The notes: generated from the letters alone by a model not told the origin. Counted from the stretch's first letter, positions 1 to 64,000 are shown. The stretch: DNA of 64,000 nt from an uncultured Nitrospiraceae bacterium (GCA_947085205.1 CAMTVO010000014.1:17946-81945), one strand, 5' to 3'. Made by a program: numbers and translations.

Positions 1-762
1 ACAATAAAGGTGATGAGGGAACATATGGAAGTAGTCAGGAAAGCGATGGAAAAACAAAAAAACATTTCAAATCCCCCCTTATCCCCCTTTTCTAAACTCC
101 TAACTCCTAACTCTCAACTCTCAACTATAATTGGTGTCCATCTTGAAGGGCCTTTCTTGAACCCGTCCAAATGCGGCGCATTAAATGCAATAACATTCAT
201 AGAGCCTACAGAATACAATTTCAAAGAACTCATAGAAGGTTTTGAGGATGTAATCAAGATAATCACCATTGCACCTGAAATAAACGGAGCGACAAAACTT
301 ATAAAAAATACAACTGATATGGGAATCATCGCAAGCATGGGACATTCCGATGCAACATATTCTGAGGCTGAAGCAGGCTTTCATGCAGGCGCAAAAGGTA
401 TCACTCACATATTCAACGCCACGAGGGGCTTTCATCACAGAGAGCCCGGAATTGCCGGTTTCGGGCTTTTAAATAAGGACATTTATATCGAAGTCATTGC
501 AGACCCTTATCATCTGCACCAAAAGACCATTGAACTGATATTTAAAACAAAGAATCCTGACAGAATAATTATTGTCTCTGATTCGGTAAAAGAGGCAACA
601 CCATTCACCAAAAGTCAGGGAGTTATGGACACGCATGGCAAACTCTTAGGTGGCTGTATAACTATTGCAGAATCCTCTCAGAGGCTCATTGAAATGGGCT
701 TTGACGAGGATGTTATAATAAAATGTATAACAGAAAATCCTGAAAGGTATCTAAATCAGTAA
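1..762 (+). CDS. nagA: N-acetylglucosamine-6-phosphate deacetylase, C-terminal ~250 aa (5' end outside window)
   Basis: Frame open from nt 1. Amidohydrolase/NagA-type motifs IGVHLEGPF, GHSDATY, ITHIFNA, REPGIAG, IVSDS. Stop at 760-762. Carries a repeat-derived in-frame segment at nt 71-126. Confidence 0.8.
   Translation, partial: TIKVMREHMEVVRKAMEKQKNISNPPLSPFSKLLTPNSQLSTIIGVHLEGPFLNPSKCGALNAITFIEPTEYNFKELIEGFEDVIKIITIAPEINGATKLIKNTTDMGIIASMGHSDATYSEAEAGFHAGAKGITHIFNATRGFHHREPGIAGFGLLNKDIYIEVIADPYHLHQKTIELIFKTKNPDRIIIVSDSVKEATPFTKSQGVMDTHGKLLGGCITIAESSQRLIEMGFDEDVIIKCITENPERYLNQ
95..126. repeat. Heptamer array AACTCCT x2, AACTCTC x2 (+partial) inside the nagA CDS
   Basis: Tandem 7-nt periodicity read directly. 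Preceded by two C-run units (71-89). Confidence 0.85.
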
Positions 763-809
763 TGTGTAATGTGTAATGTGTAATGTGTGTAATGAGTGAT
801 GAGTAAAGA
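759..809. repeat. Heptamer array GTAATGT x4 plus degenerate units (GTAATGA, GTGATGA, GTAAAGA)
   Basis: Spans the nagA stop codon, the spacer and the start codon of the M48 protease gene. Confidence 0.9.
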
Positions 810-2292
810 GTTAAAAATAAAAAATTTACTGCCCGCAAGAAAAGAAATTCTGTTACTGCTTACTGCTTACTGCCTACTGCTCACTTTTTTTGGCTGTGCC
901 ATCAACCCTGTAACAGGACAGAGGGAGCTGATGTTCATATCCGAAAATCAGGAAATAGAGTTTGGTAAAAAGCTTTATCCAAATACCTTATGGGGTGACC
1001 TCGGCGGCGGAGGAGAATATAAAGACGAAAAACTAAAGACCTATTTAAAAGATATTGTCGTCAGAATTCACGGCGTTTCTCACAGACCGGGTCTGCCTGT
1101 TCAATTCGCAATCCAGAACAGTTCCGTTCCCAATGCATGGGCTATACCGGGATATGTGGTAATGACAAGAGGATTACTTGCAGCGCTTGATAGCGAGGCA
1201 GAATTCACATTCGTCATGGGGCATGAAATGGGACATGTATCTGCAAGGCATTCAGCAAGGCAGATAACCCGCGGGATGCTGCATCAAATAGGGCTTGGCG
1301 CTGCAGGCATTGCGCTGGAAGACAGGGAAGCCTCTGACATTGCATTAAGACTCGGCGCAGTGGGCAGCAGCCTCTTGCTCCTGAAATACAGCAGGGACGA
1401 TGAACTCCAAGCCGACAGGCTCGGTATCCAATACATGACGAATCTCGGATATAACCCGGAAAATGCTGTCAGCGCTCATAAAAATTTAGAGAGAGCATCC
1501 CATGAATATCTGAAATCTTTGGGCAAAAATGCAGAGGAACGTAGTTTCTTTGAAGACCTGCTCTCGACACACCCGAGGACAGCGGCGAGGATTGAAGAGA
1601 TCCAGAGCATTATAAATGAGATGAGACCGTTTAAAGTTACAGAAGATGGGACAAACAGAGAGCGTTTTAAGAATATGATTGCAGAACTGAAAAACACCAA
1701 CAGAATTTATACAGGATATTATGACAATGCTGTGAGGGCATTCGGAAAGAATAACATGGATGAGGCAGACCATCTCACATCAAAGGCAATAAAGGCAGAT
1801 GAAGGCCAGCCTCCATTCCATACGCTTAAAGGTTTCATAATGCTGAGGAAAAAAGACTATAATGAAGCGGAAAAGTATTTTAATGTTGCCCTAAGCATCG
1901 ATAAAGATTACGAGCCGGCTCTAAGGGGTATGGGCACAATCAGATATTTCAGGGGTGATTATTCAGAAGGCATAAGTTATCTGAAAAGAAGCATATCTCT
2001 TTTTCCGCAGGACATATCAGCCCACTACTTTTTAGGCATGAGTTATTACAAAATGAGAATGTACAAAACAGCAATACCGCATTTGAGGCTATTTGCTGAT
2101 GCACAGCCAAGACATCCCGAAATACACGGCATATTGGGCATATGCTATGAGAATATAAATGACCTTTATTCAGCCTACAATGAATATATTGCCCAACTTA
2201 AAGTCGCCCCGAACACTGAGATGGGAAGACACGCAGCATCAAGGGTAGCTGCTTTGAGACTCATCATCGAAGGTTCAAAGATAAGACGATAA
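799..2292 (+). CDS. M48-family zinc metalloprotease with C-terminal TPR repeats (BepA-like), probable lipoprotein
   Basis: HEMGH zinc motif. C-terminal TPR-like repeats (YNEAEKYFNVALSIDKDYEPA etc.). N-terminal signal ending LLTFFGC (lipobox-like). ATG 799 preferred over GTG 796. Confidence 0.8.
   Translation: MSKELKIKNLLPARKEILLLLTAYCLLLTFFGCAINPVTGQRELMFISENQEIEFGKKLYPNTLWGDLGGGGEYKDEKLKTYLKDIVVRIHGVSHRPGLPVQFAIQNSSVPNAWAIPGYVVMTRGLLAALDSEAEFTFVMGHEMGHVSARHSARQITRGMLHQIGLGAAGIALEDREASDIALRLGAVGSSLLLLKYSRDDELQADRLGIQYMTNLGYNPENAVSAHKNLERASHEYLKSLGKNAEERSFFEDLLSTHPRTAARIEEIQSIINEMRPFKVTEDGTNRERFKNMIAELKNTNRIYTGYYDNAVRAFGKNNMDEADHLTSKAIKADEGQPPFHTLKGFIMLRKKDYNEAEKYFNVALSIDKDYEPALRGMGTIRYFRGDYSEGISYLKRSISLFPQDISAHYFLGMSYYKMRMYKTAIPHLRLFADAQPRHPEIHGILGICYENINDLYSAYNEYIAQLKVAPNTEMGRHAASRVAALRLIIEGSKIRR
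850..884. repeat. Heptamer array (CTGTTAC, TGCTTAC x2, TGCCTAC, TGCTCAC) encoding the signal peptide of the M48 protease
   Basis: Five units. Translated as LLLLTAYCLLLT. Confidence 0.9.
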
Positions 2293-2293
2293 A

Positions 2294-4138
2294 TTAAAGT
2301 CCGGCAATGAGTTTATGGAGCATTGGATATTTTTCTTTTAACAGTATGCTGTTTTCTTTCAGCAGCCTTAATCCCTCCGGAATGTGTTTTAAAAAATATT
2401 TTTTGCCCTTTACCAGCGAAAGAAAACCATAAGCGCCAAGCGCCTGCATGTGCCTCTGGATCCGGCATAGAAGAAGCGATTCGATGAGGTCTTTTTCATT
2501 AAGCATATTCTCAATTTGATTGACATAATATTCCAGCAGCCTTTCCCTCATATCGCCAGAAAGCCTGAAATAAGGGTCCCAGAGCATCGATGCAATATCA
2601 TATGCAGGCGGCCCTATTCTTGCGCCCTGATAATCTATAACTCTCGGCACATCGCCTTTAGCAATCATAATATTCTGCGACTGGAAATCACGATGGATTA
2701 TAGTCTTTTGATAGGAGTCAGCCTTTAACGCCAGCCTGTGAAATTCTTCGTCCAGCTCAGGCATATCTTCAATCGTAATTCTTTTTATCGGTTTTATAAA
2801 CCTCTCGATAAAATAATCCGACTCCCATCTGAAATGCTCATAATCAAAGATTCTTTCCTGAAGGCAGCGGCATTCAGAAACATTTTGGGTTGCAGCGGTA
2901 TGAATAAGCACTGCAATATCTATGACTTTCCTGTATATTTTTTCTATCTGTCCCGAATCCCGTAGCCATTTAAGCCAACTGTAAAGTGACACATCACCGA
3001 GGTCTTCAAACAGTGCAGTCATATCGTCAATATTTACATCTATCAATTCGGGAACAGGTATATCATGTCTTCTGAAAAACCTCGTGTATTCTATATGTCT
3101 TTTAAAGTCAGGGTCATCTTTGCCGTATTTAACAAATACATGAGTTGAATCCCCTTTTCGTACTCTGTAATATTTCCTGTCAGATCCGCCTGTACCGATA
3201 AGGATTAATCTGTTATTATCGGCTGTTCCGAGCATTTCTGATTCGCTTAACCGTATCTCAAAATCAGGCCCGATTATACAATTCTCATAATCCTTTTTAT
3301 CAGTCCTGCTTCCTTGAAGGACAATGCAATTTCTGAGTGATGACCCCTCGCTAAAAACACACCCTGCTTCTATTGATATATATCCATCCAATTCAATATT
3401 TGCACATTCTTTTGCTGAAGGATGAATATAGACTGTTTCACCTCCAGCCCTCAATGCATCAATAACGGCAGAGGCATAGGCAGCAGGGCTTCCAATGTCT
3501 GTCCAGCAGCATCCGGTCACATCCATCGTGCCTATTTTATAACCGGCATCTATGGCCTTAATCCATGCATCCACAACACTTGATATGCCTGAAGGAAGGA
3601 ATCTCAGAAACTCAGGCTCATAAACAGCAATGCCGGTGAATGCCTTTACATTTTGATTTTTCGATAAACTATCTATTCCTTTGAAACAGCCTGTTTCATC
3701 AATCACGACATTGTTGAAACAGGGGTAATCATGCACAGCAAGTGTGGCCATATTTCTTGACGAATAATGAAAATCAAGAAGCGCTTTTAGATCAATGTCA
3801 GAAATTATGTCAGAATTGTGCACGAGAAGAGTTCCATCACAGAGCAATCCCTCTGCATTCTTTAATGCGCCGCCTGTTCCCAAGATTGGGTCTTCGTGAA
3901 AAAATTTTAGTTTGTCTTTAAATGGAGAACCGTTTATGTAATCTTTTATCCGCTCCCCCTTATAGTGAAGGTTGATTGCAATGCTGTCTGGACAAAGAGC
4001 GATGACCTTTTCCAGAACAAGTCCTAAAACAGATTTTCCAAGAATATGCAATAAAGGTTTCGGTATGCGGTATGTGATCGGTCTAAGCCTTTCACCAAGC
4101 CCGGCAGCGGGGATAAAAACATTGAGCCTCTTATTCAT
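2294..4138 (-). CDS. Fusion protein: sugar-1-phosphate nucleotidyltransferase (MurU-like) + left-handed beta-helix + APH-type kinase (AmgK-like)
   Basis: N-terminus IPAAGLGERLRPITYRIPKPLL (NTP-transferase G-loop). Middle hexapeptide-like segment. C-terminus has Brenner motif IIHRDFQSQNIMI, typical of AmgK/COG3178 kinases. Neighbours are nagA and a DUF1343 gene. Confidence 0.65.
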   Translation of the reverse strand: MNKRLNVFIPAAGLGERLRPITYRIPKPLLHILGKSVLGLVLEKVIALCPDSIAINLHYKGERIKDYINGSPFKDKLKFFHEDPILGTGGALKNAEGLLCDGTLLVHNSDIISDIDLKALLDFHYSSRNMATLAVHDYPCFNNVVIDETGCFKGIDSLSKNQNVKAFTGIAVYEPEFLRFLPSGISSVVDAWIKAIDAGYKIGTMDVTGCCWTDIGSPAAYASAVIDALRAGGETVYIHPSAKECANIELDGYISIEAGCVFSEGSSLRNCIVLQGSRTDKKDYENCIIGPDFEIRLSESEMLGTADNNRLILIGTGGSDRKYYRVRKGDSTHVFVKYGKDDPDFKRHIEYTRFFRRHDIPVPELIDVNIDDMTALFEDLGDVSLYSWLKWLRDSGQIEKIYRKVIDIAVLIHTAATQNVSECRCLQERIFDYEHFRWESDYFIERFIKPIKRITIEDMPELDEEFHRLALKADSYQKTIIHRDFQSQNIMIAKGDVPRVIDYQGARIGPPAYDIASMLWDPYFRLSGDMRERLLEYYVNQIENMLNEKDLIESLLLCRIQRHMQALGAYGFLSLVKGKKYFLKHIPEGLRLLKENSILLKEKYPMLHKLIAGL

Positions 4139-4226
4139 AAAGCAGATAGTGCTTCCTTACATTCTTTGCAAATAAAGAACATTCGGCGCTCCACCACTCT
4201 TCCATTTCATCAATGCCTTTACCGTC

Positions 4227-5306
4227 TTATATATCATTCCTGGGCCTGCTGCCTCCTGCAAGAATATCTATTGGCATCTTTATTGTCTCATACTCGTATG
4301 GAGGCTCTTTCCATTTGAAGTCATCTGGATAAAGGTCATACACTGCCTTGATTATGGCAACGCCTGTCTTAAAAGATTTGAATTTCTTTCTGTCTGTTAC
4401 ATGGATTTGCGCGCCGCCGCATAGCTTTCCTGCATATTTCTGAAATGTGGGCTGAAAATACATAGGCCTGAAAACTACTCCCGGCAGATTGAATTCTTTA
4501 AGTCTATCGACCAGCGCATCGGAATCAATAAACGGCGCTCCGAATATTTCGAACGGTTTCGTTGTGCCGCGTCCCTCGCTGAGCATTGTCCCTTCTAAAA
4601 GACACATTCCGGGATACACAATGGCAGCATCAATCGTAGGCATATTGGGAGAAGGCAATACCCAAGGAAGTTTCGTGTCGTCAAAAAACATATCCCTTTT
4701 CCAACCTCTCATTGCAATGACATGAAAATCAAGAAATGAATAGAATTCATTCCTCAGATAATTCCCTATCTCTCCGATTGTCATGCCATGCCTTACAGGG
4801 AGAGGTCTCAGCCCGACAAAGGACGAATAGTCAGTATCAAGCACAGGGCCCTCGGTGATATATCCTCCGATTGGATTCGGCCTGTCGAGAATTATGATAG
4901 ATTTGGATATCTCAAGACATGCCTGCATGCAGAGTTCCATCGTCCATATGAAGGTGTAATAGCGCGAGCCTACATCCTGCATATCTATTACCATGACATC
5001 AATGTTTTTCAACATTTGAGACTCTGGTTTTCTCGTATGTCCGTAAAGGCTGTAAACGGGAAGCCCTGTTTTTTTGTCTTTGAACCCATCCCATTCAATC
5101 ATGTTGTCCTGAGTCTCGCCTCTGATTCCGTGCTGCGGGCCGAATAAAGACTTCAATCGGAACTTTTTCGACTTCAAAGCAACATCGATTGAGTGTTTAA
5201 GACTTCTGTTTACGGACGCAGGATGCACCACAAGCCCAATGCTTGCGCCGCTAAGGTTTTTAGGCCAATGTTTCTCTATGATGTCTAATCCTGTCAATAT
5301 ACGCAT
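4227..5306 (-). CDS. DUF1343 family protein (NamZ-like exo-beta-N-acetylmuramidase candidate)
   Basis: N-terminus MRILTGLDII...IGLVVHPASVN and length (~360 aa) fit DUF1343/YbbC-NamZ as I recall the family. Confidence 0.65.
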   Translation of the reverse strand: MRILTGLDIIEKHWPKNLSGASIGLVVHPASVNRSLKHSIDVALKSKKFRLKSLFGPQHGIRGETQDNMIEWDGFKDKKTGLPVYSLYGHTRKPESQMLKNIDVMVIDMQDVGSRYYTFIWTMELCMQACLEISKSIIILDRPNPIGGYITEGPVLDTDYSSFVGLRPLPVRHGMTIGEIGNYLRNEFYSFLDFHVIAMRGWKRDMFFDDTKLPWVLPSPNMPTIDAAIVYPGMCLLEGTMLSEGRGTTKPFEIFGAPFIDSDALVDRLKEFNLPGVVFRPMYFQPTFQKYAGKLCGGAQIHVTDRKKFKSFKTGVAIIKAVYDLYPDDFKWKEPPYEYETIKMPIDILAGGSRPRNDI

Positions 5307-5376
5307 GGCATTAGAGCTATTAAATTCTTCTTCGGCATCGATATTCCTTCCTTTTCCCTTGCTCTAAAATTCATCC

Positions 5377-7335
5377 TTACCCCTCAAACATCACTTTTCC
5401 CATATCCCTCGTATCATATCCTCCGAGGGATTCGACGGTAGCTCTGAATTCCTTGTTATTCCTTATGACGTCCAGTAATATCCTTATCATCTGCATATCC
5501 ATAAACTCTGCCGGAATTCCGATATCATAGCGCTCGCTGGCAACAGTGATAAAGTCGAGGCCGAGGGCCTTTGCAGAGGAATAGACTGCAAGTCCTGTAT
5601 CCGCAAGACCGGTGAGCACGGCTGATGCGACAGCCATATGTGTATATTCTTCCCTATCATATCCCTTGACCATATAGGGATTAATTCCAAGCTCCCTGAG
5701 ATGTTTATCAAGAAGCAGTCTCGTTCCCGAGCCTGACTGCCTGTTAATAAAAATCACATCATCCCTTATGAGGTCTTCAAAACCGTTGATATTCTTTGGA
5801 TTGCCTTTTTTTACAAGAAGCCCCTGCTGGCGATAAACAAGATTAACAAGAATAATCTTTCTGTCGGACAGCAATCTCTTGATAAACGGTATATTGTATT
5901 CCCCTGTCTGTTCATCCAACAGATGTGTTCCTGCAATATGCGCCTCTTTTCTCTTCAATGCCGTCAATCCGCCCATTGAGCCGACATGGGCTGATGACAG
6001 AGAAAATTCAGGATGGTTCTTCTTTATGGTATTTGCAAGGATGTCCAGTGTATTGTCATGGCTTCCTATGCATACGATAGTATTTTTAATCTCATTCTTA
6101 TTCCTCATCAGTTCTACTTCAACTTCAGTCCCTGCCTGTAAGCCTTCCGAGTTCACGGGAATTTTCAAAATACCGTCTGCCCTCACGAGGGACATAAGCA
6201 ATCCCGCTCCCCTGCCGACAGGAGTAGCAATATATTTATCATCGACAACTCCAACCTTTACCCTGATAAATTCATCCACACCCAATAGAGATGCAATCTG
6301 TCTTGAGATTTTAGCCTTTATCTTTTCATTTTCTTCCACAGCAACCCCCAATAGCCTTGCAATAACAGGCTTCACGAATAACTGGAATGTGAGATATGCT
6401 GAAACAGGATAGCCCGGAATGCCGAATACAGGCTTGTTATTAACAAAGCCTGCAATTAAGGGTTTGCCGGGTTTTATCGAAACACCGTTTATAATCACTT
6501 CTCCTAATTCCTTTATGGCTGTCAATGTATAGTCCTTTGAGCCTCTTCCTGCGCCTGCATTAATAAGAACAATATCTGATACCTTTGATGCCGCGCTTAT
6601 AGCCTTTTTAATTTCATCTAAATCATCTTTGACAATATTAAATCTTACAGCCTCTGCGCCGTATTCATTTGCAAGACCTGAAAACATCGATGAGTTGTAC
6701 TCTATTATCTCAGGAGGCTCAGGCGGCCTGTTTATTACAACATCAGGTTCGATAATCTCAGTGCCTGTCGGGATTACTGCAATCTTCGGCCTTTTCCTTG
6801 CAGATACTTCAATATGGCCGCTTGCGAGCATTGCTCCCATGTCTATTGGTCTTATTTTGTGGTTTTCGGAAATAATAAGCTCAGTTGCAACGATGTCCTC
6901 TCCGATTGTCCTTACATGCTGATACGGCGTAACAGGCTCATAAATCTCTATGCATTCCTCCTCTTGCCTCTCGCCTCTCGCCTCTCGCTTGATTATATTC
7001 ACATCTTCAATCATGATAACTGCATTGAAACCTTGAGGCATGGGGTCGCCTGTATCCACATACACAGTGTCGTATCCGATTTTCAGCATGTATGGAGATG
7101 TTTCTGATGCTGTGAATGTATCTGCAAATCTCACTGCATATCCGTCCATTGCAGCGGAGTGATAAAACGGCGATGAATACCTTGCAAATACAGGCTCTGC
7201 AGTTATACGGCCAAGGGATTCGGTAACATTTATAATCTCAGAAGGAAGGCGGTGCAGGCCTCTCTCATCAAAGTGATGAAAAAGGACTTTAATTGCTTCT
7301 TCGAGTGAAAGGCTGTCAAGGAATACAGATTTCAT
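5377..7335 (-). CDS. moeA: Molybdopterin molybdenumtransferase MoeA fused to a C-terminal periplasmic-binding-protein-like domain
   Basis: MoeA N-terminal and MoCF-binding regions (SPFYHSAAMDGYAV, PTGTEI, INAGAGRGSKDY, SIKPGKP). ~230-aa C-terminal PBP-like extension. Repeat-derived insert REARGERQEEE. Confidence 0.75.
   Translation of the reverse strand: MKSVFLDSLSLEEAIKVLFHHFDERGLHRLPSEIINVTESLGRITAEPVFARYSSPFYHSAAMDGYAVRFADTFTASETSPYMLKIGYDTVYVDTGDPMPQGFNAVIMIEDVNIIKREARGERQEEECIEIYEPVTPYQHVRTIGEDIVATELIISENHKIRPIDMGAMLASGHIEVSARKRPKIAVIPTGTEIIEPDVVINRPPEPPEIIEYNSSMFSGLANEYGAEAVRFNIVKDDLDEIKKAISAASKVSDIVLINAGAGRGSKDYTLTAIKELGEVIINGVSIKPGKPLIAGFVNNKPVFGIPGYPVSAYLTFQLFVKPVIARLLGVAVEENEKIKAKISRQIASLLGVDEFIRVKVGVVDDKYIATPVGRGAGLLMSLVRADGILKIPVNSEGLQAGTEVEVELMRNKNEIKNTIVCIGSHDNTLDILANTIKKNHPEFSLSSAHVGSMGGLTALKRKEAHIAGTHLLDEQTGEYNIPFIKRLLSDRKIILVNLVYRQQGLLVKKGNPKNINGFEDLIRDDVIFINRQSGSGTRLLLDKHLRELGINPYMVKGYDREEYTHMAVASAVLTGLADTGLAVYSSAKALGLDFITVASERYDIGIPAEFMDMQMIRILLDVIRNNKEFRATVESLGGYDTRDMGKVMFEG
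6957..6988. repeat. Heptamer array CTCTCGC x3 (+ CTCTTGC) inside moeA
   Basis: Read directly. Encodes REARGERQE on the minus strand. Confidence 0.85.
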
Positions 7336-7347
7336 CTGGAGGTGAAA

Positions 7348-7728
7348 TTATTTTGCCGATGCTTCTTTATTCGGAAAGTCTATTACCTTTGTTTCGTCCT
7401 TTTGTATAAATGAGCGGCCTTCAAAAATACCGCCCTCGGCAACAGATAGTTTGCTTGTATGAATGTCGCCGAAGAGCTTGCCTGTATGCTTAATCTCCAC
7501 AAGCTCTTCCGCACTGATACTGCCGTCCACCCTGCCGCCTATTACAACACACCTGGCCTTTATGTCGCCTGCAACAGATGCATCATCTCCGAGAATAACC
7601 GAATCAGCAATGATATTCCCAGTTATTTTACCGTCTATACGCATAGTTCCTTGAGCAGCAATATCCCCTTTGAACTCGGAGTTTGAACCGATCAGCGCCT
7701 CCAGCTTATTGTTTTTCTTTAGGAACAT
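7348..7728 (-). CDS. Bactofilin (polymer-forming cytoskeletal protein)
   Basis: Repetitive beta-helix pattern: G.IGS...F.GDI...G.MRIDG...G.I......V.I...G.V.G. Strong SD AAGGAGG 6 nt upstream of ATG 7728. Confidence 0.8.
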   Translation of the reverse strand: MFLKKNNKLEALIGSNSEFKGDIAAQGTMRIDGKITGNIIADSVILGDDASVAGDIKARCVVIGGRVDGSISAEELVEIKHTGKLFGDIHTSKLSVAEGGIFEGRSFIQKDETKVIDFPNKEASAK

Positions 7729-8575
7729 TTTTAGCCTCCTTGATAAAAGACATCGGATTTACAGCCTTGCCGTTATGCCATACCTCATAATGCAGATGAG
7801 GGCCTGTAGTGTTTCCGGTAGAGCCTATATGTGCAATAATATCGCCCCTCTTTACCTTCTGCCCTACCTTTACAGCGTTTGAACTGTTGTGAGCATAAAA
7901 TGAGGAGTAGCCAAATCCATGCTCTATGACTACAAGATTGCCGTTTCCAGCGCTCCAGCCGGAAAAGCTGACTATTCCGTCAGCAGTTGCCTTAACAGGT
8001 GCCCCCATGCTGGCAGAGATATCCAGTCCTGAGTGAAACTCCTGTTTTCCATGTATCGGGTTTTCTCTACCGCCAAACTCGGATGTTATTCTTCCGACAA
8101 TAGGCCAGCCCTTTGGGGTTGCCATATAGATGTCCTTTTGGTTCCTCAAGAATTCCTTGATGTCCGTAACCTTTTCCACGGTATTCTTTATCTGGTCTTT
8201 TAATATATCCATATCGAGAGAGCCTGCATCGTGTGTATTGATTTTTGTGTCAACATTTTCGAGTATCTTTTCCTTACTTTTGAAAGATAAAATCCTTTTA
8301 AACTCAGCCTCTGCTTTTTCAAGCGTTGATATTGTGGACTTCAGCTCTACGAATTGTGACGTGTAAAAGTTCAATTTGCTCTTCATATCGTAGTATTCGA
8401 CCGTATCTATCGCTATGGAAACGACATAAACGGAACCTACAAGCCATAGTAAAACCGAAGAAAATACGCCTATAGATGGAAGTTTTATATTGATTGTGCG
8501 CTTGCTGTCATGCGGTATCATCATGATAGTGACCGGGGTAAAAAGCCTTTTTAAAAATCGTTTAATTTTATACAT
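7706..8575 (-). CDS. M23 (LytM) family metallopeptidase with N-terminal TM helix and coiled coil
   Basis: HSGLDISA, GNLVVIEHG, STGNTTGPHLHYEV motifs. Overlaps the bactofilin start by 23 nt. Confidence 0.85.
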   Translation of the reverse strand: MYKIKRFLKRLFTPVTIMMIPHDSKRTINIKLPSIGVFSSVLLWLVGSVYVVSIAIDTVEYYDMKSKLNFYTSQFVELKSTISTLEKAEAEFKRILSFKSKEKILENVDTKINTHDAGSLDMDILKDQIKNTVEKVTDIKEFLRNQKDIYMATPKGWPIVGRITSEFGGRENPIHGKQEFHSGLDISASMGAPVKATADGIVSFSGWSAGNGNLVVIEHGFGYSSFYAHNSSNAVKVGQKVKRGDIIAHIGSTGNTTGPHLHYEVWHNGKAVNPMSFIKEAKNVPKEKQ

Positions 8576-9599
8576 AACGTATCTTACCTCCTCCTTTCTC
8601 TATAATTCCGATTGGATAGGCATCGAAGCCAGTATCCTTGAGATACAAAATGGCTAAATCCAAATCCGATTTGTCCAAAATTATAACATATCCTATTCCC
8701 ATATTAAAGGTTTTTTTCATATCGTCAGCGGGGACATTGCCTAATTTCTTAATAAGTTCAAAAACATGCGGCACAGCCCATGTTTTTTCATCAATTACTG
8801 CCATGATCCCTTCTCTAATTATTCTCGGCACATTACCAATTATTCCCCCGCCTGTTATATGTGCCATCCCATGAATATCCACTCTGCCTTTCAATGCATT
8901 AAATGCCTTTACATAAATCCTTGTGGGCATGAGCAGTCCTTCTCCGACGGTTGTATTTAGTTCAGGAATGTAGGTATCAACACTGAATTTTGCTACATCG
9001 AAAAAGACCTTTCTCGCCAGGGAATAGCCATTGCTGTGAAGGCCGCTGGACGCTATGCCTATGATTACATCCCCTTCCTTTATCTTTGAGCCGTCGATAA
9101 TTTTATCTTTATCTACAACCCCAACAGCAAAGCCTGCAAGGTCGTATTCGTCTTCTCCATAAAATCCCGGCATTTCTGCTGTCTCTCCGCCTATAAGGGC
9201 GCATCCGGATTCTTTGCATCCATCTGCGATTCCCTTAACAACATCCTTTGCCTTTTCTGACTTGAGTTTTCCAGTGGCAAAATAGTCGAGAAAGAATAAA
9301 GGCTCTGCTCCGAGGGTGAGTATATCATTAACGCACATAGCAACGAGGTCGATGCCGACAGTATCGTGTTTGTCCATCATAAATGCTATCTTTAATTTTG
9401 TTCCCACGCCGTCAGCGCCGCTTACAAGTACAGGCTCTTTGTATTTGAACATATCGAGTTTAAATAATGCGCCGAATGAGCCGATGTCGGTCATTACCTC
9501 CGGCCTGAATGTCTTCTTAACCATAGGGGAGATAAGGCTCACAAACCTGTCGCCCTCGTCTATATCAACCCCTGCTTTTTTATATGTAAGTTCTTCCAT
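8568..9599 (-). CDS. purM: Phosphoribosylformylglycinamidine cyclo-ligase (AIR synthetase)
   Basis: Full-length PurM-like sequence (YKKAGVDIDEG, GADGVGTKL, DLVAMCVNDI, GGETAEMP, HITGGG). Confidence 0.95.
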   Translation of the reverse strand: MEELTYKKAGVDIDEGDRFVSLISPMVKKTFRPEVMTDIGSFGALFKLDMFKYKEPVLVSGADGVGTKLKIAFMMDKHDTVGIDLVAMCVNDILTLGAEPLFFLDYFATGKLKSEKAKDVVKGIADGCKESGCALIGGETAEMPGFYGEDEYDLAGFAVGVVDKDKIIDGSKIKEGDVIIGIASSGLHSNGYSLARKVFFDVAKFSVDTYIPELNTTVGEGLLMPTRIYVKAFNALKGRVDIHGMAHITGGGIIGNVPRIIREGIMAVIDEKTWAVPHVFELIKKLGNVPADDMKKTFNMGIGYVIILDKSDLDLAILYLKDTGFDAYPIGIIEKGGGKIRYV

Positions 9600-9612
9600 A
9601 AATTAGCTTTTG

Positions 9613-9663
9613 GCTCATAGCTGATAGCTCATAGCAAAAAACTATGAACTATGAGCTATGAAC
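9613..9663. repeat. Inverted pair of heptamer arrays (GCTCATA-type vs CTATGAG-type), purM|nadC spacer
   Basis: Arms at 9613-9635 and 9642-9663, with an AAAAAA loop. The right arm covers the last nadC codons and the stop. Confidence 0.9.
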
Positions 9664-10485
9664 TGTCTTCATGCTTATATCAACGGCCATTACTGAATGG
9701 GTCAATGCGCCGATGGATATTATATCAACTCCTGTCTCAGCAATGCTTCTTATGTTTTCGAGATTTACATTTCCAGATGCCTCAAGGAGAGCCTTGCCTC
9801 TTGCGATTTTTACAGCCTCTTTCATGTCAGGGATGGACATATTATCAAGCATAATTACATCCGCTCCTGCATTCAGTGCCTCTTTTAATTCATCAAGGCT
9901 TTTTACTTCGACTTCTATCTTGAGGAGATGATGTGCCTTCTTTGCAAGTTCAACAGACTTTTTTACTCCTCCAGCAACCTTTATGTGGTTGTCCTTAATC
10001 AATACGCCGTCATAAAGTCCGAACCTGTGATTAACTCCTCCCCCCATCCTTACGCCATATTTTTCCATGAACCTCATTCCAGGAGTTGTCTTTCTCGTAT
10101 CAGCAATCTCAACCGGCAGACCGGATACCTTCTCCACATAAGCCTTTGTCATCGTAGCAATTCCTGATATGCGCTGGAGTATATTCAATGAAACTCTTTC
10201 TCCGGCAAGAAGACTTCTGCTGCTTCCGGAAATCTCCACTATTATATCGCCTTTTTTTACATGCGAGCCGTCATGGAAGAATTCATTGATAACAACATCA
10301 GGGTCTACGGCATTAAAAACTTCCCTCGCAAATGGCATTCCAGCAAGGATAAAGTCTTCCTTTGCCATAATCTGCGCCTTTGCCTTGCTGTCTTCGGGAA
10401 TAATGAGAAGGGATGTTATATCGCCGTGACCGATGTCTTCAAGTATCGCAAGGCGGATTGTCTCTTTTAATATTAAAAATTCCAC
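9649..10485 (-). CDS. nadC: Nicotinate-nucleotide pyrophosphorylase (quinolinate phosphoribosyltransferase)
   Basis: LEDIGHGDITS, ERVSLNILQR.SGIAT, DTRKTTPG.R, IMLDNM motifs. GTG start. The last codons and the stop lie in a repeat array. Confidence 0.9.
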   Translation of the reverse strand: MEFLILKETIRLAILEDIGHGDITSLLIIPEDSKAKAQIMAKEDFILAGMPFAREVFNAVDPDVVINEFFHDGSHVKKGDIIVEISGSSRSLLAGERVSLNILQRISGIATMTKAYVEKVSGLPVEIADTRKTTPGMRFMEKYGVRMGGGVNHRFGLYDGVLIKDNHIKVAGGVKKSVELAKKAHHLLKIEVEVKSLDELKEALNAGADVIMLDNMSIPDMKEAVKIARGKALLEASGNVNLENIRSIAETGVDIISIGALTHSVMAVDISMKTVHSS

Positions 10486-10486
10486 C

Positions 10487-10972
10487 TTATCTGCCTTTTC
10501 TGAACAAAGAAAAAAGACCTAAAACCCCTCCTGCAACAGCGCCCAGTGCAAGCGCAGAACGCCAGTCAAGGAGTGTTGTTACATTGCCGTTTATATTTTT
10601 GCCTATCATAAGTATTGAAGTGCTGTTGTTCGAATTGATATTCCTTGCGACCATGGCTCCCACAGCGCTTCTGTTTACTACTGTCTCATCGGCCGAAACC
10701 GAAACAGGTGCGAAAGAAAAGTTGAGGGTCGTAGTATTTCCGGCTGCAAGAATTCCTATGCTCTGGTTTAAAGAAAGATTTGCGCCTCTCATTAATACAG
10801 AAGCTCCCTGAGTAACCTCTACACGCTCGCCATCGATGCTCAATGCGCCGACCTGCTGCAACTCAATATGGCCGCCTTCCACAGACCTGACTGTGCTGTG
10901 CCTTATGTTCATAAACTCCGCTTCAACCATACCAAGGTTTTTATTCTCCATCTCTATTATCTCTTTTCCCAT
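10487..10972 (-). CDS. Hypothetical tail-anchored membrane protein with a beta-rich repetitive domain
   Basis: SD AAGGGGG upstream of ATG 10972. C-terminal hydrophobic helix ALALGAVAGGVLGLFSLF followed by RKGR. No family recognised. Confidence 0.5.
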   Translation of the reverse strand: MGKEIIEMENKNLGMVEAEFMNIRHSTVRSVEGGHIELQQVGALSIDGERVEVTQGASVLMRGANLSLNQSIGILAAGNTTTLNFSFAPVSVSADETVVNRSAVGAMVARNINSNNSTSILMIGKNINGNVTTLLDWRSALALGAVAGGVLGLFSLFRKGR

Positions 10973-10990
10973 ATTTTACCCCCTTTAGTT

Positions 10991-11049
10991 CAGTAAGCAT
11001 TAAACAGTGAGCAGTTTTCGGCTGACTGCTTACTGCTTACTGCTTACTG
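10991..11049. repeat. Inverted pair of arrays (CAGTAAG/CAGTGAG vs CTGCTTA), spacer between the hypothetical gene and valS
   Basis: Arms at 10991-11014 and 11022-11049. The right arm covers the valS C-terminus and stop. Confidence 0.9.
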
Positions 11050-13873
11050 TCTTTAATAGTTTTATGTTCTCCTCTATCTTTTCTTTTTTGTGGACAAAGT
11101 CATCAAACTTTGCCTTCTCCTTTTCGACCACAACCCTTGGAGCATTCTTCAAAAAATCTTCATTTAGAAGCTTCTTGTTTAACGTTGCTATTGAATCATC
11201 TATTTTCGACTTCTCTTTCTGAAGCCTCTCCACTTCAGATTTTATATCCAGCAGACCCTCTATTGGAATGTATATCTCCATCTTATCCCTTACGGATACC
11301 GCCGAGCCTTTTTCTTTCCTAATATCAGCCCCGATATTTATCTCTTTGCAACGTGTCAATTTCATTATAGCAGTAAGATTGTTTTTCATAACATCTTCCA
11401 CTTCCTTTGAAGCGGTTTTTATACCTGCCCTCATTTCAAGAGATGGGGCGATATTCAACTCTCCCCTTATGCTCCTTATGCCGGTTATCGCACTTATTAT
11501 ATAGTCCATCTGTTCCTCAGCATCGGGATATTTAGGTAAATCTACCGGATATTGTGATATCATAATACTTTTGCTCTGCTCAAATACGGTATTCCACAAT
11601 TCTTCTGTAACATACGGCATAAATGGATGTAACAACTGAATGATCTTCTCAAGAACAAAGAACAAACAATTTATAACCGCCGCCTTTTCTTCGCTGCTTC
11701 CGTGATAAAGAACAGGCTTTGTAAACTCTATATACCAGTCGCAGAATTCATGCCACACAAACTGGTATATGCTGTTGGCCGCATCGTTGAACCTGTAGTT
11801 TCCAAGATTTCTGTTGACCTCTTCTGCTGTAAAAGCCAGTCTGCTCAGTATCCATCTGCCCGGAAGGTCTAAGTCCTTGTCATGCCCGTGCAGCGGCTGC
11901 TTTGCCCATAATTCTTCGTTATTCACTATGAATTTTGCGGCATTCCATAATTTATTTATGAAATGTCTGTACCCTTCGACCCTATCTTCGGAAAATCTCA
12001 CATCCCTTCCCTGAGCAGCAAATGCAGCAAGGGTAAACCTGAAGGCATCGGCGCCGTATTTATCTATCATTACGAGAGGGTCTATCACATTGCCTTTTGA
12101 CTTGGACATCTTATGTCCCTTTGAGTCACGAACAAGGGCATGGATATACACATCCCTGAAAGGAGCATCTTTCATTACCTTCAGTCCCATCATAATCATT
12201 CTTGCGACCCAGAAGAATAAAATATCAAAGCCTGTGACAAGAACACCCGTCGGATAAAATGTCTTTAAATCCTCTGTCTCTTGCGGCCATCCGAGAGTAG
12301 AAAACGGCCATAATGCAGATGAAAACCATGTATCAAGAACATCAGGGTCCCGGATGATATTTTTGCTGCCGCACTTAGGGCATTCCGTTAGCTCTTCCCT
12401 CTGACAAATCGGTTTTACTTTCTTTGATATCCTTATAATCTTTGAATTCCTGATTATTTCCTCATGGCTCATTCCCAGCTTTTTCAATTCTGAATATATA
12501 CCGCCGGTAGCCTTGATTCCCGCACGGAGCATTACAGGCTCAAAAAATATATGCTCTATTATTTCGCCTTGAGGAGGTGTACCGTCTTCTCCTTTGCAGT
12601 CAGGACAGCACCAGACAGGTATCTGGTGTCCCCACCATATCTGGCGTGATATGCACCAGTCCTTTATGTCTCTCATCCATGCAAAATAGTTGTTTTCCCA
12701 TGAATCAGGAATGAGCCTTATTGTTTTGTCCTGCACTGCCCTTACAGCCTCAGATGCAAGAGACTCTATTTTGACATACCACTGAATTGTAAGCAGAGGC
12801 TCTATTATGGTCTTGCATCTGTAGCAATGTCCCACAGAATGGAGGTATTTCTTATCGCCTTCAAGCAAATCAAGTTCTCTTAAATCCTCAACTATCTTTT
12901 TCCTGCAAATGTATCTGTCAAGGCCGCTGTATCTTTCTCCTGCTTCTGCAGACATGCGTCCGTCTTCAGAAATTACGCTGATTGATTTAAGCTTATGGCG
13001 TTTGCCGATTGCTTCGTCATTAAAATCGTGTGCAGGTGTAACCTTTACAGCGCCTGTTCCAAAAGCAGGATCAACAGCAGCATCTGCAATTACAGGAATT
13101 TTTCTGCCTGTCAAAGGCAAATCGAGGTTTTTACCGATAATATCTTTATATCTCTCGTCTTCAGGATGGACGGCAACCGCCGTATCACCGAGCATAGTCT
13201 CCGGTCTTGTGGTTGCAACAGTTATATACCCCCCCTCTATCCGAACAGGGGGGGTAAGAGGATATTTTATGCTGTAAAGTTTGCCTTCGATTTCTTCATA
13301 TTCCACTTCAAGGTCGGAAAGCGCAGTATGGCATCTCGGACACCAGTTAATTAGACGGTTATCCCTGTATACAAGCCCTTCCTCAAAAAGCCTTACAAAC
13401 ACTTCCCTTACGGCAGCGGATAATCCTTCATCAAGGGTGAACCGTTCTCTCGACCAGTCGCATGAAGCGCCTATTTTTTTTAGCTGGTGTATTATCTTTC
13501 CGCCGTATTCGGCCTTCCATTTCCAGACCCTTTCAATGAACGTCTCTCTTCCAAGTTTATGCCTGTCGATTCCTTCCTTTGAAAGCTCCCTCTCCACCAC
13601 ATTCTGTGTTGCTATTCCTGCATGGTCGGTTCCAGGGAGCCACAAGACTTTATGTCCAGACATCCTCTTCCATCGTGTAAGAATGTCCTGAATTGTGGCA
13701 TTGAGTGCATGACCCATGTGGAGGGAACCAGTAACATTGGGCGGCGGTATGACTATGCAGAACGGTGCTTTTGTGGCATTAGGATTCGGCTTAAAATATC
13801 CATTCTGCTCCCAAAAAACATACCACTTGTCTTCTATGTCTTCCGGACTGTAAGTTTTCTTTAGTTCAATCAT
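11030..13873 (-). CDS. valS: Valyl-tRNA synthetase
   Basis: Class I signatures PPPNVTGSLHMGH and KMSKSKGN, TTRPETM, C-terminal coiled coil. 947 aa, with an enlarged CxxC...CxxC insertion. Confidence 0.97.
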   Translation of the reverse strand: MIELKKTYSPEDIEDKWYVFWEQNGYFKPNPNATKAPFCIVIPPPNVTGSLHMGHALNATIQDILTRWKRMSGHKVLWLPGTDHAGIATQNVVERELSKEGIDRHKLGRETFIERVWKWKAEYGGKIIHQLKKIGASCDWSRERFTLDEGLSAAVREVFVRLFEEGLVYRDNRLINWCPRCHTALSDLEVEYEEIEGKLYSIKYPLTPPVRIEGGYITVATTRPETMLGDTAVAVHPEDERYKDIIGKNLDLPLTGRKIPVIADAAVDPAFGTGAVKVTPAHDFNDEAIGKRHKLKSISVISEDGRMSAEAGERYSGLDRYICRKKIVEDLRELDLLEGDKKYLHSVGHCYRCKTIIEPLLTIQWYVKIESLASEAVRAVQDKTIRLIPDSWENNYFAWMRDIKDWCISRQIWWGHQIPVWCCPDCKGEDGTPPQGEIIEHIFFEPVMLRAGIKATGGIYSELKKLGMSHEEIIRNSKIIRISKKVKPICQREELTECPKCGSKNIIRDPDVLDTWFSSALWPFSTLGWPQETEDLKTFYPTGVLVTGFDILFFWVARMIMMGLKVMKDAPFRDVYIHALVRDSKGHKMSKSKGNVIDPLVMIDKYGADAFRFTLAAFAAQGRDVRFSEDRVEGYRHFINKLWNAAKFIVNNEELWAKQPLHGHDKDLDLPGRWILSRLAFTAEEVNRNLGNYRFNDAANSIYQFVWHEFCDWYIEFTKPVLYHGSSEEKAAVINCLFFVLEKIIQLLHPFMPYVTEELWNTVFEQSKSIMISQYPVDLPKYPDAEEQMDYIISAITGIRSIRGELNIAPSLEMRAGIKTASKEVEDVMKNNLTAIMKLTRCKEINIGADIRKEKGSAVSVRDKMEIYIPIEGLLDIKSEVERLQKEKSKIDDSIATLNKKLLNEDFLKNAPRVVVEKEKAKFDDFVHKKEKIEENIKLLKTVSSKQ
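13227..13256. repeat. C7...G7 palindromic element inside valS
   Basis: TACCCCCCC-tctatccgaaca-GGGGGGGTA. Encodes LTPPVRIEGGY. Confidence 0.8.
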
Positions 13874-13887
13874 AGATGCTTAAAAGG

Positions 13888-13966
13888 GGCTATAGACGAT
13901 AGGCAAAAGGCAATAGGCATAAGACCACAATAATTGTTATCGCCTATCGCCCATTGCCTATTGCCT
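13888..13966. repeat. Inverted pair of AATAGGC-type arrays, valS|response-regulator spacer
   Basis: Arms at 13888-13920 and 13939-13966. Confidence 0.9.
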
Positions 13967-14920
13967 AATCTCTGAAGTAATCTTTTCTATCTCTTTTTTT
14001 ATCAGTGTCTCTGCAACTTCCGGGACAATTCTTTTTATTGCAGCATCTATTTCGCCGCGCAATGATCTCAACAGGTCTTTTATCACTTCTCTCGTTACAT
14101 CCTCAATAATGTCAGGGACGTTGCTTGATATTGCCTCTTTCACAGAATCCTGTATTGTTAAAGAAATATCGCTGCTTATTATACTGGAAACCTTTTCTTC
14201 AATGGTCTGTTTTATTATTTCGTATATCTCTTCCTTTGCAGGTAATTCTACTTCCTTTAACTCGTAACTCTTAACTCCTAACTCCTCACCGCCTTTCAAC
14301 GCCTCGGCGAGCTCTTCTGCAAATCCCTTTGTATCCTCAGATAAAGCAGCCTTAGCTTCATATTCCTCATCCGCCATTACCTCTTCGGCCTTTTCTTCTG
14401 CAATAGGAATTTCTTCGTCCCATTTCGGCTCTTCCCGAGTTTGCGGAGTAGCCGATACTGCTAATTCCACTGTAGCTTCAGGGGCATCTTCTGTTGCGGC
14501 CAACAACTCCTCTTCTATCGCCTCTTCCGGCTCCGTCTTCTTTGACTGCTCAAAGCCGACAAGCAGTGCTTTCACTTTGCTTATCAACTCCTGCGACTCG
14601 AATGGTTTAATGATAAAGTCGTCTGCAAAAACAGATTTTGCATATTCTTCGTCGAAAGGTTCAAAGGCACCTGCAAGTAAAATTACAGGAATAGCTGCAG
14701 TAGCCATATCATTTTTAATCTTTTCGCACAACTGATACCCGTTCAATTTAGGCATCTCGATGTCGGCAAGAATTATGTCGGGTTTAAAAGACTCCATTGC
14801 ATTTAATGCCTGCTCGCCGTCATTAAATGCCCTTATTTCGAAATTTTCCGACGTAAGGACAAGCTCAACCACCTTCTGTATGGTGAGGCTATCGTCTGCT
14901 AATAATAGTTTATAGGGCAT
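13958..14920 (-). CDS. Response regulator: receiver domain plus ~200-aa acidic, low-complexity/helical C-terminal region
   Basis: REC motifs LLADDS, ILADIEMPKLNG, IIKPF. The tail is rich in E/A/K and no output domain was recognised. Confidence 0.8.
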   Translation of the reverse strand: MPYKLLLADDSLTIQKVVELVLTSENFEIRAFNDGEQALNAMESFKPDIILADIEMPKLNGYQLCEKIKNDMATAAIPVILLAGAFEPFDEEYAKSVFADDFIIKPFESQELISKVKALLVGFEQSKKTEPEEAIEEELLAATEDAPEATVELAVSATPQTREEPKWDEEIPIAEEKAEEVMADEEYEAKAALSEDTKGFAEELAEALKGGEELGVKSYELKEVELPAKEEIYEIIKQTIEEKVSSIISSDISLTIQDSVKEAISSNVPDIIEDVTREVIKDLLRSLRGEIDAAIKRIVPEVAETLIKKEIEKITSEIRQ

Positions 14921-14934
14921 AATTAACCTCTTTC

Positions 14935-15039
14935 GTTATAGCGTTTATTGCGTTGAGCGTTATAGCGTAAAGCGTTGAGCAATATAAGGAAATAAATAAT
15001 TTACGCATAACTCTATAACTCTATAACTCTATAACGCTA
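14935..15039. repeat. Inverted pair of TATAGCGT/TATAACTC-type (8-mer) arrays
   Basis: Arms at 14935-14980 and 15003-15039. TATAACTC x3 is perfect. Confidence 0.9.
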
Positions 15040-15043
15040 CTTG

Positions 15044-15415
15044 TCAAGACTTTTTCTTACTCCTGTAGTCTTCTATAGCCTTTCTCAACGCATCGGCGCC
15101 CAGATTCGAACAGTGCATTTTCTGAGGCGGTAGACCTCCCAATTCCTGAGCCACCGCCTCCTTTGATATAGCAAGGGCATCATCGAGAGTCTTCCCTTTG
15201 ACCATTTCTGTAACCATGCTGCTTACTGCAATGGCAGCGCCGCATCCGAATGTCCTGAACTTTGCGTCTACTATCCTGTCGTTTTCGACCTTTATGAATA
15301 TCTGCATCGCATCCCCGCATATCGGGTTGCCTTCCATGCCGACGCCGTCTGCATCAGTGATTTCGCCCACATTTCTCGGATTCATAAAATGGTCCATTAC
15401 CTTTTCAGAATACAT
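15044..15415 (-). CDS. iscU: Fe-S cluster assembly scaffold (IscU/NifU N-terminal type)
   Basis: GNPICGD, FGCGAAIA and HCS cysteine motifs. 123 aa. Confidence 0.9.
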   Translation of the reverse strand: MYSEKVMDHFMNPRNVGEITDADGVGMEGNPICGDAMQIFIKVENDRIVDAKFRTFGCGAAIAVSSMVTEMVKGKTLDDALAISKEAVAQELGGLPPQKMHCSNLGADALRKAIEDYRSKKKS

Positions 15416-15427
15416 TTTTATCCTCCT

Positions 15428-16639
15428 TTATCCTGTATAACATTTTTCTCCTTCGCCGTGCTCTTCAAATCCTTTTTGGCCCCATCCCTTTGCAAATGGG
15501 GACATCTCCCTCAGCCTGCTGATTATCTGCGGAAACTCATTGACAAAGCAGTCCACATCTTCATTTGTATTGCTCATTCCGACGCTGAATACGATAGAGC
15601 CCTGCGCAAGCGCAGAAGGGATTCCGAGAGATAATAGCACCGGAGAAGATTTAAGCGCCCTCGAAGAACAGGCAGAGCCGCTGGCTGCATATATGCCCTT
15701 CATCGAGAGCATCAAGAGCATAGCCTCTCCCTCGATAAATTCGACTACGAAACTCGCATGATGCGGCAGTCTGTTTTCCGGATGTCCCGTGAGATATACG
15801 TTGGGTATTTTAAGCGCGTTTTCTATTATTCTGTCGCGAAGCCTTTTGCAGTGCTCGATTCTATTGCTCAGCTCGCTCTTTGCAAGTTCGGCAGCCTTGC
15901 CCATTCCGGCTATTGCAGGGACATTTTCAGTGCCTGCCCTCCTGCCGCCTTCCTGAATGCCTCCGTAAATGAGGGGAACTATTCTCAAGCCTTCCCTGAC
16001 ATAAAGCGCTCCTGCTCCTTTCGGACCGTAAAACTGGTGCGCCGCCATGCTCAGGAGGTCAACGCCTAACTCCTTCACATCTACCGGGATATTTCCTGTT
16101 GTTGCGACCGCATCCGTGTGGAATAAGATATTCCTTTCCTTTGCTATTGCCGCTAATTTCTTTATAGGCTCTATTGAGCCGATTTCGCTGCTTGCATGCG
16201 CCACGGAAATGAGAATCGTCTCTTTTGTAATAGAACTTTTTAAAACCTCCGGGTCGACAAGCCCATATTTATCTACAGGAAGATAGGTAACCACAAAACC
16301 GCTCTTTTCCAAAAATCGCGCTGAATTAAGGATAGAGTGGTGCTCTACTTTCGACACTATCACATGTTTACCCTGATTCTGCTTTGCAAGGGCTATTCCC
16401 CTGAGTGCGAAATTGTTTGCCTCAGCGCCGCTTGCAGTAAAGACAATTGCAGAAGGCTTTGCATTAATGAGCAAGGCAACCTGTTCTCTTGCTTTTTCTA
16501 TGGCATCCCTCGCCCTTATTCCGAGGTCATAGACGCTGAGAGGATTTCCGAAATCTTCCTTGAAATGAGGCATCATTGCATTCAGCGCTTCCGGATGCAA
16601 TGGATTTGTTGCCACATGGTCAAAATAGCACTTTCCCAT
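15428..16639 (-). CDS. iscS: Cysteine desulfurase (IscS/NifS class)
   Basis: PLP-dependent class V fold. HKFYGPKG-like segment (AHQFYGPKG) and SGSACSS active-site loop. Confidence 0.9.
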   Translation of the reverse strand: MGKCYFDHVATNPLHPEALNAMMPHFKEDFGNPLSVYDLGIRARDAIEKAREQVALLINAKPSAIVFTASGAEANNFALRGIALAKQNQGKHVIVSKVEHHSILNSARFLEKSGFVVTYLPVDKYGLVDPEVLKSSITKETILISVAHASSEIGSIEPIKKLAAIAKERNILFHTDAVATTGNIPVDVKELGVDLLSMAAHQFYGPKGAGALYVREGLRIVPLIYGGIQEGGRRAGTENVPAIAGMGKAAELAKSELSNRIEHCKRLRDRIIENALKIPNVYLTGHPENRLPHHASFVVEFIEGEAMLLMLSMKGIYAASGSACSSRALKSSPVLLSLGIPSALAQGSIVFSVGMSNTNEDVDCFVNEFPQIISRLREMSPFAKGWGQKGFEEHGEGEKCYTG

Positions 16640-16656
16640 AATAGCTCCTTAAAATT

Positions 16657-16724
16657 AGGCGATAGGTCATAGACTATAGGCAATAGGTTTTTGTTTTTTA
16701 CCTATAGCCTATTGCCCATTGCCT
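16657..16724. repeat. Inverted pair of ATAGGC-type arrays, iscS|tusA spacer
   Basis: Arms at 16657-16687 and 16701-16724. The right arm covers the tusA C-terminus and stop. Confidence 0.9.
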
Positions 16725-16965
16725 GTTTTTTTACATAAAACTTGTAATAATCCTCATCCTCGTCCATCCCTATAAACTCATTTCCTGTCCTTTCGCACCA
16801 TTGTGGTATATCTTCGAGGGCGCCATCATAATCAGTAAGTATCTCAAGCACCTGTCCCTTCTCAAGCCCCTTTATCATCTCGTCCAGTTTGAGAAGATGC
16901 ATGGGACACATCATATAAACAATATCGGCGGTTACGTCCGCCTTTACATCATGAACGAATTTCAT
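16702..16965 (-). CDS. TusA/SirA-family sulfur carrier protein
   Basis: 87 aa with an MCPMHLLKL (CPxP-like) motif followed by ...GQVLEILTD. Sits between iscR and iscS. Confidence 0.7.
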   Translation of the reverse strand: MKFVHDVKADVTADIVYMMCPMHLLKLDEMIKGLEKGQVLEILTDYDGALEDIPQWCERTGNEFIGMDEDEDYYKFYVKKQAMGNRL

Positions 16966-16993
16966 ACGTTAAAAGTTTCAAAGAATCATATTA

Positions 16994-17455
16994 TTAAAGT
17001 GTCAGCGTTTTATATCTTGACTCTTTGAGTCTCTGGCTCTTTGATATAAACTCTCCTGTTATGAGATTCTTCAGTGTTATGGTATTCAAAAACGCCTCGA
17101 TCTGCTCACCCAATACCTTCCACAACAGATGGGTCACGCAACTGTCAACCCTCACACAGCCTCCTTCAGGATCGAGACATGAAGTTAGGGCAACAGGGCC
17201 TTCCAGTTCGTTTAAAATCGAGGCAATGCTTACATTTTCAGGACTTTTGTCTAAGATATAACCGCCTCCGGGGCCTTTTATGCTTTTTATAAGTCCGGCC
17301 TTCCTGAGTTTATTGAGTATCTGCTCAAGGTATGCAACAGAGACATCCTGTTTTTCGGAAATTTCCTTAATGGTTACCGGAGTTTCAGGATAGCCCTTTG
17401 CAATCTCATACATGGCCCTGACGCCATACTGTCCTTTTGTCGATAATCTCAGCAT
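16994..17455 (-). CDS. iscR: Rrf2-family transcriptional regulator (IscR-like)
   Basis: MLRLSTKGQYGVRAM N-terminus. wHTH. Cys cluster C-x7-C-x5-C (CLDPEGGCVRVDSC). First gene of the isc cluster. Confidence 0.85.
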   Translation of the reverse strand: MLRLSTKGQYGVRAMYEIAKGYPETPVTIKEISEKQDVSVAYLEQILNKLRKAGLIKSIKGPGGGYILDKSPENVSIASILNELEGPVALTSCLDPEGGCVRVDSCVTHLLWKVLGEQIEAFLNTITLKNLITGEFISKSQRLKESRYKTLTL

Positions 17456-17461
17456 GAATTT

Positions 17462-17494
17462 ATGCTATAAAACCTTACTGTTTTTGTCAAGTAT
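17462..17494 (-). promoter_or_regulatory. iscR promoter (TTGACA-N17-TAGCAT) overlapped by an IscR type-1-like operator
   Basis: Minus strand 17494-17470 reads ATACTTGACAAAAACAGTAAGGTTT. It matches 22 of 25 positions of the E. coli type-1 IscR consensus ATASYYGACTRWWWYAGTCRRSTAT, as I recall it. The -10 element ends 6 nt before the ATG. Confidence 0.5.
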
Positions 17495-17500
17495 TATGAT

Positions 17501-17533
17501 AAAAAACAGGCGATAGGCTATTGCCTATCGCCT
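17501..17533 (-). terminator. Rho-independent terminator after mlaC
   Basis: 11-bp perfect stem AGGCGATAGGC/GCCTATCGCCT with a 4-nt loop, followed on the minus strand by GTTTTTT. It starts right after the mlaC stop. Confidence 0.75.
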
Positions 17534-18214
17534 CTACTTTGCCTTTTCCTCAAAAAGCTCTTCTTCCTGTTTGTCCTTCATCTTCTTGACAAGCTCTTCG
17601 TAGGAATCCCGCAGAATGATCTTATTAAATTGTGTCCTGTAATTGCTTACGAGGCTTACGCCTTCTATCACCACATCATATACTTCCCATTTGCCATTCT
17701 TTTTGAGGAGCCTGTAATGTATAGGTATTTCAACATTTCTCTTTGTGATTACCTTGCTTTTTACAACAGAGTATTCGCCCTCTATATCCTCACCCACATA
17801 CAAAATCTTTTCGTCTTCATAGGCCTCAATCTTTTTAATATATGACCTTTCAAGAAGGTCGGCATATAACGGCACAAACTCTTTTCTTTCCTCTGGCGTC
17901 CTTTTTCTCCAATGAAGGGCGAGGGACCTCTTTGCCATTTCCTCAAAATCAAATCTCTCGGAAATAGTCTTGCGGATTGCAGTCCTTCGCTCCTTTGTTT
18001 TTTCCGGCTTCTTCAGTTCCTTGTTTCTTAAGATATCAAGAACCTTATCAACGGTCTGCTTTACCTGATTTGTAGGCTCACCAGCATAGGCATCAGAAGC
18101 AGTGAATAGTGAATAGTGAATAGTGAACAGCAGAAGCATAACGAGTAACGAGTAATGAGTAACAAGTTTTTTGAAATCTGAAATCTGAAATCTGAAATCT
18201 GAAATTTTTCCCAT
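17534..18214 (-). CDS. mlaC: MlaC/Ttg2D-family periplasmic lipid-binding protein
   Basis: Tol-tolerance family pattern (RRTAIRKTISERFDFEEMAKRSLALHWRK...ERKEF). Signal peptide ends AYA|G. SD GAGAGG before ATG 18214. Confidence 0.8.
   Translation of the reverse strand: MGKISDFRFQISDFKKLVTHYSLLVMLLLFTIHYSLFTASDAYAGEPTNQVKQTVDKVLDILRNKELKKPEKTKERRTAIRKTISERFDFEEMAKRSLALHWRKRTPEERKEFVPLYADLLERSYIKKIEAYEDEKILYVGEDIEGEYSVVKSKVITKRNVEIPIHYRLLKKNGKWEVYDVVIEGVSLVSNYRTQFNKIILRDSYEELVKKMKDKQEEELFEEKAK
18100..18205. repeat. Three consecutive heptamer arrays (TAGTGAA x3-4; GTAACGA-type x4; CTGAAAT x5) in the mlaC 5' coding region
   Basis: Arrays at 18100-18130, 18137-18166 and 18171-18205. Confidence 0.9.
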
Positions 18215-18224
18215 AATCGCCTCT

Positions 18225-19634
18225 CTATCTTATCTCTTTCAAATCCAATCCTGTTGCATACAAAAGATTTGCGAATGATATCCTATGATTATATATAGAG
18301 CGTAGATTATCTGCCTTCATCTGTGAGTAAGCTACCGCTGCATCAGCCACATCCTTTGCATCGCCTATCCCGAGGTCGAAGTTAGCCACTGCCGCAACAA
18401 GCCACTTCCTTGCATTTCTGTATGCCTTTTCTGTCTCTATGATATTCTTCCTTGCCTCTTCCAGATCGAGATATGCCTTTCTCACCTGAAACGGTATGGC
18501 ATCGTCGGCGAATTTCTTCTTCTCCAGCAATTTATAATATTCAGCCTGAGCCTCCTTCACCCTTCCCCCTGTTATTCCGAAATCGATAGACCACTTAAGC
18601 CCCATAAATGCAGCGCTGTAGGCATGGTTAAAGTAATCGTAAATATACGGGTTATCCACCTTATCCCTGTTTGTTGCACCTGCTACAGATGCCTTCAGTC
18701 CTACAAATAACTGAGGATAGTAGTTGCTCTTCTCCACACCGATAAGGGCATTCCTCGCATTCAAACCCTCTTTAAGCTGGATAAATTCAGGTCTGAGTTC
18801 CACAGCATTTTTCAAATAGTTATTCAGCTCCTCGGGGATTCTGCTTTCCGGCGTGAGAAAAGTGTCTGCAGTATCGAATTCGGTTCCTCTTGGAAACCCC
18901 ATGCTTGTTACAAGGGCATCTGTTGCAAGGGCAATTCCCTTTTCTGCCTCGTTGATGTTTTTGTCAACCGCTCCTAAAAATGTCCTGAGTTTGAATAGAT
19001 TGAGTTCGTCCGCCCACGGAGAGTCTATTTCTATCTGTTTCTCCGCCTTTTTTATCGATTCGACAAGTTCGTCCTTGACTTCCAGAGCAAGGTTTCGCAT
19101 ATCCTTTGCAAGGAGAAGGCCGTAATAAAGTTCCTTTGTTCTTAAAACTATATCAGATGTCTTCTTATCCACACCTGCCTTTGCCACTTTTATGCCGCTC
19201 GAGGCAGCCTCTCTATAACTGCTTATCTTGCCGAATGTGTATATGGGCTGGATTAATGTGACCTCTGTACTGCCGAATATCCCGTTGACAGTTGTTCCTA
19301 CAGATGTATTAACATTTGGGCTTATCTGCTCCCTCTTTGCCCTTGGAGACGGCCCTGTAATTGCGAGTACCTCTATCTGAGGATAGACTGCCGAGTCTGC
19401 CTGGAGCTTTTTTGACTTATACGCTTCCTCTTCGTATCGTGATTCGCCTATCTCGGGGCTGACCTCGATAGCCTTTTTTATGCACTGCTCGATATTTAAA
19501 ACAATCTTTCCACTATCTTGAGCATATGCAGGAATGGCTAAATTAGTAGACAGTAAGCAGTAGACAGTAGACAGTAAAAAAAGAAAAATTTTTTTTGACT
19601 GCTGACTCCTGACTGCTGACTGCTGACACTTCAT
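18225..19634 (-). CDS. TolC-family outer membrane efflux protein
   Basis: Two OEP repeats, signal peptide ending AYA|Q, strong SD AGGAGG 5 nt before ATG 19634. Confidence 0.8.
   Translation of the reverse strand: MKCQQSAVRSQQSKKIFLFLLSTVYCLLSTNLAIPAYAQDSGKIVLNIEQCIKKAIEVSPEIGESRYEEEAYKSKKLQADSAVYPQIEVLAITGPSPRAKREQISPNVNTSVGTTVNGIFGSTEVTLIQPIYTFGKISSYREAASSGIKVAKAGVDKKTSDIVLRTKELYYGLLLAKDMRNLALEVKDELVESIKKAEKQIEIDSPWADELNLFKLRTFLGAVDKNINEAEKGIALATDALVTSMGFPRGTEFDTADTFLTPESRIPEELNNYLKNAVELRPEFIQLKEGLNARNALIGVEKSNYYPQLFVGLKASVAGATNRDKVDNPYIYDYFNHAYSAAFMGLKWSIDFGITGGRVKEAQAEYYKLLEKKKFADDAIPFQVRKAYLDLEEARKNIIETEKAYRNARKWLVAAVANFDLGIGDAKDVADAAVAYSQMKADNLRSIYNHRISFANLLYATGLDLKEIR
19544..19630. repeat. 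Two heptamer arrays (CAGTAGA/CAGTAAG x5; TGACTGC/TGACTCC x5) in the tolC 5' coding region
   Basis: Arrays at 19544-19578 and 19596-19630. Confidence 0.9.
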
Positions 19635-19643
19635 ACTTTCCTC

Positions 19644-20087
19644 CTAAACCTCACCGAATACATATTTTTGCAGCAATTCTTCTATATCAATAGCTGATTC
19701 TGTCTCCCTTATTTTACCGCCGTCCGAAATGATTTTTTCAGAACCGCCTGGTGTTATCTGTAAATATTTTTCACCTATAAGTCCCTTTGTCTTTACAGAT
19801 GCTATAGCATCCTCCTGCAGCTTGACACTGCTGTATATTGTTATTTCAACCAACGCCCCGTAGTCCTTGCTTAACCTTACGCCTTTTACCTTCCCTATAT
19901 CAACACCTGCCATTTCAACCACTGCGCCAGGTTTAATCCCCCCTGCCTTTTCAAATTCAGCATATACTGTATAACTGTTCTTCCCTATTATTTCAAGTTC
20001 ACCAAGCTTTATGGATAAATAGCCGAGGGAGATAATACCTATTAAAACAAAGAAACCGACAGCCAATTCTACGTCAATTTTTTTCAT
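19644..20087 (-). CDS. mlaD: MCE-domain protein MlaD
   Basis: N-terminal TM helix plus MCE domain (AEFEKAGGIKPGAVVEMAGVDIGKV). Confidence 0.85.
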   Translation of the reverse strand: MKKIDVELAVGFFVLIGIISLGYLSIKLGELEIIGKNSYTVYAEFEKAGGIKPGAVVEMAGVDIGKVKGVRLSKDYGALVEITIYSSVKLQEDAIASVKTKGLIGEKYLQITPGGSEKIISDGGKIRETESAIDIEELLQKYVFGEV

Positions 20088-20132
20088 AAACTCTCCTGCT
20101 TTGCCGGAATGCGGAAAATGCGGTTTCTTTAA

Positions 20133-20882
20133 TCAATCCATTACTCCTATTGGCCCCTCAATGCCGCCTGTTATAAACTGTCGTACCACCGGATTGTTTG
20201 ACCTCTTAATTTCATCAGGAGTACCAGCATCTATTATAATGCCATTATACAACATGGCAACACTGTTTGCTACCTCAAATATCTTCGGCACATCATGACT
20301 TATTACCACACCTGTATACCCATATTTTTCATGGGTGCTTGTTATAAGTTTCTGCATAGAACTCGATAGAATCGGGTCAAGACCTGTGGTTGGCTCATCA
20401 AAAAGCACAATGGATGGCTCTGTAATAAGCGCCCTTGCAAGGGCGACCCTCTTTTTCATGCCTCCGCTCAGTTCTGCTGTGTACTTGTTCTCCACTCCTT
20501 TCAGACCAACATCAGCCAGTGCATGCATAACCCTATCCTGTATTTCCATCTTACTTAACCTTGTTTTTTCCATAAGTTGGAAAGCGACATTTCCATATAC
20601 ATTAAGGGAATCAAAAAGCGCACCTCCCTGAAAGAGCACTCCAAATTTTTCTCTTATTATATCCAGCTCCTTTGGTTCAAGCCCTGTAATATCCACACCG
20701 TCAACTAACACCTTCCCCTTATCAGGCATGAGGAGACCTATAATATGTTTTATCAGCACACTTTTACCGCAGCCGCTCTTTCCCATTATGGTTATAATTT
20801 CTTTGTCATGGATTGTCAAATTTACACCCTTGAGGACTTCCTGACCGTTAAAAGATTTATGAAGGTCAATGATTTCTATCAT
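20133..20882 (-). CDS. mlaF: ABC transporter ATP-binding protein MlaF
   Basis: Walker A GKSGCGKS, signature LSGGMKKR, Walker B VLFDEPTTGLD. Confidence 0.9.
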   Translation of the reverse strand: MIEIIDLHKSFNGQEVLKGVNLTIHDKEIITIMGKSGCGKSVLIKHIIGLLMPDKGKVLVDGVDITGLEPKELDIIREKFGVLFQGGALFDSLNVYGNVAFQLMEKTRLSKMEIQDRVMHALADVGLKGVENKYTAELSGGMKKRVALARALITEPSIVLFDEPTTGLDPILSSSMQKLITSTHEKYGYTGVVISHDVPKIFEVANSVAMLYNGIIIDAGTPDEIKRSNNPVVRQFITGGIEGPIGVMD

Positions 20883-20891
20883 TTAATCCTC

Positions 20892-21662
20892 TCATAAAAG
20901 GACTGAGCCGAGGAAGTAATCCCAGACAAGGATTAATATGGATGATATCACTACAGCCTCTGTTGTGGCCTTGCTGACCCCTTCTGCGCCATAACCTGTA
21001 TAAAAACCCTTATAGCAGCATACCCATGACACGATAACGCCGAAACTGAGGGATTTATAAAGTCCGATCATTACATCCTCCATATCCACATAATCCTTCA
21101 TAAGCGAGAAATATGTTCCTGAATTAATCCCGAGTATCTCCACTCCCACCACATATCCACCATATATGCCGATTACATCAAAAATGGCTGTAAGCAAGGG
21201 AAAGACTATTATGGCAGCAGCTATGCTTGGCACAATGAGATAACGCATGGGATTGAGTCCCATTGCTGTAAGGGCGTCTATCTGCTCGGTAATCCTCATC
21301 ATGCCTATCTCTGCAGTCAATGCCGAACCTGCCCTGCCTGTAACCATCAGGGCAGAAAGGACAGGCCCCAATTCCCTGATAAGGCTGAGTGCAATGCCAG
21401 GACCTAATAATGCATCTGAGCCGAACTTTCTTAGGATATAATATAATTGCAGGGCGAGGACCATACCGGTAAAAGCGCCTGTAAGGAGAATTACAGCCAT
21501 GGATTTATTTCCAAAGAATCTTATCTGCCTCAAAAGCAATTTGAATTTAAATGGTGGAATGAAGATAAAATAAAAGGAGTTTAACAGAAAGAGGAACATG
21601 TGGCCCATTCTTCTCAAGATTGAGAGTGCCCACGAACCTAATATCCTCAATAATTTTTCCAT
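20892..21662 (-). CDS. mlaE: ABC transporter permease MlaE
   Basis: Polytopic membrane protein with the MlaE pattern (RELGPVL.ALMV.GR.GSA..AEIG.M..TEQIDAL). Confidence 0.9.
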   Translation of the reverse strand: MEKLLRILGSWALSILRRMGHMFLFLLNSFYFIFIPPFKFKLLLRQIRFFGNKSMAVILLTGAFTGMVLALQLYYILRKFGSDALLGPGIALSLIRELGPVLSALMVTGRAGSALTAEIGMMRITEQIDALTAMGLNPMRYLIVPSIAAAIIVFPLLTAIFDVIGIYGGYVVGVEILGINSGTYFSLMKDYVDMEDVMIGLYKSLSFGVIVSWVCCYKGFYTGYGAEGVSKATTEAVVISSILILVWDYFLGSVLL

Positions 21663-21698
21663 TTAAATACACTTCCGTCCGTTTATTCTTAGCCTTTA

Positions 21699-21727
21699 AT
21701 AATAAAAAAAGCGCGTAGTGTTGTCAA
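21699..21727 (-). promoter_or_regulatory. Sigma70-like promoter upstream of mlaE
   Basis: Minus strand reads TTGACA-N17-TATTAT, 36 nt upstream of ATG 21662. Confidence 0.55.
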
Positions 21728-21733
21728 TTAAAT

Positions 21734-21747
21734 TTGCTTTAAAGCAA
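21734..21747. promoter_or_regulatory. Perfect 14-bp palindrome TTGCTTTAAAGCAA just upstream of the mla -35 box (operator candidate)
   Basis: Self-complementary sequence 6 nt upstream of the TTGACA box. Confidence 0.3.
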
Positions 21748-21787
21748 TGACCTTTATATCCAAAGTCAGTGGTAAGGGTTATAATTC

Positions 21788-21826
21788 GCTCATGGCTCAT
21801 AGTTTTATAGTTTTTTGCTATGAGCC
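21788..21826. repeat. Inverted GCTCATG/GCTCATA vs GCTATGAGCC arms, mlaE|pyrD spacer
   Basis: Arms at 21788-21802 and 21817-21826. The right arm covers the pyrD stop. Confidence 0.8.
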
Positions 21827-22756
21827 AATTTTCAGGCTTCCGATGATTTCATTAATATCAGAAAGCCCTTCCTCTTTAAGAAATCTCTCAAGACCTTCTA
21901 TTATTTCAATTGTTGCAGTAGGATTTACAAAATTAGCGGTTCCGACAGCAACAGCTTTTGCTCCTGCTATCAAGAATTCGAGGGCATCATTGGCGTCCAT
22001 TATTCCGCCCATTCCGATAATCGGTATCTTTACAGCCTTATAGACTTCCCACACCATCCTAACTGCAACAGGCCTGATTGCAGGTCCTGAAAGCCCACCG
22101 GTGACATTTGCAAGCGCCGGCTTGCGTTTTTTAATATCAACTACCATTCCGGTTATTGTGTTTATCAAAGAAACCGCATCAGCGCCTGAATTTTCTGCAA
22201 CTTTTGCCATAAATCCAACATTGGTAACATTAGGAGAGAGTTTTACTATCAGGGGGAGTTTTATTGCCTTCCTGACAGCAGTTACGGCCTGTTCCATTAT
22301 TTTTGGGTCTGTGCCGAATACTATCCATCCTGCCTGCTTGTTCGGGCAAGAGATATTCATTTCAAGGGCATGGACTCCTTCAGCGCTGCTTAATTCCTCT
22401 GCTGCCTGAACATATTCATCTATGCTGTCTCCAAAGAAATTTGCAATGACAGGAGTCTTGAACTTTTTCAGAAATGGGAGTTTCTCCTCTACGAAAGCCT
22501 TAACTCCTATATTCTGAAGACCAATGGCATTGAGCATTCCTGCTGGCGTTTCGATAACCCTCGGTGTTGGATTTCCTTGTCTTGGCGCAACAGAAAGCCC
22601 CTTGACCACGATTGCGCCAAGCCTGCTTAAATCAAGAAATTCAGAATATTCCTCGCCATATCCGAATGTCCCTGATGCAGTCATCACAGGATTTTTGAGC
22701 CTTAATCCAGCGATGTCTATCTCAAGATTTATTTTCTTTTCTTTACTTAAATCCAT
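21818..22756 (-). CDS. pyrD: Dihydroorotate dehydrogenase, class 1B catalytic subunit
   Basis: NPVMTASGTFG, NISCPN, GGLSGPAIRP, IIGMGGI motifs. Start shares a TAATG overlap with the pyrK stop. Confidence 0.9.
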   Translation of the reverse strand: MDLSKEKKINLEIDIAGLRLKNPVMTASGTFGYGEEYSEFLDLSRLGAIVVKGLSVAPRQGNPTPRVIETPAGMLNAIGLQNIGVKAFVEEKLPFLKKFKTPVIANFFGDSIDEYVQAAEELSSAEGVHALEMNISCPNKQAGWIVFGTDPKIMEQAVTAVRKAIKLPLIVKLSPNVTNVGFMAKVAENSGADAVSLINTITGMVVDIKKRKPALANVTGGLSGPAIRPVAVRMVWEVYKAVKIPIIGMGGIMDANDALEFLIAGAKAVAVGTANFVNPTATIEIIEGLERFLKEEGLSDINEIIGSLKIGS

Positions 22757-23622
22757 TACTCCAACACTCCATCACTCCATACAATGTCTTCTATATCAAA
22801 GACCGGCCCCTCTTTACATACCCTTTTATAAGTAAACAGCGAATGGTGAGCGGTGAGCAGTTGAGATTCGTTTTTATTACTGCTTCCTGCTTCCTGCTCA
22901 CTGCTTACCGTCTTCACCACACATCCCAGACATGCACCGACTCCGCATGCCATGTGTTCCTCCAGAGAAACATAACACTTTATATCTTTGTCTGCGACAA
23001 CTTTGGAAAGTTCTTTCAGCATTGGTGTAGGGCCGCAAGCATAAATCGGTAATGCGTAATGCGTAATGCGTGATGGGTTAAGAAAATCGCTTAAAGAATC
23101 TGTTATCAAACCCTTCTTGCCTTCAGAGCCGTCATCCGTTGCTATAAACAATTCCTTTGAAAATGTTTTTGCCTCATTTAGCATTACCAGTTCTTGTTTA
23201 TTCCTTGCGCCATAAAAAAGATATGCCTTGCTTTTAAATTTCTCCAGAAGATGCAATAAAGAGGCAATACCAATTCCGCCGGCAACCGCTATGAAATCCC
23301 CATGAGGTTCCGGATAGCTGTTACCGAGCGGCCCGATTACATTGATTACATCGCCGCCTTTAAGATTAGATAAACATGATGTGCCTTTCCCCCTAATCCT
23401 GTAAAGAAACCGGAGCGTGTTATCTTCATATCCGAAAATACTAAATGGTCTTTTTAAGAGAGGGTCGTAAGTGTCGCCTGCCTGAAGCATATAAAATTGT
23501 CCCGGCTCCGGAATCTTTACAGTAGACAACGGACTAAGGCTTAATAATTTGAAGCGCTTGTTTAAAGAGATATTGTCGGTTACATCTGCTTTGAAATATT
23601 TATTAGACAAAGCTGATCTCAA
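22756..23622 (-). CDS. pyrK: Dihydroorotate dehydrogenase electron-transfer subunit (FAD/2Fe-2S)
   Basis: RPFSI FAD motif, GGIGIA NAD-type motif, C-terminal CGVGACLGC...C cluster motif. TTG start. Two repeat-derived in-frame inserts. Confidence 0.85.
22845..22909. repeat. Inverted pair of arrays (GGTGAGC x2 vs CTGCTTC/CTGCTCA units) inside the pyrK CDS
   Basis: Arms at 22845-22860 and 22880-22909, with a 19-nt loop. Confidence 0.85.
23049..23080. repeat. Heptamer array GTAATGC x3 (+GTGATGG) inside the pyrK CDS
   Basis: Read directly. Encodes [10 protein letters not shown] on the minus strand. Confidence 0.85.
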
Positions 23623-24076
23623 TGATTTCGTATTCTATAGTCCTTGCAGGAGCCTTTACAACTGCAATATCGCCCACTTCTTTGCCTATCAATGCCCTCC
23701 CGACAGGCGAGATTATGGAAATCTTTCCGCTCTTGACATCAGCCTCGTCAGGGCCTACAAGGGTGAATTCATACTCATTGTCTGCCTCGACATCAACTAC
23801 CTTAACCTTTGCTCCAAATGCTACATTTGACTGGTTTATCTTTGCAGGGTCTATGACATCTGCAGTTGCAAGCTTTCCCTGAAGCTCCTGTATGCGTCCT
23901 TCTATAAAGGACTGCCTCTCCTTTGCGGCATGATACTCGGCATTCTCTGACAAATCCCCATGCGCCCTTGCCTCGGCTATATCCTGTATGTTCTTCGGCC
24001 TCTCGACCTTTAGAAGTCTGTCAAGCTCGTCCTTAAGCTTCCGATAACCTTCAGGTGTCATTGGAACACGGTTCAT
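23603..24076 (-). CDS. greA: Transcription elongation factor GreA
   Basis: Full-length GreA pattern (PMT.EG...L..EL..L......I...[18 protein letters not shown]). Confidence 0.95.
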
Positions 24077-24097
24077 TATCGATGCATCCCTTCTTTT

Positions 24098-24172
24098 GAA
24101 GTAGGAACTGAGAAGTAAAAACTGGGAAACAAAAGTTCCGTTTTCAACTTCTAACTTCCAACTTCATACTTC
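24098..24172. repeat. Inverted degenerate arrays (GAAGTAG-type vs AACTTC-type), greA|fliW spacer
   Basis: Arms at 24098-24130 and 24135-24172. Confidence 0.75.
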
Positions 24173-24220
24173 TTAATAAAATAACACTTTTATAATGATT
24201 TTTTCAAAAAGGAAAGATTC

Positions 24221-24655
24221 TTACGCGTTTTCCGCTTCTTTAGAGAGAGATTGCACAGGCGCCCTGAAAGAATAGCGGTCATCTTCAAGGATTATCTGTA
24301 CCGCCTTTAATTTGGCGATATTAACGATTAGCGGAGCCTTTAGATTTGCATTCAATGCATTCTCAGAAACATTTAAAATTACAAGGACAGCAGTATCTCC
24401 CGCATCCTTAATTTCGAGAAACTCCTCAACATCATCTTCGACAGTGAGAGAATAATCATGGAAAAAGCTGAAAGGCTCAGTAACTATGAAAGCCACTTCA
24501 GGGTCTTCAACTGCATGAAGCCATTTTATAGGGTCTTTATAGTCAAGGAGGATATATCGCTTTAAGTGTGGGAAACCCGGAATTCCCAAAGGAAAACTGA
24601 TTATCTTATCCTCTTCAATGTCTATCTCGCCGAACCTTGTAGTATTTATTTTCAT
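24221..24655 (-). CDS. fliW: Flagellar assembly factor FliW
   Basis: TRFGEIDIEEDKIISFPLGIPGF N-terminus. Adjacent to csrA. Confidence 0.9.
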   Translation of the reverse strand: MKINTTRFGEIDIEEDKIISFPLGIPGFPHLKRYILLDYKDPIKWLHAVEDPEVAFIVTEPFSFFHDYSLTVEDDVEEFLEIKDAGDTAVLVILNVSENALNANLKAPLIVNIAKLKAVQIILEDDRYSFRAPVQSLSKEAENA

Positions 24656-24672
24656 CTTCGCCCCGCTATTGT

Positions 24673-24900
24673 CTATTTGTCTTTCAATCCCAAGAAATCT
24701 TTAAGTTTGTCCATATCGAGCTTTGCTGCCTCAACATTTAGCTGTCTGAGTTTTTCATAGAGCTCTTCTCTGTAAATAGGCAGTTCCCTCGGCGCTTCTA
24801 TGCCGATTTTTACAAACCCGTTTCCTATTTCAACAATCTTTATCCGTATATTGTCGCCGATGTTTATTGTCTGATTTGTTTTTCTGGTTAGAACAAGCAT
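24673..24900 (-). CDS. csrA: Carbon storage regulator CsrA
   Basis: MLVLTRK..Q.I.IGD.I.I.IV.I....V.IGI.AP....I.R.E motif. 75 aa. Confidence 0.95.
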
Positions 24901-24941
24901 TTTATCCTATCATTGGCCTATTATTTGCCTCATATCAGGCA

Positions 24942-26384
24942 TCACCTTATAAAGTCGAAAAGGCTTGTTCTAAGAAAATCAGACGATATGGTTCTCAAGC
25001 TCTGAAGCACAGTCTGTCTCTGAGTCATTTCTGATATAACCTTTGCAATATCGGCATCCTGGTCATTGGAAAGGTATGTATTAATATCGTATTCCCTGTC
25101 GTCCTGATAGTTGCCTTCGGCTTGCAGTTTGTTAAGGTTAGCTCCCACTTCTGCTTGTGACTGGAACACCTTTTCCGCTACCTTGCCGATATAGTCTATT
25201 GCCTTTTGAATACGGCCGTTATCGTTCATTTCAAGAGATACCTTCAGAAAATGAATCGCACGCAGTATATTATTTTCGTTCAGATAGTTGTTATTGAAGC
25301 TGTAATAATTGGGATTTGTTATGTCGGTAATATAGTTGTAATTTGCAATGCGGTCTCTCCCAAGAGTCATATTCTGTATTCCCTGTGGGTCGTATGCAAG
25401 TCTGTTAAGCCCGGCGCCTGCTCCGTCGGTCGTAGTTACAGTTATCTTAATTTTATCGGATTGACCCACCGGGCTCGATGCGATAATAAGTCTGTAATCA
25501 GGGCTTCCTGCTGTCCCGAAATTCACGATGTTTGCTTTTACTTTTATTCCAGGCTGATTGTTGATTGCATCACGAATATTGTTAAGAGAGGCATTGGCAG
25601 CAATCACAACATCTACCGGTGTTGTATTATTTTCACCTACTGTTATAGTTAAAGTTCCTCCATTGGTAGTAAAACCGGCTGCAGAAGAATCAGCCACTGC
25701 TGCTGACAGTTGCAGCGCTGATAAGGGATCTGCATCCGGTGGAGTTTTGCGTTCTCCGGTAAGCGGGTCGTTTGCGGTATCGAAGTCTCTATTATGCGGC
25801 GGTAAAATAGCATTTGACGGGTCTGCTGCATTTACACGTGCAAAGCTGAACAAGCTGTTTGCCGGCATATTTAATCCAATCTCCGCTCCAGCGCTTATAC
25901 TGATTTTGAAAATATTTGCATCCACAACAAATTCGCCGGTATTAATATCAATAGGAGCAATGTTTGATTTATAACCGGAAAATATATATTTGTCTCCTAC
26001 TTTTGTATTGGCAATATCAATGGCAGTTTTCAAAAGAATATCTACTTCCTTTGAAATCATCACCTTCGAATTGGGGTCGGTAGTCCCTGTCGCGCCTTGC
26101 AATGCCAGTTCTTTTACCCTTATCAGGGCGCTGTTCAGATTGGACATGGAAGAATCCAGCGCCTCAAAAGAGCTCTTTGCAGAATTTATCGCTTTTTTGT
26201 ATTCGCCTATTGCTGAAATTTGCGTCTTATAACCGACAATCCTCGACATGACAGTCGGGTCGTCCGACGGCCTGTTTATTTTCTTGCCTGTAGAAATCTG
26301 TTCATTGGAAATGAATATAGACTCCAGATTTTTCCTCATATCAGATAGAAATCTGTCGTAAAACATCTTATTCGTAATTCTCAT
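24942..26384 (-). CDS. flgL: Flagellar hook-associated protein 3 (FlgL)
   Basis: Flagellin-like N-terminus (MRITNKM...) and C-terminus (RTSLFDFIR), 480 aa. Follows flgK. Confidence 0.85.
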   Translation of the reverse strand: MRITNKMFYDRFLSDMRKNLESIFISNEQISTGKKINRPSDDPTVMSRIVGYKTQISAIGEYKKAINSAKSSFEALDSSMSNLNSALIRVKELALQGATGTTDPNSKVMISKEVDILLKTAIDIANTKVGDKYIFSGYKSNIAPIDINTGEFVVDANIFKISISAGAEIGLNMPANSLFSFARVNAADPSNAILPPHNRDFDTANDPLTGERKTPPDADPLSALQLSAAVADSSAAGFTTNGGTLTITVGENNTTPVDVVIAANASLNNIRDAINNQPGIKVKANIVNFGTAGSPDYRLIIASSPVGQSDKIKITVTTTDGAGAGLNRLAYDPQGIQNMTLGRDRIANYNYITDITNPNYYSFNNNYLNENNILRAIHFLKVSLEMNDNGRIQKAIDYIGKVAEKVFQSQAEVGANLNKLQAEGNYQDDREYDINTYLSNDQDADIAKVISEMTQRQTVLQSLRTISSDFLRTSLFDFIR

Positions 26385-26386
26385 GT

Positions 26387-28123
26387 CTATCTTCTTCCTG
26401 TCATGGCAATAAGCGTTTCGAGGAGTTCATCTGCAACGCTTATCAGCTTTGCCGAAGCCTGAAAAGCTTTTTGGTACTTAATCAGATTGGCGGCTTCTTC
26501 GTCCAGACTGACGCCCGAAACCTCCTGCCTTCTTCTTTCAAGCTCTTCAACGAGCGTGCTCTGAAATTTCATGTTTATTTTCGAGGAGCTTGCATCAACG
26601 CCGACATCAGAAACCATGGAGCGATAAAAATCGATAGGGATAGCGCCAGCAATAATCCTCTGATTAATTAAATCTGCTATCAACCTTGCATTTCTGTTAT
26701 CTCCTACACCTCCTGAGGGATCAGAAGGATCGGTCTGAGCCGCAGCCACCTTCTGAGGGTCGGTTATCGCTGTAGCCATATACTTAGCGGCATTGGAATT
26801 AAAGCTTATACCGAATTGTTCGGTGACTGTAGTTACTAAATCGCTCTGGTTGCCGTCTATTCTGATTTTTATTCCGCTGAACTCCAATGTCCTGTAATCA
26901 GGGATTGTAGAAGTATCAGATGAAAGAGTCACTGATAAAGGGTTAATCGTTGTCCATGTAGTTCCATCAGTAGATTCCTGAACACGCCAATAAATATCGG
27001 TTGCGCCTGCCTCTTCTTGCTGATAGCCTGCACCGCCTACGGTGTTATAGTCTATCCGGTACATTTTACCGAGATTGACTACGCTGATATTTGTAAAATC
27101 TATTCCTGCAACCGTTCCTCCAACTGCAGGGCTTGAATCCGTTATTGAATAAAGCTGCCGAAAGAAGTCATTTCCAGTTGAGTTATCCAGCCCGTATCCC
27201 TGCCTGTGATAATAGTTGACGGTAAAAGAGAGGTCTATAGCAAAGGCATTGAGCCTGTTCATTATGGAAAGTATATTCGTTTCCCTTAAGTCGAGGTTTG
27301 CCTTCAGTTCTCCGCCTGTTATATAGCTGTTTATCTCCCTCACTTCGCTCTCCAGATCCACATAAAAATGCATTGCATTTGCCGTGTCTGTAGTAACGCT
27401 CATTTTATAAGTCTTTCCGCCGTCGACAAGCGGAGTGCCGCCGATTAGAACCGAATACCTGCCAACATTATCCTCGAATGTCGAAACCTTAACTATCTCG
27501 TTTAATTTTTCAATGAGAAGGTCTCTTTGATCCTTTAAATCAAGCGCTCCAGGAACCGCTGCAATCTTATCGTTTAAATAAGCAATCTTGGCTGCAATGC
27601 TGTTTACCTCATTCACAAGGCTCTGGCTGCTCTTAAATATTTCAGTTCGTCCATCGTCGAGCATTGTATACGCCCCGCTTATGCGGCTGCTCATATATTC
27701 AGCCTTTTTTATCAATAAAGTCCTCTGCGCATATCCTTCCGGATTTTGAGCAACTTCCTGCCATGCATTAAAGAAATCTGTAATGGCTGTGCTAATGCCG
27801 GTGTCGGATGCCTCGTTGAATATATTCTCTATTTTGACAACACCCTTCTCATATGCATTCCAATAAGAAAGGTTCGATTTTTCGGTTCTTAACTGCAAGG
27901 TTAAAAAGGCGTCGTACATCCTTTTTACCTCTGTAATCCTGACGCCTCTTCCGGTTGTTCCTACAGCGGTTATATCTCCTGTAGGAATATTTTCGAGAAC
28001 AACATCCTGTCTCGTATAGCCGGGAGTTGCGGAATTGGCTACATTGTGAGCTATTGTATCGAGCGCCCTTCTATTCATTAAGAGAGCGGTTTTGCCGATA
28101 TCAAACAGGCCGAAACCGCCCAT
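26387..28123 (-). CDS. flgK: Flagellar hook-associated protein 1 (FlgK)
   Basis: N-terminal rod/hook motif IAHNVANSATPGYTRQ. C-terminal SGVSLDEEAANLIKYQKAFQASAK. Confidence 0.9.
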   Translation of the reverse strand: MGGFGLFDIGKTALLMNRRALDTIAHNVANSATPGYTRQDVVLENIPTGDITAVGTTGRGVRITEVKRMYDAFLTLQLRTEKSNLSYWNAYEKGVVKIENIFNEASDTGISTAITDFFNAWQEVAQNPEGYAQRTLLIKKAEYMSSRISGAYTMLDDGRTEIFKSSQSLVNEVNSIAAKIAYLNDKIAAVPGALDLKDQRDLLIEKLNEIVKVSTFEDNVGRYSVLIGGTPLVDGGKTYKMSVTTDTANAMHFYVDLESEVREINSYITGGELKANLDLRETNILSIMNRLNAFAIDLSFTVNYYHRQGYGLDNSTGNDFFRQLYSITDSSPAVGGTVAGIDFTNISVVNLGKMYRIDYNTVGGAGYQQEEAGATDIYWRVQESTDGTTWTTINPLSVTLSSDTSTIPDYRTLEFSGIKIRIDGNQSDLVTTVTEQFGISFNSNAAKYMATAITDPQKVAAAQTDPSDPSGGVGDNRNARLIADLINQRIIAGAIPIDFYRSMVSDVGVDASSSKINMKFQSTLVEELERRRQEVSGVSLDEEAANLIKYQKAFQASAKLISVADELLETLIAMTGRR

Positions 28124-28560
28124 TATGCCTCCACCGATATTTTCTGGCGTGGAGCGACATCAAAAGTATTAAGAAAATTGTACGAAGTCTTTATGTAATA
28201 CAGCGACTTTTCTATAAGTATGCTGTTAAATCTATTGAGCTCCGATATGCTGTTGATTATGGATTTAAATTTTGACGCTATATCGGTAAGCCTCTCTCTG
28301 TAACCGTTTTCCGCCATTTCAGCGACTTCAGATATGGTCTTGTTTTTAAAACCGATGGATTCAAGTATCTTTTCTCGCGTTTCGTCGCACACCTTTATCA
28401 TAGTCGTTACAGCCTCTTTTTCGCCCAACAGCGATTCGAGCGCTCTCGGGTCAAGGCTTACTATTACATCCTTTTCCTTCTGCAAGAGTTCGACCAGTTG
28501 AGTGCACAGGGAAAACTCCTTTTCCAGCACATCGATTAAGTCTTCATATAATTGAGTCAA
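28123..28560 (-). CDS. flgN: FlgN-like flagellar export chaperone
   Basis: 145-aa helical protein between flgM and flgK. N-terminus resembles the FlgN family. TTG start, uncertain. Confidence 0.6.
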   Translation of the reverse strand: MTQLYEDLIDVLEKEFSLCTQLVELLQKEKDVIVSLDPRALESLLGEKEAVTTMIKVCDETREKILESIGFKNKTISEVAEMAENGYRERLTDIASKFKSIINSISELNRFNSILIEKSLYYIKTSYNFLNTFDVAPRQKISVEA

Positions 28561-28837
28561 TGATAGCCTCCTTTAGAAGTTTGCCTGCTACCGCCTCGCC
28601 TCTGACATTATAGATGCCGGCGTTGATAGCATTTTTTATCTCATCTACACGGTCCGTCCTTATCTCAGGTAGTTTGCTGACCTCCACCTGCAGCCTGCCA
28701 ATCTCTTTGGCCTTTTCAGAGACCGTTACATGGTCCTTGGATAAAACCTCCTCCGACCTTTCCCCTGCCTTTTCCTTTGCCTTGTCGGGCTTCTGAAAAT
28801 TCGGCCCTACAACATCAATCTTGTCTGTTATTCTCAT
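28544..28837 (-). CDS. flgM: Anti-sigma-28 factor FlgM
   Basis: 97 aa. C-terminal RTDRVDEIKNAINAGIYNV...AGKLL, typical of FlgM. SD AAGGAGG. Confidence 0.75.
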   Translation of the reverse strand: MRITDKIDVVGPNFQKPDKAKEKAGERSEEVLSKDHVTVSEKAKEIGRLQVEVSKLPEIRTDRVDEIKNAINAGIYNVRGEAVAGKLLKEAIIDSII

Positions 28838-28878
28838 CTCTCAAATCCTCCTTTTGCGTTTATTGCGCTATAACTATT

Positions 28879-28905
28879 ATATCGGAGGATTTAACTAAAA
28901 ATTAA
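28879..28905 (-). promoter_or_regulatory. Weak sigma28-like promoter candidate upstream of flgM
   Basis: Minus strand reads TTAA-N15-TCCGATAT, a partial match to TAAA-N15-GCCGATAA. It lies ~40 nt upstream of ATG 28837. Confidence 0.3.
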
Positions 28906-29648
28906 CCAATCATGCCTGCCGGGTCCACCGGAATCCCGTTTTTCCTTAACTCGAAATGAAGATGATGGCCTGTCGACCTTCCGGTTGAGCCTGACAGCGC
29001 AATTACTTTCCTTTCGTCTACGGTGTCTCCTGTTTTTACAAGATTTATTGAATTGTGCGCATAAAGACTGCTCAGTCCATTTTCATGTTCAACAATCACA
29101 GTGTTGCCGTAACCTGCTGAAAAACCGCTGAAAACAACCCTACCTGGCGCTGACGATATTACCGGAGAGCCTTCCGGCATAGCTATATCCACTCCGTTAT
29201 GGTGTTTAAGCCGTCCGTCGATAGGGTCGTGCCTTAGGCCATACCCTGAGGTTATTTTAGCTTCCGCAGGAAGTCTCAACTTTAGTTCAGAGCTTAGAGT
29301 TACCCCCCAATTCCCCCCCTTAGTAATGAGGGGATTAGAGGGGGGGGTAATTGGCTCGTTACTACCGGAAAATGGAGTTCTCAAAAAGAAATCGCCTATG
29401 CCTATCCCTCTGTCTGCTAAGGATTTGGCCATTTCAGAGGTTATGTAAGGCATATAAGTAGAAATAGTCCTGTCTTTACCGAAAGATGTCTGTTCCATCA
29501 TTATCTTCAGGAACTCGTTCAAAAAAACGGTTTCCACCTGTTTTGCCATTGCCTTCGGGTCAGACGAGTTCTGAGTTCGGAGTTCGGAGTTGAGAGCTTT
29601 TAACTCCTGACCGCTGACCGCTGACTGCTGACTGCCGACTATCTTCAC
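28902..29648 (-). CDS. flgJ: FlgJ-like protein: rod-binding domain fused to an M23 peptidase domain
   Basis: Rod-binding segment QVETVFLNEFLKIMMEQ. C-terminal HNGVDIA, GNTVIVEH, STGRSTGHHLHFEL. GTG start overlaps the flgI stop (GTGA). An internal ATG (MAKQ) is an alternative start. Confidence 0.75.
   Translation of the reverse strand: MKIVGSQQSAVSGQELKALNSELRTQNSSDPKAMAKQVETVFLNEFLKIMMEQTSFGKDRTISTYMPYITSEMAKSLADRGIGIGDFFLRTPFSGSNEPITPPSNPLITKGGNWGVTLSSELKLRLPAEAKITSGYGLRHDPIDGRLKHHNGVDIAMPEGSPVISSAPGRVVFSGFSAGYGNTVIVEHENGLSSLYAHNSINLVKTGDTVDERKVIALSGSTGRSTGHHLHFELRKNGIPVDPAGMIG
29301..29353. repeat. Nested C-run/G-run palindromic element inside flgJ (contains a G8 tract at 29339-29346)
   Basis: TACCCCCCAATTCCCCCCTT...GAGGGGATTAGAGGGGGGGGTAATTGG. 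Encodes PITPPSNPLITKGGNWGV. Confidence 0.8.
29566..29640. repeat. Two heptamer arrays (GAGTTCG-type x4; CTGACCG/CTGACTG x4-5) in the flgJ 5' region
   Basis: Arrays at 29566-29596 and 29607-29640. Confidence 0.85.
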
Positions 29649-30784
29649 ATTATCACCAATTCTGCCTTCAAGCTTCCGGCAGCTTTAATTGCTTGCAATA
29701 TCGCCACCATATCCTTGGGTGTTACGCCTAAGACATTAAACGCTTTAACCAGTTCACCGATTGTTGCCCCTTTCACCTCCACCATGGGCGCCTTTTTCTC
29801 CTCTGCCTTTATTTCTACTTTTGGGACAATTACTGTTTCAGCTGTGGGAGGGGCAAAAGGAGGAGGTTGAACAACCTCGTATTCAACCTTAATCTCTATG
29901 GCAAGTCCCCCATGCGCAAGGGCGATTGGACTGATTTTTACATTTTCACCTATGACAACTGTACCTGTCCTCTCATTGATAACAACCCTTGCAGGCATAT
30001 CCACATCTACATTTATAAGTTCGATTTTCGACATCAAATCAACTACCCTGTTTGTATAGGTATCCGGAACTTTTATGGAAATAACCGAAGGGCCTTCAGC
30101 CTTAGCGAAACTTCCACCGAGAATGTCGTTTATTCCATCGGTTATTTTCTTGGCAGTCGTAATGTCCTGAACGGTCAATAAAAGGTCTAATCTCTGTTTC
30201 TCGTTTAACTGCACAGGGACCTCTTTTTCGACAATAGCGCCATTAGGGATAGCGCCGACATTCGGATGATTCTTGATTACCTGTGCACCTGTTCCACCAG
30301 CCACAAATCCGCCAATAGATACAGGGCCTTGTGCAACAGCATAAACATTACCATCTGGCCCCTTTAGAGGCGCCATTAAAAGCGTCCCACCCTGAAGGCT
30401 CTTTGCATCGCCGATGGACGATACCTGAACGTCGACCTTAGAGCCCGGCTTTACCATTGTAGGCAGTTTTGCAGTAACTATTACCGCAGCTATGTTCTTT
30501 GTCTTTCCCTTTATATCTGCGGCATTCACGCTGATTCCCATTCTTGTAAGCATATTTGCAAACGGCTGGAATATGTATGTCCCGTCCTTATCGCCGGTGC
30601 CGTTGAGTCCGACAACAATTCCGTATCCGATAAGTTCGTTCTCCCTTATTCCGGAAAATGCGGCGATATCCTTAATCCTCTCGGCATGAACGACAGTGAA
30701 CAGTGAACAGTTAATAGTGAATAGTAAAAAACAGAAAAAAACAGTTCGTTGCATTTTTTTAAGATACTCAGTTTTCCGGTTCAT
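29645..30784 (-). CDS. flgI: Flagellar P-ring protein FlgI
   Basis: Full-length FlgI pattern (RIKDIA...RENELIGYG.VVGL.GTGD). Signal peptide ends VHA|E. SD AAGGAG. Confidence 0.95.
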   Translation of the reverse strand: MNRKTEYLKKMQRTVFFCFLLFTINCSLFTVVHAERIKDIAAFSGIRENELIGYGIVVGLNGTGDKDGTYIFQPFANMLTRMGISVNAADIKGKTKNIAAVIVTAKLPTMVKPGSKVDVQVSSIGDAKSLQGGTLLMAPLKGPDGNVYAVAQGPVSIGGFVAGGTGAQVIKNHPNVGAIPNGAIVEKEVPVQLNEKQRLDLLLTVQDITTAKKITDGINDILGGSFAKAEGPSVISIKVPDTYTNRVVDLMSKIELINVDVDMPARVVINERTGTVVIGENVKISPIALAHGGLAIEIKVEYEVVQPPPFAPPTAETVIVPKVEIKAEEKKAPMVEVKGATIGELVKAFNVLGVTPKDMVAILQAIKAAGSLKAELVIM

Positions 30785-30837
30785 CCCTTATACTCCTTTC
30801 TATTACTGTTCACTAAGCACTTTACACTATTCACTGC
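30694..30837. repeat. Inverted CAGTGAA-type arrays flanking the flgI start codon
   Basis: Coding arm 30694-30728 and 5' UTR arm 30803-30837 (TTCACTG orientation). About 29 of 39 positions are complementary by eye. Confidence 0.75.
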
Positions 30838-30839
30838 CG

Positions 30840-31568
30840 TTAAAACGGCCATACCTTGTCCAAAAATCTCACAAGCCAGCCCTGCGACTGCTTGTCATCC
30901 AAAACACCGTCGCCGACAAAGTATATCTGGGCGTCTGCTATATACTGTGACAGGACTGTATTATTCGGCGATATATCATCAGGCCTCACAATGCCCTTCA
31001 ATACGAGTATCTCTTTTTCATTGTTCACGACTACCTCTTTTCTCGACTCGAGCACCAGATTGGAATTGGGCAGAACCTCCACAACCTTTGCCGTTACAGT
31101 GCCTGTAAGTTTTCCCTCTCTCGTGGTATCGCCTTTTCCTTTAAAGTCAGACTTCCCCTTTCCCTCGACAGACGGAGAAAACACATTTGCCCCTTTGTAA
31201 AATCCGCCTAACATAGGGAGTTTATCTACGCCAAAGTCAGTATTCATCCCAAAAAAATTGTCCAGTCCGTAATCAGCGGATGAATCACGGCTGGCATTGG
31301 TGGTAGCCTTTTTAGAAGCGGTCGATTTTTCATTGATTAATATTGTCACAAGGTCATTTACCCTCTTAGCCCTTCTGTCCTCAAAAAGCGAAGCGCTGTC
31401 CTTCCATAAAGAACCTTCTGATGAGGATGCCTCTTTTTCCTTTGTTTCGACATATCTCGGCGGCATAGGAGCATTTTTTATATCGCGCGCGTCCTTGAGA
31501 CCGGAACAACCAATTAATACAGTGAACAGTGAACAGTGAACAGTGAACAGTAATATAGTGCGAATCAT
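30840..31568 (-). CDS. flgH: Flagellar L-ring lipoprotein FlgH
   Basis: Lipobox LIGC, GSLW, RAKRVNDLVTI, GKG.T..EG.LTG.VTA.V motifs. Confidence 0.95.
   Translation of the reverse strand: MIRTILLFTVHCSLFTVLIGCSGLKDARDIKNAPMPPRYVETKEKEASSSEGSLWKDSASLFEDRRAKRVNDLVTILINEKSTASKKATTNASRDSSADYGLDNFFGMNTDFGVDKLPMLGGFYKGANVFSPSVEGKGKSDFKGKGDTTREGKLTGTVTAKVVEVLPNSNLVLESRKEVVVNNEKEILVLKGIVRPDDISPNNTVLSQYIADAQIYFVGDGVLDDKQSQGWLVRFLDKVWPF
31520..31554. repeat. Heptamer array CAGTGAA x4 perfect (+CAGTAAT) in the flgH signal-peptide codons
   Basis: Read directly. Confidence 0.95.
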
Positions 31569-32320
31569 ATCTTTACCCTCACTGTATCAGGCGATGTAAG
31601 AATTCCGCTCACCTCTTTTTTGGACACATCGCATGAAACCTTTGCCGTACCGCCCATTACGGCGTCATTTTTGAGCGATCCCTGAGTTGTTATAACCACG
31701 TTGCCTCCTTCGACCACAACATTAACCCTCTGTCCCCTTTTAATGCTCAACTGGGTTGTTAGATGATCGCTCCTTAAAATAACCCCTTGTCCTATGTTCG
31801 TCTTAAGCGCTTTTCCTTCCAAATCGTTCATGCTCAACACTGCGCCTGCCGGCAGTCTCGAACTCTTCTGCTTTACGATATAAAAATCGTCAGCGCTCAG
31901 CGTAGTTCCTTTTACAAGAGGCCTTGAGGTTATGAACACATCCACAAGCACATTGTAAGATGCTTCGACAATTATACTTTTCGTCTCAATCTTCCTGTTT
32001 TTAAGACCGACTGAAAAATGAGCCTTATTGCGTCCTGCATATCCGTTCATAACTGCATTGGCAACCGTATACCCATCCGGGCTTTTTAAGACATCCGCCC
32101 CTGAGATTACTCTCAGTCCATTAACTTCGACATCTCCTGAAACAGACTTCTTCAGTTCATTCAATACTGCCTTTTTAACCGCATCCATCAATTCGACTTG
32201 AGCATAGGACTCGGTTATAGTAAGCAGTAAGCAGTAAGCAGTAAGCAGTAATATAGCAACAAGTAACGAATAACGAGTTTTTTGACTTCCGACTCTTGAT
32301 GCTTGACGCTCGACGCTCAT
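31565..32320 (-). CDS. flgA: Flagellar basal-body P-ring formation chaperone FlgA
   Basis: C-terminal SAF/ChapFlgA pattern (IKRGQRVNVV...G..V...G.....G..G..V.V). Signal peptide. SD GAGGAG. Confidence 0.85.
   Translation of the reverse strand: MSVERQASRVGSQKTRYSLLVAILLLTAYCLLLTITESYAQVELMDAVKKAVLNELKKSVSGDVEVNGLRVISGADVLKSPDGYTVANAVMNGYAGRNKAHFSVGLKNRKIETKSIIVEASYNVLVDVFITSRPLVKGTTLSADDFYIVKQKSSRLPAGAVLSMNDLEGKALKTNIGQGVILRSDHLTTQLSIKRGQRVNVVVEGGNVVITTQGSLKNDAVMGGTAKVSCDVSKKEVSGILTSPDTVRVKI
32218..32318. repeat. Three arrays (CAGTAAG x3 perfect + 2 degenerate; GTAACGA x2; GACGCTC-type x5) in the flgA 5' coding region
   Basis: Arrays at 32218-32252, 32263-32277 and 32284-32318. Confidence 0.9.
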
Positions 32321-32324
32321 TTTA

Positions 32325-33113
32325 TTATCTCCTCAGTGCACTGGCAGTCTGGAGCATTTCATCAGACGCCTGCACCGCCTTTGAGTTAAGGTCAAATGCC
32401 CTTTGAGCGATTATGAGATTAGCCAGCTCTTCAACAACATTGACATTTGACATCTCCACAAAGCCTTGATTTATAGAGCCTCGGCCTTCAGTGCCGGGTG
32501 TGCCGGTGGCAGCCTCTCCTGAAGCATCGGTGGCGAGGAAGAGATTCTTGCCCAATGCAAGAAGACCTGCTGGGTTTACGAATCGCGCTGTCTCTATCGT
32601 GCCTATTTCAACAGGCGTAGTGCTTCCTGCCTGCAATACAGTTACTCGACCGTCGGAGCCTACGGTGATTTTAGTTGTGTCGGCAGGAATGGTAATAGCA
32701 GGCTCAAGGGGATAACCGTCGGAGTTTACAATCCTACCGTCCCTGTCGAGTTTTAATGCTCCGGCCCTCGTGTATGCTATTGTTCCGTCAGGCCTTGTAA
32801 CCTGAAAAAAGCCGTCGCCTTCTATAACAAGGTCGAGGTCATTACCGGTATTTATAAAGTCGCCTTGCGTAAAGAGCTTCTGGACAGCAACAGGCTTAAC
32901 TCCGAGACCAATCTGTATTCCAGACGGTATCTGGACTCCTTCTCCTGATGGTGCGCCGGGAGCCTTTATTGTCTGATAAAGCAAATCCTGAAAATCCGCT
33001 CTGCTCCTTTTAAAGCCTACTGTGTTCACATTTGCAAGATTGTTTGCTATAACATCCACATTTAAGCTCTGTGCATGCATGCCTGTTGCTGCGGTAAAAA
33101 GCGATCTTATCAT
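32325..33113 (-). CDS. flgG: Flagellar distal rod protein FlgG
   Basis: [12 protein letters not shown]....[18 protein letters not shown]-terminus. C-terminal [24 protein letters not shown]. Confidence 0.95.
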
Positions 33114-33122
33114 CTTACCCCC

Positions 33123-33842
33123 TTATATTTTTGCAATCTCAGAAACAGCCCTCTGGGAAAGCTCCTCGAAGCTCTTAATAACCTTCTGGGCTGTTTCGTA
33201 TTGCCTCAATGCAGTTATTATGCCGACCATTTCACGAATCGGATTCACATTCGACATCTCGATGCCGCCCTGAATTATCTCGCCTTTAGATGCGCCTGCT
33301 TCATTTCCGGAAAAGAGAGAATCTCCGGCATGCTCTATGTTATTCAGATTTATCAGTTTGAGCTTGGCTGCTATATTGCCGTTCATGTATATATTGCCGT
33401 CAGGAGCGATGTTGACGCTTTTACCCTCGATTCTTATGGGTTTATTCGCCGTATCCAGCGCTTTCTGTCCGTTTGCTGTAACCAGAAATCCGTCTTTATT
33501 CATGCTGAAAGAGCCGTTCCTGGTGTAATAGGTCTTGTCATGCCCCTCAATTGCAAAAAAGCCCTCGCCTTTAATTGCAAGGTCGAGCGGATTGCCGGTA
33601 GTCTTTATATTCCCTTCAGAGGTATCGATATGGTACTTACCGTAATAAGCCATAGCCCTCGCATCGGGATAGACAGCTTTCTGTTCCTGCGGTACGCCTT
33701 CCAATAATGGATACAGACGGGAAGAAAACGATGTCCTCTTATAGCCCGCTGTGCTGACATTCGCCAAATTATTGGCGACACTGTCCAGTTCTCGACTTCT
33801 CAGCACCGCCCCTGTCATTGCTATGTATATGCCTTTGTACAT
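33123..33842 (-). CDS. flgF: Flagellar proximal rod protein FlgF
   Basis: Rod-family N-terminus (ANNLANVSTAGYK) and C-terminus (SNVNPIREMVGIITALRQYE). Directly upstream of flgG. Confidence 0.85.
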   Translation of the reverse strand: MYKGIYIAMTGAVLRSRELDSVANNLANVSTAGYKRTSFSSRLYPLLEGVPQEQKAVYPDARAMAYYGKYHIDTSEGNIKTTGNPLDLAIKGEGFFAIEGHDKTYYTRNGSFSMNKDGFLVTANGQKALDTANKPIRIEGKSVNIAPDGNIYMNGNIAAKLKLINLNNIEHAGDSLFSGNEAGASKGEIIQGGIEMSNVNPIREMVGIITALRQYETAQKVIKSFEELSQRAVSEIAKI

Positions 33843-33899
33843 TCAACCGTCCTTCTTTTAAGAGTTTTATTTAAAATTTTATTTAATATTTAATAACAA

Positions 33900-33914
33900 G
33901 CAATATTGATGCCA
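33900..33914 (-). promoter_or_regulatory. Sigma54 (-24/-12) promoter upstream of flgF
   Basis: Minus strand reads TGGCAT-caata-TTGCT, which fits TGGCAC-N5-TTGCW. It lies ~57 nt upstream of ATG 33842, immediately downstream of an inverted repeat array. Confidence 0.7.
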
Positions 33915-33919
33915 GAATT

Positions 33920-34005
33920 GCGTTATAACGTGCAGCGTTGAGAGTTATAGTGAAAATAATAAAAAAACGCCATGACGCAATAAACGCTATAACTCATGAC
34001 GCTAT
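33920..34005. repeat. Inverted pair of GCGTTATA/TATAACGC-type arrays between the micro-ORF and the flgF promoter
   Basis: Arms at ~33920-33952 and ~33967-34005, with an A/T-rich loop. Confidence 0.8.
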
Positions 34006-34037
34006 CTGGTGGGAAAATTTTTCCTGAGGTAGGAAAA

Positions 34038-34220
34038 TTATACCTCTATGTCTATTCCTTCTCTTTTTTCTTCGCCTGATTTTTTGGGGAGTTCTTTCTC
34101 TTCTTTGGGAGGCTTCTTTGCCTTGCGCTCTACTCTCGTCTTCGGAAACACATGTTCCGCTCCTATGCCGCGTATGCCTGCGACCCTGTAAAGCTCTCTT
34201 ATGCCGTCATCGTCTGCCAT
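34038..34220 (-). CDS. Hypothetical 60-aa basic protein, transcribed from a consensus sigma28 promoter (possibly leaderless)
   Basis: ATG 34220 lies 11 nt downstream of the -10 element GCCGATAA, with no SD. The product is Lys/Glu-rich and no family was recognised. Coding status is uncertain and it could be an sRNA. Confidence 0.4.
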   Translation of the reverse strand: MADDDGIRELYRVAGIRGIGAEHVFPKTRVERKAKKPPKEEKELPKKSGEEKREGIDIEV

Positions 34221-34231
34221 CTTAATTTTTT

Positions 34232-34258
34232 TTATCGGCAGGAACTTGATTTTCTTTA
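34232..34258 (-). promoter_or_regulatory. Sigma28 (FliA) promoter
   Basis: Minus strand reads TAAA-gaaaatcaagttcct-GCCGATAA, an exact match to TAAA-N15-GCCGATAA. It starts just after the HDOD stop codon, and the -10 element ends 11 nt before ATG 34220. Confidence 0.75.
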
Positions 34259-34259
34259 G

Positions 34260-35102
34260 CTACTCCAAAAGCTTGGCCTTTTGTTCTGTATACGCTTTCT
34301 TTATAGTCTCCTGAATTCCGCTGAATTTTTCTTCAGACATGCCTAACCGTTCAAGTTCGATATTGGATACATTTACAGGCCGCCGCAAGCCGATACCGAG
34401 ATTTAAACAAACAGCATCGGCAATCTTGATCATCTCGCAAAGTGTTTCAAAATTACTGTCTTCAAAGGCAGGAAATGTTTCTAAGTGATGATACTCTATA
34501 ACCACTTCGAGGTTTTTGGGCAGCTTCCACTTTCTTGCAATAAGACCCCCAACATTGCAGTGGTTAAACCCAAGCATCTCATCCTCAACCTCTATAAAAG
34601 ACAGTCCCTCTTCATAAACCTTTTCAATAACTACAGAATACGACTCAGACATGCTGTTGTTGAGAACAGTTTTTCCAACATCGTGAATCAACCCTGCAAC
34701 AAGCGCTTCCTCAGCCTGCACCATCTTTGTCTCTGCAGCAAGGATAGATGCAGCAATAGACACGCCAAGGCTGTGTTCCCAGAGTCTCTGCTCGAAGAGA
34801 CCGAACTTCCTGTGCAAGTCCTTCAATGAGGCGGCAACCACAAGATTTTTCATGGTATTAAAGCCAATAAGAATTATTGCAGTGGATATTGTGTCTATGC
34901 TCTTGCCCCTGCCGTAATACGGCGAGTTGGCAATCCTCAGAAGCCTTGTGGAAAATGCCTGGTCTTTGGAAATAATCTTTTCGAGCTCGTTTATAGATGA
35001 GTAATCGTCATTCATAAGCTGTAAGACCTTCATTGCAACAGGAGGAAGGCTTGGAATGTCAACGGTCTCTAAAATAATTTTTTCTAATATCTCTTCTTTC
35101 AT
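34260..35102 (-). CDS. HDOD domain protein
   Basis: LPPVAMKVLQLMNDD....ELEKIISKDQAFSTRLLRIANSPYYG, typical of HDOD. Confidence 0.85.
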   Translation of the reverse strand: MKEEILEKIILETVDIPSLPPVAMKVLQLMNDDYSSINELEKIISKDQAFSTRLLRIANSPYYGRGKSIDTISTAIILIGFNTMKNLVVAASLKDLHRKFGLFEQRLWEHSLGVSIAASILAAETKMVQAEEALVAGLIHDVGKTVLNNSMSESYSVVIEKVYEEGLSFIEVEDEMLGFNHCNVGGLIARKWKLPKNLEVVIEYHHLETFPAFEDSNFETLCEMIKIADAVCLNLGIGLRRPVNVSNIELERLGMSEEKFSGIQETIKKAYTEQKAKLLE

Positions 35103-36361
35103 GCCGTCCCCTCATACCTCATATACTCTTCCCCTGCCTTAAGCTGAGCATCGAGCCTCACATCATTGAGGTGCTTAAAATATGTGCTTGCGACACTCAC
35201 AATACTTGGGTCGAGGCTATTGTTTTTAGCCATGCCTTCTATTATTCTCAAAGCCTCCTTTCCACTCATCCCTTTTCTGTAAGGTCTGTCCTCTGTTATT
35301 GCAGTAAAGACATCAGCTACTGCCATAATCCTTGAGCCAATTGGCAACTTATTGCCCTTTATATGGAACGGATAGCCGTCACCATCCATCCGTTCATGGT
35401 GAAAGGATGCCCATGTATTAATTATATCAAACCCTTTCACAGATTCCAGTATTCTGAAGGAATGATAAACATGACTTTTCATTATATTGAATTCTTCCAC
35501 TGAAAGTTTTGCAGGTTTTTCGAGTATTTCTGCCGGAACAGCCAATTTGCCGACGTCGTGGAGATAACCTGCAACAGACATCATCCGACACTCCATCTCT
35601 GAAAAACCTATCATCTGTGCCAGTAATGTAGCCACTGCACTTACACCTGCTGAATGAACTGCTGTAAATGAACTTCTATAATCCACAATATTACTGAAAA
35701 GTTTAGCAATACTTAGAAGGCCTTCCATATCCAGCTCTATATCAGGCAGAACATTTCTATCTAAAATTATCTGGTCAATCTCCGGCGATGTTGCATCAAA
35801 CCAGAAAGATTCTTTAGCTGATAGGTTCTCAAAGAGATCTACAAGCTCAGGCATAAATATTTTATTTGAGCGGGATTTGACTACATTCACTATGCTTTTG
35901 CTCTGACTCAGCACCTCCTGATGTTTATCAATAAGCACTTCTATCCTGTCAGCAAGATAGATGATATGGCCGCCAATAGGGACGTCTTCTCCATTAAACC
36001 TGCGACCTTCGCCTTCTGCCCATGGGATATGATGGTAACGAATAAGCTTAGAAACAGATGGAAATATGTCAAAGTCCTTAATAAGCAAATATCCCCTTTC
36101 AGCATGCAGGTAAGGGTTTTTAATCTCAAATTCGAGGGAATCAATCTTTTCATGCTCTGAAAAAACACCAATGTCATGAATTGCTGATGCTAAAAATATA
36201 TCATTTATCTCCTGTCGTGAAAGCCCTGATTCCTTTGCTATCTCACTGGCAATTACAGCCACCCTCAGATGGTGATTGGCAACTTTTGGATTAACAAAAT
36301 CCAGTGCCCTTGAAAAGGAAAGGATCAGGTCAGATAGTTTTATTCTTATGTTACCAATCAT
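35099..36361 (-). CDS. HD-GYP domain protein (tandem HD domains; c-di-GMP phosphodiesterase candidate)
   Basis: HDIGV and HDVGKLAVP HD motifs plus HHERMDGDGYP. ATGA overlap with the HDOD gene. Confidence 0.85.
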   Translation of the reverse strand: MIGNIRIKLSDLILSFSRALDFVNPKVANHHLRVAVIASEIAKESGLSRQEINDIFLASAIHDIGVFSEHEKIDSLEFEIKNPYLHAERGYLLIKDFDIFPSVSKLIRYHHIPWAEGEGRRFNGEDVPIGGHIIYLADRIEVLIDKHQEVLSQSKSIVNVVKSRSNKIFMPELVDLFENLSAKESFWFDATSPEIDQIILDRNVLPDIELDMEGLLSIAKLFSNIVDYRSSFTAVHSAGVSAVATLLAQMIGFSEMECRMMSVAGYLHDVGKLAVPAEILEKPAKLSVEEFNIMKSHVYHSFRILESVKGFDIINTWASFHHERMDGDGYPFHIKGNKLPIGSRIMAVADVFTAITEDRPYRKGMSGKEALRIIEGMAKNNSLDPSIVSVASTYFKHLNDVRLDAQLKAGEEYMRYEGTA

Positions 36362-36393
36362 AACTTTGTATCATCACTCCATTACTCCATTAT

Positions 36394-38367
36394 TTACGCC
36401 TCAGCCTCGAGCTTCGTCAGTATGGAGATTATCTCATCAACCAATCTCACTGATTCTGTCACACGAAGCTTTATTGATTCCCTGTCTCCTTTTTTCGCAG
36501 CTTCGTAAGCCTTCAATCCGAGTTCATGCAGTCTGCTGTGAGGCGACTCGAGATCTCTGAATAAACTGCGATTTCCGAACAACTCTCTTCCCTCTCCGTA
36601 ATACCATGCGCCCATCCTCGATTTATCTGCATGCAGCTCATCAGGACCGACTGATATTTCCTTTGCATCAAGGAGGTTCAGAATCCTGTGAAGCCACAAA
36701 ACATAATCTGCCTTAAGCACACCTATTCTCATTTTAGGGTCGTTAAAACCATCCAGCAAGCTTAAAAATTCCTTTGCATCGGTGCTGAATTTATTAAAGG
36801 ACAATGCCATGTCCTTGACTGTCTTAGAGCTCCCCTTTGCATCTTCCGCAATGTTGGTTAAGTTGCTCGATATTTCGGTTGCAGTAGCCGACTGTTCCTC
36901 CGTAGCGGTGACCACCTGATGAATCATGTCTGAGACCTTTTCAAAACTTTCGTATATTTGCATAAATGCGCCTTCCAGACGTCGCGCAATCTCACCTGTA
37001 ACTTTAGACTTTTCAACTGCCACATCCATTATATCTGTGGCATCAACCGTGCCTGCATGTATAGAGCTCAAAATATTGTTTATCTCGGATGTTGCGTTTG
37101 CAGTCCTCTGCGCAAGCTTCCTCACCTCGTCAGCAACTACCGCAAATCCCCTTCCCTGCTCCCCTGCCCTTGCAGCCTCTATTGCGGCATTCAGGGCGAG
37201 GAGGTTTGTCTGGTCCGCTATATCCTTTATCATTACCACTATCTCGTCTATTTTCTTTGAAAATTCGGACAGATCCTTTACCTTGCCCGATGCCTTTTCT
37301 ATCTGCGTATTCACTTCGTCTATGGAAGATACCGTTTCATTGATCATCCCCTTACCTTGAGACGATGCTGTTTTTGCGCGCTCTGCCGCCTGCGATGCGA
37401 TATTTATATTGCGCGCTATGTCGCCTATGGTAGACGACATCTCCTCTGTTGCAGTTGCAGCAGTAGTTGTGCGTTCAAGGTCTTTATCAACCCTCTGCGA
37501 TACATCCTTGCCGTAAAGGGTAAGGTTGACGGCATCCTTTAGGATATGAACCGTCTTGCCCGCCACATCCCTCATAACATGCCTCATTGCCTTTATTATG
37601 CTCGTTACATCTTCCGCCACCTTCCCGAACTCGTCGGCGGTCTTTGATTCAATCCTGACTGTAAGGTCGCCTTTTGCAACCTTCCCTGCAGATGCGCTGA
37701 TATCGTGCAGGACACTGATGACATACCTGTTGACAAACCAGAAAGAGAACGCAAAAGCTATAGAGAATACCACGAGAACAATTACTGCCACAGAGACTGT
37801 GGTCGTCTTGATTTCTCTCTTAATAGTATCCATGCTATTGACAAATTCTTTTCTTGAGTCTTCTATAATTTCGTCCATCATTCCTAAAAATATCTTTGAC
37901 CTTTCCGCTTGCACGGTCCCGACTATTTTTAGCATATCGTTGATTCTTTCCGATTTGATTAAGGCAATCACTTCACCTTTAATGGTCTGCAAAAAAGGCG
38001 CTATCGCCTTTTCCATTTCTACGGTTTTATCCTTATACCTGCCTTTTTTTAATTCTTCGGTATTTCTTAAAATTTTATCCGAAAGAGAGACGATAACGCC
38101 CTCCTGCGCTTCCCATACATCTGGGTCTTTTGCCAAGCTCATCCTCAAAAATGCAGCCCTTATTCCGTTAATATCTGCCTTGATCTGGGTTATCAGTTGA
38201 ATGTCGTTGCTCATAGTATTCATGGAATCGTATTTCGATTTGATGCTCATGAAATTGACGCCTATCAATCCTAATATCCCGAATATCAGGGCAGTCATAA
38301 AGATATAGCCCATCAACACCTTCTTCTTCAGGCCAATTGACAGTACTAAAGAAAACAAACCCTTCAT
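36394..38367 (-). CDS. Methyl-accepting chemotaxis protein with a C-terminal CZB-like domain
   Basis: Two TM helices, HAMP, signalling hairpin [38 protein letters not shown]-terminal ...LWLHRI...SRMGAWY...HSRLH resembles a chemoreceptor zinc-binding domain. Confidence 0.9.
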
Positions 38368-38380
38368 TTTTCCTCCATTA

Positions 38381-39433
38381 CTATACCGAATTTATTATCT
38401 CGCCGGCCATTTCTTCTATGGCCAATATCTTGTCAGCTATGCCTGCATCCACGACCGCCTTCGGCATTCCATACACAACACATGTATCTTCGTTTTGTGC
38501 AAATATCCTGCCGCCCGTCTTTTTCACTTCAATAAGTCCTTTGCATCCATCATTTCCCATGCCTGTTAGTATTACGCCGAGCGCCCTGCCGGGGAAAAAT
38601 TCTGACACAGAAAACATCAGCGCATCGACAGATGGGCGATAAATAAACTCCTCTTTATTCTCAGAAATGGTAACAACAGTCTCTATACCCCTCGGTCTTC
38701 TCACCCTCATATGTCCTCTTCCGGGCGCTATAAGAGCAACTCCCGGCTTCAGAGGTTCTCCCTCTTCTGCCTCTTTTACCGTAATCTGACTGAGTTGATT
38801 GAGCCTCTCGGCAAATGGCCCGGTGAAGTTTGGCGGCATGTGTTGGGCTATTACTATAGGGGTAGGAAAGTCCTTGGGCAATTTAGGAATTATCTCCTGG
38901 AGCGCCTTCGGCCCGCCTGTAGAAGTCCCTATGGACACTATGCCGACCCTTCTTTCGCCTGTTGTCCTGACAGGCATGGATTTAGGAATCTCTATCGTTC
39001 TTGGCGCAGTTGTAGGCCTGATGCGCTTCCTAATAATTCCTGCTCTGGCTATATGCTTTATCTTGTCAATCAATATCTCCCTTATCTTCACAATGTTTAC
39101 AGAAAGGTCAGATAGGTTTTTGGGGATAAAATCCACTGCACCGAGGTCAAAGGCATCCAGTGTAACCTTTGCTCCTTCTACGGTCAGGGAGCTGACCATA
39201 ATTACAGGAACAGGATTTTTCTCCATTATATGCTTCAGGGCAGTAATGCCGTCCATCCTCGGCATTTCAACATCCATGGTCACAATATCAGGCCTTAGTT
39301 TTTCTATCAGCTCAATTGCTTCAAGACCGTCCCTTGCCTTACCGACAATCTGGATTTCAGGGTCAGAGGAAAGCATACTGGACAGGGCATTCCTCATAAA
39401 TGCAGAATCATCTACAATAAGAACCTTTACCAT
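38381..39433 (-). CDS. cheB: Chemotaxis protein-glutamate methylesterase CheB
   Basis: REC domain ([16 protein letters not shown]) plus esterase domain (GTSTGGP, HM, GMGNDG). Confidence 0.95.
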
Positions 39434-39435
39434 TT

Positions 39436-41889
39436 TTATACCCTAAACCAACCTGCCGTTGAATTTAATTCGGTTGCAAGTCTTGAAAGGTCTTCTGATG
39501 CACGCTTTATCTCAACAATGGAGTTGCTCAACTGTCTTGTTATTACTGCAATGCTTTCCATATTATGCGAAACCTCTTCGGAAGCGGACGATTGTTCTTC
39601 TGTTGCCGCTGCAATCCTCTGTACCATATCCGCAACCTGCTCCACGTATGTGACGATTTCGTCTATGGACTTTAATGTGCTATCTACATTGCCAATCACT
39701 TTTCCTACAGAATCTCTGTTGTCTTTCATTGAATTTACAGAATCCTTAACCTCTGTCTGCATCGTCATTACGGTGTTTGCAATGTCATCTGTAGCTGCTG
39801 TAGTCCTTTCAGCAAGCTGCCTGACACTATCAGCCACAACTGCAAATCCCCTTCCATGCTCCCCTGCCCTTGCCGCCTCTATGGCTGCATTCAATGCAAG
39901 GAGATTGGTCTGGTCGGCAATCTCTTTGATTAAGCTTATAATATCGTTTATCTCTTCTGATTTTTTACCGAGGGACTCCACCTTTTTAGAGGATTCATTA
40001 ATCGTATTCGCAAACTTCTGAAGTTCCTGCACGGTAATATGCATCGCACCTTTACCCTGCAGTGCAATCTTCTTCATTTTCTGAGCAGTCTCTGCTGTGT
40101 GTGAGGCGCTTTTTGCAACATCTAATGTGGTCTGAGACATCTCTGTCATTGCAGTTGCTGATTGCTCTATCTGCATGCTCTGCTCATTCGAGCCTTTTTC
40201 AAGCGTCGTAGATGTAGCAGACAGTTCCTCCGAGCTGCTCGCCAGCGTTCCTGTAGATGTCTTAACCTTTCCGACTATATCCCGTAGGTTTTCTACCATC
40301 TTGCACATTGACTGTTGAACCATTCCAATTTCATCCTTGCTGTGTTCATCCTTGGAGCATGTAAGGTTACCCTGCGCAATCTGCTCAGCTCCCCAGATAA
40401 GTTCATTTAAAGGCTTTGAAACAGAACGATAAACCCATGTGCCAAAGGCAATCCCGAATACAATTGCTCCGATTCCTATGGCGATAATCAGAATCGTGCT
40501 GAACCTTACCATCTTGTTTACAGTACCGATGGCCTTTTCCTGCTCGCCCTGGGCTGTCGTTACGGTTTCCTTGCCCTTTGCTGCCTGCTTCAATACTATC
40601 TCCCTCAATCTCTCCGTGGCCTGCAAGGCCTTTTCTTTCATAGAAATCTGATGACGAATCTTTGCGATTATGCCGTCTTTTGCAAATAAAAGGCTCCGCA
40701 CTGAACTTAGCGCAGACTGTGTATTGTGAAGTATCTTGATCTCTTCCCTTGCATCGAGTTTCAAGAGAAATTTTTCGAGACTCTTACCTGTAGAGTCTAT
40801 CTTCTCGTATATCTTCTTAATCTCAGCATCAACAACATCGACCTCTTTTAGAGAATTAACAGTGAAAAGCCTTGCAGTCAGACCTTCTACGGATAAACCA
40901 AGCAAGATGAGTTCCGAATTTCCCGCCATCACGTTTGTTGCAATATTAGCCTGAGTAAAGACACCTCCCTGTTTTTTTGTCTCAACTCCATATCTATCGC
41001 TTGCAGAAACGACCTCCTGCTCTATGGTCAGCAAAAGAGCCGAAAGCTTCTCGCTAACTTCTTTATTTATAGCTTCAAAGCGGTTTTTGGTTTCTTCATT
41101 CGCCTGTCCTAAGATGGCTGTCTGGAGTTTGGTAAGCTCTTCTATTTTCTCTCCAAGCGTCTTGACATCAGAGTAAATAGTCTTGGAGTCTTTTGAATAT
41201 TCGTTCTGGAGCGCCTTATTTATGGCAGAGTTAATCTTGCCTCTGGCAATGATTACTGTCTTTTTGTCCTGAGCCTTCTGTATCTCAAAGACAGCAAGCT
41301 GGAGGTCTTTCAGTGTTGCCTTCAACAGTTCTATATTCCTGAGTTTCGATGAAATACCCTTTGTATCCTCCAGAGATGTCACAAAGGCTGCCGAACGATT
41401 GAGCTGAAGCCCCTTTATCTTTGTATCCAGTTCCTTCAATCTGTTCGATGCTTCCTTCAACTTCTTTGTAATTGTTTTGTTTGCTGTGCCGGCATCTTCT
41501 TCTGCATTGAGTCTTCCCTCTGTTATATCAAAAAGTTCCTTTGCTATACGGCTTAATTCATTGTGGGTCTCCATCTTTGCGCCTCCGGACAGGGCTTCCA
41601 ATGCGTCCTGAATGCTTTTAACCTCTGACAGAGATTTTTCCGCTTCGGTGCGGTAGGTCTTATATTCCTCCACATTTGTAGAAGCGCTCACATTGACAAG
41701 GTCGGCAGTAGTGCCCTGAATGGTTCTCTGAAATTCAACCGTCCTCAGCTGAAACGGAGTGCTCCGCTCTGTAAGATAAAAAAGCTTGCTCTTTACAAAT
41801 CCCATGCCTATCACGCTCGTTGCAGCAACAGCGCCGATTATTATAAGCACTGCTATTACGTTCCATGTAAGTTTAGTCTTAATTGTCAT
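39436..41889 (-). CDS. Methyl-accepting chemotaxis protein with a very long (~430 aa) helical periplasmic region
   Basis: TM1 near aa 10-32, TM2 near aa 465-490, HAMP, signalling hairpin [37 protein letters not shown]. Confidence 0.9.
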
Positions 41890-41920
41890 AAACGTCCCCC
41901 TCGCTTCTATCTAATTGCCT

Positions 41921-41947
41921 GGAAGTGCAGGAATATCCTGCACTTCC
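41921..41947. promoter_or_regulatory. Perfect 12-bp inverted repeat GGAAGTGCAGGA-ata-TCCTGCACTTCC between the binding-protein gene and the MCP gene
   Basis: Seen directly. There is no U-run on either strand, so it is either an operator or an RNA stem-loop. Confidence 0.4.
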
Positions 41948-41972
41948 TAAGTTTATGTCCAAACAGCCTTTG

Positions 41973-42734
41973 CTATTTTATATGCTTCTGTCCTTCGCCC
42001 TTGATAAAGTCTATGAGCTTCTGTACATTTGGAGATGGTTTGCCTTTAGTAACAAGGATTATTGGTCTTGCCACTTCAGGGGTCTCAGGAGACTTTATAG
42101 TAGCATCCACTACCGCTGCCGGACCAATCCCCACTGCTTCAGGATTTGATGTAATATTCTGCCTTACGTCTTCTGCAGTGGTTGCTTCAAGAACATCCTT
42201 TGTCTGGGATTCTCCATCAAGCATGTTTTTTATAAATAAACTGTTAGTACCGGGAATAAGCTTACCCCACACCACTATTATAGGCATGTCTTTGCCGCCC
42301 ACATCTTTCCAGTTGGCTATTTTGCCGGTGAATATACCTTTTAACTGCTCCTTTGAAAGCTTTGAGACAGGGTTATCTTTATGCACGAGTACAATAATCT
42401 TATCTTTTCCAATGGTTACCTGCTGAAGTGATGCAGGGTCCTTAACCTCTGCCCCCTCTTTTTTCATAAGATTCATCCAGTCATCAAAGGTAAGACCTGC
42501 TGCTGCTGCATCAACAGCGCCTTTTTCCAAATCCATTAAGGCAATCTTAGGCCCTGAAGCAATAATGGTAAGCCTTACCCCTATAGCCCTCTCAAATGGC
42601 TCCTTTATAGGCTTTAACACATTCTCTGTCGGTGCGGCCCCTGCCCCAATCTTTACCTCGTCTGCAAAGACGGCGAGGCTAAAGGTCAACAGAAAAACAA
42701 ATGCAACTGCTAAAATCAGTCTAAATCTCTTCAT
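41973..42734 (-). CDS. PstS-family (PBP_like_2) periplasmic substrate-binding protein
   Basis: Signal peptide ends VFA|D. LKGIFTGKIANWKDVGG motif, typical of phosphate-type binding proteins. SD GGAGG. Confidence 0.75.
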   Translation of the reverse strand: MKRFRLILAVAFVFLLTFSLAVFADEVKIGAGAAPTENVLKPIKEPFERAIGVRLTIIASGPKIALMDLEKGAVDAAAAGLTFDDWMNLMKKEGAEVKDPASLQQVTIGKDKIIVLVHKDNPVSKLSKEQLKGIFTGKIANWKDVGGKDMPIIVVWGKLIPGTNSLFIKNMLDGESQTKDVLEATTAEDVRQNITSNPEAVGIGPAAVVDATIKSPETPEVARPIILVTKGKPSPNVQKLIDFIKGEGQKHIK

Positions 42735-42759
42735 CTTGTCCTCCAGATAAAAAAATTGT

Positions 42760-42777
42760 ATCCACCATAAGGTGGAT
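42760..42777 (-). terminator. Weak hairpin/attenuator between the 90-aa ORF and the binding-protein gene
   Basis: 7-bp stem ATCCACC/GGTGGAT with a 4-nt loop. On the minus strand it is followed by acaaTTTTTTT. Confidence 0.3.
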
Positions 42778-42780
42778 TTG

Positions 42781-43053
42781 TTATCTACGCTTCCGTTTTA
42801 CTTGTGCAGTATGAACTTCTGTATTGTTCCTATGGGCAATAAGTTCCTCATGAATCATGTCTGTCTTCTGCTTTAGCCCAGATATATCCTTTTTCATATC
42901 CTGCTGCTGGTCAATTACAAAACCAATGTTCTTCTGAAATTCTTCCAAAAGAATCCCGGTGTGTCTCCTGAATTCTTCTTTTATCTCCTTAAATTCTTCC
43001 TTTACCTCTTGGTTAAATTCTTCAAAGTCCTTTTTCGTAACATAATCATCCAT
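42781..43053 (-). CDS. Hypothetical 90-aa coiled-coil protein
   Basis: ORF between cheW-cheZ and the binding-protein gene. Second ATG (43053) has better SD spacing (AAGGGG). Charged heptad-like sequence, no family recognised. Confidence 0.45.
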   Translation of the reverse strand: MDDYVTKKDFEEFNQEVKEEFKEIKEEFRRHTGILLEEFQKNIGFVIDQQQDMKKDISGLKQKTDMIHEELIAHRNNTEVHTAQVKRKRR

Positions 43054-43069
43054 AAAAATCATCCCCTTT

Positions 43070-44245
43070 TTAGAATCCGAAGTCCTTCAGAAGGTCATCC
43101 ACATCTGCCTGTGAGACCTCTTCAGGAGTTACTTCTGCCTTTAGTCCATGTTCTATCTTTACACCAAAGGTTGCTATCAGTTTTACAAGCTCCTCCTCTA
43201 TGTCGCCTACAAGCTTAATCACCTTCTTTATTGTCTGGCCCGTAATGTCCTGAAAGGACTGCGCGGTAAGTATCTCTGTAAAGTCGTCTTCAAGCCTGTT
43301 CTTGAAATTCTTTAAATATGCAACCGATTCTTCCGGTTCTTTCAGGTTTCTTATGTGTGTGGCAAGGTCGTCCATGCCGATTATATATTTTTCTACAATA
43401 CCCATAGTCTTGTTTGCTGCATCTTCTGTCTTTTCTATAACAAACTGGAGTTTGTCAACAGCATTGGGCATATCTGTTACTGCCATATCCTTAAGTCGAG
43501 GGTCTATGGCCTCCTTAAAGCTCTTTATAGCGTCGTGAAGCTTCCTCGTAACCTTCCCGACCTCTTTAAAGAGGTCGCTCTGGCCTTTATTCATTATGTT
43601 CTGGATAGTGCTGTCCGCCTTTTCGTAATCCTGCGTTGCAATGGCATTCATAAAACTGATCATATCGTCAAAAAGGGCGTATCTCGGATCATTAGCGCTT
43701 ATACCCCTTTTCTCAAAAAAGTCCTTTGCATCCATTACTTCTTTAACAACCATCTCTCCGCCCATTCCTTCTATCTTCTTTACCACCTCAACCTTATCCC
43801 CGATTTCCTTTACCTCAAAGACCTCGTCTTCAAAGATACTCATGTCCTCCACAGGAATAAGCTTCCTTGTGTCTAAAAGCACTACAAGCTTATCGCCAAC
43901 CTTTGCGACGCCTGAGACAATATCGGATGCATTAAAGTCGGTAGGAGGCTCTATCTCCGACTCCTCTATCGTAATAACTCCTGTTATACTGTCAACCAGA
44001 ACTCCAAAGGTAATACGGCCGCTGGTGACAACGATTACCTTTTCTCCGACTGTTCCGCCATTTAAACCCGCGAGCCTCTTAAGATCCACCACAGGTATTA
44101 TTCTCCCCCTGAGATTTGCAATTCCCTCGATATAACCCGGCGACTGAGGCAGTTTCGTAAGAGACGGAAAATTTATAATCTCCTGAACCTTCAGAATCGG
44201 TATTGTGTATTCATTGTTATTCATTGTAAAGCCTATATACTGCAT
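43070..44245 (-). CDS. CheW-domain / CheZ-phosphatase fusion protein
   Basis: aa 1-140 form a CheW domain (IEGIANLRGRIIPVVDLKRL). The C-terminal ~215 aa align by eye to E. coli CheZ: VGKVTRKLHDAI, MPNAVDKLQFVIEKTEDAANKT, catalytic box AQSFQDITGQTIKKVI (D and Q conserved), CheY-binding tail ADVDDLLKDFGF. SD GGAGGG. Confidence 0.85.
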   Translation of the reverse strand: MQYIGFTMNNNEYTIPILKVQEIINFPSLTKLPQSPGYIEGIANLRGRIIPVVDLKRLAGLNGGTVGEKVIVVTSGRITFGVLVDSITGVITIEESEIEPPTDFNASDIVSGVAKVGDKLVVLLDTRKLIPVEDMSIFEDEVFEVKEIGDKVEVVKKIEGMGGEMVVKEVMDAKDFFEKRGISANDPRYALFDDMISFMNAIATQDYEKADSTIQNIMNKGQSDLFKEVGKVTRKLHDAIKSFKEAIDPRLKDMAVTDMPNAVDKLQFVIEKTEDAANKTMGIVEKYIIGMDDLATHIRNLKEPEESVAYLKNFKNRLEDDFTEILTAQSFQDITGQTIKKVIKLVGDIEEELVKLIATFGVKIEHGLKAEVTPEEVSQADVDDLLKDFGF

Positions 44246-44268
44246 ATATACCCTCCGTAAACGTAAAA

Positions 44269-46014
44269 TTATTTACTGCTCGTTTTAAATATGCTCCTCG
44301 AAACAACCGCAAGGTCAAGGATTAACACAACCTTTCCATCGCCTGTAATAGTAGCTCCAAGAATGCCGCAGGCTTCGGACTCTATACCGTTAATTGTCTT
44401 AATGACTACCTCCTCCTGACCTAACAACTCATCCACAGAAATGCAGAACCTCCTGTCTCCAACAGTGGCGACAAGGACATAATTGTTGTCATGTTCAACT
44501 TCAGACCTTCTTCTTACTCCTAAGACCTCTGACATCTCAAACAGTGGCAATACCCTGCCCCTTATGGTCAGCACCTTCTGCCCTGTTACATCCTTGATGT
44601 CGCTCTTTTTGACCCTGAGCGTCTCTTCTATCATTGACTGCGGTATTGCATAAAACTCGTCTCCGATTCTCACCATCATTGCCTGAAGTATTGCGAGCGT
44701 CAGAGGCAGGCTTATTCTGAATGTGCTTCCGACATCCCTTTTGGTCATTACTTCGACATATCCGTTCAGCTTTGCCACATTTGTTTTTACCACGTCCATT
44801 CCGACTCCGCGGCCGCTCAGTTCTGTAGAGACCTCTTTTGTAGAAAAGCCGGGCAGGAATATGAGATTGATTGCAGCATCGTCCGGCATCCTCTGCGCTT
44901 CATCTTCGGATATGAGGCCCTTTCCAATAGCCTTTCTCTTTACGGCCTCGACATCGATGCCTTTGCCGTCGTCGGATACCTCTATGACAATCTGGGTTCC
45001 CTTCTGATAGGCGCTTAAGATTATTCTCCCCTTCTTGGGCTTGCCTTTCATTTCCCGATCTTCCGCATACTCGATTGCGTGGTCTATGGAGTTTCTTATG
45101 ATATGCACAAGCGGATCGCCGATATTCTCTATCACCGTCTTATCCACTTCGGTATCCTCTCCGAACATTTCAAGATCTATATCCTTGCCGAGATTTCTCG
45201 ACATGTCTCTTACCATTCTGGGGAACTTGCCGAAGACCTTCTGGATGGGCTGCATCCTCATCTTCATTACGGCAAGCTGAAGATCTGACGTCATCCTGTC
45301 CAGAAAACCGGTGGTCTCAAGGAGACTTTCCACCTGCGGGTCCCCGGAATAGTTAAGTTCGAGTTTCGCGGCAAGGTTCAAGAGCCTGTTTCTGACAAGG
45401 ACTATTTCCCCGGCCAGGTCCATTACCTTATCTATCCTCGATACGTCAACCCTCAGCGTTGAGACTACTTCCTTCTCCTTTGTTATCTGCTGCACCTGCT
45501 CTTCTGCCGCAGGCTGTGGCTGAGGTTTGGGTTTAGGCTCAGGTTTCGGTGGCGGCATAATCTCGACACGGGGTTCGGGTTTAGGTTCAATCTTTATTTC
45601 AACCTTCTCAGGCGCCCCTCCTGCTAATGCCGTCTCCTGCGCAGAATCAAGCTCCCTTAAAAGGTCCGATGTATCTTCTTCTATGCCGTCTTTCAGCTTT
45701 ATATGAAATATCAGAAGCCTCAGTGTATCCACGCTCTTGAGTATTACATCCATCAATTCCCTCGAAAGCGCTATCTCGCCGTCGCGCAGCCTCTTCATTA
45801 TGCTCTCTGCCCTGTGGGCAACATCAACTATCAGCTGAAAACCAAGGAAACCGGCTGCACCTTTAAGGGTATGCATTCCGCGGAATATCTCATTGAGGAT
45901 ATCTTTGTCATATCCTTTGGTCTCCAACTCCACAAACATGGGGTCGATCTTTTCCAGAGTCTCTTCAGCCTCTGTAACAAATTCGCTTATAATCTCATCC
46001 ATCTCATCAGCCAT
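44269..46014 (-). CDS. cheA: Chemotaxis histidine kinase CheA
   Basis: Hpt (MHTLKGAAGFLG), dimerisation, HATPase (GRGVGMDVV) and C-terminal CheW-like domains. A Pro/Lys-rich linker (PKPEPKPKPQPQP) sits where a P2 domain would be. Confidence 0.95.
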   Translation of the reverse strand: MADEMDEIISEFVTEAEETLEKIDPMFVELETKGYDKDILNEIFRGMHTLKGAAGFLGFQLIVDVAHRAESIMKRLRDGEIALSRELMDVILKSVDTLRLLIFHIKLKDGIEEDTSDLLRELDSAQETALAGGAPEKVEIKIEPKPEPRVEIMPPPKPEPKPKPQPQPAAEEQVQQITKEKEVVSTLRVDVSRIDKVMDLAGEIVLVRNRLLNLAAKLELNYSGDPQVESLLETTGFLDRMTSDLQLAVMKMRMQPIQKVFGKFPRMVRDMSRNLGKDIDLEMFGEDTEVDKTVIENIGDPLVHIIRNSIDHAIEYAEDREMKGKPKKGRIILSAYQKGTQIVIEVSDDGKGIDVEAVKRKAIGKGLISEDEAQRMPDDAAINLIFLPGFSTKEVSTELSGRGVGMDVVKTNVAKLNGYVEVMTKRDVGSTFRISLPLTLAILQAMMVRIGDEFYAIPQSMIEETLRVKKSDIKDVTGQKVLTIRGRVLPLFEMSEVLGVRRRSEVEHDNNYVLVATVGDRRFCISVDELLGQEEVVIKTINGIESEACGILGATITGDGKVVLILDLAVVSRSIFKTSSK

Positions 46015-46016
46015 TT

Positions 46017-46424
46017 TTATCCCCCTGCCTTCAAAGATGTTTTCTTGTCCGCTATCTTTTCGAGTTTCTCTTTCAGCACCTCGGCTGTAAACGGCTTGAC
46101 GATATAATTATCAACGCCTGCCTTAATCGCTTCAATAACCTTCTCCTTCTCAGCCTCGGCAGTTACCATGAGAAACGGTATATCCTTCAACGGTTCAGCC
46201 TCCTGCCTGATAGTTCTGAGGAGGTCTATACCCTCCATATTAGGCATGTTCCAGTCAGATACAACAAGCCCGTAATTTCCGCTCCTAAGCTTGTTAAGCG
46301 CCTGTGTGCCATCCTCTGCCTCATCTATATTTTCAAAACCTATCTGTTTTAATAGGTTTTTGATTATCCTTCTCATAGTCGGGAAGTCGTCAACCACAAG
46401 CACCTTGATGCCAAAATTAAACAT
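46017..46424 (-). CDS. cheY: Chemotaxis response regulator CheY
   Basis: [28 protein letters not shown] motifs. ATG 46424 with SD GGAGGTGA preferred over upstream GTG 46433. Confidence 0.9.
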
Positions 46425-46809
46425 TACCCTCACCTCCAGAGCTAAATATCTTTTTAAGAATCTTTTTTATGCTGTCATTTATCTGGTCTGCGTTCGTAGG
46501 TTTGACTAAATAATCATCGGCGCCTGCCTCAAACGCCCTTTTTTTCTCATCCTCATCCGCCTCGGTAGTAACCATAACAATAGGAATGCTGCTTAGAATC
46601 GGGTCTGATTTCAAGTTTTTTGTAAACTCTATGCCGTCCATATAAGGCATATTCATATCGGTAAGAATAAAATTGATATTCTCTGTTCCGACTTTTTCCA
46701 TTGCATCAAGTCCGTTTTCTGCTGTTACCACCTCGTATCCCTTCCCCTTGAGATATAAACTTAGCAGCTTTCTTGTAGTTTTGTCATCGTCAACAACCAA
46801 TATCTTCAT
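46417..46809 (-). CDS. CheY-like single-domain response regulator (second copy)
   Basis: [28 protein letters not shown] motifs. SD AGGAGG. Confidence 0.85.
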
Positions 46810-46828
46810 CTATAACCTCCTGAGACCT

Positions 46829-47659
46829 TTATACCTTCTGATAGACAATAACTTTATTAATAACAACAGGTCTGAAAGCCCTCGTCACATTGTGAAGACT
46901 CTCAGACGTACCCACAAACAAATAACCGTTAGGCCTTAATGCATCGTATAAGTTGGAAACAGCCTTCTGTTTTGCCTTATCATCAAAGTATATGAGAACA
47001 TTCCTGCAGAATATTACATCGGCTCCGCGCATTGTCCTGACATCTTTATCATCGATGAGGTTAATCCTCATAAATTTGGTTATGGATTTTACGCTATGTG
47101 ATATGGAATACTGCTGATTGGCATTAGTGAAATATTTTTTTAAATATGCATCCGGGATATTTCTGATCGCATAAGAACCATAGACGCCTGACTTTGCAGA
47201 GCTCAAAACAGATTCGCTTATATCCGAGGCATATATCTCTTTTCTAATCATGGTAGCTTCAGGCTTCTCAAGGAGTATCATTGCAATCGTATAAGCCTCT
47301 TCTCCTGTTGAAGCAGCTGCAGACCATATCTTTATGTCTTTGCGGCCTGCTTTGGCATTTTCAGCTAACATACGGTTAAAGATCTCTCCTCCAAAAACAT
47401 CGAACTGCTGCGGCTCCCTGAAAAAAAAGGTCTCATTTGTGGTAACTAAATTAAACAATATGTCCTGTTCATTCTTATCCGCGCTGTATTTCAGGATGTA
47501 AAGGTAATCCTCGTATCCTTTCAGGTTCTTTTCCTGAACTCTTCTTCCGAGCCTGTTTTCCAGAAAATATTTCTTGTTGTCCGGAATGAAGATGCCGCTC
47601 CTCTCGTATATAAAATCCCTCAGTTGTTTGAAAATATCGTCTGTCATCAATAAACTCAT
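46829..47659 (-). CDS. cheR: Chemotaxis protein methyltransferase CheR
   Basis: TTNETFFFRE, IWSAAASTGEE, IFCRNVLIYFD motifs. ATGA overlap with the upstream HEAT gene. Confidence 0.95.
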   Translation of the reverse strand: MSLLMTDDIFKQLRDFIYERSGIFIPDNKKYFLENRLGRRVQEKNLKGYEDYLYILKYSADKNEQDILFNLVTTNETFFFREPQQFDVFGGEIFNRMLAENAKAGRKDIKIWSAAASTGEEAYTIAMILLEKPEATMIRKEIYASDISESVLSSAKSGVYGSYAIRNIPDAYLKKYFTNANQQYSISHSVKSITKFMRINLIDDKDVRTMRGADVIFCRNVLIYFDDKAKQKAVSNLYDALRPNGYLFVGTSESLHNVTRAFRPVVINKVIVYQKV

Positions 47660-49503
47660 AGAGAGTTTAATGCCTCCTTTATCTTATCTCTCACATCAGC
47701 ATTCGGATGCTCCTCGTGAGCAGCCAATGCCTCATATGCGGCACTTCCGCCTATCTCCTTGATAGCATCTATTGCGGACATGACAACAGGGATAAATTCG
47801 TCGTGCAGCATCGTGCTTATCATGCTTATGGCCTTTTCCCTTTCGCAGGAAAACGCTATCGCCTTAATGGTATAAAACCTTACCCATGGGTCGTCATCCT
47901 GAAGCGCATTGAAAAGCTCCGCTGAGCAGTATCTCGCTTCTCCGAGTCCTACGACAGAGGCCTTTCTTATATCGGCGTCTGCGTCTCCTAAAAACCAGAT
48001 AAGCCTCGATACCGCTTTGTCCGTGCCGAGCCGGCCAAGGCCGTATATTGCGGCAATCTTCACCTTTTTATTCGGGTCGTCGGCAAGGCTTAGAAGAATA
48101 TCCACATCAAACACGGTCTTTGCTATCACTTCCCTTACTGTATCGCGATACCTCGAAATATTCGACAGAAATGCTCCGGCGTCTATCTTTATCAGGGCCT
48201 CAACAATCTTTTCAATAACATCGTAATATTTCTCGACCTCCAATAAATCCATCAGCGGCTTAAATGCATCCTGCGACTGTATGTTTCCGAGAGCCTCTAT
48301 GGCAGAGCGTCTGACATGGGCATCCACATCCTTTACTGAAATCTCAAGCAGATACTCTGTAGGTGCTGGCTCTCTTATTTCCCCGAGGGCTTCTGCAGAC
48401 GCCCTCCGGAGGTCCCTGCTGATGTCTGTCAGATAGTTGAGCAATCTCGATACGGCCTTTTTGCTCCTTGTAGTTCCGAGTATTTCTATGGCGAATGATT
48501 TTCCCCTGTATTTCATGTCGGGAGACTCCAGAAGCTTCAGCAGCTCTTCTTCAGAATCCATAGCGCTTACAGCGTCCATTAACAAGGTTATTCTTTCTTC
48601 GCTTTCGGGCAATGATGGATCAAGAGAGCCGGCAATATCAACTATCACAGGAACTGCCTCTCTGCAATTGAAGGAAACAATGCCCTTCAATGCTATTTCC
48701 TTTTCCTCCCAATCACCCTCTTTGAGCATCTTTATGAGGTGTCCTGACAAATCAGCCATTTCAGGGGTAATTCCTATCTGAATCAGGCTTTTTATGGCTG
48801 CATTTCCTTCATCTTCCGATGCCTTCGGCAAATATGACAGAAGCGCATCCACAGCCTTTTCAGAGCCGAGTTTTCCAAGTGTTTCGATAGCAGCGAAACG
48901 GACTGCTTCAGATGAATTAGAAAGCAGGGATGCTATATCGCTTACAGCCTCCTCAGCCTTTAACTCTCCGAGTGCATCCAGGGCAGAAAAACACACCCAC
49001 TCTTCATCTTTAAGGGCCTTTATTAATTCTGGAATAGCCTCCCTGTACCCCAATAAGCCAAGGCTTTTTGCAGCAGTAGCCCTTACATTTGCATTCGGGT
49101 CTTTAAGAAAAGGTACAATTTTAGAGGGCTCAACTCCTTTCTTTATATCCCCCATAAGGTCAATAGCAAACTTCCTTACATCATCATCCTTGTCCTCTAA
49201 TAATGGATAAAGAAGGGGAATCACAATTTCTCCCAGCGCCGTAAGAATAATCAAAGCAGTATTTCTGAGATAGGAGTTTTCCCTCAATAACGGCAATACC
49301 ATGTAACCGACAACCTCTCCGCCTATGGTAATGAGAGAGCGCATAGAAGCGTCCTGAACGCCTGCATTTTCATCGCTCAGCGCCTTAATAAGCGGGAATA
49401 TCGCCCGCTCGTCACCTTCCGATAACTCTTCCGCTGCCCTCCTTCTGAGAGAAGGATCTTTATCGCTGAGTCTCTGAATCAGCTTTTTAATATTCTTGAC
49501 CAT
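47656..49503 (-). CDS. HEAT-repeat (PBS-lyase-type) protein, 615 aa
   Basis: More than 12 repeats of the pattern D.D..VR..A..ALG.IG...A...L. First gene after a sigma70-like promoter. Confidence 0.8.
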   Translation of the reverse strand: MVKNIKKLIQRLSDKDPSLRRRAAEELSEGDERAIFPLIKALSDENAGVQDASMRSLITIGGEVVGYMVLPLLRENSYLRNTALIILTALGEIVIPLLYPLLEDKDDDVRKFAIDLMGDIKKGVEPSKIVPFLKDPNANVRATAAKSLGLLGYREAIPELIKALKDEEWVCFSALDALGELKAEEAVSDIASLLSNSSEAVRFAAIETLGKLGSEKAVDALLSYLPKASEDEGNAAIKSLIQIGITPEMADLSGHLIKMLKEGDWEEKEIALKGIVSFNCREAVPVIVDIAGSLDPSLPESEERITLLMDAVSAMDSEEELLKLLESPDMKYRGKSFAIEILGTTRSKKAVSRLLNYLTDISRDLRRASAEALGEIREPAPTEYLLEISVKDVDAHVRRSAIEALGNIQSQDAFKPLMDLLEVEKYYDVIEKIVEALIKIDAGAFLSNISRYRDTVREVIAKTVFDVDILLSLADDPNKKVKIAAIYGLGRLGTDKAVSRLIWFLGDADADIRKASVVGLGEARYCSAELFNALQDDDPWVRFYTIKAIAFSCEREKAISMISTMLHDEFIPVVMSAIDAIKEIGGSAAYEALAAHEEHPNADVRDKIKEALNSL

Positions 49504-49550
49504 TTAATACCCCCTAAAGACAGTAGCAAGCAATGAAATAAAACTTAATT

Positions 49551-49579
49551 ATTATAATGCCTTGCTAAGACTAATTCAA
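49551..49579 (-). promoter_or_regulatory. Sigma70-like promoter upstream of the HEAT-cheR-cheY-cheA operon
   Basis: Minus strand reads TTGAAT-N17-TATAAT. The -10 element ends ~47 nt upstream of ATG 49503. Confidence 0.5.
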
Positions 49580-49612
49580 TGTAACATACTTGTTAAACTT
49601 AACCGCACGTCC

Positions 49613-50368
49613 TTATGCGTTCCCATCCCTGAATTGCTCCATTTTATTTCTAAGTTTAATAAGGACCTTTCCATGCAGCTGACAAACCCTCGACTCGCTT
49701 ATGTCCAGAATCTTTCCTATCTCCTTCATTGTGAGTTCTTCAAAATAATAAAGCGTTACCACAAGCCTTTCCTTCTCCGGGAGTCCATCTATGGCATTTC
49801 CAAGTGCAGACCTCAATTCCTTCAGGTTCAATTCATCCAGCATGTCCCTCTCGTCCTCCCTCGATATGCATTCAAGGATGTCGAGGGTTTCTCCGTCTTT
49901 GCCGACGCCTAAATCCTCGAGGCATATCATATTCATGGTGTTGACTGTAGAAAGGGTCTTATAAAGTTCATCAAGTGTTATATTCAGCTTCTCGGCAACC
50001 TCCTCATCAGTGGCTATCCTGTTAAGGCTTTTTTCGAGCTCTGAATAAGTATTCCTTACCTCTTCCAGCTTCTTCCTTGCATCCTTTGATGCCCACTGCA
50101 TGGAGCGAATCTCGTCAATTATTGCTCCCCTTATCCTGAAGTCCGCAAAGGTGCTGAGAGTAGCGTTCATAGAAGGGTCGTATCTTTCTATTGCCTCTAA
50201 AAGCCCGACTATTCCGGCTGATACTAAATCTTCTATACTCAACTCAGGAGGCAGGTAGAACGCATATTTGCCTGCATAATACTTTATCCTCGGCAGGAAC
50301 TGTTCGACTATCTTTTCTTTTTGCTTCTGGGATATTCTTTGTTTTCGGGCTAATTTCTTCATCAGCAT
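49613..50368 (-). CDS. fliA: Flagellar sigma factor FliA (sigma-28)
   Basis: Sigma70 regions 2, 3 and 4 (DLVSAGIVGLLEAIERYD, LYYFEELTMKEIGKILDISESRVCQLH). Follows flhF-flhG. Confidence 0.9.
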   Translation of the reverse strand: MLMKKLARKQRISQKQKEKIVEQFLPRIKYYAGKYAFYLPPELSIEDLVSAGIVGLLEAIERYDPSMNATLSTFADFRIRGAIIDEIRSMQWASKDARKKLEEVRNTYSELEKSLNRIATDEEVAEKLNITLDELYKTLSTVNTMNMICLEDLGVGKDGETLDILECISREDERDMLDELNLKELRSALGNAIDGLPEKERLVVTLYYFEELTMKEIGKILDISESRVCQLHGKVLIKLRNKMEQFRDGNA

Positions 50369-50440
50369 TATAGCGTTTTTACAAATTCTAACATTTTATC
50401 TCTTTCAACTCAACGCTATAACTCTATAACGCTATAACGC
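50367..50440. repeat. TATAACGC/TATAACTC array with a short inverted partner, fliA|flhG spacer
   Basis: Left arm 50367-50377. Right array 50412-50440. Confidence 0.75.
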
Positions 50441-50453
50441 CTCACGCTGTGCA

Positions 50454-51272
50454 TTATCCCACTCTCAGCGCCTTTTTCAAAAAGAACTGTATATTGCCCT
50501 TTACTTCATCGAGCGGGTTATCGAGCACTTTTTTGGCTATGGCTGCAAGTTTTTTTGTAAAGTTGCTGTTCGGATACATGGCTATAAAGCCTTTCTGAGC
50601 GATAATCGCATCCTTTACATGCTGGTCAAAGGGCAGATAGCCGAGATAATCTATGGAAAGATTCAGGAACTTATCCGCCACTATTGCCAGTTTTCTGAAG
50701 GTGTCGAAAGCCTCTTTCTCGGAGCGCGCCGTATTTACGAGAATCCTGAAATGTCTTTCGCTGAAATCCCGTGAAAGCACCTTTATCAAGGCATAGGCGT
50801 CCGCTATGGATGTAGGCTCCGGCGTTACGATAACTATCGTCTCCTGAGCGGCGCTGCAAAAGAACAGCACATTGTCGGATATGCCTGCGCCGGTGTCGAT
50901 GAGAAATATATCGAAAGACATATCGAAGTCATCCAGCTCCGAAACGAGCTTAAGCCTGTGCCTGTCCGTTAGATTCGTAAGCTCCCTGATGCCTGAGCTT
51001 GCCGGAAGAATCATTATCCCCAACGGCCCTGTAACGATAATATCCTTTATCCTCTTTTCTCCTAACAGCACATGCTTTAGATTGTATTTAGGCGCTATCC
51101 CGAATAAAACATCTATATTGCTCAGCCCGAGGTCTGCATCGAGTATAAGCACCCTTTTGTTAAGGCTTGCATAGAAGAGAGCGAGATTGGCGACAAAGTT
51201 CGTCTTTCCGACTCCTCCTTTTCCGCTCGAGACTGCTATTATTCTGGGACCTCCATTATTGTTAATAGTCAT
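50454..51272 (-). CDS. flhG: MinD/ParA-type ATPase FlhG (flagellar number regulator)
   Basis: Deviant Walker A SGKGGVGKT, ILDADLGL. Positioned between flhF and fliA. Confidence 0.9.
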   Translation of the reverse strand: MTINNNGGPRIIAVSSGKGGVGKTNFVANLALFYASLNKRVLILDADLGLSNIDVLFGIAPKYNLKHVLLGEKRIKDIIVTGPLGIMILPASSGIRELTNLTDRHRLKLVSELDDFDMSFDIFLIDTGAGISDNVLFFCSAAQETIVIVTPEPTSIADAYALIKVLSRDFSERHFRILVNTARSEKEAFDTFRKLAIVADKFLNLSIDYLGYLPFDQHVKDAIIAQKGFIAMYPNSNFTKKLAAIAKKVLDNPLDEVKGNIQFFLKKALRVG

Positions 51273-52315
51273 TAAACACCTCCGACTATAATGCCTGCAA
51301 GAAATTCGGGTGTAGGAATCCTTATGTCATCAGGGACATCCGGGCCTGTGGCTACAAAGGAAAGCGGACGGCTTGTAAGAAGTGAAAGATTATAAAGGCT
51401 TCCAAACTGCGTAGCCATATCCAGCTTTGTAAAGCCTATCGAGTCAATCATATCGGAATTGCAGCTCTGCCATGCCTTAAGGGCAGCATGTGTATCCATA
51501 GAGGCATCCATCAGGAAGCATTTCTTTACGGGGAAGCCTGACGGGAATATCTCTTTTATGTCTTTTAGTATCTCCTTGTATTCGTAGCCCGGCGTATCAA
51601 TAAGTATAGGCCCTCTACCCATCTCCCTGTACACAATCTTAGGCAAATCGCTTACCTTTCTTATAACTTTCAAAGGAGACTTCAACTGCTTCGAGAGCTC
51701 CTTCATATATGCTATGGAGCCTATCCTGTTGTCATCGAGAGAAATGAGATTCACATTCTTCTTCTTCGATGTGAGCAAATGGGCTACCTTTGACATTGTT
51801 GTAGTTTTACCCACGCCGGGAGGGCCGAAGAATATAATTCCGCTTTCCTCTGCCGGCAGCATTCCCTGTATCTTCAGGTCATTCTTGATAACACCCTTTA
51901 GGCTGTCCAGAGAATCCTGAGCCCTTTCGAGCAAGATTATGGCGAATTGCATATCAACGCCCTGCTTTATAAGAAGGTTGAATAAGCCCTTTTTATCCTT
52001 TCCAACCCTGAGGCTCGGCACTATGGGTTTTAATGTCTCTTTGAGAAAACCCATCTCATCCCTGAGTCCTCTTATCTCTTTCAGTATCTCCTCAAACTCA
52101 AAAGATACGGTCTTAGCAGCGGTAGATATGTTTGTTGATACATCTCCGGATTCATCGATGGCGGCAGTTACCTCAACAGCATCCTTGTTGACTATGCCGA
52201 ACAGCCCTGTCTTAACAGACTTGCTCGAAAGAATTATCGCATCGGGTCCGAGTTCCTTTTTCACCGTCTCAAGGGCTTCCTTAAAGCTCTTGCCGACAAA
52301 TTTCTTAATCTTCAT
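51272..52315 (-). CDS. flhF: SRP-type GTPase FlhF
   Basis: GPPGVGKTTT, DTPG, TKLD G-motifs. SD AAGGAGG. Confidence 0.9.
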   Translation of the reverse strand: MKIKKFVGKSFKEALETVKKELGPDAIILSSKSVKTGLFGIVNKDAVEVTAAIDESGDVSTNISTAAKTVSFEFEEILKEIRGLRDEMGFLKETLKPIVPSLRVGKDKKGLFNLLIKQGVDMQFAIILLERAQDSLDSLKGVIKNDLKIQGMLPAEESGIIFFGPPGVGKTTTMSKVAHLLTSKKKNVNLISLDDNRIGSIAYMKELSKQLKSPLKVIRKVSDLPKIVYREMGRGPILIDTPGYEYKEILKDIKEIFPSGFPVKKCFLMDASMDTHAALKAWQSCNSDMIDSIGFTKLDMATQFGSLYNLSLLTSRPLSFVATGPDVPDDIRIPTPEFLAGIIVGGV

Positions 52316-52348
52316 TTAGCCGCCCTCCTTGAACAATTTTTAAACAAT

Positions 52349-54394
52349 CTATTCAACCTTCACCGTTCCTATGGAATAGACCTTTGTATTCGGCGCTATC
52401 TCTCCATGAGAGACAACCATAATGCTGTTGGAAACGCGCTCTGTCAGTTTTTTCACGAATCTCCTTATCGCAGGAGAACATATAAGCACAGGCTGATACC
52501 CTTTCATAACGCCCTCTTCAAAATTCTTCCTTATGCCATCGATGACTTTTTCTGTTGTAACCGGATCGAGAGCAAGATACGAGCCCTGCGGCGTGGTCTG
52601 CACCGCTTCAATGATCAGCCTCTCCGTCCTCGGGTCTATCAGCATCACGGATATAGAGCCGTCGGGATTCTGTATCTGTTTTGTTATGCTCCTGGCCAAC
52701 GACTGCCGCACATACTCGGTAAGAAAATCCGGGTCTTTTGTGATACTCGCATAATCGGATAATGTCTCAAGAATTGTCTGGAGGTCTCTTATACAGACCC
52801 TTTCCCTCAGCAGGTTCTGCAGCGCCTTCTGTACAGCGCTTAAATTCAGCAATCCAGGAATCAAATCTTCCACTACCTTCGGATGCGTCTTTGAGAGGTT
52901 ATCGAGCAATTTCTGGGCATCCTGCTTACCTAACAGCTCATGCGCATGATTTCTTATAACCTCAGTAAGATGAGTTGTAATAACAGACGGGACATCCACG
53001 ACAGTGTAGCCCGCAAGCTGCGCCCTGTCCATATCCCTCTCATCTATCCATAAGGCAGGCAGCCCGAAGGTCGGGTCTTTAGTCGGCAATCCTTCTATTT
53101 TAGTCTTCTCGGCTCCTGAAGAAATAGCAAGATACTTATTGACCATTACCTCAGCGGATGATACCTCTATACCTTTTATGAGGATGGAGTATTGCATCGG
53201 CTTCAAAGACAAATTGTCTTTTATATGAACAGGAGGCACTATAAATCCCATCTCGGTCACTATCTGCTTTCTTATTGCCTTAATCCTCGCCAAAAGCGGG
53301 CCTCTTTCTTCCACAAGAGGAATAAGTCCGTAGCCGATTTCTAAAGAGAGCGGATCAAGGGGCAATAATGACTCAAGGGTTTCAGCAGGCCTTGCCTCCT
53401 CAACCGGTGCAGGAGCAGCCTCCTCCTCTTTCTTGGCTGCCTTGCTTAAGAAATAAGCGCCTGTACCGGTAATAGCGGCAAGCGTCAGGAAAGACAGATG
53501 CGGCAGTCCCGGAATAAGACCGAAAAAGGCGAGTATGCCTGCTGTTGTTCCCATCACCTTTGGATTCACAAATAACTGCTTAACCGCCTCAGCGCCTAAA
53601 TTTGCCTCTGATGCCGCGCGTGTCACAACAAGACCTGCTGCCGTTGATGTAACAAGGGCAGGTATCTGGGCAACGAGTCCGTCGCCCACTGTAAGTATTG
53701 TATAGGTCTTTGCAGCCTCGGCTATTGGCATACCCTTTTGCAGGACTCCGATAAGAAAACCGCCTATGATATTGATGACCATTATGACTATCCCTGCTAT
53801 GGCATCGCCCCTCACAAATTTGCTCGCACCGTCCATTGCTCCGTAAAAGTCGGCCTCCCTGCTTATCTCCTGCCTCCTCCTCCTCGCCTCCGACTCATCC
53901 ACCAGTCCTGCATTTAGGTCTGCGTCTATGCTCATCTGTTTGCCCGGCATTGCATCGAGCGTAAACCTTGCCGAAACCTCTGCAATCCTTCCGGCGCCTT
54001 TTGTTATGACTATGAAATTAATCAGAATCAGTATTGAAAATATTATAAAGCCGACCACAAAATTACCGCCGACAACAAATTCACCGAAGGACTTGATGAC
54101 CTTTCCTGCTGCCTCGGTGCCTTCGTGTCCCCTCATGAGTATCAGCCTTGTGGATGCTATGTTCAGAGAAAGCCTGAGGAGTGTCGCTATCAAAATAATA
54201 GAAGGGAACACAGAAAAATCGAGGGGTTTATAGATATAGGCAGAGACAAGAATTATCACAATAGCGAGTGTAATGCTGAAAGACAGCGACAGGTCGAGCA
54301 GTATTGGCGGAATAGGTATTATCATTAATCCGAGTATTAATACAACGCCCAATGCAAGCACAAAGTCGCTATGTCTCAAAAGCCTGTCAAGCAT
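52349..54394 (-). CDS. flhA: Flagellar type III export protein FlhA
   Basis: Full-length FlhA (FPS.ILI.TL.RL.LN.A.TRLIL, FVRGDAIAG, cytoplasmic domain). Confidence 0.97.
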   Translation of the reverse strand: MLDRLLRHSDFVLALGVVLILGLMIIPIPPILLDLSLSFSITLAIVIILVSAYIYKPLDFSVFPSIILIATLLRLSLNIASTRLILMRGHEGTEAAGKVIKSFGEFVVGGNFVVGFIIFSILILINFIVITKGAGRIAEVSARFTLDAMPGKQMSIDADLNAGLVDESEARRRRQEISREADFYGAMDGASKFVRGDAIAGIVIMVINIIGGFLIGVLQKGMPIAEAAKTYTILTVGDGLVAQIPALVTSTAAGLVVTRAASEANLGAEAVKQLFVNPKVMGTTAGILAFFGLIPGLPHLSFLTLAAITGTGAYFLSKAAKKEEEAAPAPVEEARPAETLESLLPLDPLSLEIGYGLIPLVEERGPLLARIKAIRKQIVTEMGFIVPPVHIKDNLSLKPMQYSILIKGIEVSSAEVMVNKYLAISSGAEKTKIEGLPTKDPTFGLPALWIDERDMDRAQLAGYTVVDVPSVITTHLTEVIRNHAHELLGKQDAQKLLDNLSKTHPKVVEDLIPGLLNLSAVQKALQNLLRERVCIRDLQTILETLSDYASITKDPDFLTEYVRQSLARSITKQIQNPDGSISVMLIDPRTERLIIEAVQTTPQGSYLALDPVTTEKVIDGIRKNFEEGVMKGYQPVLICSPAIRRFVKKLTERVSNSIMVVSHGEIAPNTKVYSIGTVKVE

Positions 54395-54403
54395 AAATCT
54401 CTC

Positions 54404-55462
54404 CTAAACTCCTTTACTCTTTAACTTATACACATTTGCCAGTATGGTTGCCACTGCCCTGTAAAGCATTTCCGGAATCTCCTGACCTATATTCAACTTA
54501 AACAATGTTCTTGCGAGAGGCTTGTCCTCAAATACAGGAACACCGCTCTTTTGCGCAATCTCCTTTATCTTTTCTGCAATAAGATTTGCGCCCTTTGCAA
54601 CAATCGTGGGCGCGCCCATCTTAGGTGAATCGTATTTTAAGGCGACTGCAAAGTGCGTAGGGTTTGTTATAACCACATCCGCCTTTGGAACCTCCTGCAT
54701 CATCCTTTTCCTCGCCATCTCTTTCTGCAGGCTCTTTATCCTTGCCTTAACGATCGGGTTGCCTTCCACTTCTTTGTATTCTTCTTTTATTTCTTGTTTG
54801 GTCATTCTCAGGTTCCGGTTATACTGCCATCTCTGATAAGCAAAATCCGCTACAGCAAAAACGGTCAGGACAACAGCCGAGATGAGCAGAAGCTTTCGTA
54901 TCTGGTTAAATGAAAATCCGGTAATAGCCTGTATATCCATATCGACAAGGAGCGGCAGGTTCGCAAGCTCCTTTTTAATTAGCAGATACAGTATCAGACC
55001 GAGGACAATAACCTTTAATACTCCTTTTAGGGCTTCAAAGACCGTATTAAGCGCGAAAAATCTCTTAATACCCTTGATTGGACTAATCTTTTTAAGATCC
55101 GGACTCAACGGCGCAGCAGATATTAAAAAGCCTGTCTGGAGGAAATGTACAATGGCAATGACCAGCAGCATAGTTCCCAGAAGAGGCGCCATCATTGCTA
55201 CTACCTGAAAGGTATCGGCCTTGATTACATTTACAAAAGAAACCTCGTTCAATGAAATCTCAAATCCGCGCTTTAACGAAGCCCTCATGTAAGTCAGAAG
55301 TGTCGTGAACATAACACCGCCGAATGAGAAGTATAAAAAAACCACCCATAAAGGAACTATCCCGGTGAATTCCCTACTTCTCGGAATTTCGCCTTTTTCT
55401 CTTGCCTTCTGACGCTTTCGCGGCGTCGCTTGTTCCGTTTTCTCTTCAAACTGCTCAGGCAT
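54404..55462 (-). CDS. flhB: Flagellar export switch protein FlhB
   Basis: EKTEQATPRKRQKAREKGE N-terminus and NPTH autocleavage motif (VITNPTHFAVAL). Confidence 0.95.
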   Translation of the reverse strand: MPEQFEEKTEQATPRKRQKAREKGEIPRSREFTGIVPLWVVFLYFSFGGVMFTTLLTYMRASLKRGFEISLNEVSFVNVIKADTFQVVAMMAPLLGTMLLVIAIVHFLQTGFLISAAPLSPDLKKISPIKGIKRFFALNTVFEALKGVLKVIVLGLILYLLIKKELANLPLLVDMDIQAITGFSFNQIRKLLLISAVVLTVFAVADFAYQRWQYNRNLRMTKQEIKEEYKEVEGNPIVKARIKSLQKEMARKRMMQEVPKADVVITNPTHFAVALKYDSPKMGAPTIVAKGANLIAEKIKEIAQKSGVPVFEDKPLARTLFKLNIGQEIPEMLYRAVATILANVYKLKSKGV

Positions 55463-55465
55463 CGG

Positions 55466-56215
55466 TTACCTCGCCAAGCCTATGGTAAATACCATTATCG
55501 CGTCCTTCACATTTATAAAGGCCTTTGAAACAACCATTATTACAAGCGGCAATGACAATGCCATAAAAATAATCCCTCCGGCAATAAGCAGTGGAAAACT
55601 TATAAAGAATATGTTCGCCTGCGGCAATGCCCTCGAAAGAAAACCCAGCGCAAGATTAATCAGCGCCTGCACAAGGATTACCGGCGCCGCTATCTTAAAA
55701 GCAAGCGGGAAGAAAATGGAGTTGAGTTTTATAATCGAATCGAATATGCCGGTATACTGAATGCTTCCTATATCAAAGCTCCGCACAATGCCATCGATAA
55801 AATAATGATGCATATCGAGGACAAAAAATATCCCCATTGCAAAAAGGCTGTAGAAAAGACTAAGAGGACCAAGCTGCTCTCCAAACATAGGATTGAAAAC
55901 AGCAGCCATACCGAGTCCCATCGCCAAGCTCATCCACTGTGCGGCCATTTCGACAGCGCCGAGGATTATCCTCGCAGTCAAACCTATAGCGGAGCCTATA
56001 TAAAAAGCCTCAAAGACAGACCTCACAGGATTATCCGTATTCACATTCACAACAGGCAAAAGAAGCAATGTAAGCGCAATTGCAAGAGCAGCCCTTACCA
56101 TAACAGGCGTCATCCTTGCGCCGATAAAAGGGATAAATGAAAGCATAACAGCGATCCTTATGAATATCGGGATAAACTTTTCAGAATATGTGGTTATCAG
56201 GTTATAAAGTTCCAT
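55466..56215 (-). CDS. fliR: Flagellar export gate protein FliR
   Basis: Polytopic, ~250 aa, FliR-like pattern, located between flhB and fliQ. Confidence 0.9.
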   Translation of the reverse strand: MELYNLITTYSEKFIPIFIRIAVMLSFIPFIGARMTPVMVRAALAIALTLLLLPVVNVNTDNPVRSVFEAFYIGSAIGLTARIILGAVEMAAQWMSLAMGLGMAAVFNPMFGEQLGPLSLFYSLFAMGIFFVLDMHHYFIDGIVRSFDIGSIQYTGIFDSIIKLNSIFFPLAFKIAAPVILVQALINLALGFLSRALPQANIFFISFPLLIAGGIIFMALSLPLVIMVVSKAFINVKDAIMVFTIGLAR

Positions 56216-56223
56216 ACCATTAG

Positions 56224-56299
56224 TTTATAGTTCATAGCTATCTTTATAGTGTTTATTTTTATCTTTACCATGAGCAATGAGCCATCAGCCATGAGCTAT
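56224..56299. repeat. Inverted CATAGCT/CATGAGC-type arrays, fliR|fliQ spacer
   Basis: Arms at 56224-56249 and 56268-56299. Confidence 0.8.
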
Positions 56300-56302
56300 T
56301 AT

Positions 56303-56572
56303 TCACCTCACATACATCGGTATGTTCTCGAATATGCTCCTCGTAAATCCGACCAGCACCTTAACCATCCAGGGCAGCGCCACCAGCAGCGTCACAAAAA
56401 CTGCTATTATCTTAGGCACAAAGGTCATAGTCATCTCCTGAAGCTGTGTGATTGCCTGAAAAATGCTTATCACCATTCCGACAATAAGGCTGACAAGCAA
56501 TACAGGGCCTCCGACCAGCAGGATAGTCTCGAAGGTCTGCCTTGATACCTGATTTAATAATTCCATTGTCAT
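56303..56572 (-). CDS. fliQ: Flagellar export gate protein FliQ
   Basis: The 89-aa product from ATG 56572 (MTMELLNQV...) matches FliQ length and pattern (SLIVGMVISIFQA.TQLQE.T..FVPK). ATGA overlap with the fliP stop. Confidence 0.9.
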   Translation of the reverse strand: MTMELLNQVSRQTFETILLVGGPVLLVSLIVGMVISIFQAITQLQEMTMTFVPKIIAVFVTLLVALPWMVKVLVGFTRSIFENIPMYVR

Positions 56573-57663
56573 CTGACGAACCCTCCGATAAGCGAACCTA
56601 TCAATAAATCCCATCCGTCCACAAGTACGAACAGGAGCAATTTAAAGGGCATGGAAATCATAATGGGCGGAAGCATCATCATACCCATCGAAAGAAGGAT
56701 ACTCGCTACAATCATATCGATTACAAGAAATGGAAGAAAAATAAGAAAGCCTATTTCGAATGCCCTTTTCAGTTCTCCTATGGAGAATGCCGGAATAACA
56801 ACCCTCATTGGAAGATCCATCGGTGTTGCAGGCCTCTCAAGCTTCGACATCCTTAAAAAAAGCGCAAGGTCTTTTTCCCTCGTCTGCTTCAGCATGAACT
56901 CCTTCAAGGGGACTCCGGCCCTGTTAAGCGCCTCCTCAGCATTTATCTGCTTTTTTGTATAAGGCTGGTAGGCATCGGTGTAGATTCTGTCTACAACCGG
57001 AGACATGATAAAAAGGGTAATAAAAAGCGACAGGCCTATTATTACCTGTGTGGGAGGAACCTGCGGTGTTCCGAGCGCCTGCCTAAGAAACGAGAGCACA
57101 ACCACTATCCTTGTAAAACATGTAGTCATAACAAGAATTGCAGGCAGTATGGAAATCAGCGTAAGAAACAAAAGGAGTTCGAGCGGAGTCGTTAATCCCA
57201 AAAAGCTGCCGCCCGCAGGCGGAGGCGGAGCAGGAGCGGCAAAAGAGAAAGAAGGCAATAGGCAATAGGCGATAGGCAGAAAAGTAACGAGTAACGAGTA
57301 CCGGGTAACGAGTTTTTTCAAATTTTGAATCTTTGATTTAAAATCTTTTATTCCTGACTCCTGACTCCTGACTCCTAACTCTTGCTTTAAAGCTTCTTCC
57401 ACGTCCGATGGGTTAGGCTTGCTGAGAAGGGATATGCTTTCATCCGCAACGCCCAATACAAGATATTCTTTTAAGACCTTGACTATTGCAACTCCCTTTT
57501 TAGGACCAAAAGGCTGGTATTGAATAATTTCTATCATTCCCTTTTGGGGTAATATCCTCTGTTTCAAAAATCTCAGAAGCAGATACAGACCCCCTAAAAC
57601 TATCAAAAGTGCAAGTGTAACTTTTATTAATTCAATGCCCAAGTTTTCCTCCCAATACTCCAT
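56569..57663 (-). CDS. fliP: FliO-like domain fused in frame to flagellar export gate protein FliP
   Basis: aa 1-~95: single TM helix plus a FliO-like segment (GMIEIIQYQPFGPKKGVAIVKVLKEYLVLGV). aa ~115-364: FliP (signal-like LVTFLPIAYCLLPSFSFA, then TCFTRIVVVLSFLRQALG, PPTQV, MLPP). No stop codon between the two parts. Confidence 0.85.
   Translation of the reverse strand: MEYWEENLGIELIKVTLALLIVLGGLYLLLRFLKQRILPQKGMIEIIQYQPFGPKKGVAIVKVLKEYLVLGVADESISLLSKPNPSDVEEALKQELGVRSQESGIKDFKSKIQNLKKLVTRYSLLVTFLPIAYCLLPSFSFAAPAPPPPAGGSFLGLTTPLELLLFLTLISILPAILVMTTCFTRIVVVLSFLRQALGTPQVPPTQVIIGLSLFITLFIMSPVVDRIYTDAYQPYTKKQINAEEALNRAGVPLKEFMLKQTREKDLALFLRMSKLERPATPMDLPMRVVIPAFSIGELKRAFEIGFLIFLPFLVIDMIVASILLSMGMMMLPPIMISMPFKLLLFVLVDGWDLLIGSLIGGFVR
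57253..57381. repeat. Three arrays (AGGCAAT-type x4; GTAACGA-type x4; CTGACTC x3 + CTAACTC) forming the FliO-FliP junction
   Basis: Arrays at 57253-57280, 57284-57312 and 57354-57381. Confidence 0.9.
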
Positions 57664-57673
57664 TGCTCCATCA

Positions 57674-58003
57674 CTATCTCAATTGCCTTACTCTTTCTGT
57701 AGGGCTGACAATATCCGTAAGTCTTATGCCGAACTTCTCGTTTACAACAACAACCTCTCCCCTGCCTATAAGCCTGTCGTTAACATATACCTCCATCGGC
57801 TCGCCGGCAAGTTTTTCAAGGGCGATAACAGATCCCTGTCCTAACTGGAGAAGTTCCTGAACTAAAATCTTCGTTCTGCCGATAACTACTGTAAGCTCCA
57901 GAGGGACATCAAGGATAAAATTTATGTCCCTCTGCGCCACCTGAGGCGACTGCGATTCTCCCTGAAATTCCTGCACATCCAAATTTTTAACCTCGTCTGC
58001 CAT
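57674..58003 (-). CDS. fliN: Flagellar motor switch protein FliN
   Basis: C-terminal SpoA domain (LDVPLELTVVIGRT.I.V.ELL.L..GSVI.L). SD GGAGG. Confidence 0.9.
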   Translation of the reverse strand: MADEVKNLDVQEFQGESQSPQVAQRDINFILDVPLELTVVIGRTKILVQELLQLGQGSVIALEKLAGEPMEVYVNDRLIGRGEVVVVNEKFGIRLTDIVSPTERVRQLR

Positions 58004-58020
58004 TTTATTCCTCCAATTTG

Positions 58021-58096
58021 GCTGTTAGCTCATTATTCATCGCTCATGGCTTAAAGTTTTTTATACTCTTTTTTTTGCTATGAGCTATGAGCTATG
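58021..58096. repeat. Inverted GCTCAT-type vs GCTATGA-type arrays, fliN|fliM spacer
   Basis: Arms at 58021-58050 and 58077-58096. The right arm contains the fliM stop. Confidence 0.85.
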
Positions 58097-59054
58097 TTAC
58101 CTTTGTTATTTTTAATGCATACGAGCCTTTATAAATGCCAAACCTGCCTTTAAACTTCGGCGTTTCCTCGGCAAGTATATCTATATCCTCATCCACCCTT
58201 TTATCGAGAGTTATTACATCACCGACTTTCAAATCGATTACATCCTGAACAGTAACCTTTGAGGCGCCGAGATTGCCTGTCAAGATGAGCGGAATCCCTC
58301 TCAGCCTTTCCTTCAGTCTCTCGAGCCATTTTATGTCCAACTCATCCCTGTCTGCGGAAAATGCGCTGTAAAGTTTTTCTTTAATAGGCTCTACAGTGCC
58401 GTATGGAATACAAAGAAACGCCCTGCACTGCTTGCCTTCTATTTCAAGCACAAATTCAACCTTTATCACGACATCAACCGGTGTCACGATAGTCACGAAC
58501 TGCGGGTTCATCTCAGAGCGTACATATGTAGGAACTATCGGATAGACAGGTTTCCATGCCTCTTCCATATCGCTGAAAAACATCATTACGACCTTGTATA
58601 TTATCTTCTGCTCTATGGGCGTAAACTCCCTTCCCTCAGGCTTGTAATAGCTTTTACCGGTACCGCCAAAGAAGAATTCGATAAGACTGAAAATCATCGG
58701 GGCATCAAACACCAGAAGACCGAATCCCCTAAGGGGCTCCATCTTGAATACATTAATGCTCGAAGGGAAAGGAACTCCACGCATAAAATCATAGAATTTC
58801 GTGATACTGACATTCACATTCGTTACATCAACCATGCGCCTGACAGCGGCAGACAGGGAAAGGCGGAAATTCCTGGCAAGCCTTTCATTAGCGATGTCCA
58901 GCGAAGGCATCCTGCCCCTGACAATCTTTTCCTGTCCGGTAAAGTCATAGGGTTTTACGCCGGAGACCTCTTCTACTTTTTCTGTCTCTACAGCGCCTTC
59001 AGATATGCCTTTTAGCAGCGCATCAACTTCTTCTTGCGAAAGGATATCTTCCAA
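58092..59054 (-). CDS. fliM: Flagellar motor switch protein FliM
   Basis: N-terminal CheY-P binding motif LSQEEVDALL and a FliM middle domain. TTG start with SD GGAGG 6 nt upstream. Confidence 0.95.
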   Translation of the reverse strand: MEDILSQEEVDALLKGISEGAVETEKVEEVSGVKPYDFTGQEKIVRGRMPSLDIANERLARNFRLSLSAAVRRMVDVTNVNVSITKFYDFMRGVPFPSSINVFKMEPLRGFGLLVFDAPMIFSLIEFFFGGTGKSYYKPEGREFTPIEQKIIYKVVMMFFSDMEEAWKPVYPIVPTYVRSEMNPQFVTIVTPVDVVIKVEFVLEIEGKQCRAFLCIPYGTVEPIKEKLYSAFSADRDELDIKWLERLKERLRGIPLILTGNLGASKVTVQDVIDLKVGDVITLDKRVDEDIDILAEETPKFKGRFGIYKGSYALKITKVT

Positions 59055-59070
59055 TTAAACCTCCAAATCA

Positions 59071-59141
59071 GGCTATAGGCAAGAGGCCATAGGCTATAGG
59101 GAGTGTTAAGAAATTCTCTTCTTGCCTATTGCCAATTGCCT
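59071..59141. repeat. Inverted ATAGGC-type arrays, fliM|fliL spacer
   Basis: Arms at 59071-59100 and 59121-59141. Confidence 0.85.
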
Positions 59142-59145
59142 GTTC

Positions 59146-59637
59146 TTACTGCATTACAAAGTCTGTAAGATAGACATTTTTTACAGAGCTTTCTCCCAGT
59201 ATTTGGTTAATCCTTATATTTATCTCATCTTTAAGCTGCAGCTTGCCCTCAGGAGAAATAAGCGCATCAGATGTCTTAGCAGTAAGAAGCGTAATAATCG
59301 CATCCCTTATTTGAGGGCTCTTTGTCTTTGCCTTTTCCATAACCGCAGGTCCTGCAAGCTCAAGCTGCAAAGATAACTTTAAAAATCTTGTCCCTGCAGG
59401 GTCGCTGAGGTTGACAACAAACGGCTCAAGGGCAAATGTCACTCCCTCTTCAGCCTTTGCTGCTTCTTTTTTATCAGCTTTATCCCCGTATTTTGTAAAA
59501 AAGAAGAACGCTCCTGCGCCGCCGGCAATCACAGCAACTGCAATAATGATAATCAGAATCAAATTCTTTCCCTTTTTCTTTTTAGTCTCCTGTCCCTCTT
59601 CTTCCCCTTCTAACATCTTTTCTTTTTCATCAATCAT
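59146..59637 (-). CDS. fliL: Flagellar basal body-associated protein FliL
   Basis: Single TM helix, then the FliL pattern (FALEPFVVNL....G.RFLK..L.LE). SD AGGAGGG. Confidence 0.85.
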   Translation of the reverse strand: MIDEKEKMLEGEEEGQETKKKKGKNLILIIIIAVAVIAGGAGAFFFFTKYGDKADKKEAAKAEEGVTFALEPFVVNLSDPAGTRFLKLSLQLELAGPAVMEKAKTKSPQIRDAIITLLTAKTSDALISPEGKLQLKDEINIRINQILGESSVKNVYLTDFVMQ

Positions 59638-59664
59638 AGAAACCCTCCTGTAATTAGTTCGTAA

Positions 59665-59695
59665 ACCCCGTTAGAAAAAAACTTTCTAACGGGGT
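59665..59695 (-). promoter_or_regulatory. 13-bp perfect hairpin in the predicted fliL 5' UTR
   Basis: ACCCCGTTAGAAA / TTTCTAACGGGGT with a 5-nt loop. It lies 28 nt upstream of ATG 59637, with no trailing U-run on the minus strand. Confidence 0.4.
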
Positions 59696-59725
59696 AAAAA
59701 TAAATTGTGAACGGTGAACTACATT

Positions 59726-59740
59726 TCAAAGAATGTGCCA
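59726..59740 (-). promoter_or_regulatory. Sigma54-like promoter candidate upstream of fliL
   Basis: Minus strand reads TGGCAC-attct-TTGAA. The -24 element is perfect, but the -12 element is GA instead of GC. It lies ~90 nt upstream of ATG 59637 and downstream of the flgE terminator. Confidence 0.45.
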
Positions 59741-59782
59741 AGAAATAACTATTTGAATTACAATCGATTTTAAAGAGATGGG

Positions 59783-59833
59783 TCAAAAACTTGACGGTTA
59801 GATGCCTATGTCAAGGCATCTAACCGTCAAGTT
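59783..59833 (-). terminator. Rho-independent terminator after flgE
   Basis: Perfect 20-bp stem (AACTTGACGGTTAGATGCCT / AGGCATCTAACCGTCAAGTT) with a 6-nt loop. On the minus strand its last two stem T residues run directly into three further T residues (five consecutive T in total). Confidence 0.75.
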
Positions 59834-59888
59834 ATCAACTATGAACAGTGAGTTCTAAATTAAATTTAACCTAAGGCAAAAAGACTGG

Positions 59889-59911
59889 ATTCCCCGATTA
59901 AATCGGGGAAT
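59889..59911. other. Perfect 10-11 bp hairpin ATTCCCCGAT(T)/(A)ATCGGGGAAT in the flgE-fliL spacer
   Basis: Inverted repeat seen directly. On the minus strand it is followed by ccagtcTTTTT. Confidence 0.4.
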
Positions 59912-59965
59912 GACAAAGTATAAGAATCGCTCAATTTAGGTTTAAGCCATAAGCTATGAGCTATT

Positions 59966-61654
59966 TTACCTCTTTATCGCCATCAGCTCATTCAACAAAT
60001 CATCTGTGGTTGTAATAACCCTCGTATTCGCCTGAAAGCCCCTCTGATACGCAATCATCTTCACAAACTCTTCTGCAAGGTCAACATTGGATGTCTCGAG
60101 AGAACCAGCCATAACCCTTCCCCTTCCCGATGTATTAGGAGAGCCTATGATCGGACTGCCTGAAGCAGCCGATTCAGTATAAAGGTTTCTTCCCTGTTTT
60201 GAAAGCTGGGTGGAGGCTATAAACCTTGCAAGATAAATCTCTGCAATCTTTAATGTCTGTCCGTTGGTAAATGAGCCGACCATCGTGCCTGTATTATCAA
60301 TTATAAGGCTCTTCAAACTTCCTGATGAATATCCGTCCTGTTGCTGGAATATGACAGAGGAGGCAGAGCCATATTGGGTAGTCTTATCCTGACCGCTTCC
60401 GCCTGCTGATGTGCCTGTTCCGAAGTCAAAGCTTATCGCCTGCCCCTGTGTCACGCCTCCTGCAAAGTCAAATGCCTGGCCCGTTGTCTGTCCATACTGC
60501 TGAATATCTCTGACAAGCTTTCCGTTTGTGTCGAACTCAAGATAGCCCTGCCCTCCAACCTGTATCTGCCCTTGAGTACTGTCTGCAGACTGTGTAATAG
60601 CATACCAGTGCCATCTGTTTCCTGTGGTTGTCTCTGCGCCGGCGCCATCGAGGTCAACAGATTCAGCGGTCTTTCTAAAATATACGGTAACAAGATGTCC
60701 GTAACCGAGTGAGTCATAAACAGTGATCGATGTAGTAAAATCAGATGTATTTGCTGCATTCAGAGGGTCGAACCCTACTGCTGCATAATCAGCCGTAAAT
60801 GAAGCGGCTGCCGCAGAAGGTCTAACAGACCTGAAACCCAGGATCTGTTCTATTGTTGTGTTTGTGTCTGCCAATTCAGGAGTAAAAGCGCCGGCAGCTT
60901 TGGATATTACAAATTTCGGAGGTCTGCCATCAGTGCCGGCCGTATAGCCAACAGTAAAATTCCTATCAGCTAAAGGTATCGGCTCAGCATTCAGGGCGCC
61001 TTGAACTGCAGTTGCAAGTCCTGAACCATCGTAAGTGCCTGTAGCAATACTTACAGTATAATCGGTCCCTCCTATGTCAACCACGAGGGTTCTATTCGAT
61101 GCGTCGATAGTAAATGAATCTGCAGTTCCTGAAAGAGGGTCTTTGGAGGTTGTAGCTGAATTAAGGTTCGCTGATACCTCAACATTAGCGGTCTGCTTTG
61201 GCGGGCTGTTAAGAGATGCTATATTTATAGTGCTTACCTGCCCAGCCTGAGTTCCTGTCAACAGTTTGCCTTGCAAGCGCAATCCATCGGGATTGACAAT
61301 ATTGCCGCTGCTGTCAAGATTAAACTGACCTGCCCTCGTGTAGTACTGGGCACCGGAAATGTCCGTCAGAATAAAAAATCCGTCTCCCTCTATTGCCATA
61401 TCGAGCGGATTGGACGAACTCTCGAGGCTCCCCTGATTAAATATCGCCTGAACATTACTGATGAATGTGCCCCTTCCTACCTGAAAGGCAGCTCCGCCTC
61501 CTAAAGAAGAGCTCAAAACATCCGCAAATACAGTCCTGCTGCCTTTAAACCCGATGGTATTTGAGTTTGCTATATTGTCGCCTACAACAGAAAGCGCCTG
61601 TCCGTTTGTGCTAAGTCCACTTACTCCTGTAAAAAGTGATGTCAACATTCCCAT
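59966..61654 (-). CDS. flgE: Flagellar hook protein FlgE (562 aa, long variant)
   Basis: N-terminal GDNIANSNTIGFK, DGFF, YTRAG.F. C-terminal SNVDLAEEFVKMIAYQRGFQAN. SD AAGGAGG. Confidence 0.9.
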   Translation of the reverse strand: MGMLTSLFTGVSGLSTNGQALSVVGDNIANSNTIGFKGSRTVFADVLSSSLGGGAAFQVGRGTFISNVQAIFNQGSLESSSNPLDMAIEGDGFFILTDISGAQYYTRAGQFNLDSSGNIVNPDGLRLQGKLLTGTQAGQVSTINIASLNSPPKQTANVEVSANLNSATTSKDPLSGTADSFTIDASNRTLVVDIGGTDYTVSIATGTYDGSGLATAVQGALNAEPIPLADRNFTVGYTAGTDGRPPKFVISKAAGAFTPELADTNTTIEQILGFRSVRPSAAAASFTADYAAVGFDPLNAANTSDFTTSITVYDSLGYGHLVTVYFRKTAESVDLDGAGAETTTGNRWHWYAITQSADSTQGQIQVGGQGYLEFDTNGKLVRDIQQYGQTTGQAFDFAGGVTQGQAISFDFGTGTSAGGSGQDKTTQYGSASSVIFQQQDGYSSGSLKSLIIDNTGTMVGSFTNGQTLKIAEIYLARFIASTQLSKQGRNLYTESAASGSPIIGSPNTSGRGRVMAGSLETSNVDLAEEFVKMIAYQRGFQANTRVITTTDDLLNELMAIKR

Positions 61655-61675
61655 AGTAAAACCCTCCTTATTGTG

Positions 61676-62992
61676 TTAGATATTTATCAGTTTATCGAGC
61701 ATTTCTTTTGCTGTCGACATGACCATACCATTGGCCTGAAATGCCCTCTGCATCATTATCATGGTAATAAACTCCTCTGCTAAATCAATATTGCTCATTT
61801 CAAGGGAGTTCGCAAAAACATTTCCCGCGCCTCCGGTTCCAGCCGCTGCAATTGTCTGCTGCCCGGAGAATGAAGACTCGGCAAACAGATTATCTCCCCT
61901 TTTAGTAAGCTCGGTAGGCGCGCCGAATTTTGCAAGCGCGAGTTGGGCAACGGCTTTATCCTGTCCGTTTGAGTATTTGCCGTAAAGTATGCCGCTCTGA
62001 GCCAATCTAAAGCTTACAAGACCGCCCTCAGGATAGCCGTCGACTTTTTGAAATACGGTAGAATATGGAGAACCATATTGTGCAGAACCGGTAAAATCTA
62101 TGGTTACCGGCTGAGAAGTTGCCGCATTCCATGCAGGGTCCCATGTCAGTGTAACGCTTGCAGGGGCTGTGGGACTTGTGAGATTGCCGCTTGTATCAAA
62201 TGCAAGGCTTATTATCTGCTCTCGATAATCGACGATGGTTTTACCGGCATTCCATATTATATGGGCATCCCATGCTGCGCCGACATCAGGGGTAATGCTT
62301 GTCTTTTTAAAATATATCTCCACAGGATGGGCATTGCCTGCACTGTCATAAACACTCATTGCAGCGCTGTAGTTATAAGTGTTCGCCGCAGGCCCCTTTG
62401 TAGTATTTAGAGGGTCCAGAAGGGTTCCAGACGCAAAAATAGGTTCATTCGGGTCTGCATTTAGGTTCAACTGAATTTCTGCCGCAGATGTTGGCCTGGC
62501 ATTCATTACAGGAAGTCCCTCGGCATTCAACGGTTGCATCTGTATATCGCCGAGAGTTTGCGTAATATTGCCTGCGCTGTCTGCCTGATACGCCTGAAGC
62601 CTCAACCCGTCAGGGTTTACCAAGTACAATCTCCTATCAAAGCCGAACTGTCCCGCCCTTGTATAAAATAGATTTCCTGCCGCCCCTGTAACCGCATCGA
62701 ACTCCCTGACCATAAAAAATCCGTCTCCGTCGATTGCAAAATCGAGCGGATTATTAGTGGGCTGAAAAGCGCCCTGTGTAAACATGGTTCTCACCTCATT
62801 TGGCCTCACGCCTCTTCCCACCTGCCTCGATGCGTCTTCCCCAAGAGATGCGAGCACATCGCTGAATAAGGTGCGGCTGCCTTTGAAGCCTATAGTGTTT
62901 GTATTGGCTACATTGTTGCCTATAACAGACATGCCGAATGAGGTTGTATTAAGACCGCTTACACTTGTGTATATCGCTGATGACAGACTCAA
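61676..62992 (-). CDS. Second hook-protein paralogue (FlgE-like, 438 aa)
   Basis: GNNVANTNTIGFK, DGFF, YTRAGQF. C-terminal SNIDLAEEFITMIMMQRAFQAN. TTG start with SD GGGAGG. Confidence 0.85.
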   Translation of the reverse strand: MSLSSAIYTSVSGLNTTSFGMSVIGNNVANTNTIGFKGSRTLFSDVLASLGEDASRQVGRGVRPNEVRTMFTQGAFQPTNNPLDFAIDGDGFFMVREFDAVTGAAGNLFYTRAGQFGFDRRLYLVNPDGLRLQAYQADSAGNITQTLGDIQMQPLNAEGLPVMNARPTSAAEIQLNLNADPNEPIFASGTLLDPLNTTKGPAANTYNYSAAMSVYDSAGNAHPVEIYFKKTSITPDVGAAWDAHIIWNAGKTIVDYREQIISLAFDTSGNLTSPTAPASVTLTWDPAWNAATSQPVTIDFTGSAQYGSPYSTVFQKVDGYPEGGLVSFRLAQSGILYGKYSNGQDKAVAQLALAKFGAPTELTKRGDNLFAESSFSGQQTIAAAGTGGAGNVFANSLEMSNIDLAEEFITMIMMQRAFQANGMVMSTAKEMLDKLINI

Positions 62993-63003
62993 GATAAACC
63001 TCC

Positions 63004-63435
63004 CTAAATTGAGACATCAATTTTTCTAATTTCGTTAAACTTTATTTCCTTAGAACCGTTCTTTACGTTTCCATACATATCTCTTTCCTGATAAACGATT
63101 GAAAAGGCAGGTTCTCCTTTCATATCTACGCTTACACCTATGACCACGCCCGTAACGCCCGTGGTATCAGTTAATTTTTTTCCAAGCAGGTCTAAAGAAA
63201 GGTATCTCTCCAGATTTTTGTTCATATTGCCCATCTGCTCAAGACTGCTGAATGTTGCCAGTTGGGATATGAATTCAGTATCCTTCATCGGATTAAGAGG
63301 GTCCTGATTTTTCAACTGGGCTATCAAGAGATTCAAAAAATCATTCTTGCCGAGCTCATTTTTGGATTTTACTGCATTATTGTCAGTGTAGGTTTTATAC
63401 GCCGGGTCATTCAAAATTGGTGCTATAGATGCCAT
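63004..63435 (-). CDS. flgD: Flagellar hook capping protein FlgD
   Basis: LGKNDFLNLLIAQLKNQDPLNP motif. SD AGGAGG. Confidence 0.9.
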   Translation of the reverse strand: MASIAPILNDPAYKTYTDNNAVKSKNELGKNDFLNLLIAQLKNQDPLNPMKDTEFISQLATFSSLEQMGNMNKNLERYLSLDLLGKKLTDTTGVTGVVIGVSVDMKGEPAFSIVYQERDMYGNVKNGSKEIKFNEIRKIDVSI

Positions 63436-63448
63436 AACTTACCTCCTG

Positions 63449-64000
63449 TTATGCAAAATAATCAAAAAACCGATGTTTCTGCTGTTTATTCTGTTTCTGC
63501 TGATGCTGATTTGCATCTTCCTGCTGCTGCCTCTTGCCGCTGTCTGAATAATAATCCTCCTTTACATCAACGAAGAAATCGCTAACCTTGATGCCTGAAT
63601 TCTCAAGAGATGCCTTTATCTGCGGCATAGCTGCTGAAAACAAATCCCTTACAACATTGGAGTCAACCCTGAAATCGGCTCTCAGCACACCGCTATTGTC
63701 TATCCTCAGTTTTATCTGTATGCTTCCAAGGTCAGGCGGTTCAAGTCTTATTATTAAATGCTTGTCTCCTGCGCCGAGCGTCTTCATAATCGGTTCGCTG
63801 ATTTCGTTCAGTCTGCTTGCATGCACCATTTCCTTTACTACAGTCTCGCCTTTATTGCTTGCCGCATGCTGAACATGCGTAACACCGGCAGGCATTTCCT
63901 TATTATTATTCCCTGACGAAAAAGACTTCTCTCCTGCATCCATATCCGTTCCGACATCTCCGACTTTCATCACAGCAGCATTATTTTCAGCCCCTATGGA
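63449..64000 (-). CDS. fliK: Flagellar hook-length control protein FliK, C-terminal part (5' end outside window)
   Basis: Flg_hook-type C-terminal domain (LRLEPPDLGSIQIKL......L.A.F.V.S..VR). The frame stays open to nt 64000. Confidence 0.75.
   Translation of the reverse strand, partial: SIGAENNAAVMKVGDVGTDMDAGEKSFSSGNNNKEMPAGVTHVQHAASNKGETVVKEMVHASRLNEISEPIMKTLGAGDKHLIIRLEPPDLGSIQIKLRIDNSGVLRADFRVDSNVVRDLFSAAMPQIKASLENSGIKVSDFFVDVKEDYYSDSGKRQQQEDANQHQQKQNKQQKHRFFDYFA

What the first reader, a model, noticed from the sequence alone, without database searches (positions are those of the whole stretch)
43070..44245. CheW-CheZ fusion: the coupling protein carries the CheY-P phosphatase
The N-terminal 140 aa are a standard CheW domain. 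The C-terminal ~215 aa match E. coli CheZ at all landmarks I can recall: the TRxLHD helix, the DARDRL-like segment, the catalytic DxxxQ box (SFQDITGQ) and the C-terminal CheY-binding peptide (DDLLKDFGF versus DDLLDSLGF). No stand-alone cheW is present in this cluster. The phosphatase would therefore be built directly into the receptor array, instead of being recruited through CheA-short as in E. coli. I am not aware of a characterised CheW-CheZ fusion, and CheZ itself is usually regarded as largely proteobacterial.
Basis: partly seen in the sequence, partly recalled or inferred. Interest (0 to 1): 0.72.

Follow-up and report, generated by a model that had tools for sequence, protein, structure and literature searches.

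The report
Conserved CheW–CheZ fusion protein in Nitrospirota
This is a real gene, conserved across a whole bacterial lineage, that joins a chemoreceptor-array adaptor domain (CheW) to the signal-terminating phosphatase CheZ; it probably anchors the phosphatase at the receptor array, an uncharacterised but mechanistically unsurprising variant of known chemotaxis wiring.

Summary
Window 43070-44245 (-) is one uninterrupted 391-aa ORF with a CheW domain (Pfam 118.6 bits), an acidic linker of about 35-50 aa, and a complete CheZ (Pfam 121 bits; profile alignment to E. coli CheZ 1KMI_Z, E = 6e-33). The catalytic Asp/Gln (D333/Q337) and the end of the C-terminal CheY-binding peptide are invariant in 94 homologues.

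It is not an assembly artefact. The same architecture is full length in at least 80 species-representative genomes (124 confirmed matches), almost all Nitrospirota (Thermodesulfovibrionales, Dissulfurispiraceae). It always sits in the order fliA-HEAT-cheR-REC-cheY-cheA-cheWZ-cheB inside the flagellar regulon.

The window has no other CheW, CheV, CheC, CheX or CheD. However, 22 of 80 related loci carry a separate cheW in the cluster. The closest complete genome (Dissulfurispira thermophila, fusion 83% identical) has a stand-alone cheW 1.28 Mb away. The fusion is therefore probably not the sole coupling protein.

Most likely it is an array-tethered CheY-P phosphatase, a hard-wired equivalent of E. 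coli's CheA-short-mediated CheZ localisation. I found no paper that describes it, although databases already annotate it as CheZ. Verdict: new variant of a known kind, moderate interest.

The parts
43070..44245 (-). cheW-cheZ fusion gene (391 codons plus stop)
   Evidence: Single ORF. Pfam CheW and CheZ both far above their cut-offs. Over 120 full-length homologues.
44251..44256 (-). GGAGGG ribosome-binding site, 5 nt upstream of the ATG and 23 nt after the cheA stop
   Evidence: Read directly from the sequence.
43856..44242 (-). CheW-type adaptor domain (residues 2-130)
   Evidence: Pfam PF01584, 118.6 bits. PDB CheW hits down to 9e-22. Foldseek TM 0.77-0.87 to CheW structures. The positions equivalent to E. 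coli CheW V36/E38/I39/G57/R62/G63/G99/V108 are conserved.
43751..43855 (-). Acidic Glu/Val/Lys-rich interdomain linker (residues ~131-165); the boundaries are approximate
   Evidence: pLDDT below 50 over 139-189. Composition. Short CheZ relatives without a CheW domain begin aligning at about residue 166-182. The junction motif EDMSxFEDEVFEV is conserved as protein.
43073..43750 (-). CheZ module (residues ~166-391): N-terminal helices, long helical hairpin 249-299/305-360, flexible tether 361-377, terminal helix 379-388
   Evidence: Pfam PF04344, 121 bits. A profile of this subfamily aligns with E. coli CheZ 1KMI_Z residues 11-214, E = 5.9e-33. AF2 secondary structure.
43235..43261 (-). Catalytic box QSFQDITGQ (Q329-Q337); D333 and Q337 correspond to E. 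coli D143 and Q147
   Evidence: HMMER alignment to 1KMI_Z 132-167. D333, T335, G336 and Q337 invariant in 94 sequences.
43073..43117 (-). C-terminal CheY-binding peptide VSQADVDDLLKDFGF (residues 377-391)
   Evidence: Aligned to the E. coli CheZ C-terminus SQDQVDDLLDSLGF in the profile search. Q379, V382, L386, G390 and F391 invariant.
44269..46014 (-). cheA (Hpt, dimerisation, HATPase and CheW-like P5 domains; no P2 hit), immediately upstream; presumed array partner
   Evidence: Pfam. Residues 100-185 are a Pro/Glu/Lys-rich linker.
46017..46433 (-). cheY, the presumed CheZ substrate, 62% identical to E. coli CheY
46417..46809 (-). Second single-domain receiver protein (CheY-like), a possible second substrate or phosphate sink

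Best explanation
This is a genuine, selectively maintained bifunctional chemotaxis protein of a Dissulfurispiraceae/Thermodesulfovibrionales (Nitrospirota) bacterium. The C-terminal ~225 residues are a complete, catalytically equipped CheZ that dephosphorylates the E. coli-like CheY-P of the flagellar chemotaxis pathway. This function is inferred from invariant catalytic residues, the CheY-binding peptide and the gene context. The N-terminal CheW domain keeps the canonical CheW receptor- and CheA-contact positions. It most likely inserts into the receptor/CheA/CheW lattice and carries the CheZ dimer on a flexible acidic linker of about 35-50 residues. CheY-P would then be hydrolysed where it is made. 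This would be a hard-wired version of the kinase-phosphatase co-localisation that E. coli achieves non-covalently through CheA-short. An ordinary CheW paralogue, present in relatives, probably still provides part or most of the kinase coupling, so arrays would hold a mixture of CheW and CheW-CheZ.
For: Domains and catalytic residues. CheW fold. Canonical CheW positions conserved in the fused domain as in the stand-alone paralogue. No artefact: at least 120 protein clusters and 124 genome loci, all full length and 56-93% identical, with a conserved junction. Pathway context: the gene follows cheA by 23 nt inside fliA-HEAT-cheR-REC-cheY-cheA-cheWZ-...-cheB, within the flagellar regulon, and this order is conserved across the clade. 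CheY is 62% identical to E. coli CheY. Stand-alone CheW co-exists with the fusion: 22 of 80 loci and D. thermophila. The fused proteins form one CheZ sub-clade. The E. coli apical segment containing F98, whose F98S mutant is the non-localising CheZ, has no counterpart in this subfamily (PMC2673030; PMC1447658). The benefit of co-localisation (uniform CheY-P, sharper response) is established for E. coli (PMC2673030, which cites Vaknin & Berg and Cantwell et al.).
Against: There is no experimental evidence for localisation, array incorporation or phosphatase activity. The AF2 model is only moderately confident (mean pLDDT 63; the linker and parts of CheZ fall below 50). The CheZ half was not recovered by fold search. 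Both NCBIfam equivalog models score far below their cut-offs (78.8 against 260; 68.5 against 257), so neither half is a close orthologue of the enteric proteins. The missing hairpin apex is shared with the relatives in the A3 profile that lack a CheW domain, so it is not specific to the fusion. I could not examine the rest of this genome, so the presence of a stand-alone CheW there is extrapolated from relatives. Whether a CheZ dimer hanging from two CheW domains fits the lattice geometry is untested.
Confidence: 0.7

Rival explanations
1. Sole coupler. CheW-CheZ is the only coupling protein of this pathway, so every core signalling unit carries a phosphatase.
For: No other CheW or CheV is found in the 64-kb window. 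The closest relatives (L001, L002, L005, L008, L009, L012, L013, L016, L020) also lack one within 10 kb either side. The fused CheW domain keeps all canonical positions.
Against: A conserved stand-alone CheW paralogue lies in the cluster in 22 of 80 loci. In D. thermophila (fusion 83% identical, fully syntenic cluster) it lies 1.28 Mb away on the same chromosome.
Confidence: 0.15
2. Localisation tag only. The CheW domain docks into CheW-only rings or lattice edges and does not couple CheA to receptors. The protein would be an accessory like CheV (CheW plus a signal-terminating module), not a structural core component.
For: It co-exists with an ordinary CheW. The fused domain and the stand-alone CheW are only 32-40% identical, so they are old paralogues with room for specialisation. 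The CheV precedent (CheW plus REC) comes from general knowledge.
Against: The same conserved contact positions occur in both paralogues, so sequence gives no sign that coupling ability has been lost. In the window's sublineage the cluster has lost the separate cheW.
Confidence: 0.3
3. Receptor-regulated phosphatase or CheY docking site. The covalent link lets the receptor signalling state modulate CheZ activity, or lets the CheZ C-terminal peptide replace the missing CheA P2 domain as the CheY docking site at the array.
For: This CheA has no P2 hit and only a Pro/Glu/Lys-rich linker in its place. The CheZ C-terminal peptide is strongly conserved. In E. coli, binding to CheA-short enhances CheZ activity (PMC2673030, which cites Wang & Matsumura).
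Against: More than 50% of CheA proteins lack P2 without any such fusion (PMC10542144). The interdomain linker is long and predicted to be disordered, which argues against tight allosteric coupling. There are no data.
Confidence: 0.1
4. Artefact or decay. The fusion arises from a sequencing or assembly error joining two genes, or the CheZ half is a degenerate, inactive remnant.
For: None found.
Against: There are 124 independent genome loci and over 120 protein clusters from different assemblies and sequencing centres, all full length, with a junction conserved at the protein level. The catalytic D/Q and the C-terminal G-F are invariant.
Confidence: 0.01

Closest known systems
E. coli CheZ (PDB 1KMI), localised to receptor clusters through CheA-short
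   Same: Homologous phosphatase module: helical hairpin, catalytic D143/Q147 equivalents, flexible tether and C-terminal CheY-binding peptide. It is paired with a CheY 62% identical to E. coli CheY. The expected outcome is the same, with the phosphatase co-localised with the kinase (PMC2673030, PMC1447658).
   Different: Here the attachment would be covalent, through an N-terminal CheW domain, rather than through non-covalent binding of the hairpin apex to CheA-short. The E. coli apical segment around W94-F98 is absent. There is an extra N-terminal helical region (residues ~187-246). The score is far below the NCBIfam CheZ equivalog cut-off.
CheW (E. coli, Thermotoga and Thermoanaerobacter CheW structures 2HO9, 1K0S, 2QDL)
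   Same: Same fold and the same conserved contact residues.
   Different: It carries a C-terminal extension of about 260 residues. It is only 32-40% identical to the clade's own stand-alone CheW.
CheV (CheW domain fused to a receiver domain)
   Same: The same design logic: a CheW-type array adaptor fused to a module that removes phosphoryl groups from the pathway or modulates them. This is stated from general knowledge.
   Different: The partner module is a CheZ phosphatase, not a phosphorylatable receiver. No REC domain is present.
CheA-CheC/CheX fusions of Leptospira-class spirochaetes
   Same: A CheY-P phosphatase built into a core array component, suggested to give dual kinase/phosphatase function (PMC10542144).
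   Different: The phosphatase family is unrelated (CheC/CheX rather than CheZ), the carrier differs (CheA rather than CheW), and so does the phylum.
Helicobacter pylori CheZ(HP), a remote CheZ orthologue
   Same: A divergent CheZ outside the enteric paradigm that retains the catalytic motif (cited in PMC9321776 as Lertsethtakarn & Ottemann 2010).
   Different: CheZ(HP) is a stand-alone protein and is not fused to CheW. That paper was not held in the library, so I could not check the details.

Membership tests
CheW (Pfam PF01584 CheW-like domain) | Profile score above the curated gathering threshold | tested here: met
   118.6 bits against a cut-off of 23.5, residues 2-130, profile positions 1-134 of 138.
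CheW (Pfam PF01584 CheW-like domain) | CheW double beta-barrel fold | tested here: met
   In the AF2 model, residues 1-130 have block-mean pLDDT of about 57-83, mostly 70-83. Foldseek gives E = 1e-11 to 3e-13 and TM (target) 0.77-0.87 to 2QDL, 6S1K_C, 2CH4_W and 8C5V_E.
CheW (Pfam PF01584 CheW-like domain) | Conserved NLRG motif (E. coli R62/G63) and the positions V36/E38/I39, G57, G99 and V108. Their roles in receptor and CheA binding are recalled from the E. coli genetics literature, not tested here. | tested here: met
   Window V20/E22/I23/G41/R46/G47/G81/V90. These are invariant or nearly so in 25 fused sequences and equally conserved in 22 stand-alone paralogues.
CheW (Pfam PF01584 CheW-like domain) | Physical binding to CheA P5 and receptor tips, and support of kinase activation | not testable with these tools
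   This needs biochemistry or cryo-ET.
CheW equivalog (NCBIfam NF007903, enteric CheW) | Score above the equivalog cut-off | tested here: not met
   78.8 bits against 260. It is a CheW-family domain, not an orthologue of enteric CheW.
CheZ (Pfam PF04344) | Profile score above the curated gathering threshold | tested here: met
   121.1 bits against 30.7. A subfamily profile against 1KMI_Z gives E = 5.9e-33 and aligns to E. coli residues 11-214.
CheZ (Pfam PF04344) | Catalytic Asp and Gln (E. coli D143, Q147) in the DxxxQ box | tested here: met
   D333 and Q337 align to E. coli D143 and Q147 and are invariant in 94 homologues.
CheZ (Pfam PF04344) | C-terminal amphipathic CheY-binding peptide on a flexible tether | tested here: met
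   VSQADVDDLLKDFGF aligns with SQDQVDDLLDSLGF at the extreme C-terminus. Residues 361-377 are low-confidence coil and residues 379-388 form a helix. G390 and F391 are invariant.
CheZ (Pfam PF04344) | Homodimeric four-helix bundle formed by long helical hairpins | tested here: inconclusive
   A monomer hairpin is predicted (helices 249-299 and 305-360, pLDDT about 65-79). The dimer could not be modelled, and fold search did not retrieve 1KMI.
CheZ (Pfam PF04344) | CheY-P phosphatase activity | not testable with these tools
   This needs an in vitro dephosphorylation assay.
CheZ equivalog (NCBIfam NF008368, enteric CheZ) | Score above the equivalog cut-off, and the CheA-short-binding hairpin apex (the region around E. 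coli F98) | tested here: not met
   68.5 bits against 257. E. coli residues ~94-109 fall in a 16-residue gap of the subfamily profile.
CheV | CheW domain fused to a receiver (REC) domain | tested here: not met
   No Response_reg hit in the protein. The analogy is one of design only.

The most novel reading that the evidence does not exclude
The covalent CheW-CheZ link may be more than a leash. Receptor signalling state, transmitted through the CheW domain, could modulate CheZ activity, and the tethered CheZ C-terminal peptide could take over CheY docking from the P2 domain that this CheA lacks. The array would then control both the 'push' (kinase) and the 'pull' (phosphatase) on CheY. In the window's sublineage, which has lost the cluster-encoded cheW, the fusion might even be the main coupler.
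Probability: 0.12. Interest if true: 0.75.

Novelty: new variant of a known kind. Interest (0 to 1): 0.42.

Why it matters
Where the CheY-P phosphatase sits is a recognised design variable of bacterial chemotaxis. In E. coli, co-localising CheZ with CheA keeps CheY-P spatially uniform and sharpens the response, yet only about 10-20% of CheZ is cluster-bound, through the enteric-specific CheA-short (PMC2673030).

A lineage that has fused CheZ to CheW for its whole evolutionary history offers a natural case of fixed, stoichiometrically defined tethering. It gives independent evolutionary support for the co-localisation principle. It provides a tractable test system, because Dissulfurispira thermophila is cultured. 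It is also a ready-made construct for cryo-ET and synthetic-biology work on array-bound phosphatases.

The finding also shows that automatic annotation ('protein phosphatase CheZ') hides the CheW half. Chemotaxis-gene censuses of these genomes will therefore miscount CheW-domain proteins.

Tried and rejected
- **Literature searches.** Searches for 'CheW-CheZ', 'CheZ-CheW', 'CheWZ', 'fused to CheW', 'CheZ domain', CheZ with Nitrospirae, CheZ with Thermodesulfovibrio, and Dissulfurispira with chemotaxis found nothing relevant.
- **Key papers not held.** Wuichet & Zhulin 2010 (PMC3401578), Lertsethtakarn & Ottemann 2010 (PMC2907456) and Gumerov et al. 2021 (PMC8727887) were not available. A brief mention of this architecture there cannot be excluded.
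- **C-terminal peptide alone.** phmmer with only the last 39 residues against the PDB gave no hits because the query is too short. A subfamily profile search solved this.
- **Fold search.** The whole AF2 model recovered only the CheW half. The CheZ half, a set of long monomeric helices, matched only unrelated coiled coils at non-significant E-values.
- **Taxon names for divergent fusions.** The listing of cluster members returned almost no names for the divergent fusion clusters; the one named cluster is Nitrospirota. Spread beyond Nitrospirota stays unresolved. A few loci labelled Deltaproteobacteria, Smithellaceae, Methylococcaceae or Alphaproteobacteria share the same cluster or the same identity range and are probably mis-binned or mislabelled.
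- **Sequencing-error hypothesis.** Rejected.
- **Inactive CheZ remnant.** Rejected.
- **The ~80 residues between CheW and the Pfam CheZ match as a novel third domain.** Rejected. Short CheZ relatives without a CheW domain already align from about residue 166-182, so most of that stretch belongs to this CheZ subfamily's N-terminal helices and only residues ~131-165 form a linker.
- **F-class assignment.** I did not attempt to assign the system to a chemosensory F class.

Full report
**1. The observation**

The window holds an uninterrupted 391-codon ORF on the minus strand at 43070-44245. Its ATG lies 23 nt after the cheA stop codon and is preceded by a GGAGGG ribosome-binding site.

Pfam gives two strong matches: CheW (PF01584, residues 2-130, 118.6 bits against a cut-off of 23.5) and CheZ (PF04344, 121.1 bits against 30.7). 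The PDB sequence search finds CheW structures at E = 9e-22 and below, and E. coli CheZ (1KMI_Z) at 3e-8.

- TRKLHD (233-238) aligns with E. coli LTRMLRD.
- PNAVDKL (260-266) aligns with PDARDRL.
- QSFQDITGQ (329-337) aligns with QDFQDLTGQ, so D333 and Q337 correspond to E. coli D143 and Q147.
- VSQADVDDLLKDFGF (377-391) aligns with the E. coli C-terminus SQDQVDDLLDSLGF.

A profile of this CheZ subfamily aligns end to end with E. coli CheZ residues 11-214 at E = 5.9e-33.

An AlphaFold2 model has moderate confidence (mean pLDDT 63). It shows a beta-rich CheW domain (1-130), a low-confidence segment (139-189), helices at 187-246, a long helical hairpin (249-299 and 305-360), a disordered tether (361-377) and a terminal helix (379-388). 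This is the CheZ layout. Foldseek matches the N-terminal domain to solved CheW structures with TM 0.77-0.87.

**2. Not an artefact**

A search of 5.8 billion proteins returned 1288 hits. The best 120 are 64-92% identical and 334-416 aa long, mostly 387-416 (three are shorter, two of them labelled partial by NCBI). All carry both Pfam domains.

A scan of one genome per GTDB species found 124 confirmed loci. The 80 kept are 56-93% identical and nearly all cover residues 1-391 (three are cut by contig ends). Almost all come from Nitrospirota MAGs labelled Nitrospirae, Thermodesulfovibrionales or Dissulfurispiraceae.

In a 94-sequence alignment, D333, T335, G336, Q337, G390 and F391 are invariant. 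So are many CheW positions, and the junction motif EDMSxFEDEVFEV is conserved as protein. Independent assemblies cannot share a frameshift error that preserves both halves under purifying selection, so the artefact hypothesis is rejected.

**3. Context**

Pfam scans show the gene inside a large flagellar and chemotaxis regulon, all on the minus strand. In transcription order the genes are:
- fliK, flgD, two flgE-like genes, fliL, fliM, fliOP, fliR, flhB, flhA, flhF, flhG, fliA;
- a HEAT-repeat protein, cheR, a receiver protein, cheY, cheA, cheW-cheZ;
- a 93-aa ORF, a periplasmic binding protein, an 817-aa MCP, cheB, an MCP with a CZB domain, an HD-GYP-like protein, an HDOD protein;
- flgF, flgG, flgA, flgH, flgI and onward.

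The core order fliA-HEAT-cheR-REC-cheY-cheA-cheWZ-...-cheB is conserved across the clade. CheA has Hpt, dimerisation, ATPase and P5 domains, but no P2 hit and only a Pro/Glu/Lys-rich linker in that position. CheY is 62% identical to E. coli CheY. This is an E. coli-type CheY/CheZ pair driving flagella.

**4. Is it the only CheW?**

Within the window, yes. A six-frame scan with a broad CheW profile finds only the fusion (219 bits) and CheA P5 (16 bits). No CheV, CheC, CheX or CheD was found in the ORFs scanned.

In the wider clade, no. In 22 of 80 related loci a separate CheW-sized ORF of 155-223 aa lies within 10 kb, typically just after cheB.

The closest complete genome is Dissulfurispira thermophila. 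Its fusion protein P0019 is 83% identical and its cluster is fully syntenic (L081). It encodes a stand-alone 173-aa CheW about 1.28 Mb away on the same 2.445-Mb contig. The same gene is present in the isolate chromosome AP022873.1, next to a PilJ-type MCP and a GGDEF protein.

Matching contig lengths show both genes on one contig in three more close relatives. The window's sublineage has therefore lost cheW from the cluster but very probably not from the genome. That last step is an inference, because the rest of this genome is not available to me.

**5. Are both halves competent?**

The fused CheW domain retains the positions equivalent to E. coli CheW V36, E38, I39, G57, R62, G63, G99 and V108. 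They are as well conserved there as in the clade's stand-alone paralogue. Their roles in receptor and CheA binding are recalled from the E. coli literature and were not tested here.

The CheZ half has the invariant catalytic pair and the CheY-binding peptide. Both halves are thus under selection for their canonical functions.

**6. Relationships of the CheZ half**

An exhaustive HMMER search of 1.84 billion cluster representatives with residues 150-391 gave 1408 clusters at E <= 1e-3.
- Twenty of the best 150 have an N-terminal CheW domain, and these dominate the top of the list.
- In a neighbour-joining tree, all 17 fused tips fall in one clade of 30 of 144 tips. Some short members of that clade are truncated gene calls.
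- One divergent fused protein (P0253) sits in a different genomic context with two separate cheW genes nearby. Whether this is an independent fusion is unresolved.
- Short CheZ relatives without a CheW domain start aligning at residue ~166-182 of the fusion. The true interdomain linker is therefore only residues ~131-165, and it is acidic and predicted to be disordered.

**7. Mechanism**

In E. coli, part of the CheZ pool is held at the receptor cluster by CheA-short. The non-localising mutant is CheZ F98S, and anchoring is thought to occur through the apical helices. Co-localisation makes CheY-P spatially uniform and sharpens the response (PMC2673030, PMC1447658).

In the profile alignment, E. 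coli residues ~94-109 (WDDWF98...) fall in a 16-residue gap of this subfamily. An E. coli-style apex is therefore not available for localisation. This also holds for the subfamily members in the profile that lack a CheW domain, so it is consistent with the model but not specific to the fusion.

The most economical reading is as follows. The CheW domain plugs into the receptor/CheA/CheW lattice. The CheZ module dimerises below the baseplate on its flexible linkers. CheY-P is destroyed at its source.

- Shown: domain identity, residue conservation, genomic context and co-existence with CheW.
- Inferred: array docking, dimer geometry, and which of the two receiver proteins is the substrate.

**8. 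Comparison with known systems and novelty**

The parts are ordinary members of the CheW and CheZ families, though neither is an equivalog of the enteric protein. The combination resembles CheV in design (CheW plus a signal-terminating module). It also resembles the CheA-CheC/CheX fusions reported in Leptospira-class spirochaetes (PMC10542144).

I found no publication that describes or tests a CheW-CheZ protein. Databases already hold hundreds of these sequences. NCBI labels them 'protein phosphatase CheZ', and JGI labels them CheZ, with a dual CheW/CheZ name for a few.

I therefore rate it a new variant of a known kind. It is real, lineage-wide, uncharacterised and mechanistically predictable.
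- the protein is probably not the only coupler;
- the architecture is common within its lineage and already catalogued;
- CheZ outside Proteobacteria is not new in itself;
- the predicted function follows directly from the parts.

Noticed in passing
Proteins P0188, P0224, P0231, P0141, P0152, P0165, P0167, P0235, P0172, P0187: Other uncharacterised CheZ fusions appear among the nearest CheZ relatives. These are HATPase_c plus CheZ proteins of 538-708 aa (possibly kinase-like/CheZ hybrids), one FKBP_C plus CheZ protein, and a larger group with N-terminal extensions of about 140-300 aa (before the Pfam CheZ match) that have no Pfam match.
   Followed up: partly
window 44269-46014 (-): The cluster's CheA has no P2/CheY-binding domain hit. 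Residues 100-185 form a Pro/Glu/Lys-rich low-complexity linker between Hpt and the dimerisation domain.
   Followed up: partly
window 46017-46433 (-) and 46417-46809 (-): CheY is 62% identical to E. coli CheY, which is striking for a Nitrospirota genome. A second CheY-like receiver gene overlaps its start by 17 nt. Which of the two is the motor-binding CheY or a phosphate sink is unknown.
   Followed up: partly
window 47656-49503 (-): A 615-aa HEAT/PBS-lyase-repeat protein overlaps cheR by 4 nt. It is conserved between fliA and cheR in every related locus examined. Its role in this chemotaxis system is unknown.
   Followed up: no
window 42781-43062 (-); L081 9678-9986 and 11206-11574: A 93-aa ORF with no Pfam match starts 7 nt after the fusion gene. 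Its conservation is patchy (L003, L007, L081). In D. thermophila two paralogous copies flank the cheW-cheZ gene.
   Followed up: partly
window 34260-38367 (-): An MCP with a C-terminal CZB zinc-binding domain, an HD_5 (HD-GYP-like) protein and an HDOD protein sit between cheB and flgF inside the flagellar cluster. This hints at a link to c-di-GMP or redox sensing.
   Followed up: no
window 41973-42734 (-) and 39436-41889 (-): A PBP_like_2 periplasmic binding protein lies directly upstream of an 817-aa MCP whose large N-terminal region has no Pfam match. The two may form a binding-protein/receptor pair.
   Followed up: no
L082 and L083 10001-14309 (Dissulfurispira thermophila): The stand-alone cheW of the nearest complete genome lies next to a PilJ-HAMP-MCP-CZB receptor and a 6TM-GGDEF protein, far from the flagellar cluster.
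   Followed up: no
window 59966-61654 (-) and 61676-62992 (-): Two adjacent FlgE-like hook genes of 562 and 438 aa.
   Followed up: no
window 13958-14920 (-) and 10487-10972 (-): A 320-aa protein has an N-terminal receiver domain and an output region of about 200 aa with no Pfam match. A separate 161-aa ORF has no Pfam match at all.
   Followed up: no
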